Assembly (NCBI GenBank): GCA_014905635.1
Contig: JABVCE010000018.1
Span: 620,001 to 684,000, forward strand
Origin: Scenedesmus sp. PABB004
Lineage: Eukaryota
Reading direction: 5' to 3'
DNA: 64,000 bases
The notes under the pieces were generated by a model. That model had not been told where the DNA came from. It saw only the letters and a list, made by a program, of their open reading frames with translations, and searched no databases. A program made the translations under genes and the position numbers. This document shows, in pieces, positions 1 through 64,000 of this stretch (position 1 is its first letter; every line of letters begins with the position of its first letter).

Positions 1-710
1 CAGCCGAGGGGGCGCGCGGCGCAGGCGCAAATGTCGTGCGCAGTGCGGCAGGCCGGAGAAAGAACAGGCCACGCAACGAAAGAAGAAAAAAACAACCTGC
101 ACACGTTGGTACCACAGTCTGGGCATTCAAAGCAGCACGGCGGGAGCAGCAGGGCGCGCTGCAGCGTGCGGTGCAATGTTCCCCCTGGTTGGCGCACCGC
201 CCCGCATGCGTTGTTCTCCGGCAGCATTCACCCGAGCGACAGTCGACTCAACCCCCGCCTGGGCGCGGTGTGGGCGCCACGCAGGGCGCGCACATCAGGG
301 CAGGGGGCAAAGTGCAAAGTGTTCGGCGGCGCTGGCACGGGCAGCCAAGCGCGAATCAACGCGCAGTTCCGGCACGGCGGCGCCGCCGCACTGCGCCGCG
401 CGGGCAGCAGCGCCGGGCGCGCGCTGGCACACAAGCAAATCAACGCCTGCTGGTGCGCCTGCAGCCGCGGCGCGTGGCGCGACCATGCGACTGTGTATTG
501 CCCGGCTGTGCGATCAAACAATTGTGCGCGGCCGGGAGCAAAACAAAAAACACCCAAGCCCAAGAGATGCTAGAGAGGGGAGGCATGCGTTGGTGAGGTG
601 TTGGGGCGACCTCCCCACACGCCAGTGCATTTATGGGCATGCGTTGAGCCCGCGCGCGTGGGGCCGGGCCCGCGCCCTGCTGCTGTGGGCTGGGCGCGGC
701 GCCCGCGCGC

Positions 711-1865
711 TCACCACGCCGCGGTGGGCGCGAGGCCCCGCAGCTGTGCCTGCAGCGCCACGTTGGCCGCGCGCAGCTGCAGCGCCTCGCGCTGCGCGCG
801 CACGAGCTCGCGCTGCAGCGTGCAGCTGTTGCCCACGGCGGCGCTGTATTTCGCAGTCAGGTCGGACACCTGGGACAGCAGCTCTGCCTTGGCAGCCGCG
901 AGCGCGTCGGCCTGCGCCTTCAACGCCTCGTGCGCGCCGGCGAGAGCCGCGAGCTGCAGGGCGGGCGCGGGCGCGGGCGGGCGCGGCGCCGCGAGGTCAG
1001 GCTGGCGGCGGGGGCGGCGGCGGCAAGCGCGCGCGCCCGGCGCCGGTGCCGGCCGGCTGCTGGGCGGGGCAGGGCGCACCTCGTCCTCCAGCCGGTTGAC
1101 CTGCTTGCTCAGGTGGTTGACCGACGGCGCGGGCTGCTGCTTGGCCGGCACCTGCGCGCCCCGGGCCCTGCCCGGCCGGGCCTGGCCCCTGCTGGCGCTG
1201 TGCGCCGCCCCGGCCGGCCAGCCCGCGTGCGCGGGCAGCGTCCATGCGGGGGGCGCGTGGTCGCCCGCGGGCGCCGCGCCCGCCGCCAGCTCCGCCGGCG
1301 CGCTGCCGTCGTCGCAGCTCGCGCTGGCGCCGTCGCCGCTGCCGGCGAGCGTCGCCGCGTGGTGGCGCTTGCGCGGCGGCGCGGCCGCGGCGGCGCCGAG
1401 CAGGTCATGGTGGGGCGCGCCGAGCGGCGCGGCGGCCGACAGGTCGCTGCTGTGGGGGCTGGCCAGCCCCATGCTGCCCCCTGACGTCGCCGGCCGCGCC
1501 GGCGGGCTGGCTGGGCCGCCCCAGGAGTGCAGCGGCCGCAGACCGCAGCCGCCGCGGAGCCACGGCGCGGCCGGCTCGGGCGCGCCCGCCGCGAGCGCCG
1601 CCGGCGCCGACAGCTGCTGCGCCAGCGCGCCCGGCGGCGCCGCGAGCGCGCACGATGCCTGCAGCGTCGCCGCGGTCGCCCCGTCGATGACGCCGTCGGC
1701 AACGAGCGAGCCGATCGAGTCGAGCAGCAGCGCCTCGGTCGCTGCGTCCTCCGCCGGCGTGACCGGCCGGCCCCCGCCGCCGCCGGCGCACGAAGCCAGC
1801 GCCTGCGCCAGCTCCGCGCTGCTCACGCGCGCCAGGCCCGCCGCCGCGAAGGGCGTGCCGAGCAT
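711..1865 (-). CDS. Hypothetical Ala/Gly-rich protein with C-terminal coiled coil (core exons only; start unresolved)
   Basis: Long minus-strand frame with heptad-like helical segments (HLSKQVNRLEDE; AHEALKAQADALAAAKAELLSQVSDLTAKYSAAV...LQAQLRGL). Probable GT-AG intron ~1079-953. No recognisable family. Confidence 0.45.
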   Translation of the reverse strand: MLGTPFAAAGLARVSSAELAQALASCAGGGGGRPVTPAEDAATEALLLDSIGSLVADGVIDGATAATLQASCALAAPPGALAQQLSAPAALAAGAPEPAAPWLRGGCGLRPLHSWGGPASPPARPATSGGSMGLASPHSSDLSAAAPLGAPHHDLLGAAAAAPPRKRHHAATLAGSGDGASASCDDGSAPAELAAGAAPAGDHAPPAWTLPAHAGWPAGAAHSASRGQARPGRARGAQVPAKQQPAPSVNHLSKQVNRLEDEVRPAPPSSRPAPAPGARACRRRPRRQPDLAAPRPPAPAPALQLAALAGAHEALKAQADALAAAKAELLSQVSDLTAKYSAAVGNSCTLQRELVRAQREALQLRAANVALQAQLRGLAPTAAW

Positions 1866-2590
1866 CGCCGCCGCCGCTTCGGTGACGCCTGCGACGTGCC
1901 AGGCGGCGGCGCGCGGCGCGCGGCGGCGAGCTCAGGTCGTGGCTGCCGCGGCATGTGCGCCGTGCACGCCCCGTCACGGGAGGCCGCGCGGGGCCCGCGC
2001 GCCCGCCACTGGCTGAGGCCCATCTCGGCGCTGCCGCCGGACCGGCGCGAGCCGTCGGGCTGCCGCGCCGCGCCAGCGCGCTCGTGGGACTCTGCTGCGA
2101 CTCCCGCGCGGCCGCACGCCCGCGCGGCGCCCGGCACGCCCGAGTTGGCGCCGCGGCGTGCCGCCGGCGCCGCGCCCGCGACGCGCGCACGCCGCGCTCA
2201 CCGATGGCCGCACGATCCTGGCGTGCAAACTGCGCGGTACTCCGCGACCGGGCGCAACGCGTGCGCCGGCGCGCCACGGCCCCTTCTTCGCCGCTGGTGT
2301 CCCAGCGCGATCGCGGCCTCCGCGACGTCGAATCCGCTCTACCACAGGCCTGGAAGTGTCGGGCCGGGCAGGCGGGGCGGGGGCGGCGCGGCGCCGTAGC
2401 GCGACAGCGTTACGGCGCGGTGCGGCGGCGGCCGCGTGTGTGCCGCGGCGCCTGGCCGCCTGCGCGCTGGGCGTGGCAGCTGCGCCTGACGCTGCTGCCG
2501 GGCCGAGCGCGCCGCCGCGGAGCGGGACGGCGGCGGAGCGGGACGGCGCGCGCGGACGGGCGCGTGCGGCGACCGATTACGCTCGCGCTT

Positions 2591-3262
2591 TCACTTCTTG
2601 GCGCTCGCGGCGTTCTGGGCCTTGATGCGCAGCTTGTTCTTGTAGCGGAACAGGCGCTTCAGCTGGGTGGCGGGCGCGCGTCGCAGTGTCGGATGCAGCG
2701 CGGGCCGCCGCCGCCGGGCGCTGCCGCCGGCGCGCTCGCCGCCGCCGGCGCGCTCGCCGCTGCCGCGCGCAGCCGGGCGCCGCAGCCGCCCGCCGCCCGC
2801 GTGCGAGCCCCCGCGCGGCGCACCTGCGGCAGCGGCAGCCCCTCGGCCGCGTACGCGCGCTCGAGCTCCGCGACCGTCGGCTCCGGCTGCAGCAGCTTGA
2901 ACAGCCAGTCCGGGTACTCCGCGTCGGGCAGGATCGGCGGGTCGGCCTCGCCCTTGCGGATCGCGACGCCCGTCGCCGCGCCGGGCGAGAGGCCGCCGAC
3001 GCGCGCGGGGCCTGCGCGCGCGGCGCCCGCGGCGGGCGGCGGGCAGGGGGTGGGGAGGCCGCGGCGGTGGGCGGAGGCGGCGCGCTCCGGCGCGCAGCCG
3101 CCTGCCGCTGCCGCCGCCGCTGCCGGCGCCCAAGCGCGGGCGACCCAGCGCCGCCGTGGGCGGGCGTGGGCGGCCCTCACCGCGGTCCTTGGCGCCCTTG
3201 CCGCCGGGGCCGCGCAGCGCCTGGGCCAGCAGGGCGCCCGCGCGCGCCCGCAGGCCCTGCAT
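2591..3262 (-). CDS. MRPL54: Mitochondrial ribosomal protein mL54 (L37 family), 3 exons
   Basis: Exons 3262-3181, 3011-2824, 2662-2591 joined by GT-AG introns. Family motif [21 protein letters not shown] and basic tail [16 protein letters not shown]. Confidence 0.85.
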
Positions 3263-3659
3263 GGCACGCCCCAAGGGCGTGCACGCGGCCGGGCGCGCGC
3301 CGGCGCGCCGCCGGGGCGGCTCCGCGCAAGGAGGCGAGGCCTGCTGCCGCCGCTGCTTGCCGCCGCCGCCGCTGCCGCCGCTGCTGCTGCTGCTGCTCCT
3401 CGGCGTGAGGCTGTGCTGGGGCGTGATCAGGCGCGGTTGCGGGTGGTCGGATCGGGCCTTCTGTGGCGTGCGGGGGGCGGGGTGCGAGCAGCAAGGCTGG
3501 CGCTGTCATTCTGCAAAACGCGCCCCTGCGAGCACGCACGCGCCGCGCCGAGCACAATCCCGCGACGCCCGCGCCTCGCCCCGATCTCACCGCTCCCCCG
3601 CCCGCCCGCCAGCGCCTCGCCGGCGCCGCGCCACCCCCGACCGGCGCCCTCGCCGCGCC

Positions 3660-6600
3660 ATGGCGCCCGCCGCCCTGCGTGCGAGCTCCTCGGCCCTGAC
3701 GGGCGCGCCGGCGCGGGCACGCAATGGCGCGCCGCGGCGCTGCGTGCGCGTGATGGCGAAGCAGCAGCAGAGCGCGGGGCCGCCCCCGGCGTGGGACCGG
3801 CGCGTGGTGGTGCCCGAGGTGCAGCCCCGTGACACGCCCAAGGTGGGGAGCCGCCGCTGCCGCTGCCGCTGCCGCCGCCGCGCGCCGGCTGCGCCGCGCG
3901 CCCGAGCCCGCGCCGCCCCGCCGCCGACCCGCCTGCAGCCCTTCAGCGTGCTGGGCAGCACGGGCAGCATCGGCACGCAGACGCTGGACATCATCGCGGA
4001 GCACCCCGACAAGTTCCGCCTCGTCGCGCTCGCGGCGGGCAGCAACGTCGCGCTGCTCGCGGAGCAGGCGCGCGCCGCGCCGCCGCGGCCGCGCCGCCCG
4101 CGTCGCTCGCGCGCGCCCTGGCGCCGCGCACCGACGCGCCGCCCGCTGCGCCGCGCAGGTGCGGCAGTTCAAGCCCAAGCTCGTGGCCATCCGCGACGCC
4201 GGCAAGGTCGCGGAGCTGCGGGAGCTCATCAAGGACGTGAGCCCGCAGCCCGAGATCCTCGTGGGTGACGAGGGCGCGGTCGAGGTGCGGACCCGCGCCG
4301 CCGACGGGCGCGCCGCGCCCGCGCCGCCGACGGGCGCGCCGCGCCCGCGCGCCGGCAGCGCGCCGGCAGCGCGCCGCCGCTCGGCGGCGGCCGGCGCGGG
4401 GCCCCCGTCGCTGCGCGGCGCGGCGCCCGCGCCCGCGCGCGCCGACGGGCGCGTGCGCCCGTGCCCGCGCGCCGCCACCTGCCACCCACCCGCCACGCCA
4501 GGTCGCGCGTCACCCCGAGTGCGAGGCGGTCGTGACGGGCATCGTCGGCTGCGCGGGCCTGCTGCCCACGGTCGCGGCGATCAAGGCGGGCAAGGACATC
4601 TGCCTGGCCAACAAGGAGACGCTCATCGCGGGGGGGCCGTTTGTGCTGCCGCTCGCGGCGCAGCACGGCGTGCGCATCCTGCCCGCCGACAGCGAGCACA
4701 GCGCGATCTTCCAGGTCATGCAGGGCCTGCCGGAGGGCGGCCTGCGCCGGTGCGGGGGCAGGGCGGCTGGAGGAGGAGCAGCGCAGCGCGGCGGCGGCGG
4801 GGGCGCACACGGCGGCGGCGCGGCGGGGCACCCGCACGGCGCCGCACACGCCCCGCCGCGCACCGCTCGGCCGCGCGCTGCCACGCTCCGCCGACCGCCC
4901 CCCCCCCCCCCCTGCCCCCGCCGACCTGCCCCGCGCCCCGTCAGCATCATCCTGACCGCGAGCGGCGGCGCGTTCCGCGACTGGCCGGTCGAGGCGCTCG
5001 CGGACGTGACCGTGGAGCAGGCGATCACGCACCCCAACTGGAGCATGGGCAAGAAGATCACGATCGACTCGGCGACGCTCATGAACAAGGGGCTCGAGGT
5101 GTGTTGTGTGGGCTGTGGGCTGTGTGGGTAAAAGGGGCTGTGTGTGCTCTGTGCGTGTGCGTGGGTGGGTGGGTGGGCTGTGTGTGCGTGTGCGTGTGTG
5201 TCTTGTGTGTGTGTGTGTGTGGGGGGGGGGGGGGGTTGTGTCGGGTTGTGTGGGCAGGACGGCCACACACACACACACACGAGCGCTCACGCACCCACAC
5301 GCGCCGCCCCGCCCACCGCCGCCACAGGTCATCGAGGCGCACTACCTGTACGGCGTGTCATATGACGACATCGAGATCGTCATCCACCCGCAGGTGCGGG
5401 CGGGGTGTGGCAGCGCGGCAGCACGCTGCGCCGCCGCCTGCCTGTGCCCCCCCCCCTGCCTCCCGCCCCCCGCGCCGCGCCCGCCTCCCGCCCCCCTCGC
5501 CACGCCCGCGCCCGGCCACCGCGCCCGCGCCCGGCCGCCGCGCCGCCCACCGCCCGCCCGCGCGCGCGGCCGCGCCCGTCCCGCCCGCGCGCAGAGCATC
5601 GTGCACTCCATGATTGAGACCGCCGACAGCTCCGTGCTCGCGCAGGTGCGCGCGCGGGGGGTGTCGAGGGTTTAGGTTCAGGGGGTGCGGGCACGGGCTG
5701 GCGCGGGCGGGCAGGCGGCGCGGCGGCGGCGTCGCCGCGCAGCGTGCGCGCAGCGTGCGCGCAGCGTGCGCGCAGCGTGCGCGCAGCGTGCGCGCAGCGT
5801 GCGCGCAGCGCCGTGGTGTCGCCCCAACGCCTCCTCCTCCCCCCAACACACACACCCACAACGCGCGCCGCCGGCGCCAGCGCCCCGACCAGCCCGCCGC
5901 GCCGCCGCCGCCCTCACCACCACGCAGCTGGGGTGGCCTGACATGCGTCTGCCGATCATGTACACCATGTCTTGGCCCGAGCGCGTGTCCACGTCAGAGG
6001 TCACCTGGCCCCGCCTCGACTTCAGCAAGGCCAGCTCACTCACGTTCAAGGCGCGCCGCGGCGCGGCGCGGCACGCCGCGGCGCCGCGGCGCCGCGGCGC
6101 CTCGGCCCGCGCTCTCGCGTGCCCGCGCCACCGGGCCGCCGCCCTCGCACACCGCGCGCCGGCCCTCCGCGCCCTCACAAAGCACCACCTACACTCTCTC
6201 TCTCAACCCTTAAACCCTTGTCGCACCCCCCCCCCCCAACCCTGCCCAGGCGCCCGACAACGCCAAGTACCCGAGCATGGAGCTCGCCTACGCGGCGGGG
6301 CGCGCGGGCGGGACGATGACGGGCGTGCTGTCGGCCGCGAACGAGCAGGCGGTGCAGATGTTCATCGACCACCAGGTGCGGGGCGTGTTTGTTTGTTTGT
6401 TTGTGGGTGGGTGGGTGGGTGAAGAAGAGGGGGGGGGGGGGACGCGACGCGCGCGGCAGGCGGCCGCCGCCCGCCGCCAGCGCCGCCGCGCTCTCGCCCC
6501 GCCTCGCTCCCGCGGTGCCCCTGCAACCCCGCCGCCGCCACCAACCCCCCCCCCTGCCGCCTAAACCCTCGCCCCTCGCCCCTCCACCCCCCTCCCCTAA

Positions 6601-6804
6601 ACCCCGCCACGCCAGGTGGGCTACCTGGACATCATGCGCCTCAACGCCGCCTGCTGCGAGGCGCACAAGGCCGAGCTCGTGGCCGCCCCCAGCCTGGAGG
6701 AGATCGTGCATTATGATGCCTGGGCGCGGCGCTGGGTCGCAGAGGCGGTGACCAGCGGGCGCTACGCCCCGCGCCTGCCCGCGGCCGCCGCGGCGGCGGT
6801 GTGA
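3660..6804 (+). CDS. DXR: 1-deoxy-D-xylulose 5-phosphate reductoisomerase, plastid (MEP pathway), 10 exons
   Basis: Transit-peptide-like N-terminus. Motifs [91 protein letters not shown]. Nine introns; donors at 4068 and 6051 are GC. Confidence 0.97.
5739..5810. repeat. 11-bp minisatellite (GCAGCGTGCGC) x~6.5 in a DXR intron
   Basis: Perfect tandem array read directly from the sequence. Confidence 0.9.
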
Positions 6805-7202
6805 GGACGCGCGGACGCGCGGCGCGCGGGGGGAGCGGGAGCGGAGAGCAGCAGCTGCAGCGTGCGCCGGCGGGGAGGGCGAGGGCGGGAGCGGGAGCGG
6901 GGCAGGGAGGGAGGGAGGGAGGGCTGGCGGTGGCGAAGAACGCGCGTGTGGGGCATGCCCCGACAGACGGGGCGGCTGCAGCGAGCTGCAGTGAGCTGTA
7001 GCGAGCTGCTTGATCACGCTGGGGGATGCAACCCGGCGCAGTGCACCCGACCTGTCACACGCCGGCGCAGCTCGCTCAACTGTCCCAGCGGCCAGCAGCC
7101 AGCCTCAGCCCGCACACTCCTCAACGACCCGTGCCAGCTCTCTCTCAGTTCTCACCCCACCACCTCGCGGCGGCGCCAGCAGCAAGCACACGACAGCTGT
7201 GC

Positions 7203-7510
7203 CTAGGCCGCCTCCTGTCCCGCGCCCCCGCTTCGCCCCCCACCCCCTCGGCCGTCGCCGCCGCCGCCGCCGCCGCCTCGTCCAGCGGCCCGGCGCGCCA
7301 ACGCGCCTCGACCTGGGCGCCCACGCATGCCGCGAGCAGCAGGGCCTGCAGCAGCAGTCACAGCCGGCGCTCGGCTGGTTTGATCGGTGAAACGTGTGCT
7401 CGGCTGTTTGACCGCTGAAAGCGGTGCGGTCGCGCCTTGGGCACCGGCGGCGTGCTGAGCACCTCGGCCGCCTCGGCCAGCCCCGCCGCGGCGGCCTGGT
7501 CGGCGCGTGA
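7203..7510 (-). pseudogene. Degenerate relic of an MFS transporter paralogue (two fragments)
   Basis: 7203-7345 resembles the MFS last-exon end (ctaggccgcctcc, matching the EAA-stop at 7918; ggcccggcgcgcca..ctgggcgccc..gccgcgagcagc). 7436-7510 resembles the exon end at 8857-8930 (ggcgtgctgagcacct..gccagccccgccgcggcg). Confidence 0.7.
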
Positions 7511-7917
7511 TGTGGTGAGTTGTTGCACGCGGTGCGCACCAAATTATAATAATGCGTGCGCACGCATGTCAGTGATTTTTCTTCTTCTTCCGCTTGCGTG
7601 CGTTTGATGTTGATTTTCTGGAGCCGCGCTGCCAGCGGGCTCCGAGCGCCCCAAGAACCATGAGCAGCTACACCAGCCAGCCGGCATGTGAAAACCAATG
7701 CCCGCACGCACGCAGCACCCCCGCGACGGGCAGGGCGTTCTCCAGGTAGTGCGGCATGCCGTGGCAGTCGGGCGTCGCTTGCGGGAGCGTCCCAGCGGCA
7801 AGCAGGCCGCCTCAGCGCGGTCACGCTAAGGCCCGTGCCAGCTCCTCACCTGATCAACTGATCAACTGAGTCATGACCCTACCCCGCGCCAGCACCAGCG
7901 ACTAGCGAGCGACACGT

Positions 7918-8698
7918 CTAGGCCGCCTCCGCTTTCCCCGCCCCCTGATCGCCCCGCCCCGCCTCCTTGTCGGCCACCGCTGCAGCCTCGTCTGCCGCCG
8001 CGTCCGGCCCGGCGCGCCAGCGCGCCGCGATCTGGGCGCCCGCGCCCGCCGCGAGCAGCGCGTTGGCGCCGGCGAGGATCGAAAAAAACGGCCCCGGGCC
8101 TAGCGCGGCGACGGCGGCCGAGGCGGCGAGGATGAGCACGCCGCACCCGAAGTACGAGGTGCTGTACATGCCCGCCGCCGCGGCGGCGGCCTGGCTCTGC
8201 TTGAGGGCTGTCAAGAAGCTGAAGATGGCAGGCTGATAGAACGAGTTGGCCGTGCCGATCAGCACCTGGCCACCGAGCACGGCGGCGAGGTGGAGCCGGC
8301 CCGACGCGGCCCAGCCAAAGAGGAGCAGCCCCGCCGGCATGAGCAGCCCCGCCACGCCCGCTCCGGGCGCGAGCGCCGCGAGCGGCACGCCCGGGCGCGC
8401 TGCCGCGGCCGCGTCGCTGAGCCGGCCGCCGAGCGGGCTCGCGAGCAGGCCGGCGAGGCCGCCGGCAGTGTAGGTGAGGCCGACGTAGGTGGGGGAGAGC
8501 GAGTATGGCGGCGCCGCGAGGACGACGGGCAGCTCGGTCAGGATGGCAAACATGCTTGAGAAGACGAGCAGCGACTGGCCCGCATGCAGCACGACGCGGT
8601 GGTCCGCGAGGATGCGCAGCGGGTGCCACGGCGCCTGCGAGGGGATGCCATGCGCGGGGCGTGGGCGCGGGCGCGGGCGCAGGCGCGGGCGCGGGCGT

Positions 8699-8769
<71 letters not shown>

Positions 8770-10183
8770 TGGGCCCGGCAGGGCGCAGGTGGTGCGGGTG
8801 AGGCGGCGCGGCGCGGCGCGGCGCGACGCGTTGTCGTTTGGCGCGTGCACGCGCACCTTGAACTCCGGTGGCGTGCTGAGCACCTTGGCTGCCTCCGCCA
8901 GCCCCGCCGCGGCGCCGGGGTCGACGCGTGACAGCGCGGCGATGCGGTGATAGTGGTGCGTCTCAGGGAGCACAAAGACCAGCAGCGGTGACACGACGAC
9001 CAGCGCAAGCGCGCCGACGGCGGCCATGGTGGAGCGCCAGCCAAACGCCTGCGCTAGTGCCCCGCCTATGATGGGGCCCACGAGACGGCCTGCCGGCGGC
9101 GGGATGGGAGGGGGGGCGGGGGGGGGGGGGGGATGAGAAAAAGCGGGCCACGCCCCCACGAGCAGCCCCGGCCACCACCCGGGGCCGCGGTGGCGGCGGC
9201 GGCGCGGCGCGCTGCGGCGCGTGGGCCGCCACGCCGTGCCGCACCCACGAGCATTGGGATGACCAAAATGCCGAGCGCCGTGCCGCGCTCCAGGGGCGCG
9301 TAGATGTCGGCCACAATGGCGCTCACGGTTGCGCCGTACGCGGACACTGCGCGGGGGCGCGCGCGTAGGCGGGGGGGGGGGGGGGGGGGCACGGTGGGCT
9401 GGGCGACGGAGGCACCGCGCGCGCGTGCGCCGCCGGCGCCGCGCCCGCCGCACGCCCCGTGCGTGCACCACGTGCGCGGTCACCTGACGCGCCCTGCAGC
9501 GCGCGGAAGGCAATGAGGGCACCGATGGAGGGTGACAGGGCGCAGGCGAGGCTGGTCAAAATGAAGGCGGCGGTGCTGGCAAGGAAGACCGGCTTGCGCC
9601 CGAAGCGGTCCGACGCGGGCCCCCAGACGAGGCCCGCACAGCCGACCTGCAGCGTGGGGGACAGGCGGCGGGCAGGCGTCAGCCGGCGTGCGGCCGCACA
9701 GCGCGGCGCACAGCGCGGCGGCGCGCACAGCGAAGACATAGATCGCAACCGTCGCTGCGACTTTTTCCTGCGTCGTCGCAAACTCTGCCTGCAGGGGGCC
9801 CAGGGCTGGCAAGTAGATTGTGTCCGATACCGGCATGAGCACGCTGGCGATGCAGGCGGTCGCCAGAATCACACCGCGCCGGCGGCGGCTGTGGAGGTTG
9901 TAGATGCTCGTCACGCTCTTTGCGCCGCCCTCGGACGGCGCCGACGCCACGGCGCTGCGGGCGTCGTCGCCCTTGAGCGCGCACCCCCACACCACGTGCA
10001 CTCCGTGCTGCGGCTCGGGGGCGGCCGGCGCCCCTGTCTCCGGCGTGGTGCTGCGGCGGCGCCGCGGCAGGGCGGCACGGCGGGTCAGGAGGGTCGGCAA
10101 GCCCGCACGCGCAGGCTCAGCGGCTGGCGGCGGGCGCAGCCTGGCCGGCGGCGTGCCGCGCTGCAACGGCCGTCACACCCCAT
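7918..10183 (-). CDS. MFS transporter, DHA1-like drug:H+ antiporter family, copy A1 (5' exon uncertain)
   Basis: Spliced exons give SDTIYLPAL, WGPASDRFGRKPV (motif A), LIAFRALQG, IVADIY..ERGTALG, GxxxGPIIGG (motif C), FGWR, LPET, GGRLSD. ATG at 10183 inferred from the homologous position in copy B. Confidence 0.85.
8657..8774. repeat. (GGGCGC)n hexamer array in the last intron of MFS A1
   Basis: About 19 units; the copy in A2 is 48 bp (8 units) longer. Confidence 0.9.
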
Positions 10184-10549
10184 CGTGGCTGACGCAACGC
10201 CGCTCTCCGCAGGCTCCATGAGCGCGACGAGTGGTTGATCTCGAGTGGAAGCAGCGGGGTGCGCTCCGCGAGTCAGGGAGAGCCGCCGCGAGCGGATCGC
10301 CTTGCGCCTCCCGCTGGCTGCAGCCGACGTGCGCGTCCGCCGGCCGCCGCGACAGGATGATGAAAGATACAAGCGCAACCACTGAGTGGCTTGGCTGCGT
10401 CCGGACGCTCGAGTAAGGCCCTAGGCCCGCTTTTGACAAGCACCTGATCGCAAAACTGATGTGACCCCTGATCGGGCTCTGTTTGGCTGTGTAACGGAGC
10501 CGCACGCTGCACTCACGCTCAACAGCAGGCAGCAGCGCTCTGCATCGGC

Positions 10550-10600
10550 CTCATTTTTTCCCTTTAAAGGTACAAATTTTACGTAAAACTTTGACCAGAG
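10550..10600 (+). promoter_or_regulatory. AT-rich putative promoter element upstream of the KASII fragment (also ~13354-13404 and ~19324-19374)
   Basis: Strongly AT-rich island with perfect palindromes CCTTTAAAGG (10561-10570) and TTTTACGTAAAA (10577-10588), just before ATG 10601. Function inferred only. Confidence 0.35.
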
Positions 10601-11389
10601 ATGGCGGCGAGTGTGTCTGCCGAGCTGCGCGCCCGCGCGCTGGCGCACGTCGGCGCTGACTCCCTGCAGGCGTGCAGAGACTAGCAGCTTGGTGCGTTGC
10701 TGCGGCGGGCGGCGGACGCAGCGGCGCGGTCCCGAGACGGCGCGATCCCGAGACGGCGCCCGCAGTGCCCGCGGCTAGCAGCAGCTCGTAGCCGCGCGCG
10801 GGTGGTGACGCGGGCAGCCGCCTGCACGGTGGGCGGCGCGCGCTGCTCGGCGCGCGCAGCGGCCGGCGGCGCCGCCACAGCGCGCGGGGCGCCCGCCCGC
10901 CGACGCCGCCCGCGCGCGCCCGCGCGTTTTGCGGCTGCGCCCGCAGGACAGCAGCAGCCGGCGAGTCATGGTCACAGGCATGGCCGTGGTGTCGTCGCTG
11001 GGGCACGAGGTGCGGCCGGCAGCGGGCGGGGCCCGCGGGGCGCCCGGCCGCCGCCGCCGCAGCGCGCCCCTCCGCCGCCGCAGCGCCCGCGTGCTCCGTC
11101 CTTTCACGCCGCGCCGCGCCCAGGTCGAGCCCTTTTACGACGCGCTGCTGGCTGGCAAGAGCGGCGTGAGCCCGATCGAGAGCTTCGACGCGACCGACTT
11201 CCCGACGCGCTTTGCAGGCGAGATCAAGGCGCGGCCCGCTCCCGCGCGCGACTCCGCGCGCTCCGCAGCCTGCCCGCCGCGCACGCGCCGCGCGCCGCGC
11301 CGCCCCGTCCTACCGTGTCTGCCCACGCCGCCGCCGCGCGCCGCCGCGCTGCACCGTGCCCCACAGCGGCGCAGTCGTTTGATGTGGAG
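10601..11389 (+). pseudogene. 5' fragment of plastid 3-ketoacyl-ACP synthase (KASII/FabF-like), introns retained, copy 1
   Basis: Exons encode RRVMVTGMAVVSSLGHE / VEPFYDALLAGKSGVSPIESFDATDFPTRFAGEIK / SFDVE, then homology stops. Leader is disrupted (16-bp duplication 10730-10759, or TAG 10682). Confidence 0.88.
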
Positions 11390-11985
11390 AGCAGCTCACG
11401 CAGCGCGAGCCCGCCGCAGCGGCCGAGCTGAGCCTGCTGCAGTGGCACCTCACGCTCGCGTACCAGCGCGCGTCAAGCCGCAGCTGGCCGGCCGACCCGC
11501 TGCGGCTGCGCCAGCTGCGCCGCGATGGGGGCGCGTGCGCGGCGGGCGCGGACGCGGGGGCGCTCGAATCGGCGGGCGTGCAGGAGCAGGCCCAGGAGGA
11601 GCGCGGGGCGGCCGCCGGCAGTGAAGCTGGCGACGGGGCAGCCCCGTCAGGCAGCGCGCCGCCCGGCACCTGCAGCGACGACGGCGGCAGCGGCGATGTG
11701 CCCTAGGCCGAGGCGGGCGGCATGCGGCTGCAGCCCGCCGCCGACCACCCGCTGCAGCCGCAGTCCGGCGACTGCGGCCGGCGCAGCCGCACCCCGTGCT
11801 GCCGCACGGCCTGCAGGCCTGCCTCCGACGTCGAGGCGGCCGCGCGCCTGTTTTCGGGCGCGACGAGCACGGCGGCGCCCGGGCAGCACAGCGGCGCGGT
11901 GCTCAACTGGATTTACCTCGACAGCGACGCGGTGCGGGGGCCTCACGACGGCGCGCTCATGCTGCGCTGGTTCCTCGCACACTAC
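11389..11985 (+). pseudogene. Middle fragment of the GYF-domain gene (inverted copy of 50127-50729), copy 1
   Basis: EQLTQREPAAAAELSLLQWHLTLAYQRA...WIYLDSDAVRGPHDGALMLRWFLAHY matches the parent gene. In-frame TAG at 11704 where the parent has TCG. Confidence 0.9.
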
Positions 11986-12050
11986 TTGCGTCGCCGCCGC
12001 AAGGTTCTGAGGCGGCGCTGTTTGTTCCGATTGCGTGTGCGGGTGGCGCC
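11986..12050 (+). pseudogene. Fragment of HemK stop codon and 3' UTR (also 14790-14854, 20760-20824)
   Basis: cgtcgccgc..agg..ctgaggcggcgc..gttccga.tgcg resembles the reverse complement of ~25590-25646. Confidence 0.6.
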
Positions 12051-12303
12051 CGGTCTGGACTGGGCGCAGCGATTGGTGCTTACATGCTGGCTGGCTGTTG
12101 ATGCTGTGCAGGTGGTGGCTGACGCACTGCTGCAGAGCGCGCCCGCACCGTTGCCAGCGTCGCCAGCAGCGGCGTCCGAGCTGCTGGTGCCGAGAGCGCC
12201 GCCAGCGCCGGTATGACCCGCGGGGAGGTGCGCTCAACAGCCGAGCACGGGTTTCGAACCCGTAGCCGGTGGATTCACCGGCTAAACCCCGCAAGCGCAG
12301 GTC

Positions 12304-12590
12304 TCACCAGCCAAACCAGTCGAGCGCCGGCGGCAGCGGCTGCGACCCCGCGCCCGGGCCGGAGCTCTGCGCGGCGCACAGATGGCGCTCCAGCACGCCC
12401 AGCCGGGAGTGGCTGGCGCTGGCGTCCATGGCTGCTGCGCGGGCGCCGGCGAGCGCACGGCAACGTGATTGTCGGGAGAGCGGCCGCGGCGGGCGGGGAA
12501 GGCCGCGACGGATGCGCGGCGGGATGGCGACGAGCGCGGGGTGGCCGGGGCTGCAGCTGGGGCGTGTGCGGCATGCGGCGGCGCAGAACG
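12304..12590 (-). pseudogene. 5' fragment of acyl-CoA oxidase (upstream region plus PTS2 leader), copy 1
   Basis: 12348-12590 matches 49114-49345. ATG 12429 gives [27 protein letters not shown], then an unrelated tail to TGA. Confidence 0.88.
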
Positions 12591-13404
12591 CGCCGAGACA
12601 GTTGAGACAGGTCAGCCGCGGCGCCTGCCGAAATTCGCCGGCGGTGCGCCGCCTGCGCTGCCTGAGCTGGCACGACCTCTCTGAGCTGGCACGAGCTGAC
12701 TGACTGAGCTGAGCCGTGCCCGCAGTGCGCGATGTTAGTTGTTCACCTCTGGCCAGAGGTGCCATGGCCCCCGTTTTGCCGCAGCCGAGCCGCCCGCCCC
12801 GCGCCGTGCGGCCGCCAGGCTGGGTGCACCCCACCCCTGTCTCCGGCGTGGGCGGGCGGCGCGTCGCCGCGGCAGGGCGGCACGCGGGTCAGGAGGGTCG
12901 GCAAGCCCGCACGCGCAGGCTCAGCGGCTGGCGGCGGGCGCAGCCTGGCCGGCGGCGTGCCGCGCTGCAACGGCCGTCACACCCCATCGTGGCTGACGCA
13001 ACGCCGCTCTCCGCAGGCTCCATGAGCGCGACGAGTGGTTGATCTCGAGTGGAAGCAGCGGGGTGCGCTCCGCGAGTCAGGGAGAGCCGCCGCGAGCGGA
13101 TCGCCTTGCGCCTCCCGCTGGCTGCAGCCGACGTGCGCGTCCGCCGGCCGCCGCGACAGGATGATGAAAGATACAAGCGCAACCACTGAGTGGCTTGGCT
13201 GCGTCCGGACGCTCGAGTAAGGCCCTAGGCCCGCTTTTGACAAGCACCTGATCGCAAAACTGATGTGACCCCTGATCGGGCTCTGTTTGGCTGTGTAACG
13301 GAGCCGCACGCTGCACTCACGCTCAACAGCAGGCAGCAGCGCTCTGCATCGGCCTCATTTTTTCCCTTTAAAGGTACAAATTTTACGTAAAACTTTGACC
13401 AGAG

Positions 13405-14193
13405 ATGGCGGCGAGTGTGTCTGCCGAGCTGCGCGCCCGCGCGCTGGCGCACGTCGGCGCTGACTCCCTGCAGGCGTGCAGAGACTAGCAGCTTGGTGCG
13501 TTGCTGCGGCGGGCGGCGGACGCAGCGGCGCGGTCCCGAGACGGCGCGATCCCGAGACGGCGCCCGCAGTGCCCGCGGCTAGCAGCAGCTCGTAGCCGCG
13601 CGCGGGTGGTGACGCGGGCAGCCGCCTGCACGGTGGGCGGCGCGCGCTGCTCGGCGCGCGCAGCGGCCGGCGGCGCCGCCACAGCGCGCGGGGCGCCCGC
13701 CCGCCGACGCCGCCCGCGCGCGCCCGCGCGTTTTGCGGCTGCGCCCGCAGGACAGCAGCAGCCGGCGAGTCATGGTCACAGGCATGGCCGTGGTGTCGTC
13801 GCTGGGGCACGAGGTGCGGCCGGCAGCGGGCGGGGCCCGCGGGGCGCCCGGCCGCCGCCGCCGCAGCGCGCCCCTCCGCCGCCGCAGCGCCCGCGTGCTC
13901 CGTCCTTTCACGCCGCGCCGCGCCCAGGTCGAGCCCTTTTACGACGCGCTGCTGGCTGGCAAGAGCGGCGTGAGCCCGATCGAGAGCTTCGACGCGACCG
14001 ACTTCCCGACGCGCTTTGCAGGCGAGATCAAGGCGCGGCCCGCTCCCGCGCGCGACTCCGCGCGCTCCGCAGCCTGCCCGCCGCGCACGCGCCGCGCGCC
14101 GCGCCGCCCCGTCCTACCGTGTCTGCCCACGCCGCCGCCGCGCGCCGCCGAGCTGCACCGTGCCCCACAGCGGCGCAGTCGTTTGATGTGGAG
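13405..14193 (+). pseudogene. KASII 5' fragment, copy 2
   Basis: Near-identical to 10601-11389. Confidence 0.88.
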
Positions 14194-14789
14194 AGCAGCT
14201 CACGCAGCGCGAGCCCGCCGCAGCGGCCGAGCTGAGCCTGCTGCAGTGGCACCTCACGCTCGCGTACCAGCGCGCGTCAAGCCGCAGCTGGCCGGCCGAC
14301 CCGCTGCGGCTGCGCCAGCTGCGCCGCGATGGGGGCGCGTGCGCGGCGGGCGCGGACGCGGGGGCGCTCGAATCGGCGGGCGTGCAGGAGCAGGCCCAGG
14401 AGGAGCGCGGGGCGGCCGCCGGCAGTGAAGCTGGCGACGGGGCAGCCCCGTCAGGCAGCGCGCCGCCCGGCACCTGCAGCGACGACGGCGGCAGCGGCGA
14501 TGTGCCCTAGGCCGAGGCGGGCGGCATGCGGCTGCAGCCCGCCGCCGACCACCCGCTGCAGCCGCAGTCCGGCGACTGCGGCCGGCGCAGCCGCACCCCG
14601 TGCTGCCGCACGGCCTGCAGGCCTGCCTCCGACGTCGAGGCGGCCGCGCGCCTGTTTTCGGGCGCGACGAGCACGGCGGCGCCCGGGCAGCACAGCGGCG
14701 CGGTGCTCAACTGGATTTACCTCGACAGCGACGCGGTGCGGGGGCCTCACGACGGCGCGCTCATGCTGCGCTGGTTCCTCGCACACTAC
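14193..14789 (+). pseudogene. GYF gene middle fragment, copy 2
   Basis: Matches 11389-11985. Confidence 0.9.
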
Positions 14790-15107
14790 TTGCGTCGCCG
14801 CCGCAAGGTTCTGAGGCGGCGCTGTTTGTTCCGATTGCGTGTGCGGGTGGCGCCCGGTCTGGACTGGGCGCAGCGATTGGTGCTTACATGCTGGCTGGCT
14901 GTTGATGCTGTGCAGGTGGTGGCTGACGCACTGCTGCAGAGCGCGCCCGCACCGTTGCCAGCGTCGCCAGCAGCGGCGTCCGAGCTGCTGGTGCCGAGAG
15001 CGCCGCCAGCGCCGGTATGACCCGCGGGGAGGTGCGCTCAACAGCCGAGCACGGGTTTCGAACCCGTAGCCGGTGGATTCACCGGCTAAACCCCGCAAGC
15101 GCAGGTC

Positions 15108-15394
15108 TCACCAGCCAAACCAGTCGAGCGCCGGCGGCAGCGGCTGCGACCCCGCGCCCGGGCCGGAGCTCTGCGCGGCGCACAGATGGCGCTCCAGCAC
15201 GCCCAGCCGGGAGTGGCTGGCGCTGGCGTCCATGGCTGCTGCGCGGGCGCCGGCGAGCGCACGGCAACGTGATTGTCGGGAGAGCGGCCGCGGCGGGCGG
15301 GGAAGGCCGCGACGGATGCGCGGCGGGATGGCGACGAGCGCGGGGTGGCCGGGGCTGCAGCTGGGGCGTGTGCGGCATGCGGCGGCGCAGAACG
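15108..15394 (-). pseudogene. ACX 5' fragment, copy 2
   Basis: Matches 12304-12590; ATG at 15233. Confidence 0.88.
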
Positions 15395-15794
15395 CGCCGA
15401 GACAGTTGAGACAGGTCAGCCGCGGCGCCTGCCGAAATTCGCCGGCGGTGCGCCGCCTGCGCTGCCTGAGCTGGCACGACCTCTCTGAGCTGGCACGAGC
15501 TGACTGACTGAGCTGAGCCGTGCCCGCAGTGCGCGATGTTAGTTGTTCACCTCTGGCCAGAGGTGCCATGGCCCCCGTTTTGCCGCAGCCGAGCCGCCCG
15601 CCCCGCGCCGTGCGGCCGCCAGGCTGGGTGCACCCCACCATCAAAGTCTCCAACCCTGAGGCGGGCGTCGACGTCGCCGACCTCCGGGCTACAGCTGGGT
15701 CTGGCAGGAGCTGCCTGAGCTGGCACGAGCTCACTGTGCTGAGGAGGCACAGCGTGGGCGACGGCGGCCGCGTTTCAATGCGCGCGCACGCTGG

Positions 15795-16468
15795 TCACCC
15801 CTGACCGCCGCCGCCACCGTCGCCGCCGCCAAGCGACAGCATGCTCGCCAGGCCCTGCACCAGCAGCCTCGCCACCGACAGCGGCGCAGCGCTCGGCGCC
15901 ACCTGCTCCCCGCGCGCCCGCCCGTCCGCCGCCGGCGCCTGCTGGCCCAGGAGCGCGGCGGGCGGGAGCTGCGGCGTGTCGGACACAAAGTCCAGCGCCG
16001 TGCCGCTGCCGCGCTCGCCGTCGGCGTCGCCCCAGTCGCCGCCTCCGCCGTCGAGCAGCTCGCCCGCGGCCGCGCCGCCGCTCAGCAGCAGGCCCTCCAC
16101 CGCCGCGCCCACGCTGCCGAGCGCCTCCTGCACCGACGCGATGCCCCAGCCGCCCACGCCGCCGCCGCCGCCGCGCAGGTGCGCGGCCAGCGCACCAAGG
16201 CCGAGCGCTTCGATGTCTGCCAGCGCGCCCGCCGCGCCGCCGCCGCAGCTGGTGTGTGTGCTGACCGGCAGCGCGCCCGGCGGCGGCGCCGGCGACGACG
16301 CCGCGGCCGAGCTCGCGGCGGCACGCGGCGCGTAGCCGCCGCCGGCGTTGAGCTCGTCCAGCAGCGCCCGGAGCGGCGCAAATGCGGCGGGTGGCGGCGG
16401 ACGCGCGCCGCCGCCGCCGTCCAGGCCCTGCAGCACCCGGCGACGGGCAGGGCGTTTTCCAGGTAGTG
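15795..16468 (-). pseudogene. 3' fragment of the GYF-domain gene (copy of ~49437-50132), frameshifted
   Basis: VLQGLDGGG..FAPLRALLDEL..ALADIEALGL..LDFVSDTPQLPP..LLVQGLASMLSLGG matches the parent. One base shorter at ~16436 than the 21765 copy. Confidence 0.9.
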
Positions 16469-16646
16469 CGGCACGCCGTGGCAGTCGGGCGCCGCTTGCG
16501 GGAGCGTCCCAGCGGCAAGCAGGCCGCCTCAGCGCGGTCACGCTAAGGCCCGTGCCATTTCCTCACCTGATCAACTGATCAACTGAGTCACGACCGCGGG
16601 GTGGACCCTACCCCGCGGCTGCGCCAGCGACTAGCGAGCAACGAAC

Positions 16647-17451
16647 CTAAGCCACCTCCGCTTTCCCCGCCCCCTGATCGCCCCGCCCCGCCTCCTTGTC
16701 GGCCACCGCTGCAGCCTCGTCTGCCGCCGCGTCCGGCCCGGCGCGCCAGCGCGCCGCGATCTGGGCGCCCGCGCCCGCCGCGAGCAGCGCGTTGGCGCCG
16801 GCGAGGATCGAAAAAAACGGCCCGGCGTCCAGCGCGGCAACGGCGGCCGAGGCGGCGAGGATGAGCACGCCGCACCCGAAGTACGAGGTGCTGTACATGC
16901 CCGCCGCCGCGGCGGCGGCCTCGCGCTGCTTGAGGGCTGTCAAGAAGCTGAAGATGGCAGGCTGATAGAACGAGTTGGCCGTGCCGATCAGCACCTGGCC
17001 ACCGAGCACGGCGGCGAGGTGGAGCCGGCCCGACGCGGCCCAGCCAAAGAGGAGCAGCCCCGCCGGCATGAGCAGCCCCGCCACGCCCGCTCCGGGCGCG
17101 AGCGCCGCGAGCGGCACGCCCGGGCGCGCTGCCGCGGCCGCGTCGCTGAGCCGGCCGCCGAGCGGGCTCGCGAGCAGGCCGGCGAGGCCGCCGGCAGTGT
17201 AGGTGAGGCCGACGTAGGTGGGGGAGAGCGAGTATGGCGGCGCCGCGAGGACGACGGGCAGCTCGGTCAGGATGGCAAACATGCTTGAGAAGACGAGCAG
17301 CGACTGGCCCGCATGCAGCACGACGCGGTGGTCCGCGAGGATGCGCAGCGGGTGCCACGGCGCCTGCGAGGGGATGCCATGCGCGGGGCGTGGGCGCGGG
17401 CGCGGGCGCGGGCGCAGGCGCGGGCGCGGGCGTGGGCGCGGGCGCGGGCGT

Positions 17452-17546
<95 letters not shown>

Positions 17547-18957
17547 TGGGCCCGGCAGGGCGCAGGTGGTGCGGGTGAGGCGGCGCGGCGCGGCGCGGCG
17601 CGACGCGTTGTCGTTTGGCGCGTGCACGCGCACCTTGAACTCCGGTGGCGTGCTGAGCACCTTGGCTGCCTCCGCCAGCCCCGCCGCGGCGCCGGGGTCG
17701 ACGCGTGACAGCGCGGCGATGCGGTGATAGTGGTGCGTCTCAGGGAGCACAAAGACCAGCAGCGGTGACACGACGACCAGCGCAAGCGCGCCGACGGCGG
17801 CCATGGTGGAGCGCCAGCCAAACGCCTGCGCTAGTGCCCCGCCTATGATGGGGCCCACGAGACGGCCTGCCGGCGGCGGGATGGGAGGGGGGGGGGGGGG
17901 GGGGGGGGGATGAGAAAAAGCGGGCCACGCCCCCACGAGCAGCCCCGGCCACCACCCGGGGCCGCGGTGGCGGCGGCGGCGCGGCGCGCTGCGGCGCGTG
18001 GGCCGCCACGCCGTGCCGCACCCACGAGCATTGGGATGACCAAAATGCCGAGCGCCGTGCCGCGCTCCAGGGGCGCGTAGATGTCGGCCACAATGGCGCT
18101 CACGGTTGCGCCGTACGCGGACACTGCGCGGGGGCGCGCGCGTAGGCGGGGGGGGGGGGGGGGGCACGGTGGGCTGGGCACGGAGGCACCGCGCGCGCGT
18201 GCGCCGCCGGCGCCGCGCCCGCCGCACGCCCCGTGCGTGCACCACGTGCGCGGTCACCTGACGCGCCCTGCAGCGCGCGGAAGGCAATGAGGGCACCGAT
18301 GGAGGGTGACAGGGCGCAGGCGAGGCTGGTCAAAATGAAGGCGGCGGTGCTGGCAAGGAAGACCGGCTTGCGCCCGAAGCGGTCCGACGCGGGCCCCCAG
18401 ACGAGGCCCGCACAGCCGACCTGCAGCGTGGGGGACAGGCGGCGGGCAGGCGTCAGCCGGCGTGCGGCCGCACAGCGCGGCGCACAGCGCGGCGGCGCGC
18501 ACAGCGAAGACATAGATCGCAACCGTCGCTGCGACTTTTTCCTGCGTCGTCGCAAACTCTGCCTGCAGGGGGCCCAGGGCTGGCAAGTAGATTGTGTCCG
18601 ATACCGGCATGAGCACGCTGGCGATGCAGGCGGTCGCCAGAATCACACCGCGCCGGCGGCGGCTGTGGAGGTTGTAGATGCTCGTCACGCTCTTTGCGCC
18701 GCCCTCGGACGGCGCCGACGCCACGGCGCTGCGGGCGTCGTCGCCCTTGAGCGCGCACCCCCACACCACGTGCACTCCGTGCTGCGGCTCGGGGGCGGCC
18801 GGCGCCCCTGTCTCCGGCGTGGTGCTGCGGCGGCGCCGCGGCAGGGCGGCACGGCGGGTCAGGAGGGTCGGCAAGCCCGCACGCGCAGGCTCAGCGGCTG
18901 GCGGCGGGCGCAGCCTGGCCGGCGGCGTGCCGCGCTGCAACGGCCGTCACACCCCAT
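16647..18957 (-). CDS. MFS transporter, DHA1-like, copy A2
   Basis: Near-identical to A1 except last-exon patches (KQREAAA, LDAGPFF, KAEVA*) and the 3' flank. Confidence 0.85.
17386..17551. repeat. (GGGCGC)n hexamer array in the last intron of MFS A2
   Basis: About 27 units. Confidence 0.9.
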
Positions 18958-19374
18958 CGTGGCTGACGCAACGCCGCTCTCCGCAGGCTCCATGAGCGCG
19001 ACGAGTGGTTGATCTCGAGTGGAAGCAGCGGGGTGCGCTCCGCGAGTCAGGGAGAGCCGCCGCGAGCGGATCGCCTTGCGCCTCCCGCTGGCTGCAGCCG
19101 ACGTGCGCGTCCGCCGGCCGCCGCGACAGGATGATGAAAGATACAAGCGCAACCACTGAGTGGCTTGGCTGCGTCCGGACGCTCGAGTAAGGCCCTAGGC
19201 CCGCTTTTGACAAGCACCTGATCGCAAAACTGATGTGACCCCTGATCGGGCTCTGTTTGGCTGTGTAACGGAGCCGCACGCTGCACTCACGCTCAACAGC
19301 AGGCAGCAGCGCTCTGCATCGGCCTCATTTTTTCCCTTTAAAGGTACAAATTTTACGTAAAACTTTGACCAGAG

Positions 19375-20163
19375 ATGGCGGCGAGTGTGTCTGCCGAGCT
19401 GCGCGCCCGCGCGCTGGCGCACGTCGGCGCTGACTCCCTGCAGGCGTGCAGAGACTAGCAGCTTGGTGCGTTGCTGCGGCGGGCGGCGGACGCAGCGGCG
19501 CGGTCCCGAGACGGCGCGATCCCGAGACGGCGCCCGCAGTGCCCGCGGCTAGCAGCAGCTCGTAGCCGCGCGCGGGTGGTGACGCGGGCAGCCGCCTGCA
19601 CGGTGGGCGGCGCGCGCTGCTCGGCGCGCGCAGCGGCCGGCGGCGCCGCCACAGCGCGCGGGGCGCCCGCCCGCCGACGCCGCCCGCGCGCGCCCGCGCG
19701 TTTTGCGGCTGCGCCCGCAGGACAGCAGCAGCCGGCGAGTCATGGTCACAGGCATGGCCGTGGTGTCGTCGCTGGGGCACGAGGTGCGGCCGGCAGCGGG
19801 CGGGGCCCGCGGGGCGCCCGGCCGCCGCCGCCGCAGCGCGCGCCTCCGCCGCCGCAGCGCCCGCGTGCTCCGTCCTTTCACGCCGCGCCGCGCCCAGGTC
19901 GAGCCCTTTTACGACGCGCTGCTGGCTGGCAAGAGCGGCGTGAGCCCGATCGAGAGCTTCGACGCGACCGACTTCCCGACGCGCTTTGCAGGCGAGATCA
20001 AGGCGCGGCCCGCTCCCGCGCGCGACTCCGCGCGCTCCGCAGCCTGCCCGCCGCGCACGCGCCGCGCGCCGCGCCGCCCCGTCCTACCGTGTCTGCCCAC
20101 GCCGCCGCCGCGCGCCGCCGAGCTGCACCGTGCCCCACAGCGGCGCAGTCGTTTGATGTGGAG
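19375..20163 (+). pseudogene. KASII 5' fragment, copy 3
   Basis: Near-identical to 10601-11389. Confidence 0.88.
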
Positions 20164-20759
20164 AGCAGCTCACGCAGCGCGAGCCCGCCGCAGCGGCCGA
20201 GCTGAGCCTGCTGCAGTGGCACCTCACGCTCGCGTACCAGCGCGCGTCAAGCCGCAGCTGGCCGGCCGACCCGCTGCGGCTGCGCCAGCTGCGCCGCGAT
20301 GGGGGCGCGTGCGCGGCGGGCGCGGACGCGGGGGCGCTCGAATCGGCGGGCGTGCAGGAGCAGGCCCAGGAGGAGCGCGGGGCGGCCGCCGGCAGTGAAG
20401 CTGGCGACGGGGCAGCCCCGTCAGGCAGCGCGCCGCCCGGCACCTGCAGCGACGACGGCGGCAGCGGCGATGTGCCCTAGGCCGAGGCGGGCGGCATGCG
20501 GCTGCAGCCCGCCGCCGACCACCCGCTGCAGCCGCAGTCCGGCGACTGCGGCCGGCGCAGCCGCACCCCGTGCTGCCGCACGGCCTGCAGGCCTGCCTCC
20601 GACGTCGAGGCGGCCGCGCGCCTGTTTTCGGGCGCGACGAGCACGGCGGCGCCCGGGCAGCACAGCGGCGCGGTGCTCAACTGGATTTACCTCGACAGCG
20701 ACGCGGTGCGGGGGCCTCACGACGGCGCGCTCATGCTGCGCTGGTTCCTCGCACACTAC
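20163..20759 (+). pseudogene. GYF gene middle fragment, copy 3
   Basis: Matches 11389-11985. Confidence 0.9.
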
Positions 20760-21077
20760 TTGCGTCGCCGCCGCAAGGTTCTGAGGCGGCGCTGTTTGTT
20801 CCGATTGCGTGTGCGGGTGGCGCCCGGTCTGGACTGGGCGCAGCGATTGGTGCTTACATGCTGGCTGGCTGTTGATGCTGTGCAGGTGGTGGCTGACGCA
20901 CTGCTGCAGAGCGCGCCCGCACCGTTGCCAGCGTCGCCAGCAGCGGCGTCCGAGCTGCTGGTGCCGAGAGCGCCGCCAGCGCCGGTATGACCCGCGGGGA
21001 GGTGCGCTCAACAGCCGAGCACGGGTTTCGAACCCGTAGCCGGTGGATTCACCGGCTAAACCCCGCAAGCGCAGGTC

Positions 21078-21364
21078 TCACCAGCCAAACCAGTCGAGCG
21101 CCGGCGGCAGCGGCTGCGACCCCGCGCCCGGGCCGGAGCTCTGCGCGGCGCACAGATGGCGCTCCAGCACGCCCAGCCGGGAGTGGCTGGCGCTGGCGTC
21201 CATGGCTGCTGCGCGGGCGCCGGCGAGCGCACGGCAACGTGATTGTCGGGAGAGCGGCCGCGGCGGGCGGGGAAGGCCGCGACGGATGCGCGGCGGGATG
21301 GCGACGAGCGCGGGGTGGCCGGGGCTGCAGCTGGGGCGTGTGCGGCATGCGGCGGCGCAGAACG
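21078..21364 (-). pseudogene. ACX 5' fragment, copy 3
   Basis: Matches 12304-12590; ATG at 21203. Confidence 0.88.
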
Positions 21365-21764
21365 CGCCGAGACAGTTGAGACAGGTCAGCCGCGGCGCCT
21401 GCCGAAATTCGCCGGCGGTGCGCCGCCTGCGCTGCCTGAGCTGGCACGACCTCTCTGAGCTGGCACGAGCTGACTGACTGAGCTGAGCCGTGCCCGCAGT
21501 GCGCGATGTTAGTTGTTCACCTCTGGCCAGAGGTGCCATGGCCCCCGTTTTGCCGCAGCCGAGCCGCCCGCCCCGCGCCGTGCGGCCGCCAGGCTGGGTG
21601 CACCCCACCATCAAAGTCTCCAACCCTGAGGCGGGCGTCGACGTCGCCGACCTCCGGGCTACAGCTGGGTCTGGCAGGAGCTGCCTGAGCTGGCACGAGC
21701 TCACTGTGCTGAGGAGGCACAGCGTGGGCGACGGCGGCCGCGTTTCAATGCGCGCGCACGCTGG

Positions 21765-22439
21765 TCACCCCTGACCGCCGCCGCCACCGTCGCCGCCGCC
21801 AAGCGACAGCATGCTCGCCAGGCCCTGCACCAGCAGCCTCGCCACCGACAGCGGCGCAGCGCTCGGCGCCACCTGCTCCCCGCGCGCCCGCCCGTCCGCC
21901 GCCGGCGCCTGCTGGCCCAGGAGCGCGGCGGGCGGGAGCTGCGGCGTGTCGGACACAAAGTCCAGCGCCGTGCCGCTGCCGCGCTCGCCGTCGGCGTCGC
22001 CCCAGTCGCCGCCTCCGCCGTCGAGCAGCTCGCCCGCGGCCGCGCCGCCGCTCAGCAGCAGGCCCTCCACCGCCGCGCCCACGCTGCCGAGCGCCTCCAG
22101 CACCGACGCGATGCCCCAGCCGCCCACGCCGCCGCCGCCGCCGCGCAGGTGCGCGGCCAGCGCACCAAGGCCGAGCGCTTCGATGTCTGCCAGCGCGCCC
22201 GCCGCGCCGCCGCCGCAGCTGGTGTGTGTGCTGACCGGCAGCGCGCCCGGCGGCGGCGCCGGCGACGACGCCGCGGCCGAGCTCGCGGCGGCACGCGGCG
22301 CGTAGCCGCCGCCGGCGTTGAGCTCGTCCAGCAGCGCCCGGAGCGGCGCAAATGCGGCGGGTGGCGGCGGACGCGCGCCGCCGCCGCCGTCCAGGCCCTG
22401 CAGCACCCCGGCGACGGGCAGGGCGTTTTCCAGGTAGTG
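21765..22439 (-). pseudogene. 3' fragment of the GYF-domain gene, frame open
   Basis: HYLENALPVAGVLQGLD... open to the stop; parent reads HYLEDGLPVAGVLQGLD. No ATG upstream in frame before a TGA. Confidence 0.88.
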
Positions 22440-22617
22440 CGGCACGCCGTGGCAGTCGGGCGCCGCTTGCGGGAGCGTCCCAGCGGCAAGCAGGCCGCCT
22501 CAGCGCGGTCACGCTAAGGCCCGTGCCATTTCCTCACCTGATCAACTGATCAACTGAGTCACGACCGCGGGGTGGACCCTACCCCGCGGCTGCGCCAGCG
22601 ACTAGCGAGCAACGAAC

Positions 22618-25183
<2,566 letters not shown>

Positions 25184-25622
25184 CGCGCCTGACGCCCCGC
25201 CTCCAGCAGGCTTCGCGCGCGCGGCGAGTGGTTGAACTCGTGATCTGTGGCAGCGGGGCGCGCTCCACGAGTCAGGGCGAGCCGCGCCGGCGGGGCGTCG
25301 GGCCGCTGCTCCGCGCTCTGCCACCAGGCGTCAGGAGGTCGCTGCTGCTGCTGCTGCTGCTGCCTTTGAGCGACACACTCGCGCGAACAGACTGGACGCA
25401 GCGTGCAGGCGCGCACATGAATTGGAGGCCGACATCAAACTCGGCGGGGCGCGGTCTCGGTCCGCACGCGGTCATCCGCGCATACGCCGCGCTGCCGAGC
25501 CGGCGATGACCGTCCCAAGGCCCGTCAGAGCCGCCACACCAGCCGGCCGCCCTGTACGCGCCAGTCACCGCGCGCGCCGCTGCCGCCGCTGCCACGCGCG
25601 CACTCGGAACTGCTGCGCCGCC

Positions 25623-26379
25623 TCAGGCCCTCCTGGTCGCGGCGACGAAGCGCGGCACGCCGTAGCAGTCGGGCACGACCGAGGCGTCGGCAAAGGCGGC
25701 GCCGTGCTGCCGCGCCAGCAGCGCCGCCACGAGGCCCGCCTGCTCGGCGCCGGCCGTCTGCGCCGCGGCGGCGGCGGCGGCGGCGGCGCAGCACGGGTCG
25801 TTGGCGCCGCGCAGTGCGCCGCCTGGCGCGCCGGGGCGCCGGGCGAGGCGCGCCGCGCGCCCCACCTCGAGCGCCAGCAGGCCGCCCGGCGCCAGCATGC
25901 CTGCCGCGCCCTCGCAGATGACCTGCGCGCGGCGGCGCAGCGCGTGGCTCTCCACGCGCCGGGGGCCCGCTGCGGCGATGGCGCCGCTCCGCGCCGCGCG
26001 GCGCACCTGCAGGCTGTCGATGCCCGCATCGAGCCCGCCGTCGAGCGCGGACACGGGCTCGTGCCGCCCCACCTCGGCCTGCAGGCCCGCCATCTGGGCG
26101 CGGGGGATGTAGGGCGGGTTTGACAGCACGCCCCCGAGCCGCCCCGCCAGCCCCAGCGCGGCGAGCGGCTCAAACCAGCTGCCGCGCAGTGCGCGCACGG
26201 CGGCGCCGACGCCGCACGCGTCGGCGTTGGCGGTGGCGTATGCGACTGCCGTGGGGCTGAGGTCGACTGCGTAGACCAGCGGACCCACCCCAGCCTGCAC
26301 CGGCGGCCCGCCCGACTGCTGCTGCTGCTGCCGCTGCTGCTGCCGCTGCTGCTGCTGCCGCTGCTGCTGCTGCTGCTGC

Positions 26380-26419
<40 letters not shown>

Positions 26420-27464
26420 GCTGCAGCAGCAGCCGCGCGGCGCCGACCGCGACGGCGCCGCTGCCGGTGCCGAGGTCGGCCCACGGCAGGCGCGCGAGCC
26501 CGGGGCGCGCGTCCAGCGCCGCCGCGGCGAGCTGCAGCAGCGCCTCGGTCTCCGGCCGCGGCACGAGGATGCCGGGGCCCACCGCCAGCACGAGGTCGAG
26601 CCAGTGCGCGCTGTGGGTGAGATACTGGAAGGGGACGCGCTCCTGCGCGGCGCCGCCGCAGGGCCCCGGCCGGCGGTCGGCGCCGGCCCGGCCCGGCCCG
26701 GCGGCGCGCCGTGCGCCGCGCGCCGCCGGCGCCGGCCGGCGCGCGAGGCGGCACGGCCGCACCTCCAGGCGCAGGCGCCACAGCGCCTCCAGCTGCGACA
26801 CCGGCGCGCGCAGCTGCACCTGCCAGGCGCCCGTCGACGCGCGCCGCCGGCTGGCCGCGCCGAGCTCCAGCTCCAGCGCCTGCCAGCTGCAGGGCGCCCA
26901 CTGCTGCTGCTCCTGCTCGCGCCAGGCCTGCGCGGGCGCGGGGCGCGGCGCGGTGGTGGGCGCGCGCGCCGCCGCCGCCCGGCTGCTGCCGCTCGCGCTC
27001 CCTCACCGCGATCACGTCATCCATCACCCAGGTGACCTCCCGCTGTGAGCGCGCGAGCGGCGGGAGCGTCAGCTGCGCGTGAGCGGCGGCGCGAGAGCGG
27101 CGCGCGAGCGGCGCGCGCCCGCCGGCGTGCTCCCCGCGCTCGCCTGCAGCTCCGCCGCGCCTGGGCCGCCGTCGGCCACCTCCCAGGCGTCCTTGATCTG
27201 GGCGATGCGCGCCAGCACGCGGTCGCGCCAGGCCAGCAGCGCCGAGAGCTGCTCCACGTGCGCCGGCGGGCGGCGGCAGAGCGGCGTGGGCACGTCGGCG
27301 GACGCCGCCACGGGCGCGTCCACCCAGGGCGCGGCGCCCGCCGCCAGGCAGCGCATGAGCAGGTGCGGCGATGCGGCGCGGCGCCTGCGGGCGCCGGCGA
27401 GCGCAGCGACGGCAGCAGCGGCGGCGGCGCGCCCCGGCACCAGCGCGGCGGCCGGCGGCGCCAT
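25623..27464 (-). CDS. prmC: HemK/PrmC release-factor glutamine methyltransferase, probably plastid, 6 exons
   Basis: RVPFQYL, ILVPRPETE, DLGTGSGAVA, AVDLS, GSWFEPL, SNPPYIP, HEPVSALDGG, GGLLALE, DCYGVPRFV. First intron has a GC donor (27143). Confidence 0.93.
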
Positions 27465-27708
27465 GGCGGGAGGTCCTGCGCGACAGCTGCGTTCGCTGAT
27501 GCGTCGCGGGGGGTTCGTCTTGACCAGGCAGCTGCACAGGGTTCGCCGCCGCTCCGCTCCGCCGCTCCGCCGCTCCGCCCCGCCGCGCCGCGCTCTGTGC
27601 TCGCATCGCGACCTGCCGCCCCGCTGCTCTGTTGTGCGCAGGGGACGCGAGCGCCGTGCAAGCTTGAAATCGAGCTGAGGCGCCACGCGGCGGTAGTCAA
27701 CAGCGGCG

Positions 27709-30700
27709 ATGGAGGGCGGGGAGCAGCGCCCGGGTGGCGGCGGCAGCGGCGGCAAGCGGGTGCGGCGCCGCGCTGCGCTGTGGGAGCCGTTGCGCGCGCG
27801 TGCCCACGCGCCTGCCCTGGCGCGCGCAGCCGCCGCCGCCAGCGCCCGTGGGGGCGGCCCTGAAGCCCGGGGAGCTGCCCAGCGTGCTGCGCACGTCGGC
27901 GGACCTCTGCCCCAAGCCGGGCGGCGGCACAGCGGGGCCATCCACGCTGCACGGCGCGCGGCCAGAGCCCGCCGCCGCCAGGCCGGCGGCCAAGCCCGCC
28001 GCCCACCCAACGGTCGGCGACGCGCTGGCGGGCGCGGTGCTGCCGCGGTGGGCGCGCTCGGGGCGCCAGCAGGGGGCGCGCGCGCCGCGCCGGGCTGGCG
28101 CGGCGCTCAGGTCGCTCCGCTCGCGCCGCTGCCGCAGGCTGGACACGGGGGCGCCCGGCCACCACCACCGCCACCAGCAGCTGCCCGCGCGGCTGGCGCG
28201 GTCGAGCTCGGTGAGCCGCGCGGCGCTGGGCACCGCCTCTTGCCGCCCGCCGGCGCGCTGCGCTGCGGGGGCGCCCATACGCTGCCCTGCGCCGGGCGCC
28301 GCCGCGCCGCTGCAGCCGCCGCACCGGCCGGGCGACCGATCCACACCGGAGCGGCTGCGCCCTGGCTGGCCGGCGCCGGAGGGCCCTGCAGCGGTGGGCG
28401 CGCGCGCCATGCCGCGGACTGCAGCAGCGCCGGGTGGGTCCGAGCACGCGTCGGGCGCGCCGGCCGTTGGCAGCGTTGCCATGGCCGCCCTGCCAGCTTC
28501 GCTGTACAGGAAGCTGGGCGGCGACGGCGCGGACGGCGCCTGGCTGGGCGGGGCGGCGCCGGCGCCCGCAGCGGCAGCTGCGCCGCCACAGGCCTCGCCG
28601 CGCGGGCCGGCGGCGGGCGGCGCCGGGGGCGGCGAGGCGCGCCTGCTGCGCCCGGTCGACCCCTCGCAGCCGGGCTACTACTGGAAGCCGGCGCGTGGCG
28701 ACGCCGAGGCGGCGGGCGCGCAGGCGGTCGCGGCGCTGGAGGGCGCCGCCGGCCCCGAGGGCCCTGCCGTGCAGCACAGCCGGCAGCGCAGGAGCCTGCT
28801 GCTGCGTCTGCCGCTGGGCACGGAGGACTTTGTCGGTGAGCGCCGCCAGCAGCGGGGGCGTGGTGCTCGTGGGCGCTCCCGCGCGCCGGCCCCCGCCGGC
28901 CCTGCGGGCCGACAGCCGCTGCTGCCGCCGCCGCCGCGCTCAGGGGCCGTCCCCGCGGCGATCCAGGACCACGGCGGCCGCGCGTGCCTGCTGGTGCTGC
29001 CCTCGGACCAGCCCAGCAGCCGCAAGGAGGCGCTGGCGGTGGAGGCGCTGCTGCGGGAGCTGCTCGCCGACCCCGGCTCCGCGGTCGCGCGGGCCTGCCA
29101 GTGGCGCGCCGCCGCGCTCGCGGCGCTGTGCAGCGAGAGCCTCGCTGCGGTCGCAGAGGCGCTGCGGGAGAAGGGCCCGCCCGGTGGGTGGCAGTTCCGC
29201 ACCCTCGCGCGCAGCCTCACGGGCAAGGTCGTGGGGGCGGGCATGGTCGAGGCCCGGGACCGCCTGACCTCTGCCACGGAGGTCAGCACCGCCGCCACGA
29301 GCATGGCGGGCTTGATCGACACCAAGGCTGCAGCCGCGCGCGTGTGCGCGGCGGCCGCGACCGCGGCAGCGGCAGCCGCCGCCGCAGTGGCGCCCGCGTC
29401 GCTGCGTGGTGGCGCGGCACCGCTGCCCGCTGGCGCGCGCGCGCCCGCGTCGGCGGAGCTGGCGGCGGCGGCGGCAGCGGAGGGGACTGCAGAGGCGGCA
29501 GCCACGGCGGGCACGGCAACGGGCCAGCACCTGCAGCTGGCTGGAGGCTCTGCGCCGGGCTCGCCGCAGTCGGCGAGCTCCGCGCACAGCAGCCGCGGCG
29601 CGCGGGCGCAGACTGGGTCTCCAGGCAGCCTCCAGCGGCCGGGCAGCGACGGCGGCCAAGCGCGACCGCCGCACCACCAGGTGCCCAGCCCTGTCGCTGC
29701 CAGCGGCGGCAGCAGCAGTGGCAGCCGGCATCAGTCGCCGCTGCGGAGGGCGGGCCACACAGCCGCCGAGGCGGCGGGGCCTGGCGGAGCACCGGAGGAG
29801 CCAGCGGTGACGCCCGCAACAGCGCGGACTGGCTGCAGCAGGGAGGGTCCCTACGGCTGCCTCACAGTCGTGACCGAAGCCAGCAGCGCGGCGGCGGCGG
29901 TGGCGGCGGCGGCGGAGCAGCAGCAGCAGTCGAGCGCGTCGGAGCAGGCAGGGGGCGGCAGCACCAGCCGGAGCAAGCACAGCAGCAGCTGCTCGCCGGC
30001 GCCAGCAGGCAGCCCCACACCCGGCGGCGGCGAGCCAGCAGTCCCTGGAGCAGCAGGCGCTGCAGAGGGCGCGGCAGGGCAGCTGGTGGAGGCATGCCGA
30101 GCAGCGCCGGGCGGCGGCGCTGCAGCCGAGGGGGCGGGTGGCGCAGCGCTGGAGCGGGACAGTGGCGGCGGCGCGTCGGAGCAGCAGCCGCACGAGGGGC
30201 TGAGCGGCCTGTACGCCCTGGCGCTGGCGTCGTCCGTGTGCATGGCGGACCTTGTGCGCCAGGTGGAGGTCGCGTGCGTCGAGCGCGGCGCGGCGCTCGC
30301 GTACGCCTGGAACGCGTCGGTCGGCGCCGCCGAGGCGGCGCTGGCGGAGCTGCGCGCGCAGAACCGGCGGCTGCTGGGCCTCAACGCCCAGCTCGTGGCG
30401 GAGCAGGCCGAGCTGGCGCGGGAGCTGCGGGGCGTCGACTTCCTCAGGTGCGGGCTGTGCTGCTGCCGCGGCGGTCTGGTCTGCCGGCGGCGGCGCCGCG
30501 GCACCGCCGCCGCTCCGCGCCGCGCGCAGGCGGGAGGCGGTGCGGTTCCGGCGCGAGTGCGACGAGGCGACCGCGATGCTGGCGGCGGCGGCGGCGGACA
30601 ACGCGCGGCTGCGCGGGCTGCTGCAGGGCGTGCAGGGCCAGGTGGCGGCGGTGGAGGACTTCACACGCAGGCGGTGGGTGGGGGGTCGGGGACCGGCGCG

Positions 30701-33700
30701 CATCGCTCGCTCAGCTGCGCGCCGACGTTGGACGCATGCGCGCGCCGCAGGCTGGCGCGGCTGCGCTGGCGCAACGCGTTTGCGGTGCTCGGGACCTGGA
30801 GCCGGCAGAGCACGGTGCAGAGCGGGCTCCCGCGCCGCGAGGACGCGGGGCAGCTGCTCGGAGGGGTGCGGCGGCGGCGGCGGCGCGGCGGGCGCGCGCG
30901 GCACCTGCATCGGTGGCGCGCGCACGCCAGCCAGCCAGGCGCGTGCCCGCTCTCTCACCCCCTCCACACCCGCCCGGCGGCGCCGCGCAGGTGGTCATGC
31001 TGGAAAAGCTGGCCCACGCGGTCAACAGCGTGGAGCACCGCAAGCTCGCATGGGGGCGAAGCCAGCAGGCGGACAAGTTCAACGCCGGCCGCCCCCAGAT
31101 CAGGGACGCGGGCCAGGTGCGCGGCGCCGCCCTGCAGGGGGCGTGTGCGCGCCGTGCTCAGCCCTCGGCGCTCCGCTCGCAGCTGTGCGCTGAGCGGCCA
31201 ACAGCTTGACTGGAGAGACCGGCGCGGGCCCACGCCGCCCCGCGCCGCCGCCGCGCAGGGCACGACGCTGGGCCCGCAGGCCGCGGCGCCGGGGCGCGTG
31301 CGCGACGGCGCGAGCATCGACTCCACCGTCTCCATGATGGCCGCACTCACGCCCGAGGCGCGCACGATGGTGCTGTCCACGATGCCGCCGGCGCAGCGCT
31401 GGCGCGTCCTCGAGGCAATGCACGACGAGGAGCGCGGCGCGATGGTCGTCGCGATGGGCGCCCCGCTGCGCGCCGAGGCGGCGGCCGCAGTCGACGCGCG
31501 GCTGTGGGAGCGGACGCTCGACATCATCCGCAACTCGCCGACGCTCGCGGCGCGGTGTGCGCGCGCGTGCGGCGGCGGCGGCCTGACCGCGCCGCGGCCA
31601 AAAGCGCGAGCTGTGCGCGCGGCCGCCGCGCTGAGCCCTGCGCGTCGCGCGCCTGTGCCGCAGGTACCTGAGCTCGATGCACATCGACGACGCGGCGGGC
31701 GAGTTCCTGGGCTGGGGCACGTTCCAGCAGCTCGACGCGCTCGGCGCGCTCGACGCGTTCACCGCCGCCGCGCTGCTCACGCGCGCGCCGGCGCCGCTGC
31801 GCAAGGAGCTGCTCAGCCTGATGGAGCCCTTTGCGGCGGCCAACATCGTGCAGGCGCGGCGGCGGCGGGGGGAGACGAGCTGCAGTGCTGGCACATTGCG
31901 CGGGGCTGGCCGCACGGCGACGCGGCGCGGGGGCCCGCCGGCCGACGGGTGGCACGCGCGCACACACCGCACACGCAGGCGATGATGCCGCCACCGGCCG
32001 CGAGCGCGGTGGACGGCCTGGATCTGGCCAAGGCGCTCGCCGTGCTCTCGGCCATGGACCCGGCCAAGGCGGCCGACGTGCTCACGGGTGCGGCGCGCGA
32101 GCGCCCGCGGCGGGCGCGCCTCGGCCCGGCCGGCGTCCCCCCGCGCGCGCGGCCCGCGACGGCGCACGGCCACGCGCGCCTGCGGCGCTCCCCGCGCAGA
32201 GATGGGGTCGTCCAAGGCGGCGGGCAAGCTGATGGCGATGGACGCGGACGCGCGCAACAGCATCCTCGAGGCCATGGCGCCCCGCGACGCTGCGGGCGCG
32301 CTCACGAGCATGGAGGACGCGCTTGAGGCCGCGGCGGCCGCGGCCGGCGGCGCGGGCGCGGCGCAGCGCCCGGGCAGCGCAGAGGTGCGCCCGCCGCGCG
32401 CGGCGCGACCGCGCGCGCGGCCGGCCGGCCGGCTCGCGGGCGCGAGGCCCCCGTCGCCGCGCGCCGCGCCGCCCGCAGCTGCTGTCGCTCGGCGGCGGCG
32501 GCGCGCTGGAGTCGCCGGTGATGGGCGCGATGGCCGGCATCGGCGCCGAGAGCGCGATGAGCATCCTCAGCTACATGGCTGTCCAGGCGCGCCCGCCTCC
32601 CGCCCGCCGGGCAGCCGCCGTGGGCGCGCAGGCAGGCAGGCGCCCGAGCGCCGCCGGCAAGGCCTGTGCTGGAGCGGCGCGCGCGCCGCCGCCGCGCCGC
32701 GCCGCGCCGCGCCGCGCCGCGCCGCACAGGACAAGGCGGCGCTGCTGGCCAACATGGACCCGGGCGCGGTGTCGCGCCTGCTGGCGCTGATGGACCCGCA
32801 CGAGGCGGTGCTGCTGCTCGCGGCGCTCGGCGACGGCACGGCGCGGCTCGTGAGCCAGGCGCTGAGCGCAGAGGAGCGGGACCGCATGGTCCAGGTGCGC
32901 GCGCGCGCAGTGCAAGGGGGCCCAGGGACCTGGGGCGGCGGGAAGCCGCGCCGCGAGCGCTGCGGGCGGCGCGGCCGGGCCGTGTCGGTGCCGGCCTGGC
33001 GGCGAGCGGCGGCCGCGGCGCCGCGCGCGCGCAGGTCCTGCAGGCTGCCGACTGCCGGCCGGGCGGCGGCGCCGACGCGTTTGCGCGGCGCGCGCGCAAG
33101 AAGGGCAGCGTCCGGGGCCGCTCGAGCGAGGCGGACACGGTGGAGCGGCTAGTGGACGCGTGCGAGGTGCGGCTCGCACGCCCACGCCGCGTGCCTGCCT
33201 GCTCTCCGCACACACGCACGCACGCGTCGGCGCGCCTGGGCGAGCAGGCACGGCCGCCCGCCGTGCCGCCGGGCCGCGCTGACCCGGCTGGCCGCACCGG
33301 CGCGCGCCGCGCAGACAATCGAGGCCATCGCGCTGGACGAGGGAGGCGAGGACGAGCCGTCCAGTGCGGCCGCCGCCGCCAGCACAGCGCGCGGAGCGCG
33401 CAGCGGCCGCGTCACCAGCCGCGCCAGCCGGCCGCCGAGCAGGAGCGTGGGCGTGCAGGTGGGCGGCGCGCCTGCCACGCCCGCCGCCCTCGGCGCCTGC
33501 ATGGCGGCTGCGGCTGAGGGCGAGCCCGTAGAGGAGGGCGAGGACGCGAGGAGTGGGGCCGCCACGACCAGCAGCACCGGCTGGGCCGGCGAGGAGGCGG
33601 ACGACGGCACTGGCGCGGCCGAGCCGTCCGCGGCAGCGGATGTGCCTGCCGCGGCAGCAGCGGGCAGGGCCGCCACCAGCAAGGCGCGCCGCGCAGTGGC

Positions 33701-36700
33701 GCCGGGCAAGGGCGCGCGCAAGGCGCCGGCTGCCGCGCAGAGGGCGGAGGAGCGGCGGGCGTCCACGTCCAGCGCCGCTGGCGACAGCGAGCTGGGGGAG
33801 GGCGCCGGCGCTCCAGACGGCGGCGCAGTCACCGACCGCGGCGGCGCGGCGCCGGTGGGCACCGCCAAGCAGCGCGCCGCCGGCAAGCCCGCCAGCAAGC
33901 CCGCCGGCGCCCGAAGCGGCGCGGCGAGCGCCCGCGCCCGGCAGACGCGCGGCTCGGATGCAAGCGACGGCCCGGCGCTGGGCAGCGGTGCAGGCGCGGC
34001 CGGTGGCAGGCGCGGCAGCCTGGCGGGCGGCAGCGGGGGCGGCGTGCCGCCGCTCGTGCTGGGTGCGAAGCGTGTGGAGGCCAGCAGCATGAGCTTCGAC
34101 TCGCCACCCGCCTCAAGCGCGCGCGTGCGGGTGAGTGGGGCGGGCGCTCCTGCCTCCAAGCAGCTCAGCGCGCGCCGCGCGACGCCATTGCCTGCACTCA
34201 CCGCCCCGCCCGCTGTCCTTGGCGCCGCAGTCCGCAGAGGGTGGCGGCGCGGCGGGCGACGGCGAGCCGCCCTCGGGCGAGGCCTCGCCCCGCGCCGTCG
34301 GCGGCAGCGGGCCCGGTGCCGGCCCGGAGGCGGGCGCCACCGGCCGTGCGACTGCGCGCGGCGCCAAGGCCGCCGGAGCCGCCGCCGGGCGCCGGGCACT
34401 CAAGGATGCGCTCAAGGCCCAGGCGACCGCCAAAAGGGTCGGCGGAGGCGGCGCGCCCGGGCGCGCCAGTGCTGTGCCGGGCGGGGCCGCGGCGGTGCGC
34501 GACGCTGGCCAGCAGCCGGGCGGCGGCGACAGCGACGACAGCGGGTCTGACGCCGGCTGCGCGAGGTGGGCGGCCTCGGCGCGGCACCGCGCGCGCGGCG
34601 GCCGTCCGCAGCGCTGGCGCGCGCGCACCGCTGACCGCCGCCGCCCCGAGGGGCCCCGCAGCGCTGCGCCGCCGCCCGCGCCGCCGGCCGAGGCGCCGTC
34701 GCGGCTGGGGCGCCTGCCCAAAAACGCGCGGCTCATCGAGGCCATGGCGCAGCACAAGAACGCCAAGCCCAAGCCCAAGGGCTGGCTCATGGCCGTCGTG
34801 GACAGCATCTACAAGGAGGGTGCGTCCGCACGGCCTGCCTGCACCCCGCCGGCACACCGCCCCGCACGGCAGCGCCGCGGCGGGCCGGCGCGGAGCGCCC
34901 GCGCCGCGCGCCGACAGGCGAGACGCTGCTGCGCAAGCTCGGGCGCGCCGACATGGTCAAGAAGCAGAGCGTGCCGGAGATTGTGTTTGCATTCTTCCAC
35001 AACAAGTGAGCCAGTGGTGGGGGCCTGCGGGGCACACACGCTGGCGCAGCTGCTGCTGTGCGAGCGGCGGGCGCAGCATGCACAGTACGCGCGCGCGCGG
35101 GGCCGTCACGCGGCGTGGCGGCGCTGCGCAGGTACGGGCAGCGCGCGCTGGTGAACGAGAACGTCGGCAGCCTGGTCAACGCGCTCACGCTGCACCGCGC
35201 CGGCGACCTGCGCCTGGAGGCCTTTGCCCGCCTGCTGAGCGAGGAGTGGGACGTGAGCATCTTCCTGGACTTCCTCGGCGCGCAGGCGCTCTGCCTCCAG
35301 GTGACCATGAATGAGTGCTGGCGGCGGCAGCGCGGCGGCCGCGCGCGCGCCGCGGGCTGACGGCTGACGGCCGGCCGCCGGTCCCCGCAGCCGGCCAAGC
35401 AGGTGGTGTGCATCGAGTACGGCCGCGAGGCGGCGCGCGACGAGGCCTACCCCCAGGTCTGCCTCGCAAAGGCGGCCTACGTGGCGGACGCGGTCCTGGG
35501 CACGCGCAGCAAGGCGCGCCGCGCGCGGCGCAGGCCGGGCCGGGCGGGGCGCGGCTCGCCCTGTCGAGCCGCCGCCGCCGAGGCTCGCGCCGCGCGGGCG
35601 CGCCCGCCCACGCGCGCCGCGCGTGGCCCCGCGCGCCCCGCCCCGTAGGCGGCGCGCGCGCGGTTCACCGAGCTGCTGCGCCTCGCCGCGTCCCCCGCGG
35701 ACGAGGGCGACGTGGAGCGGCTGCGCCGCGAGGCCGCGGGCGGCGCCAAGGACGGCGGCGGCGCCGGCGCGCGCGGCGGCGCCGGCGGCGATGAGCTGGC
35801 CGGGCCGTTCTTCAAGCTGCCCCGCATCCGCTTCCTGCTGCTCCTCTGCACCGAGCTCGCGCGCATCAACAGGCGAGGCGGCGGCGCCTGGCTGCCAGCC
35901 GGTCAGCCAGTCGCTGGCCCCCGTCCGCCCGCGCGGCGCGGCGCGCGCGCGACGGCGCCCGTCTGCTGCTGCGCCTGTCGTCGGCGCAGGTTCATCGCGA
36001 CCTTTGCCGAGGAGCGCTTCGCCGCGCTCGACGTGGCCCACGCCGGCGTGGTGGGCGCCGTGGCGGCGCGTGGGTTTGTCAAGGCCACGAGCCCGGGCGC
36101 CTCCGACGCGCAGGCGCGGGCCCGCGCGCGCGGGCCCGCCACCACCTGCGCGCTCCCGCCGCAGCAGTCACACCAGCGCGGCTGGGCGCCGAGCGCTGCT
36201 GCCGCGTGCTGCCCCGCCGCACGCGCTGCGCAGGTGGCGGAGACCATCAGCGCGTTTGTGGCCAACGCCGAGGCGGCCGCGCGCGACGTCGCGCCCGAGA
36301 GCGTCGCCGTGGCGGGCGTGGACGAGTTGACGCGCGACGCGTTCATCGCCGCCACGGCCGCGACGGCCGCGGTGCGGGAGCACATCAAGGCGCACCTCCT
36401 CCCGCCCGCGCCCCTGCAGGAGGACGGCGACGCGCAGCAGGCGCGCGGCGCGCGCGCGGGCTGTGCAGACTCCCTGCGCCGCAGAGAGCGGCGCCGGCCC
36501 ACGGGGGCTGGCCAGCTGAGGTGCGCCGCCGCCGTGGCGCGCGCAGGTGTTCTTCTGCCTTCTGCAAGTGCTGCTGGCGCGGCACAGCGCGGCGCTGCTG
36601 CCCACGTGGGCAGCCGCGCTGGACGCGGCGGGCGAGCGCGGGCGGCCGCTGAGCGGGCAGCTCGCCGCGGCGGGCGCGGCGGGCAGTGCCGGCGACGCGC

Positions 36701-37262
36701 GGCTGCGCGCGTACGTCAGCCTGGTGCTGGGCATCATCAACACCTCCGCCCAGGCGCGGCGCGGCGGGCGCGGGGGCGCGGCGGAGCGAGGCGCGGCGGT
36801 GGGGGCGGCGCGCGCGGGGGGCCGCTGCCGACGGCGGCCGCGCGCACGCCTGCGCCGCAGGCGTACCTGGACGGTCTGCTCGGCGCCAGCGGCGGCGCCG
36901 TCGGCGGCGGCGGCGGCGCCGCGGCGCTGGAGGAGGGCCTGGCGCGGCTCGAGGACGCCGCGCTGCTGGTGGTCGGCGTCGGCCGCGGCGGCGGGGGCGG
37001 CGGCGCGCTGCCGTACCTGATCGACGACGCCGGCGGCGACGGGCAGCTCGCGCGCGCGCGCCTCGCGCGCCTGCCGCGCGCGAGCCGCACCGCCGCCGTG
37101 GGGCGGCGCCTGCTGCAGCACCGGCGCATGGCCGCCGGCATGGCGGCCGCCGCCGCGCGCGTCGTGCAGGCGGAGTGGCGGCGCTACGTCGGCGCGCGCG
37201 GCGCGCGCGGCGCCGGTGGCGCGGGCGCGGGCGAGGGCGCGGGCGAAGGCCTGGGCGGCTGA
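27709..37262 (+). CDS. Large multi-exon protein with an axonemal dynein light chain-like domain, coiled coil, MgtE-N-like helical repeats and a C-terminal IQ-like motif (putative flagella-associated)
   Basis: PSSRKEALAVEALLRELL (~29012) and MADLVRQVEVACVERGAALAYAW (~30242) resemble the two blocks of the p28/AXDND1 domain. LxxMDPxxAAxxL repeats 31334-32893. WLMAVVDSIYKE..FAFFHNKYGQ..RLEAFARLL block. AAARVVQAEWRRYV near the stop. Exon chain only partly resolved; could be more than one gene. Confidence 0.6.
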
Positions 37263-37637
37263 GCGAGCACCTCCCACGACCCACTGGCTGCGGCGCGCTA
37301 GGGCGGCATGCCGCGCGCAGCGCGCGAACGCGGCGGCGCGCGGGTGCCGCACGGCGGCTCGGCTCGCGCCGCCGGCGTGGCTACCGTGCTGCGACGGGGA
37401 GGCCTCCTCACCGTCCCGCGGGGCTTACCAAGCCCTGTCGAGTAATCCGGACCATGACCGATAGGCCTGCCCGGCCGCAAGCGCACCAGGCGCTCCCGCC
37501 GCGCCTCCGCCGGCCATTGCTTGCGCTGCGGCAAACCAGCAGCTCACGCCACGCGCTCCCGCGCACGCCCGCGCACGCCAAAAGCAGCGGGGTGCACCCG
37601 GCACCGCGCCCGCCCGCGGCAGCGGGGCGACGCGGCC

Positions 37638-39453
37638 ATGAAGCGCCTGGCGCTCGCCCTCGCGGTGTTGATGAGCGCAGGCGAGCCCTGGGCGGCCGCG
37701 CCGCGCGGCGGCAGCTCCCGCCCAGCTCCGGCGCCTGATCGGCCATCGCCCGCCGGCTGCGGGCCAAGTTTCGGTGTCGGGGACGCTCGTAGAGCGCGCT
37801 GGGATGCGGCCCAGGCGCCTGCGCGCTGCGCCGCGCGAGCGTCACCGCCGCCCGCCCGCCCGCCGCGCCCGCGCCTGCAGGCGCGGCCGCCGCGCAGCCG
37901 ATGAGCTGCATGTCCGGCGTGGCCTGCGCCGGCGGCTGCGCGCCGCTCGGCGGCGGCTGCGGCGCCGACGGCGGCTGCGTGAGCGCGGGCGTGCCGGTCG
38001 CGTGCTACGCGCCGATGATGGCCATGGCCATGCCGCCGCTGCTGCCCTTCCTCTGGCGGCCGTTTGCGCCGATGGCGCCGCTGCAGCCGATGGCGCCGAT
38101 GGCGCCGCTGGGCGACTGCGGCGGGCGCGGGCCGTGCGGCGCGGGCGAGTTCTGCGACGCGGCCGGCGTGTGCCGCGCCGACGACTGCGAGGCGCGCCAC
38201 CGGTTCGGCTGCCCCGGCGACGCGGGCGCGGCGCTGCAAAAGGTCGCGTGCCCGCGCAGCAGCGGGTTCAGCCGGTGCTTCGAGTCGAGCAGCGGCCGCT
38301 TCACGTGCTCCCGCGGCCCCGCCGGCACGACCATCACGTGCGCCGCGCTCGGCGCCGACGGCACTGGCAGCGTCTCGATGGGCGCCACCTACACCACCCA
38401 GGGCCCCGCCGGCGCCGTGGCGACGGGCAGCAGCGGCGTGGTCGTCACCCCGCCGGCGCAGCAGCCCGGCGCCGGCGCCGGCGCCGGCGCGAGCGCGGCG
38501 GCAGGCGCCGCGGCGCCCCGCGGCGCCGCGGTGCAGCCGGCGGCAGCCGAGGCGGAGGCGGTGTCCGGCGCCGCGCCGCGCGGCGGCGGCGCGGGCCGGG
38601 GCGCCACACCCACATTCATCACGGAGGGTGCGTGACGCGCCCGCGCGGCGCGCGCGCCCGCGCTGACCGCGCCCGCGCCCACCGCGCCGGCGCCCGCCGC
38701 CGCGCCCGCTCGCTGCTCACAGGCGCGGCGGGGCAGCAGGTGCTGGTCAGCCCCGACGGCCGCACCGTGACGGCGGTGGGGTCGGGCCCGGACGGCGTGG
38801 GCGTGACGAGCGTCGCGCCCGACGGCTCGGCCGTCGCGAGCGGCTCCGCGGCGGGCGACCAGCAGGTCGTGACGACGACGGCCCTGCCCGGCGGCGGCGC
38901 GAGCGTGACGTCGTCGTCCTTCTCCGGCGGCCCCGCGGGCGCCGTCGCGAGCGCGGGCGCTGGCGGCGGCGGCCAGCCGCTCTACACGCCGTTTGCCGGC
39001 GCGGCGCAGGCCGACGCGGCGCGGGTGAGCGGGCAGGCGGGGCGCTAGCGCGGGCGGGCGCGCGCGCGGGCGGGCGTGCACGCGGCAGCAGGGCACGTTT
39101 TCTGTGCACACAGCGAGAGACCAGGGACGGCGAGCGAGGGGGGAGGGCGCACTGCAGAGCTGCACGCCGGCCGGGTCGGTTTGGGGAGGGACTGCACACA
39201 ACACAACAGCGCACGCGCCCTCGCACGCACGCGCATGCTCTGCGGCACGCACGCGTACGCTGCGGCTGCCCTCACGCCCTGCCGCGCCGCCGACGCCGAC
39301 GCCCAGGCCGCGCGCATGACCGCCGGCGGTGGCGCGCCCCCGGCCGGCGCCGCGGCGGCCGCGGCGACCAGCGGCGCGGGCGCGCTGGCGCCGCGGCGCG
39401 CGTGGCTCGCGGCTGCGGGCGCCGCGGTGCTGGCGGCAGCGGCGGTGCTGTGA
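37638..39453 (+). CDS. Secreted Cys/Gly-rich protein with predicted GPI-anchor signal, 4 exons
   Basis: Exons 37638-37680, 37881-38627, 38723-39024, 39307-39453 join in frame. Signal peptide MKRLALALAVLMSAGAAAA, Cys-rich N-terminal half, C-terminus TSGAGALAPRRAWLAAAGAAVLAAAAVL*. Confidence 0.75.
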
Positions 39454-40088
39454 GATAGCTGGTGCGGGGGTTAAGGCTGAGGATTGAGTTGGCGTGCGGT
39501 TCCAGGTGGCGGGCGGGCGCGTGTGGCCGCGGGCCACGGGCGCGGGTTGCCGACCCGGCCGCCCGGCCGCGGCGTTGGTGGTGTTGTCGGTGGATCAGTG
39601 CGGCGAGCTGTGTGTCAGTCTGTTCAGGAACGTCTGGCGCCCTCGCCGGGGCTTTGCGCGCCGCAGAAGCCCGCCGACCGGTTGCCTGCCCGCAGCTGTG
39701 CGGCACGCAGCGCCCCCGCCGCCGCCGCAGCGCCACGACACGACCAGGCGCCAGCTCGCGCTAGCAGCCGCACCAAACCACTGCTTGCTCGGCCGCTGCC
39801 GCCGCCGCCGCCGCCGGCGCTGCTCGGCCGCCGCCGCCAGCCCCCCTGCGCCGCAGCGCGTTCGCCGCGCCGAGCGGCAGGCCGCCCGTGCCAGCGCGCG
39901 GCGCGGGCGGCAGCAGCCGTCTCGCGCGGCGCTGCCCTCGAGGCGGGCCGCCGTCGCCCGCCCCGGAGCAGGGCCGGCCCCGCGGCTCCGGCGAGCTCGT
40001 CACGGCCGAGCACGCGCCCGCAGCAACCACCCCGCGCGGCGCGGCGCCGCGGCAGGCCCGCGTGGCGCGGCGATAGGCCGCAGACACC

Positions 40089-41340
40089 ATGCCCAAGGTC
40101 ACGCGCAAGGAGGCGGCAGCGCCGCTGCAGGGGGTCGCGGCCATGGCGCTGGACGACGAGGCGCTGCCGGTGAAGCCCAACTTCAGCGCGCTGTCGGCGC
40201 AGGAGCAGCAGGGCGGCAAGGTCGAGTTCCGGCGGGTGCGCAGCAGCGGCCGCCTGGCGGCCGCCGCTGCTGCTGCTGCTGCGCGCCCCGCGCCGTCGTG
40301 GCAGCCGCCCGCGGCGCACCTGCCAGAACCCAGGCAGCGCCCCAGGCTCGGCGCGCCAGCACCCGGGCGCCGAGCCCGGCGGGGCGCCCCGCAGGCACCG
40401 CGCGCCGCGCCGCGCCGAGCCGCCGCCCGCGCGCCGCTCGCCGCCCGCAGGTGCCGGTGCCGCAGAACCGCATGACGCCGCTCAAGACGGCGTGGATGCA
40501 GCTCTACAGCCCCATCACGGAGAACCTGAAGCTCGACATGCGAATGAACCTGAAGACCAAAAAGGCGCGCTGTGCTCCAGGGGACGCTGCCTGCTCGGCT
40601 GGCCGAGCGCCCGCAGCCGCCAGCCGGGCCCGCGCGCGGGGCCGCGCGCCGCGCCGCCGCGGGGCCGCCGCGCGCCGGCTGACGCCGCGGGCGGGCCGCA
40701 GGTCGAGATCAAGACGACGCCGCAGACGGCCAGCCCGGACGTGCTGCAGAAGGCGGCCGACTTTGTGCACGCGTTCATCCTCGGTGCGCGCCTCCGCACA
40801 CCCGCAGCGGGCGGCGGGCGGCAGTGCGCAGGCCCGCGGCGGGCCGCCGCCGCTCACGCGCGGTGGCCGCCGCGCCGCGCGGCGCCGCGCGCAGGCTTTG
40901 AGGTGCGCGACGCGATCGCGCTGCTGCGGCTGGACGACCTGTACGTCGAGTGTTTCGAGGTGAAGGACGTCAAGACGCTGCGCGGCGAGCACCTCTCGCG
41001 CGCGATCGGCCGCCTCGCGGGCAAGGTGCGATGCGCGCGGGCGGCACGCGGGCGCGGCGCGGAACGGGGCGCACTCCGCGGCGCCGCGGCGCGGCCGCCG
41101 CGCACACGCGCCGCCCGCGCGCTGCTGCGCGCCTCCTCCGCAGGGCGGCAAGACCAAGTTTACGATTGAGAACGCGACCAAGACGCGCATCGTGCTCGCC
41201 GACACGCGCATCCACATACTCGGCTCGTTCGCCGCCATCCGCGCCGCGCGCGACGCGCTCTGCGCCCTCATCATGGGCTCGCCGCCGGGCAAGGTCTACA
41301 GCAAGCTGCGCAGCGTCTGCGCGCGCCTCAACGACAGCTA
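40089..41340 (+). CDS. PNO1: RNA-binding 40S biogenesis factor PNO1/Dim2, 5 exons
   Basis: [102 protein letters not shown]. Confidence 0.97.
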
Positions 41341-41793
41341 GCGCCGGGCCGCAGGGCGTGGCGCGGGTGAGCGAGTGAGCCGCGCGCGCGGCGGCGCGGC
41401 CCTGCCCGGGGGCCGGCGGCACCGGGGCCCGGTGCCCCCGCCCCCGCCGCCGCAGCGCGCCGCGCGGCTGCGGCCGCGGCCGCGGTGCGGCGCGCGATCG
41501 GGCGACCATCGTCGGCTGGGCAGCGCGCCGCGAGCGCGATGGTCCGGCGTGCTAAGCGGGGGTGTGTGCAAAGCCGCCTCACTGCGAGTGCCGCGCCGTG
41601 GGCCCAAAAGCGACCGGCGGCCGCCGCCGCTGGTGAAAAGGCCGCCCCACCTTTTCATCCGGCCAGCACATCGTCCAGCACCGCGCACTGGCAGCTGCAC
41701 GCCACGTCGCTCGCGCCCGCGGCCAGACAGAGCTCCACACACCGGCGTCTGCTGCTGCTAGAGGTACTCGTCGCCCTCCCGCCCGCGCCAGCC

Positions 41794-44700
41794 ATGGCAC
41801 CGACGCCGCTGGAGGTCCTGGAGGTCTGCTCGGCGCAGCTGGGCGGCCTGCCGCCCGCGCAGCAGGGCGCGCTGCTCGGGCTCGTCGCGCTGCTGGCCCT
41901 CCTGGTCCTCCTGATGCCGGCCCGGAAGCCGCGCGTGCACATCGTCGACTTTGCGGTGCACTGCCACGATCCCAGGTGCGCGCGCGGGCCGGCACACGGC
42001 TCGCATGCCGCCCCGACACGGGCCGCGCGGGCGGCCCGCCGGCCGCCGGTTGGGCGCGCGGTCGGTCCCAGCCTGGCAGTGCTGCCGCTCGACAGCAACA
42101 GCGCCGCGCCGCGGCGCGGTCACCGGTACCGGCCGCTGCTGCGCCGCCGCGGACCGCCCGCGCTGGCTGTGGCGTGCGTGCCCGCCGCCCCGGCTGACGC
42201 CGACGTCGCTGCTCCCGCCTCCCTCCTCCCTTTCGGCGCTGCGGCGCGCAGCTGGCGCTTCCCGCGGGCCGCGATCCGGCCGCTTGCGGAGCGCAACGGC
42301 CGCATCCTGCCGGAGCACATTGATTTCATGGAGAAGATCGCGTTCCGCACGGGCCTCGGCGACGACACCGCCGTCACGCCCGTCATCCTGGCCGGCGACG
42401 AGTCGGCGGGCGGCGTCGAGGCCGCGCGCGCCGAGTTTGCGGCGACCTGCTACAGCGCGATCGCCGACCTGCTGGCCAAGACGGGCGTGGAGGCCAAGGA
42501 CGTCGGCTTTGTCATCACCAACAGCAGCCTGTTCAACCCCACGCCCAGCCTGAGCGCGGCGATCATGAACCGCTTCAAAATGGGCCCCCGCGCGCGCGGC
42601 TACTCCCTCGGCGGCATGGGCTGCAGCGCGGGCGTGATTGCGCTCGACTTGGCGCGTGAGATGCTGGAGCTCTACCCCAACAGCTACGCACTCGTGGTGC
42701 GGAATAGGCGGGGGCAGGGGCGGGGGCGCCGCGGCCGCGCACCGCGCCGGTCGCCGGCACCGCGGCCGCGCACCGCGCTGAGCGCTGAGCGCTCACCGCG
42801 CCCGCGCGCGGCCGCGCAGGTGAGTCACGAGAACATCACCAACGCCTTTTACGTCGGCCGCGACCCGAGCATGCTGCTCGCAAACTGCCTCTTCCGCGCC
42901 AACGGCTCCGCCGTGCTGCTGAGCAACCGCCGCGCCGACGCGGCCCGCGCGAAGTATCGCGTCGCGCACGTCGTGAGGTGGGGCCGCGCGGCGGCGCCCG
43001 GCGGCGGCCGCGAGCGCTGCCGCGGCGCGGGCAGTGCGCGTGCCGACGCGCGCGCGCGCGCGCGTGCCGACGCGCGGCGCCGCGCTGCCGCCTTGCAGGA
43101 CCAACCTCGCGGCCGACGACGTCGCGTACGGGTGCGTGCAGCAGACGCAGGATGAGGATGGCGTCATGGGCGTGCGGCTCAACAAGGACATCGTCGCGGT
43201 GCGCACCACAGCGGGGGCTGGGATGGGAGGCTGGGAGGAGGGGAGGGGCAGAGGCGGGGTGCGGTGAGAGGAGGCGCCGCACGGCGGCCCGTGCCTCGCA
43301 GGCCGCCGACGCCGCCGCTGCGGCCGCCGCCGCGGGCGCAGGTCGGCACGCGCGCGCTGCGCGACAACATGACCGCGCTGGGCCCGCTCGTGCTGCCGGT
43401 CGCGGAGCAGCTCAAGTTTGCGGGTGCGCGCCGCGCGCACGCAGCACGCCGCGCGGCGTGGCGGCCTCCTCGCGCCCGGCCCGGCCCTCGCGCCCGCGCG
43501 CTCACCCCCCCCCCTCCCTCGCCCCCCTCGCGACCCGCAGGCAACTTTGCGCTGCGCCGCGCCGCGCGCAGCCTCGCGCCGCTCAAGTCCGCGCTGCCGG
43601 CGGGGTGGCTCGCGCCATACACACCCAACTTCAAGCGCGCATTCGACTTTTTCTGGTGCGGACGCGGCACTACGCGCCACGCCGCACACAGCATGGCGCA
43701 GCGCAGCGCCCTCCCCGCCGCCGCCCGCGAGCCCACGCCGCTCGCCGCCGCGGCGCTGCGCCCCCGCCGCACAGCATCCACACCGGCGGGCGCGGCATCA
43801 TCGACGGCCTCGAGAAGGAGCTCGCCCTCTCGCGGCCCCAGGTCGAGCCCAGCCGCGCGAGCCTCTACCGCTTCGGCAACACCAGCTCCACCAGGTGCGG
43901 CGCGCGCCGCGTCACGCCTGCTGCCGCCGCGCTCGCTGCGCAGCGAGCGGCGGCATTCCGCCGCGGCGCGCCGCCGGCCGCGCCGCCGGCCGCCGCCCTC
44001 GCGCCGCGCGCCCGCCCACGCGCCCGCCGCCCGCCCCTGCGCCTGCCCGCCCGCCTGTGTGCGCAGCGTGTGGTACGAGCTGGCCTACATCGAGACCTTC
44101 CAGGGCGTGTCGCGCGGGCAGCGCGTGTGGCAGCTCGCGTTCGGCTCGGGTGCGCGCCCGCGCGCCGCCGCGCCCGCGCGCCGCGGGCAGTCGGACGGCC
44201 GCCGCGCCGCGGCCGCAGCGGGCGCCGCGCGGCCGGGGGCTGACCGTGTCCCGTGTGCCCCGTGTGCCCCGCCAGGCTTCAAGTTCAACTCCAGCGTCCT
44301 CGTTGCCACGCGCCGCGTCAAGGAGGCGCACGCGGTGAGCCGGCCGCGCCGCGCCGCCGCGCAGCCGCCGCCGCAGCCGCCGCCGCCCCGAGCGCGCGCG
44401 CTTGGGCACGCTCCTGCTCGCGCGCGCTCCTGCTCACGCGCGCCGCGCGCCCCGTGCTCGCCGCGCCGCCAGGCGTGGGAGGGCTTTGACAAGGCGGCGA
44501 TGTGGGAGGAGCTGGACAGGCTGGAGGCGTCGGCGCGCGCCGCGCGCGAGGCCAAGGCGCGCAGGCTCGCCGCGGCCGCGGCGGCCGAGGCCGGCGGCGG
44601 CGTGGAGCCGGTCAAGGCCGAGCCGGCGCCCGCTGCGGCCGACGCGGACGACGTGGCGGCGCGCGCCGCCGACCAGGGCGGCCCCGCGCGCAGCGTGTCG

Positions 44701-44976
44701 TTCGCGGCGGCGCCCGAGGCGCCGTCTGCGTTTGCGAGCGCCGGCCGCATCGCGGCGGGCATCCCCGACGCGCTGCCGGCCCGCGGCGGCGACCAGGCGG
44801 CGCCGCTGCGCAGCCTGCGCAGCGGCAGCAGCCTGCGGCGCATGCCCAGCGTGAGCGCGCGCAACAGCCTTATCGCCGTCGGGTCGGGCGCGGTGCCCGC
44901 GGCCGACGCGCCCCACCTGGAGGCGGACGTGGAGGTGGAGGTGCCGGACGCCATCCAGGAGGAGCGCGCGCAGTGA
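41794..44976 (+). CDS. KCS: 3-ketoacyl-CoA synthase (FAE1/KCS VLCFA condensing enzyme), 10 exons
   Basis: [103 protein letters not shown]. All nine donors are GT. Confidence 0.95.
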
Positions 44977-45529
44977 GGGCGGCGGGCGGCGCGGGGCGGG
45001 GCGAGGGCGAGGGCGGCGCGGCGGCGCCCGTTGGCGCAGCACGCGAAGAGTTTGTTTGAGGTTGGTCCGGGTCGGCACACCGAACTGCCGGCCGAGGGGC
45101 CTGCACGTGCACGCGGGGAGCCCGCATGCGCGGTTGTCATCTACGATGAATGGCCGACCATTTCTTTTGACGTCATGGATTCACGGCCGCACCGGCCGCC
45201 GCGCTGCGGCCGCCGCGCTGCACGCCACGAGCCTGTGTACATGCCCCGCACTCGCAGCACTGCTGCTGCGCCGACTCGGACCATGGATGGATGGGCGGGC
45301 GCTGTCCCTGCCGGCACTGCCGCTGGCGGCCGAGGCCTCGGCCCTATGGATTGTGTCTGACCGCGCGGCGGCGCCGCACGGGCCGGCCCTCGGCCGCGTT
45401 GCAATGCCTCCGCCGTGCTCCGCCAAGAGCCACGTCACCCCCAGGCCGGCAGCCGCGCCAGCCAAGCCGGGTCTCGCTCGTCCGCCCACCCGCATCCCTC
45501 CGCCCTGACCGCTGCGCCATTCCCTGCAG

Positions 45530-46259
45530 TCAGTTGTAGAGCCCCGCGCCCATGGCGCGCCAGTCAAACGCGATCGGCGCGGCCAGCAGGTGGTCGGGGA
45601 TGCCAAACGCCTCGACCAGCGCGAGCGCGGGTGCGGCCTTGCCGCCGCAGCCGAGCGCGCGGCAGAGGGCGTTGACGTGCTGCCGCAGCGCCGCCGCGTC
45701 GGCGCCGTCGAGCGTGCCCGCCGCGAGGTGGAGCGACAGGCGGCGCTCGACGCGCGTCGCGCCGTAGAGGCTCGCCAGCGCGGCCAGGCCGGGCGCCGCG
45801 GACGGCGGCGCCGCGGACGCCGCGTCGGTCAGGTAGCCCAGCAGCTTGCCCTCCACGTGCGCCCACGCGGCGTCGACCACGAGGTCCAGGTTTGACTCAA
45901 ACGCCGCCGCCGCCGCGGCCGCCGCGGCGCCGCGGCCGCCGCCGGGCGCCGGCCCCGTGGCCGCGGCCGCCGCGGCCGCCGCCGCGTCGCGCAGCTCCAC
46001 GAGCAGCCCCGCCTCGGCGGCCCGCAGCAGCTCGGCGAGCGCGGGCGCCGCGACGCCGCCGGGGCCCGCGAGGCGCACGCGCTGCGCCGGCCCGGGGCGC
46101 GCGAGGCGCTGCGTGGCGGGGTCGTCGAGCAGCGCACGCGTGACCTGCTGCATGAGCACCGTGTTGTCGCCCTCAAACGTGACGTCCACGTCCATGTCGG
46201 TGCGCAGCGGGCCGATGCGGTTTGCGGCGAGGAAGCCCATGCCGCCGCAGCACTCGCTG

Positions 46260-46293
<34 letters not shown>

Positions 46294-46306
46294 GAAGGGT
46301 GCACGG

Positions 46307-46353
<47 letters not shown>

Positions 46354-49195
46354 TGCAAGAGAGAGAGAGAGTGTGTGTGTGCGTGCGTGTGCGAGCGGCG
46401 GCGGCGGGTGCGCGCGCGCGCACCGGCACGCCTGCAGCACCTCCACGCGCGTCCAGGTCGCCGCGGCCTTGAGGCCGCTCGAGAGCACGTGCACCAGCTT
46501 GGCGTCGGGGCGCGCCGTGTCAAACGCAGCGACCTGCCGTTGACGGGGGCGCGCGCGCGGCGCGGGGCGGCGGTCAATCGCCGCTGGCCCTTGCCTGCCC
46601 CTTGCCCGCCGCCGCGCACGCCCGCCCGCCCGCGTCCCTCTGCACCCCCTCCCCTCCTCCCCAGCGCCCCGCCGCCCCCTCCCCAGCGCCCCCCTGGCCG
46701 CGCCTTGACCGCCTTCATGCCCAGCTGCAGCGCGTACGTCGCGGCCAGGCCCGGCAGCAGGCGGCGCTGGTGGGTGAGGTAGTCGAGGATGGGCTTGCCC
46801 CCAAACTGGGGCCGGTCCGCGCCGTAGCGCAGCGCGACGGCCAGGCCGATCATGCACCCGGTGACCGCCGCCTGGCCGATGAGGATCCTGCAAGGGCACA
46901 CACACACACACACACACACAGCGGGAGAGCGCGGGCTGGGCGAGGCTGGGGCGAGGCTGCGCCGCGCGCGACGGGCGGTGCGCGGCGCGCTGCGCGCGCG
47001 GCGCGGCGGCGCGGATGCCCGGTCGCGCGCGCACCGCCCGGTGGTGAGGCCGGAGACCATCGCGCCGAAGCGCGCGCTCACGGTCGGGATGGGGCTGCTG
47101 TACCGCCCCGCCGCGTCGACCGACGCAAACCTGGGCGCCGCGGGGGCGGCGGGTGCGGCGGGTGCGGCGGGCGCGGCGGCGCTCGGCCGCGCGTGCGCGC
47201 GCGTCGGCGCGGGTCGCGTGCGCGAGCAGCAGCAGCCCCGCCGCGCGCGCGGCGCGGTCGGCAGCGGCCCCTCGCGCGGCGCTCACTTGTCGAGCAGTGC
47301 GTCGCGGGCGACGCGCACGCCGTCAAACCAGATCTGCCCGTTGTCCACGCCATTGAGGCCCATCTTGGGGCCGTGGTCCTTGATGCGCACGCCTGGGCGG
47401 CGGCAGAGGGGCGGCGGCAGGGGGGCGGGGGCAGGGGGGCGGGCGGGGCGGCGGGCAGGGCGGCGGTGCGCGAGCGCGTGTGGGCCGGGAGGGAGGGGCA
47501 CACGGGGTGAGCGCCACGCGGCGGCGGCGGCGCGCTGGCCGCCCCGCCCCGCCGCGCCCCGCCACGCGGGCCGCCCTGCCCGCGTGTGCGCGGCGCGCAC
47601 CGGGCGTGATGCGCCCCGCGTCGTCGCGGATTCGGACCATGAACACGTGGGGGCCCTGCCAGGTCCCGTCGACCGTGAGCTGCGCAAACACCGCACACAG
47701 CTGCGGACGCGGCGGACGCGGACGCGGCGGACGCGGCGGCGGTGGACGCGCGTCGGCGCCACGCGCGCCGCGCGGCCGCGTCGGCTCCGCGGCTCGGCGG
47801 CGTCCGCGCCGCGGCGCGCCGCACCTTGCCGTGCTGGCCGCTGCCGCCGATCCAGTACTTGCTCGCCTCGTTGCAGGGCGTGGTGATCACAAACTCGCCG
47901 GCCGCCGCATCATACACAGCCTGCACGGCCGCGGCGGCAGGAGATGGCGGGGCAGAGGAGGGAGGGCGCGGCGCAGCGGGGCGTGGGGGGCGACCGCGGA
48001 TGGGCAGCAGCACACGCGCGGCGCGGGGGCGCCGCGCGGCGGGCGCGGGGCGCGCTGTCGCCGTTGCCGGCGCCGGGGCGCGCGGCGGACCGGGGCGCAC
48101 CGTGGTTTCGATGCCCATCACGTTGCTGCCGTGCCCCAGCTCCGTCATGCCGTAGCAGCCGGGCAGGTCCAGCCGGTTCATGCTGCGGGCAGGGCGCCAG
48201 GGGCGGCGGCGGGGCGGCGGCGGGGGCGTCGGCGGACAGGTCGGGCTGTGCCGGCGCGCCGCCGGCCGCGCGGGCGCCGCTGCTGCGCCGCCGGGCCGCC
48301 GCGGCCGCGGGAGCTCCTGCGGCGCCGCGGGGGCGCACCGGTCGAGGTAGGCGTCGTGGTGCTTCTGCGTGCCGAGCTTGCAGATGGTGCCGCCGCAGAG
48401 CGTGAAGTGCACGCCCGCCTGCGGCACGCGGCGCGGCGGCCGCGTCAGCCCCTGGCACCCCGCGCGGCGCCCGCTGGCTGCGCCCGCTGGCGGCGCCCGC
48501 TGGCTGCGCCCGCTGGCGGCGCCCGCTGGCGGCGCCCGCTGGCGGCGCCCGCTGGCTGCAGCGCGCCTTGATGGCCATGGAGTAGTCGCAGAAGCTCAGG
48601 CTCTCCAGCAGCGCCATGAAGCGCCGCGGGTCTGCGCCGGGCGGCCGCAGGCGCGCGCGCGCGCGGGCTCGGCGGCAGGCGCGTCGCGCGCGGCAGGCGC
48701 GGCACGGCGGGCGGCAGCGCGGCGGCGGCGCGGCAGGCGGCAGCGCGGCGCGGGCGCAGGGGCGGGGCGCACCCTTGAGGTAGTCGCGCACGTCAAAGGT
48801 GCGGCCGCCAAAGGGCGTCGCCACGAAGCGCTGCAGGCGCTGCAGCGTCTGCTCCCGGAACTCCATGAGGCTGAGGTAGTGGTTGGGCTTGAACAGGTCG
48901 CCCTGGCGCGCCGCGCGGCAGGGAGGCGGCGCGTCGGCAGCAGCGGCCGGCGGGCGGCGGCGGCCGCGCGCCCGCCGCCGGGCGCCGCGGCGCGTCAGGA
49001 TCGCGCCCGGCGCCGCACCTTGAGGAACTCGAACACCTCGGCGCGCAGCGCGCCGTTGTCGTGCACGAGCAGCGCGCCCAGGGCGCGCGGGCAGAGGCCG
49101 GCCAGCTCGCCCGCCGCGCCCGGGCCGGAGCTCTGCGCGGCGCAGAGCTGGCGCTCCAGCACGCCCAGCCGGGAGCGGCTGGCGCTGGCGTCCAT
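45530..49195 (-). CDS. ACX: Peroxisomal acyl-CoA oxidase with PTS2, 12 exons
   Basis: [12 protein letters not shown]2; [93 protein letters not shown] donors at 48566 and 46703. Confidence 0.96.
46260..46390. repeat. Compound poly-G / (GA)n / (GT)n tract in the last ACX intron
   Basis: About 32 G, then (GC)n, (GA)n and (GT)n runs. Confidence 0.85.
48466..48560. repeat. 13-bp minisatellite (GCCCGCTGGCKGC) x~7 in ACX intron 3
   Basis: Tandem array with two unit variants. Confidence 0.85.
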
Positions 49196-49427
49196 GGCTG
49201 CTGCGCGCCGGCGAGTGCACGGCAACGTGACTGTCGGGAGAGCGGCCGCGGCGGGCGGGGGAGGCCGCGACGGATGCGCGGCGGGCTGGCGACGAGTGCG
49301 GGGGTGCCAGGGGCTGCTGCTGGGGCGTGTGGGGCGTTGCGGCGGAGCGCGTCGCGCCGTGCGCCGCAGGCGTCAGCAACAGACGCAGAGCTGGCACGAG
49401 CACCGAGCCAGCCGTCACGCGCACAGT

Positions 49428-51357
49428 TCACCCCCGCCCGCCGCCGCCGTCGGCGCCGCCGCCGAGCGACAGCATGCTCGCCAGGCCCTGCACCAGCAGC
49501 CCCGCGACCGACGGCGGCGCGGCGCTCGCTGCCGCGCCCGCCTGCTCCCCGCGCGCGCGCCCGGGCCCGTCCGCCGCCGGCGCCTGCTGGCCCAGGAGCG
49601 CGGCTGGCGGGAGCTGCGGCGTGTCGGACACAAAGTCCAGCGCCGTGCCGCTGCCGCGCTCGCCGTCCGCGCCGCCCCAGCCGGCGCCGCCGCCGTCGAG
49701 CAGCTCGCCCGCGGCCGCGCCGCCGCTCAGCAGCAGGCCCTCCACCGCCGCGCCCACGCTGTCGAGCGCCTCCTGCACCGACGCGATGCCCCAGCCGCCC
49801 TCGCCGCCGCCGCCGCCGCGCAGGCGCGCAGCGAGCGCGGCGAGGCCGAGCGCTTCGATGTCTGCCAGCGCGCCCGCCGCGCCGCCGCCGCCGCCGCCGC
49901 AGCTGCTGTGCGTGCTGACCGGCAGCGCGCCCGGCGTCGCCGGCGACGCCGCCGCGGGCGAGCTCGAGCTCGCGGCGGCGGCGCGCGGCGCGTAGCCGCC
50001 GCCGCCGGCGGCGAGCTCGTCCAGCAGCGCCCGGAGCGGCGCAAACGCGGCGGGCGGCGGCGGGCGCGCGGCGCCGCCGCCGTCGAGGCCCTGCAGCACG
50101 CCCGCGACGGGCAGGCCGTCCTCGAGGTAGTGTGCGAGGAACCAGCGCAGCATGAGCGCGCCGTCGTGGGGCCCCCGCACCGCGTCACCATCGAGGTAGA
50201 ACCAGTCGAGCACCGCGCCGCTGTGCTGCCCCGGCGCCGCCGTGCTCGCCGCGCCGGAGAACAGGCGCGCGGCCGCCGCGACGTCGGCGGCGGGCCGGCC
50301 GGCCTGCAGGCCGTGCGGCAGCACGGGGCGCGGCTGCGCCGGCGACTGCGGCTGCAGCGGGTGCTCGGCGGCGGGCTGCAGCCGCATGCCGCCCGCCTCG
50401 GCCGAGGGCTCATCGCCGCTGCCGCCGCCGCCGCCGTCGTCGCTGCAGGCGCCGGGCGGCGCGCTGCCCGACGGGGCTGCCCCGTCGCCAGCTTCACCGC
50501 CGGCGGCCGCGCCGCGCTCCTCCTGGGCCTGCTCCTGCACGCCCGCCGCCTCGGGCGCGTCCACGTCCGCGCCCGCCGCGCACGCGCCCGCGTCGCGGCG
50601 CAGCTGGAACAGCCGCAGCGGGTCGGCCGGCCAGCTGCGGGTCGACGCGCGCTGGTACGCGAGCGTGAGGTGCCACTGCAGCAGGCTCAGCTCGGCGGCT
50701 GCGGCGGGCTCGCGCTGCGTGAGCTGCTCGACCAGGCCCTGCAGCTTCGCGGCCGCGGCGAGGAGCACCGCCGCGGCCGCCTCGTCGGCGGCGCCGCGCG
50801 CGTCGCCCGCATCGTCGTCGCCGCTGGCCGGCTGCTGCTGCTGCTCCTGCGTCTGCCGCTGCTCGCCACCAGGGCTGCCCGGCGGCGGCGGCCTCCGCCG
50901 GCTCGGGCTGCGCTTGGGCGAGTCGGCGGCCGCCGCGACGTCGTCGCCGCCGCTGGCGGCCGCCACCTCCACGCGCAGCGGTCGCTGTGCCTTGTGCTGC
51001 TGCGGGGGGCCCGGCAGCGCCGCCGACGCGGAGCGCAGCGGGCCGCCCTGGCGGCGCTGGTGCGCGAGCAGCAGCGACGCGCGCAGCACGCAGAGCTGCT
51101 CGTGAAGGCCCCGCCGCTCGCTGTCAAAGGCGTCCCGCAGCTGCCAGAGCTGGCGCGCCTTGGCGGCCACCTCGGCCTGCGGGGCGGGTGGCGCAGTAGC
51201 CGTTGCGGGGCTGGGCGCCCCGCCCGCGCCCGGCGCGCGCCCGCAGCTGCCCCGCGCGGAACCAGCTGCTTTGGTGCGCGCGCACCTCCAGCTCCAGCCG
51301 CGCCGCGAGCTCGCGGCGTGCCTGCTCCGGCGAGCAGGCCCCGCTGCCACGCGCCAT
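49428..51357 (-). CDS. GYF-domain protein with N-terminal coiled coil, 2 exons
   Basis: ATG 51357, one GT-AG intron from 51285. WFYLDGDAVRGPHDGALMLRWFLAHYLEDGLPV fits the GYF pattern WxYxD..GP(F)....M..W...GYF...LxV. Confidence 0.75.
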
Positions 51358-51917
51358 CGCGGGCGGGCTCGGCGCGCGCCGGCAGAGCTGGCGAGCTGCG
51401 CTGCACTCTGGAAATACCTCTGGCAGGTCGGGCGCGTGACGCCGGGGGCTCTGCTGCGCCCAAGGCGGCGCACAAACGGCGGCGTCAGTTTTTGGCCGCG
51501 CGGCGCGTCGCCGCCAAGGGAGCTGCGGCCGCGGCAGGGCGTCCAAAGAGAGAGTTACGCCGCGCCAGCGCTGCGGCCCGTGCGGCGGCGGCCGGCTTGT
51601 GCAGCCGGCCGCCGCCCCCGCCGCGCGTCGCGCGCTGTGGCGCCCGCGACGACGGCAAGCATCGTTTCAGCAGCATGCAGCATGCAGCATGCATGCACCG
51701 GACAAGAGAGAGAGAGACAGACATTCCGCCGCTGCTCTGCCGGCCGCGGCGGCCCCGCCGCCGCCGCGGCCGTGCCCCCGCCCCGCAGCAGCAGGGTGTG
51801 CGCGCCGCCTGCGCTGCTGCTGCTGCTGCTGCTGCTGCCCCCGCCCCCCTTGCACCCGCCCGCGCCCGCACCCGCGCCGCTGCTGCTGCCGCCGCCGCCG
51901 CCACCGCCGCCGGTGGC

Positions 51918-54900
51918 TCAGTAGCCGCCGCCGTAGCCCGGCTGCGGCGCGTAGCCGGCGCCGTACGGCGCGCCCGGCGGCGGCGCGCCGCCCGGCCCCG
52001 CGTCGGGCGCGGGCAGCGCGAGGGGCATGAGCATCTGGTAGCTGTTTGCCTGCGCGGCCGCGGCCTTGAGGCTGCCCGCGGCCGCCTCGACCGCGTCCTT
52101 GGCCTCCGCGCGCTCCGCCATGAGCGTGTCGACCTGTCAGGGGCGCGGCGCAGCAGCGGGGCCGGCAGCAGGGTCGGCAGCAGACGCAGCAGCAGCAGGA
52201 GGGTCAGCAGCAGCAGGAGGGTCAGCAGCAGCAGCAGACGCAGCAGCAGCAGCAGCAGACACATCAGACGCAGCCGCCGCCGGCAGCACCGCGCTCGCAC
52301 CTTGCCCGCGTACTCCTTGACCGCGGCGACCATGTAGGGCATGGCATAGTCCAGCAGCTTGTGCATCCACGCGACCTCCAGCACCACGTCCGGCCGCAGC
52401 AGCTCGTAGCAGGTGTACAGGCACGCCGCAAAGCACTCGGGCTCGCCCGCCGACACAAACCAGCGCAGCAGCTCCTCCGCCAGCTCCGGCGCGCCGCTCA
52501 CGGCGACCGTCTCCATCGCGTCCTTGTACAGCCTGGCGGGACGGAAGGGGGGGGGGTGGTCAGGGGTCAGGGGTCAGGGGTCAGGGGGGGGGGGGGAGGC
52601 GCGCGCCCGCAGCGGGGCGCCGCAGCCGCGCTGCCGCTGGCGCGCCGCCGCCGCCGCCGCCCCACCCCGCTCCCCTGCCCGCTCCCGCGGCCTGCTGCGA
52701 CAATCGCCCGGGCCCCCGCCGCGCGCGCGCGCGCCGCGGGCGCGGGCGCGGGCGCGCACTTGTCTGCCTTGGCCAGCTCCACCGCCTTGCGCCAGCGCAG
52801 GTTCTTCTTGTAGACAAACGCGGCGAGGCGGCGGAACTCCAGCAGCTCGTGCGCCTCCAGCTTGCTCGCCAGGCCGACCTGGGGGAGGGAGGGGAGGGGC
52901 AGGCGGGGCAGGGGGCAGTCAGGGACGGGCCCAGCGGAGCACCGCTGCGCGTGCCGCGGCCGCGTGCCGCCAGCCCGCTCGACGCGGCCCGCGCCGCGGC
53001 GCTCTGCTCCCCCCCCCCTGGGCGCGGCGCGGGCGCGCTGCGTCCGGCCGCGCCTGGTCAAAGTTGTCGTAGGTTGTGATGGACGACCGCAGGCCCTCGT
53101 AGTCCTCCTCCGCCACCAGCAGCTCGTTGACCGCCTCGTTGACCTGGGAGGTGGTGAGGCGCAGCGCCGGTCAGGGGCGGCGCGCGCCCGCGCCGGCACG
53201 GGCGCGCCCAATGCCCAGGCCTGGCTGCTTCCACGCCCGCCCCACGCCTCCAGCAGCCCCCCTCTCGACCCCACCACCACCGCCACCACCACCACCTCGA
53301 CCGCACACCACACACACAACACACACACACACACGCCGCCGCGCAGCGTGCCGCGCGCCGCGCCTCGAGTATGTTTGTCTTCTGCACGTTGACCAGGTAC
53401 TCCTTGATCAGCGGCAGGTGGCCCTCGCGCCGGAACATGCCCACCACGCGCGCGTGGTCCAGCCGGCTGCCCATCGCCTTCATCACGTCGCCCAGCAGCT
53501 CCGGGTGCTCCTGCGCGCGGCGACGTGCGCGGCGCGGGCCGTGAGCCGGGCGCGCCGCCAGCCCCGCGCGACCCAGCGCCGCCGCGCCGCAGACCGCCCT
53601 GCCGGCAGCAGGCCTCCTCCACACACACCCGTGCTCCCACACCACCCCCACACCCCGCGCCCCACCTGGAGGTAGAAGCGCAGCGCCTTGTAGAGCACGT
53701 CCACGCTGGAGACCTTGACGATCACGTCCTTGAACGTCACGTGCTCCCACGCAGACGCGCTGTGCGCCATCATGCACTGCGCAGCGTTGTCGTACTCGTC
53801 GTACTGCGCGGGGCGCGGGCGCAGGGCGTGGAGCGAGCGTCGGCGCATGCGGGTCAGCAGGCGGCGGCAGCGGCAGCGGCGGCGGCAGCAGCGGCAGCAG
53901 CAGGCGCAGCGGCAGCGGCAGCAGCGGCGGCAGCGGCGGCGCGCACCTGGATGTAGAGGTGCACCAGCTCGCGCCAGTGGCCCTGCTCCTCGCACACGCG
54001 GATGAGGCGCGGGATGTTGAGGCGCTTGCCAAAGAGCTTCAGGTGCTCCATGAGCTTCTCCGGCTTGAACTTGGCGTACAGGATGCCCAGCTCGGTGAAG
54101 ATGCCCATGTGCGCGCGCTCAAGGCCCTGAGGAGCGTGGCGGCGCGCGGGCGAGGAGGGGGTGTGAGCCCGGCGCCGGCGGCGGCGGGCAGCGCGCGGCG
54201 GGCGCAGCGCGCGCCGAGTGCAGCTTGCGGCGAGCGCGGCGAGCGCGGCGAGCGCGGCGAGCGCAGCGCGCGGGACGCGGGACGCGGCTCGGCGGGCAGC
54301 GCGGCGGCGCGCGGGTGGTGGTGCGTTGTGCGTGCGCACCAGGCCCGACTCCATGAGTGCCATGAGCTGCTCAAAGTGGCCGCGGGTCTGGTAGAACTCT
54401 GAGACCTCGTCGAGGTCGTCCGCGTTGACGATGATGTTGAGCCCGCACAGCTGGCTCAGCTTGAACTCGCCCTCCTCCACGCACGCAAAGCACACCTGGC
54501 AGGCGGGAGGGCGCAGCGCGCGGCGCGGCGGGTGGGCGGCGTGCGGCGCGGCGCGGCGCGGGGCCCGGGGCGGCGGCCAACCCCCAGCGCGGCCAAGCGC
54601 ACCTCCTTCCAGGTCTTGGCCGAGTTGGCCTTGCGCGCGGCGTCGACGGCCTCCTGGAAGCGGTGCAGGCGCACGAGCGTCGACGCGAGGCGGCCCCAGT
54701 TGGGGATGTGCGTGAAGAGCAGCCGCGCCGCCTCGTACATGCCCTCCTCAAAGCACCTGCGGCGCGGCGCCGCGCGGCGGTGCCAGCGGCGCACGCGGGT
54801 CAGCGGCGCGCCGCCGCCGCCACCGCCACCCGCGCGCGCCCGCGCGCGCCGCGCACCAGCACCCCCCCCCCTCCCCTCCCCCAAAAACACACACGCACAC

Positions 54901-57900
54901 ACGCGCGCACACGCACACGCACGCACCGGTCGCCGACGGCCTGCAGGTTGGCCTGGTGGCTGGAGTGCAGGAAGGCGTCGATCTCGCCGAGCGCGCCCGT
55001 GCGGGCGTGGGCGTAGAGCAGCTCGCTGTCGACGCGCGGCTCCTTGACGCGCTTGCGCACCATCAGCAGGTACTTGACCAGGTCCTCGTACCCCCCGCTC
55101 GCGGTGCAGGCCTCGATGACCTGCGGGGCGGGCGGGCGCGTGCGCGGGGGCGGGGCGGACGGGCCGCGGCGGCGGCGGCGGCGGCGTGGGCGCGTGCGGC
55201 GCGGGCGCGCGGCGGGCGCGCGGCGGGCGCGGGCGCGCGCATGCTGCGCATGCGCGGCGGCTCGCCTGGACGTAGCGGCTGCTGTCCGACGCGCGCAGGT
55301 AGGCCGCGATGGCGTCGGGCACCGCCGCCGCCGCGAGGTAGGCGTGCCCCAGCTCGCTCCACACGGGCGGCTCGTCGACCTGCGCGGCGTGCGCGGCGCG
55401 AGCGGCGGCGTGAGGGGGGCGCCGGCGCGTGCGGCGCGGCGGCGGCGCCGGCGCGCGCGGCGCGCCGCCGTGCCTTGTTGGCGTAGTCGTGCGCGCGGTC
55501 GAGGTCCTTCACGTGCGCCAGCAGCACGCCGATGGCCTCCACCTTCTTGCCAAACTTCTTGAAGATCTCAAACGACTCCTCGTACTGCCCAAACTCGATG
55601 GCCTGCGCGCCGCGCACCGCGCCGCACCGCGCCGCGGCGGCGGCGTGAGCCCCCGCGGCGCGAGCCCGCGCGCGCCCCCCGCGAGCCTGCGCCGCGCGCC
55701 CGCGCCCTGCGCGCCGCCCCCGCCCCGGGCGCCACCGCTCGCCCTGCGCCCCCCCCCCCTCGCGCCCGCCTCACGCCCGCGCACCTTCTCCGCGACCGCG
55801 GGGCCGTCAAAGTTGTCGAGGCGGTTCACGTAGTCCTTGACGCGGCTCGGGTCGGCCTTGATCGCGGTAAGGATGAGCAGGTTCTGCAGGTTGGCGTTGC
55901 TGCTGAACGCGCTGTTGGTGAGCACGATCTTCTCCAGCAGCTCGATGAGCTCCGCCTGCAGCTCGTGCCCCATGAACGCCTTGACCGTCACGCTGACCTG
56001 CTCCGGGTTGCGGCTCTCGGGCAGCGCCGTGCTCACGACCTGCGCGGCGCCGGGATGTGAGCCGGCCAGCGGCGGCGGCGGCGCGGTGTGCAGCCCCGTG
56101 CGCCGGTGCCGCGCGGCGCGCGCGCCGCGCCGCGCGTCGCGCCGCGCCGCCGCGCCTGGTCGATGAGCTGGCGGCGGAACTCGTTGCCCGGCTGCAGCAC
56201 CGCGTCCCACAGCCCCGCGTCGCCGCGGTCGACGACGTAGCGGGCCTGCAGCTTGAAGAGGCTGTTCTTGTTGGTGCACTCCACGAGCGCGGCGTCGCAC
56301 GCGCCGCGCTTGTACGCGACGCACGCGAGCGTGGGGTCGCGGCGCTCCGCGTAGCGCCCGACGACGAGCGAGTCGTAGTAGGGGTTTGTTGTGAGGAAGT
56401 GCTCGGGGTTGTTGTTGGTGTCGATGATGATCTTGCCCAGCGCGTCGTGCACGTGCGGGTCGACGCTGCCCTCGCGGATGAGGTGCTCCAGGAACGGCGT
56501 CAGCAGCTTCAGCCTGTGTGTGTGTGTGTGTGTGTGGGGGGGGGGGGGATGGATGACGCGCGTGACGCGCGGGCGCGCGTGTGGGCGCGGGGCGGGAACG
56601 GAGCGCGCCCGAGGCGGCCGCACCGCGGGCGGCGCCGCGGGCGGCGCGGTGCGCGGTGCGCGGGCCGCACCTGTTGCGCTTCTCCACCTGCTCCACGAGC
56701 GCGTCCACGGGCAGCAGGCTGCGCACGCTGAGGATGAGGTTGTTCACAAAGTCGTCCGGCGCCTCGCAGTCCAGCAGCGCGCCCACGACCTGTGGCGCGG
56801 CGCGGCGCGGCGCGCAGCGTGGGAAGCGGCGGCGGCGGCGGGCGCAGTGCGGCGCGGCGGCGCGGCGTGCACAGCGCGCGCGGGCGGGCTGGGCGCGCGC
56901 GGCGCCGGCGCGTGCGACCGCCGCGCCCCCGCCCCGCCACGCGCCTGCGGCGTCTTCTGCGGCGAGACCTTCTGCACGTAGCCCTCGATGTACTTGAGCA
57001 GGCTCGCGTTGTAGAGGTAGGTGGTCAGGTCCTCAACCAGGTCGTGCCTGTGCGTGGGAGTGCGTGGGCGGGCGGGCAGGTGGGTGCGTGCGCCCGGCGG
57101 CGTGCGCACGGCGGCTGCGCAGGCGCGGCGCACGGCCCGGGCGCGGCGCGCCCGCCCCTCGCGCGCGCCTGTCGCAGACGTTGATGAGCGGGCGCGCGTC
57201 GGGCAGCTTTGCCTCCATGAGGAACGCCTTGACGCGCTCGGGCGGGTAGAACGCGCTCTCCCGCGTCGCGCGCTCGACCTCCTTGATCTGCCCCGTGCGC
57301 GCGGCGGCCTCGATGTACTTGTAGTGCTCCTCCGGGTCCTCGCTGTGCGTTGTAGGGAGGGGGGGGGGCGGCGGCGGCGGGAGGTGTGAGGGTGCAGCGT
57401 GCGCGTGCGCGTGAGCTCGAGCTTGCGTGAAGAGAGGGGGGGGGGGTGCAGCGTGGTGCAGTGTGTTGTGCCACACACGGCTCGCGACAAGCATCAAACA
57501 GCCGGCCGGCCGCCGCCGCGCCGCGCCTGAACGCGATGCGTGCGCCGAGGTAGAGGTAGAGCCCCGGGTAGCTGTTGTAGCTCTCCAGCAGCTCCACCAC
57601 CTTGGCGCTGCCCAGCTGCTCCGTGTACTCCTTGGCGATGTTCACAACGAGCTGCAGGTTGGCCTGCGCGGCGCAACACACGACGCGGCGCGGGTGAGCG
57701 CGCGCGCCGGCGGCGGCCCCCGCGCCCAGCCCCGCCGCGCCCAGCCCCGCCGCAGCGCAGCTCCCCGCCGCCCGCCGCCCCCTCCGCCTCTGCCGCGCTC
57801 GCCGCGCCCTAGGGCGCCCTTGCGCCGCCGCGCCGCGCGCCTGCATGTTTGTGAGCAGCAGCTCCTTGAGGCACTCGAGCGCCCAGTCGGCGGAGAGCGT

Positions 57901-60900
57901 GCCGAAGAATTCGGTCAGCGCCTGGGGGTCGATCGCGTGCGTGTTGACGATGACGCGCTTGAGGTCTTTGAGGTCGGTGTAGTGCTGCAGCGCGCGCATG
58001 TAGAGCCCCGCCTTCTCGCACAGCTGCGCCACGCGCGGGCGGTCGTAGTGCGTGAGCGTGCCGTTGGCCAGGATCGCGTCCGCGACCTGCGGGGCACGGG
58101 CACGGACGCGGCGGCGCGGCGGCGCGGCGGCGCGGCGGCACGGGGCGGGGCGGGTGAGCGGGGCGGCGGGTGAGCCGCGGGATCGCGTCGGCGCGGCGCG
58201 GCGCGGCGCAGAGGCGCCACGGCCCGGCCCGGCGCTGCCGCGGCGCAGCCGCGCGTGCCTGGGGGTTGGTCACGAGGTTGATCTCCAGCAGCTTGGTCTG
58301 CAGCGGCCCCTCCTCGGCCTTGTCGCCCGCGAGCGCGTCCAGCAGGAACGCCGTGCCCTCGCGCACCATGTTGCGCTGCGCGCGGCGCAGCGCGCGCGGG
58401 CGGCGCGTCAGCGGGGCCGGTCACCCGCGCCCCGTGCGCCGCCGCAGACTGCCGCTGCACCCGCTGCAGCGCCGTGTGCGCAGTCGCTGCGCAGGCGCCG
58501 CGGTCGCACCTGGAGGAAGAGGTCTGCCATGGTGTTGACGTCCACCGGCGGCGGCGTCTGCTTGGCGACCATCTTGGCGAGGCTGACCGCGCCGCTGGGG
58601 TTGGACATCATGAGCTGCTGCAGCAGCTGCAGGTAGTTGAGGCTGCCGCCGCTCTGCCCCGTGAACGCCTGCAGCGCGCCCATGTCGCCCTTCTCCGCCA
58701 GCGCCACGATCACCTGCCGCGCCGCGACGCGGCGGCGGCGTCAGCCCCTGCCGCCCGCCGCCCGCCGCCGCAGCTGCCCGCCACGCTGCCGAGCGCCGCC
58801 GCCGCCACGCCCGCCGCCACGCTGCCGCGCGCCGCCGCTGCCACGCCCGCCGCCACGCTGCCGCGCGCCGCCGCGGCCGCCCCGCCGCCGCCGCCCCGCC
58901 GCCGCCGCGCGCTGCACGCACCTTGCCGCTCGCGCCGCAGAGCTGGTAGATCTTGAGCGCCATGTCCTTGTCCCCCGCCGCGCTCACGAGGTCGCCGAGC
59001 TCCTCGCTCGCCTCCAGCTTGCCCTCGTTCCACCAGTTGGTCAGCAGCTCCTTCTTGTTCTGAGCCAGGACCAGCCTGCGCGCACGCGGGCGCGGCGGCG
59101 GGCGGCGCGCCCCGCGTCGGCCCGCCGCCGCCGCTGCGGCGTCTGCGGCGTCTGCGGCGCCTGCGGCGTCTGCGGCCGGGCCCCGCGGCGCCCCGGGACG
59201 CGCCGCGCGGCGCGGCGCCGCACCGCGCGAGCTCCGCGCTCTCCAGCGCGTTGAGCTTGCCGCGCTGCAGCAGCACGCCGAGGTAGACCAGGATGGCCGG
59301 CTTCTGCCCCGCCACCGGCGGCACGCCCTTGAGCCGCTCCACCACCTCGCGCGTGCGCAGCACGCCCTGCGCCCGGGCGCCGCGGCGCGCGCCCGCGGGT
59401 GGGCCGCGCGCCCGCTGCGGCCGCGCCGCGCCAGCGCCCGGCCGCGCCCGCGTCAGCGCCAGCGCACACGCACCTGCGGCGACTCCGCCGCGCACTCGGC
59501 GGCCTCCTTGTACTGCCCCGCGCCGAACAGTCGCTCAAACTGCTGCACCGTGAGGCCCTCCGCGCCCGGCAGGTTGCCGCGCTTTGCGAGCGCGAGCGCC
59601 AGGTCCAGGTTGTTGAGCTGCTGGCTCACAAACGGCACCATCGCCGCCTCGTTGACCGTCGCCAGCAGCACCTGGCCCTTCCTGCGCGCGCGCGGCGCGG
59701 CAGCGGCGGGGCCGCCGCGCGTGAGCCGCCGCTCTTCGCCGCGCTGGCGCTGGTGGCTCCCCCCAACACACACACACGTCCACCACCACCACCCTGCCCC
59801 GCCCCCGTTCCCTGCCCCAGCCCCCCCGGTCGGGTCCGCGCCTGTTGATCGCGAGGATGCCGCCCGTGGACTCGCTCGCGCAGGCGAGGAAGATGGCGTC
59901 GGGGGAGATGCGGTTGCGGTAGACCGCGGTGCCCGTCTCGAGGTCGTACACGAAGAGCAGGCCCAGCTTGGTCACCACGTACACGAGGCCAAAGCGCTCG
60001 CTGATCTGCAGGCTCACCGGGAAGTCGTCCGCAAACTCGGCGGGGAAGAAGAGCTCGGCGTTGCGCTTGACCGCGCCGCCTGCGCCGGCAACAGCGCGCG
60101 GGGGCGCGGGCGTGGGCGGGGCGGCGCGGTCAGCCGCCCGCCCGCCCGCCCGCGCACGGCCGCGGCCGCCGGTGTCCGACCGCCGCGTGCCGGGGGCGCG
60201 GCGGCGCGGCGGCACACCCGGCACGCTGCCGAGCTCGATGACGTGCAGCTTGGACACCACCTGCCCGTCCTTGAGCGCCTTCTGCGCAAAGCTGATGACC
60301 GTGCTCGGCGCGTCGCGGCCCGCAAACTGCGCGGCGCGGGCGCGGCGGGCGCGGCGGCGCGCACGTCGGCGCACGCGCGCGACGGCCGCGGCTGCCGCTG
60401 CGCCTGCTGCTGCGCCTGCTGCGTCTGCTGCCCCTGCTGCTGCCGCCAGGCGCTGCCGCTGCGGCGAGCTCCGCCTGCTAGGCTCCCGCCGCCGGCGCGG
60501 CGCGCGCACCTTGACCGACGAGAACGCGGCCGCGTGCGCCTCCAGCGGCTGGCTCTTCTGCTGGTCGATCGAGAACAGCTGCATCACGCCGCGCGCGAGC
60601 TGCGGCCTGCACGCGCGGGCGCGGCGCGGCGCGTCGGCGCGTGCGGCGCGTCCCTGCCGCCGCCGCCGCGCCCCGCCGCGGCCCGCCGTGCGCCCCGCCC
60701 GCCACGCGCCGCCGCGCCGCGCCGCGCGCCGCCGGTCTCACCGCTCGGGCGCGCCCTGCATGATGCCGATGAGCACGCACCACTTGGCGTCGGGGGAGAC
60801 GCGGTAGCTGATGATCTGCGCGCCCGCGAGGTTGGGCGTGCGGTCAAAGACCTTGGTCGGCGCGTCGCCGGTGCCCTGCGCGCGCGACAGGGGGCGGGGC

Positions 60901-61903
60901 GGGCGCGGGGGTCAGGCGGCGGCGGGCCAGGCACGCGTCTACGGCTGGGGATGCCGCTGCTGCAACTGCTGCTGCTGCCGCTGCTGCCGCTGCTGCCGCC
61001 GCTGCTGCTGCCGCTGCTGCTGCCGCTGCTGCCGCCGCTGCTGTTGCTGGCGCCGCGCGTGCTGCAGCGCCTCCGTCGCCGGCTGCTGCCTGCTGCTGCT
61101 CATCGGCAGCGGGCCTCCTCTGCGCCGGGCGCCGTGCTGCGCGCCAGGCACGCTGAGCGCCGCGCCGCGCTGTGCTGTGCTGCCGCCGCGGGCGCCGCAT
61201 GCGGTCACACCTCGATGTCCCAGTGGTACACACTGCTCGCGGTCACGAGGCCGAGCTTGGTGGGGCTGATCCACTTCCAGAACTCCACGCTCTCGGGCAT
61301 CTGGTGCGCCTTGAGCTTGGTCTTGGTGTCGAGGTTGAACACCTGCAGCGCGTCGCCCGGCACGCCCGCGGTCGTCGCCTTGAGCGCGATGACCTTTTTG
61401 TCGAGGCACATGAGCGCGCTGTCGGCCGTGATTTGGCGGCGCGCGGGGCTCATCGGCGAGGCCATGTCCACGATGACGACCTGGTTCTGCGCGCCGGTCT
61501 CGCGGATGCAGATGTAGCGCTCGCTCTCCATGGAGCAGTTCTTGAAGCTGATGAACTCCGGCGCCACGCCGATGGAGGGAAGCTGCGGCAGCGCGCGCCG
61601 GGGCGGCGGCAGCCGCCCGGGTCAGCCCGGGCCGGCGGCGCGGGGCGGGGCGGGGCCGCGGCGACGCCCGGGGCTGGCCCCAGCAGCTCGGCCACCGGGC
61701 GCCGAGGGCGTGCCGCCTGCTCCCGCGCCCACGCGCCCGGGCAGCGGGCGGGGGAGCGCCCCCGCCCCGCGCTCCGGGGCGACGGCGTGTGCCGCGGGCG
61801 GGCGGGGTGGGCGCGCGGCAAACGCGTCGATCATCGCCATCCCAACCACCCCTCCCCGCACCAGCAGCTTCTCCGCCACCATCAGGGGCGCTGCGGCCGC
61901 CAT
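51918..61903 (-). CDS. CHC: Clathrin heavy chain, 30 exons
   Basis: [137 protein letters not shown]. 29 introns traced, 11 with GC donors. Confidence 0.98.
58781..58872. repeat. 36-bp tandem repeat x~2.5 in CHC intron 9
   Basis: Unit ccacgctgccg(a/c)gcgccgccgc(c/t)gccacgcccgccg. Confidence 0.75.
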
Positions 61904-62284
61904 GGTGCTGCGCTGCGGCCGCCCCGGCGCCGGCGCCGCGAGTCAAGGGCGGAGCGGGGGAGCGCGTGCTCGGGCAGGGCCGAGCGACGAGGACGCCGCG
62001 GCTGCGTGGCCGGGCGTGGCGAGACGCGGAGCGGCGACGGCCGCGGAACAGGGCGCGGGCGGGCGGGGCGGGGAACGCGACGCGCGCGGAGAGCAGCAGG
62101 CGGGGCTCTGTCGCGCGGTCTGGCGCGCAGAGGTGGCTTTTGGCCGCAACGCGCGTCCTGCGTGCGTCCTCCTCCACACCGCCTTCCCCCGCCCCGACAG
62201 CAGCACGCGCCGCCGCCGCGCCGCACGCGCGCGCGCACGCCCGCCAACCGCCCGCGCCGCCGCCGCCCGGGCGGTGCGCCGGCC

Positions 62285-64000
62285 ATGGAGGCCGGGCCGG
62301 CGCTGGGCGACATCGGGCTGCCTGCGATCACGGTCGCGGCGCTCGCGGGCGCGGGCCTGCGGGCGGCGCGGGACGTGCTGCTGCTGCCGCCGCTGGACCT
62401 CGTGGAGCGCCTCAACCTCAGCGCCGCGCAGGCCGAGCAGCTGCTCGCGCACGTCGCGGTCAACGCGGCGCCCTCGTTCACCACGGCGCGCGCGGGGCGG
62501 GCGCGGGCGCTGGCGCTGCTGCGCGCCGGAGCCGCGCGCCGCACGCCGCGAGCGCCGCGCGCCCGCCCGACGGCCCGGCCCGCGCAGGCGCTGGAGCTGT
62601 TCACCACGGTGCACCAGCACTCGGTGAAGGTCCTGACCGGGCTGCCGGTGCGCGCCGCCCGGGCTGCCGCGCCCGCGCGCGCGCTGTGCCCCGCGCCAGC
62701 GACGCACCGCCTGCCGCCGCCGCAGGGCCTGGACGCGGCGCTGCGCATCGGGCTGCCGCCGGGGGTGATCACGGAGCTGGTGGGGCCCGCGGGCGTGGGC
62801 AAGAGCCAGATGTGCTACCGCATCGCGCTGCAGGTGGGGCGCGCTGCCGGCGCCGCTGCGCGCGCCGTGCGCGCCGGCGCGGCACACGGCCCGCCCGCGC
62901 CCCGCAGGTGGCGCTGCCGCGCAGCCTGGGCGGGCTGGAGGCGGCGCTGATGTACATCGACACAGAGGGGAAGTTCAGCAGCCAGGCGCGGCGCGGCGCG
63001 GCGCGACCGCTTGGCGCGGCGCGGCACGGCACGGCCTGCCTGGCACCGCGCTGTGCAGCGAGGGCCTGCCGACCCGCCCGCCTGCCCGCGCTCTGGCCGC
63101 AGCGCCTGCTGGAGATGGCGACGGCGCGCATGCAGGCGGCGCAGCAGCAGCAGGGGCAGCAGAGGCAGCAGGGGCTCACCTACGAGGCGGCGGTGGAGCC
63201 GGTCCTCAACCGCGTGCTGGTCATGCGCCCGGGCTCGGCGGAGCAGCTGCAGGGCCAGCTGGTCAGCCTCAAGCAGGAGGTGCGCCGCGCGCGCTGCGCC
63301 GCGTGCGCCGCGTGCGCCGCAGCGCGCCTGCTGCAGCGCAGCAGCAGCCGAGGGCGGAGCGCGGCGCGCCGCGCGGCCGCGTGGCCGCAGGTGTCGCGAC
63401 GCGACATCAAGCTCATTCTGCTGGACAGCGTGGCCGCGCTGCTGCGCACCGAGCACGGCGGCGGCGACGCGGGCGCGCTCGCCGCGCGCGGGGAGCTGCT
63501 GGGCCGCCAGGCGGCGGCGCTCAAGGCGCTGGCGGAGGCGCACCACATACCCGTGGTGGTGACCAACCAGGCGCGGCCGCCGCGCGCCGCGCCACGCCGC
63601 GCGCCGCGCTGCGCCGCGCGCTCGGCGCGCGCTCGCCGGCCGGCGTCGCACGAGCGCGCGCGGCCGCCGCCGAGCGCGCGCGCGCGCCCGCCCGCCCGCG
63701 CGCGCAGGTCACCGCGCGGCCGCAGGGCGCCGCGACGCACAGCTTCCAGGCGCCCGCGGCGGCGGGCGGGCAGCTGTCGGCGGCGCTGGGCACCAAGTGG
63801 GCGCACGCGGTGAACGTGCGCCTCATACTCGAGCGCCTCGGCGAGCGCCGCTTCATCAAGGCGCGCGCGCGCGCGGCGCCCAGCAGCGCCGGCCCAGCAG
63901 CGCGGCCAGCCGCGCGCGCAGCAGGCGCCCCGCCGCCGCGTGACTGCGCGCGCGGCGTTGACCGCGCGCCGCGCCGCGCGCCGCAGATCGCCAAGTCGCC
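62285..64000 (+). CDS. RAD51B: DNA repair protein RAD51 paralogue B (runs off the window end)
   Basis: ITELVGPAGVGKSQMC (Walker A), YIDTEGKFSSQRLLEMA, LILLDSVAALLR (Walker B), IPVVVTNQV, AALGTKWAHAVNVRLILE. Four of 7 introns have GC donors. Confidence 0.85.

Follow-up and report, generated by a model that had tools for sequence, protein, structure and literature searches.

A 1.7-kb inversion with a putative 6-bp breakpoint duplication among captured gene fragments in a transporter array of Scenedesmus sp. PABB004

The window analyzed here is a stretch of 64,000 nt from Scenedesmus sp. PABB004 (G000:C11:620001-684000, in an assembly of 40 Mb and 80 contigs), with a GC content of 77% and with spliceosomal introns. 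When the window was aligned to itself, a tandem array was seen between about 7064 and 25674, along with two matches to 49114-50729 on the opposite strand. The units of the array are intact MFS transporter genes, and the inverted segment described here sits in the mosaic spacer between them (Table 1). No paper on this locus was found in a literature search that lacked most subscription papers and all supplements. The paralogs M1 and M2 differ from the parent MFS gene with dS values of 0.25–0.26 and dN/dS values of 0.34–0.35, and all internal splice sites are kept. The tract in which the parent is identical to M2 would reflect a recent conversion or crossover; comparison of 22400-22800 with 16430-16830 shows this identity at the 3' end of the parent gene, with a dS of 0.25 elsewhere. 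In the start regions (25010-25183 in the parent, and 18780-18993) neither the parent nor the paralogs have an in-frame ATG unless a further intron is assumed. In the parent, an uninterrupted CA repeat of some 490 nt lies in intron 4 (23403-23891); the paralogs have a GC-rich repeat in its place.

Table 1. Features of the array, its spacer and the parent genes (window positions; contig C6 where stated).
Feature	Position	Strand	Remarks
Array left end, decayed	7064..7751		MFS scraps, tRNA-like homologue (7351-7419), HemK tail (7623-7712), 40 nt of GYF end
MFS paralog M1	7918..10183	-	Open over 464 codons
Third inversion copy, incomplete	11980..12833		Ends within KAS exon piece, joined to MFS exon 1
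Spacer without assigned source, just upstream of MFS copies	13090..13422		Only three array copies found
KAS gene 5' part, introns included	13423..14196	+	From contig C6 (65711-66866); 76%
GYF fragment outside inversion	14193..14789	+	Parent 50729->50127; 89.7%; 35/583 substitutions
Chimeric ORF from inversion, 164 codons	14526..15020	+	Partial GYF domain, then reversed HemK tail, then copia
Inverted segment, copy 2	14784..16468		1685 nt; second whole copy 20754-22439
Left breakpoint hexamer CACTAC	14784..14789	+	Encodes His-Tyr in GYF; parent 50127-50132
HemK stop-codon region and downstream tail, reversed	14790..14904		Parent 25537-25647
Ty1/copia integrase-RT linker fragment	14898..15053	-	76–82%; 0/200 shuffles
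tRNA-like hairpin stretch	15043..15129	-	ARAGORN tRNA-Arg(GCG)
Acyl-CoA oxidase (ACX) 5' end and upstream region	15152..15399	-	Parent 49114-49359; 90.4%; ATG 15233
KAS last-exon piece	15593..15672	+	Contig C6 63883-63961; 94%
GYF 3' fragment inside inversion	15783..16468	-	Parent 49418-50132; 88%; 44/665 substitutions
Right breakpoint hexamer	16463..16468	-	The same six GYF bases again, inverted
HemK stub	16469..16490	-	Parent 25653-25674; ends at original tandem-duplication joint (GGC common with 7064-7066)
MFS paralog M2	16647..18957	-	No stop in 464 codons; splice sites retained; start codon uncertain
Parent MFS gene	22618..25183	-	Last ~180 coding nt and 3' flank identical to M2
HemK/PrmC-family parent, intact	25623..27464	-	TIGR03534 E 2.4e-35, below cut-off, introns left in
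GYF-domain parent, intact (donor part)	49428..50790	-	PF02213 29.3 bits, above cut-off; open frame; single CACTAC

The spacer between the MFS gene and the HemK stub spans 3.4 kb and was found to draw on at least four donors, one of them on another contig. The pieces are unspliced genomic copies without transposon ends, in which the KAS introns and the intergenic stretch between GYF and ACX are kept. The parent KAS exon matched PF00109 (E = 4.7e-27), none of 200 shuffles matched as well as the upstream bit of the KAS copy, and the parent ACX exon matched ACX structures (E = 1.7e-6). Donors of the copia fragment are whole elements on contigs C21, C45 and C77, with RVT_2 and rve in the donor ORF. 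The last-exon piece of KAS sits in filler flanked at 15462 and 15711 by direct repeats of 18 bp, and the other joints of the spacer show overlaps of 1–5 nt or small duplications. When parent positions 25285-25537 were taken as a proxy for the empty site, their approximately 250 nt did not align to the copy. In searches of the assembly that skip common words, no donors were found for 13080-13480, most of 15395-15800 and 7510-7623. The sequence-only reading had described the inverted segment as GYF/ACX and HemK material; these pieces are there, but so are part of a copia element, an exon of KAS and filler without an assigned source. AT-rich, palindrome-rich islands for which the assembly yielded no donor occur at 13360-13410 and 7510-7623. 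The ACX copy forms a 41-codon ORF (15108-15233, minus strand) in which RLGVLERQL has become RLGVLERHL, both of which we take to be PTS2-like targeting motifs.

The segment from 14784 to 16468 is a true inversion with reciprocal junctions, as had been proposed, and flipping it gives collinear matches to the GYF gene and to the HemK 3' end. Flipped copy 3 aligned to the GYF parent in one piece (50790->49418, 1387 columns, 87.4%) and unflipped copy 3 in two pieces on opposite strands; after GYF, the flipped copy continued with ACX (49359->49114, 90.4%) and then with HemK 25537-25674 (68.5% over 143, E = 5e-13), a match that is missing from the unflipped sequence. The HemK match was likewise better than random sequence, the scores of each piece and of the join being reached by none of 500 dinucleotide shuffles (scores against shuffle means of 40 and 23.5 for the tail, 39 and 21.2 for the right stub, and 70 and 25.3 for the joined pieces), and the HemK 3' end was the best place for each piece in the window outside the array. 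The HemK halves are separated by 9 nt in the rebuilt copy and by 5 nt in the parent, in agreement with the roughly 4 extra nt noted earlier. The breakpoint positions reported before, with CACTAC at 11980, 14784 and 20754 and GTAGTG ending at 7751, 16468 and 22439, stand, yet only two of the inversions are whole, since the copy at 11980 is cut at 12833 and the one at 7751 retains just 40 nt of the GYF end. The left junction contexts were identical over 81 nt in all three copies and the right ones nearly identical; all six junction copies have a single orientation, and because all of them share the inversion it is older than the amplification, as previously suggested.

Both junction types were also spanned by metagenome contigs (two runs of one study, depth 3–4, 16 of 99 pieces listed, with about 2% or more of the letters different). 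Record 1 of X1 spans the left junction (14666-15181) with 11 letters different, and record 8 of X1 and record 16 of X2 span the right junction from 22400; record 14 of X2 was left out of this count, as it has just 3 letters left of 20754. Among the 16 of 99 pieces listed, no strand-switch joint was seen at the breakpoints, and the parent GYF contig, its expected source, was also unseen, so that this listing does not speak against an un-inverted allele. Sequence searches of the assembly returned no whole un-inverted cassette, and the ancestor is therefore a reconstruction in which the parent genes serve as proxies for the ancestral arrangement.

The flip had been expected to rejoin two broken genes. 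The pieces do join, but they are decayed partial copies, both parents being intact elsewhere in the window, and the inversion broke no host gene. The GYF copy lacks the 5' part and is interrupted by an in-frame stop (TAG at 14508, codon 108 of the 432 aligned); its frame is further shifted by indels of 11, 8, 1 and 5 nt that offset one another in pairs, with one more in copy 2. The HemK copy comprises about 140 nt of the 3' end, of which only the last 17 or so codons are coding. Compared with the parent, the captured GYF pieces showed pN/pS values of 0.54 and 0.40, with changes at 40 of 415 third positions and at 39 of 833 first and second positions, near the 0.5 expected of a neutral copy set against a constrained parent. 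The captured scraps are thus likely to be non-functional. Selection on the chimeric ORF was considered and rejected: its GYF score falls from 29.3 to 22.4 bits with core changes (D>N, F>I, G>S), its tail carries a 2-nt insertion in both metagenome runs, and the pN/pS of its GYF part (0.25–0.36) is based on just 4–8 changes.

CACTAC occurs once in the GYF parent (50127-50132) and twice in the derived unit, and it is missing from the HemK parent, which has AAGCG at 25648-25652. The hexamer pair therefore reads as a duplication of GYF bases, and the homology common to both partners proposed in the sequence-only reading fails on the HemK side. Judged from these sequences, the pair is a 6-bp inverted breakpoint duplication copied from the GYF side, with a net gain of 4 nt. 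The overlap with the present-day parents is 1 nt per junction. The terminal inverted match consists of 6 exact nt, or 8 of 9 nt, and then ends. No inverted repeat family was found at both breakpoints; the copia scrap begins about 110 nt inside one end only.

The pieces captured from GYF, ACX and KAS differ from their parents by 5–9% and the HemK tail by about 29%, so that the capture is younger than the MFS/HemK duplication. The right junction of copy 1 (7751) differs from that of copy 2 (16468) at 15 of 205 sites (4 at the ragged end), and copies 2 and 3 differ at none of 217, so that the inversion is old and the last amplification young. Cassette copies 2 and 3 showed 2 substitutions in 3939 nt, and copy pairs overall differed at 1–2 sites per 2.8–3.9 kb. 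The inversion would thus have come fairly soon after the capture, and the last amplification would be recent. At the left end of the array, the tRNA-like homologue (7351-7419) and the HemK tail (7623-7712) both lie in the un-inverted sense and are joined to the 40-nt GYF end, and this HemK tail has derived changes in common with the inverted tail. Together, these two features hint at an un-inverted forerunner.

The explanation favored here, with moderate confidence, is that the segment was freed by two breaks, of which one was staggered, and that fill-in and end joining put it back in inverted orientation within what was already a non-functional patchwork of captured scraps. From the observed junctions, donors, decay and copy identity, we infer the order of events and the repair pathway as follows. 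The MFS gene and the HemK 3' end would first have been tandemly duplicated (7064 to 25674, 3-nt overlap, dS ~0.25), after which KAS from another contig, GYF/ACX from 24 kb away and copia would have been captured by a repair-type process between MFS and the HemK tail. Soon after, a staggered break in the GYF copy and a break in the HemK tail would have been filled in and rejoined in inverted orientation, and unequal crossing-over would then have multiplied the unit, carrying the inversion along beside intact MFS paralogs. One observation speaks against a single flip. Of the two KAS pieces, the last exon lies within the inverted segment and the 5' part beyond it, yet both point the same way; since one capture followed by one flip would oppose them, an extra step is needed.

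The inversion is an ordinary kind of rearrangement, unusually legible, and the kind of event is already known. As in the Drosophila staggered-break inversions described in the available text of PMC1885836, ancestrally unique sequence is found inverted at both breakpoints, only one breakpoint is duplicated, and no shared repeat is required. The duplications given there range from 46 bp to 1.9 kb and belong to chromosome-scale inversions, exceeding the 6 bp and 1.7 kb found here, and, unlike the Drosophila case, the present inversion lies in pseudogene scraps and not in live genes. Filler DNA and repair duplications, as presented in the accessible parts of PMC2671141 and, for maize P1-wr, PMC2686159, resemble the spacer in their intron-bearing and partly nearby pieces without transposon ends, and at P1-wr (PMC2686159), too, such pieces were spread among tandem gene copies through unequal crossing-over and conversion. 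Those cases reach up to 619 bp, or have fillers of 8–131 bp, whereas the present spacer measures 3.4 kb, comes from four or more donors, including one from a different contig, and contains an inversion. In Chlamydomonas reinhardtii, the accessible portions of PMC9977147 and PMC8495919 describe similar end-joining-type breakpoints and chromosomal fragments captured at breaks; the inversion ends reported in PMC9977147 are de novo and carry short deletions, whereas the present one is natural and old and carries a short duplication. On this reading, the locus is a minor but well-resolved natural case of break-repair capture combined with a micro-staggered inversion, both carried along in the transporter array of a compact, GC-rich eukaryotic genome.

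Template switching during replication or repair synthesis (FoSTeS/MMBIR-like or polymerase-theta-like) is a serious, if unlikely, alternative source of the inversion. It would have acted perhaps in the burst that built the mosaic, and a clean un-inverted cassette may then have been short-lived or never fixed. The number of donors within 3.4 kb, the discordant positions of two pieces of one KAS gene, the short overlaps and local direct repeats at the joints and the similar age of capture and inversion are all consistent with such a process, and template switching with chromosomal inserts at breaks is described for Chlamydomonas in the available text of PMC8495919. However, the two halves of GYF, like those of HemK, fit together almost exactly, which would be expected if one existing molecule had been cut and rejoined, and the two left-end scraps in the un-inverted sense (0/300 shuffles; 0/500 for the HemK parent) also argue against it. 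End joining and template switching leave identical junctions, which sequence cannot separate.

A pre-existing inverted CACTAC/GTAGTG pair serving as exchange microhomology was considered improbable. The perfect 6-bp inverted pair at both ends of all copies fits it, and if one transition is assumed in the lost HemK intermediate the overlaps would become 4 and 2 nt; this lost, highly diverged duplicate may once have offered 2–6 nt of homology. With the AAGCG of the HemK parent, however, the hexamer would need a prior chance gain of 4 nt, and at the non-TE inversion breakpoints of C. reinhardtii mutation lines treated in the available text of PMC9977147, homology (micro or macro) was absent.

Site-specific flipping of the segment across the 6-bp core by a Crypton-like tyrosine recombinase appeared highly improbable. 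A 6-bp core is of a size that suits tyrosine recombinases, and Crypton-linked inversions are known in C. reinhardtii from the sections available of PMC9977147. Nevertheless, PF00589 gave no match in the genome (controls 14/14, but prokaryotic and intron-free, so that a divergent or intron-split enzyme could escape), the CAYCG target given in those sections of PMC9977147 is absent from both junctions, and six of six junction copies have a single orientation.

That the segment is a non-autonomous Pack-CACTA transposon with captured gene pieces is hardly credible. CACTAC at both ends and an interior mosaic of host pieces recall such elements, but, as had been recognized from the sequence, the ends are CACTA-like without the segment being a CACTA element: target site duplications of 3 bp are lacking (GCA and CGG in both whole copies), host homology continues through both termini, and the CACTA/G terminal bases are the His-Tyr codons of GYF. 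Subterminal repeats are a feature of CACTA elements; the terminal 300 nt held no inverted 10-mer and no common 12-mer. No dispersed copies with the same termini were seen among the 62 matches listed (40 of 347 candidates scored), and the transposase families PF02992 and PF13960 gave no matches in the genome in a search whose controls were also silent (0/14) and which therefore carries no weight by itself. No extended TIR goes beyond the 8 of 9 nt, against a 26-bp core in Pack-CACTA1a in the available text of PMC6379663, which describes elements alike in their CACTA-like first bases and host-gene mosaics and unlike the present segment in their 26-bp-type TIR, 3-bp TSD and dispersed family. If the favored reading holds, the segment is a warning that a breakpoint duplication can create CACTA-like ends. 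Assembly artefacts, which so repetitive and GC-rich a region could favor, are equally hard to credit, as the three metagenome contigs with differing letters span both junction types and the junction copies have diverged from one another.

The flip leaves the ACX start (15233, 21203) pointing in the direction in which the MFS genes are read, with M2 about 2.2 kb downstream, whereas it runs antisense to the pieces of GYF and KAS; the ATG at 15233 faces the MFS copy on its left. It is conceivable, though improbable, that the flipped ACX promoter gives the MFS paralogs new regulation and sends antisense RNA across the GYF/KAS scraps, that selection on the transporter amplified the unit and that the transcript was mobilized to contig C6 by a repeat. 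The repair scar would then have turned into a promoter-shuffling, trans-silencing and mobile module. The locus would carry greater weight if transcription of the MFS paralogs, or of RNA antisense to the KAS/GYF parents, starts from the flipped promoter, or if the repeat family on C6 turns out to represent a new element that carries cargo.

A 1131-nt piece of the spacer (13470-14600) is copied at C6:896193-897323 with 99.3% identity and 7–8 differences from the three array copies, and it reached this contig later. A dispersed repeat, found at no fewer than nine other loci with one end fixed and the far end variable, is joined to this copy by its fixed end, the two overlapping by 5 nt. In the direction of that end, the piece reads as an antisense RNA driven by ACX would, introns included; a DNA template explains it equally well. 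TSD-like repeats of 7, 14 and 10 bp flank three of six other repeat copies with that fixed end, and none was found within 10 kb around the C6 copy. Replitrons and some Helitrons of Chlamydomonas also give variable TSDs, according to the available text of 10.1101/2022.12.15.520654. The ORFs of the family matched no Pfam family, Rfam gave nothing above threshold, and the array contained no credible piece of it (best matches 39–95 nt, of low complexity). It may be a cargo-carrying mobile family, as yet unclassified. At the fusion (L012:1193-2645, C6:896193-897645) the repeat end is internally deleted; among the family loci L040-L048, a second end variant occurs in L043 and L047 and a foreign 5' part in L048.

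A tRNA gene at 15043-15129 was rejected, its best Rfam score being 17.1 bits against a cut-off of 47 (RF01852); the Rfam scan of 6000-27000 gave only low-complexity matches below threshold, and no donor of the hairpin was found in the assembly. The hairpins at 12239-12325, 15043-15129 and 21013-21099 have a perfect B-box-like loop and a 13–15-nt direct repeat at their bounds, and the homologue at the left end of the array (7351-7419) is a deleted one. Seven of the 11 differences of X1 record 1 (one of them a deletion) fall within 15064-15145. A fourth ARAGORN tRNA-Arg(GCG) at 40355-40418 (minus strand) is probably spurious. Young, near-identical Ty1/copia elements (96–99% alike) of 5.8 kb with 302-bp LTRs occur at L014, L015 and L016, where they have inserted next to a satellite of 172 bp, close to the ends of contigs, and in L016 gag and pol lie in different frames.
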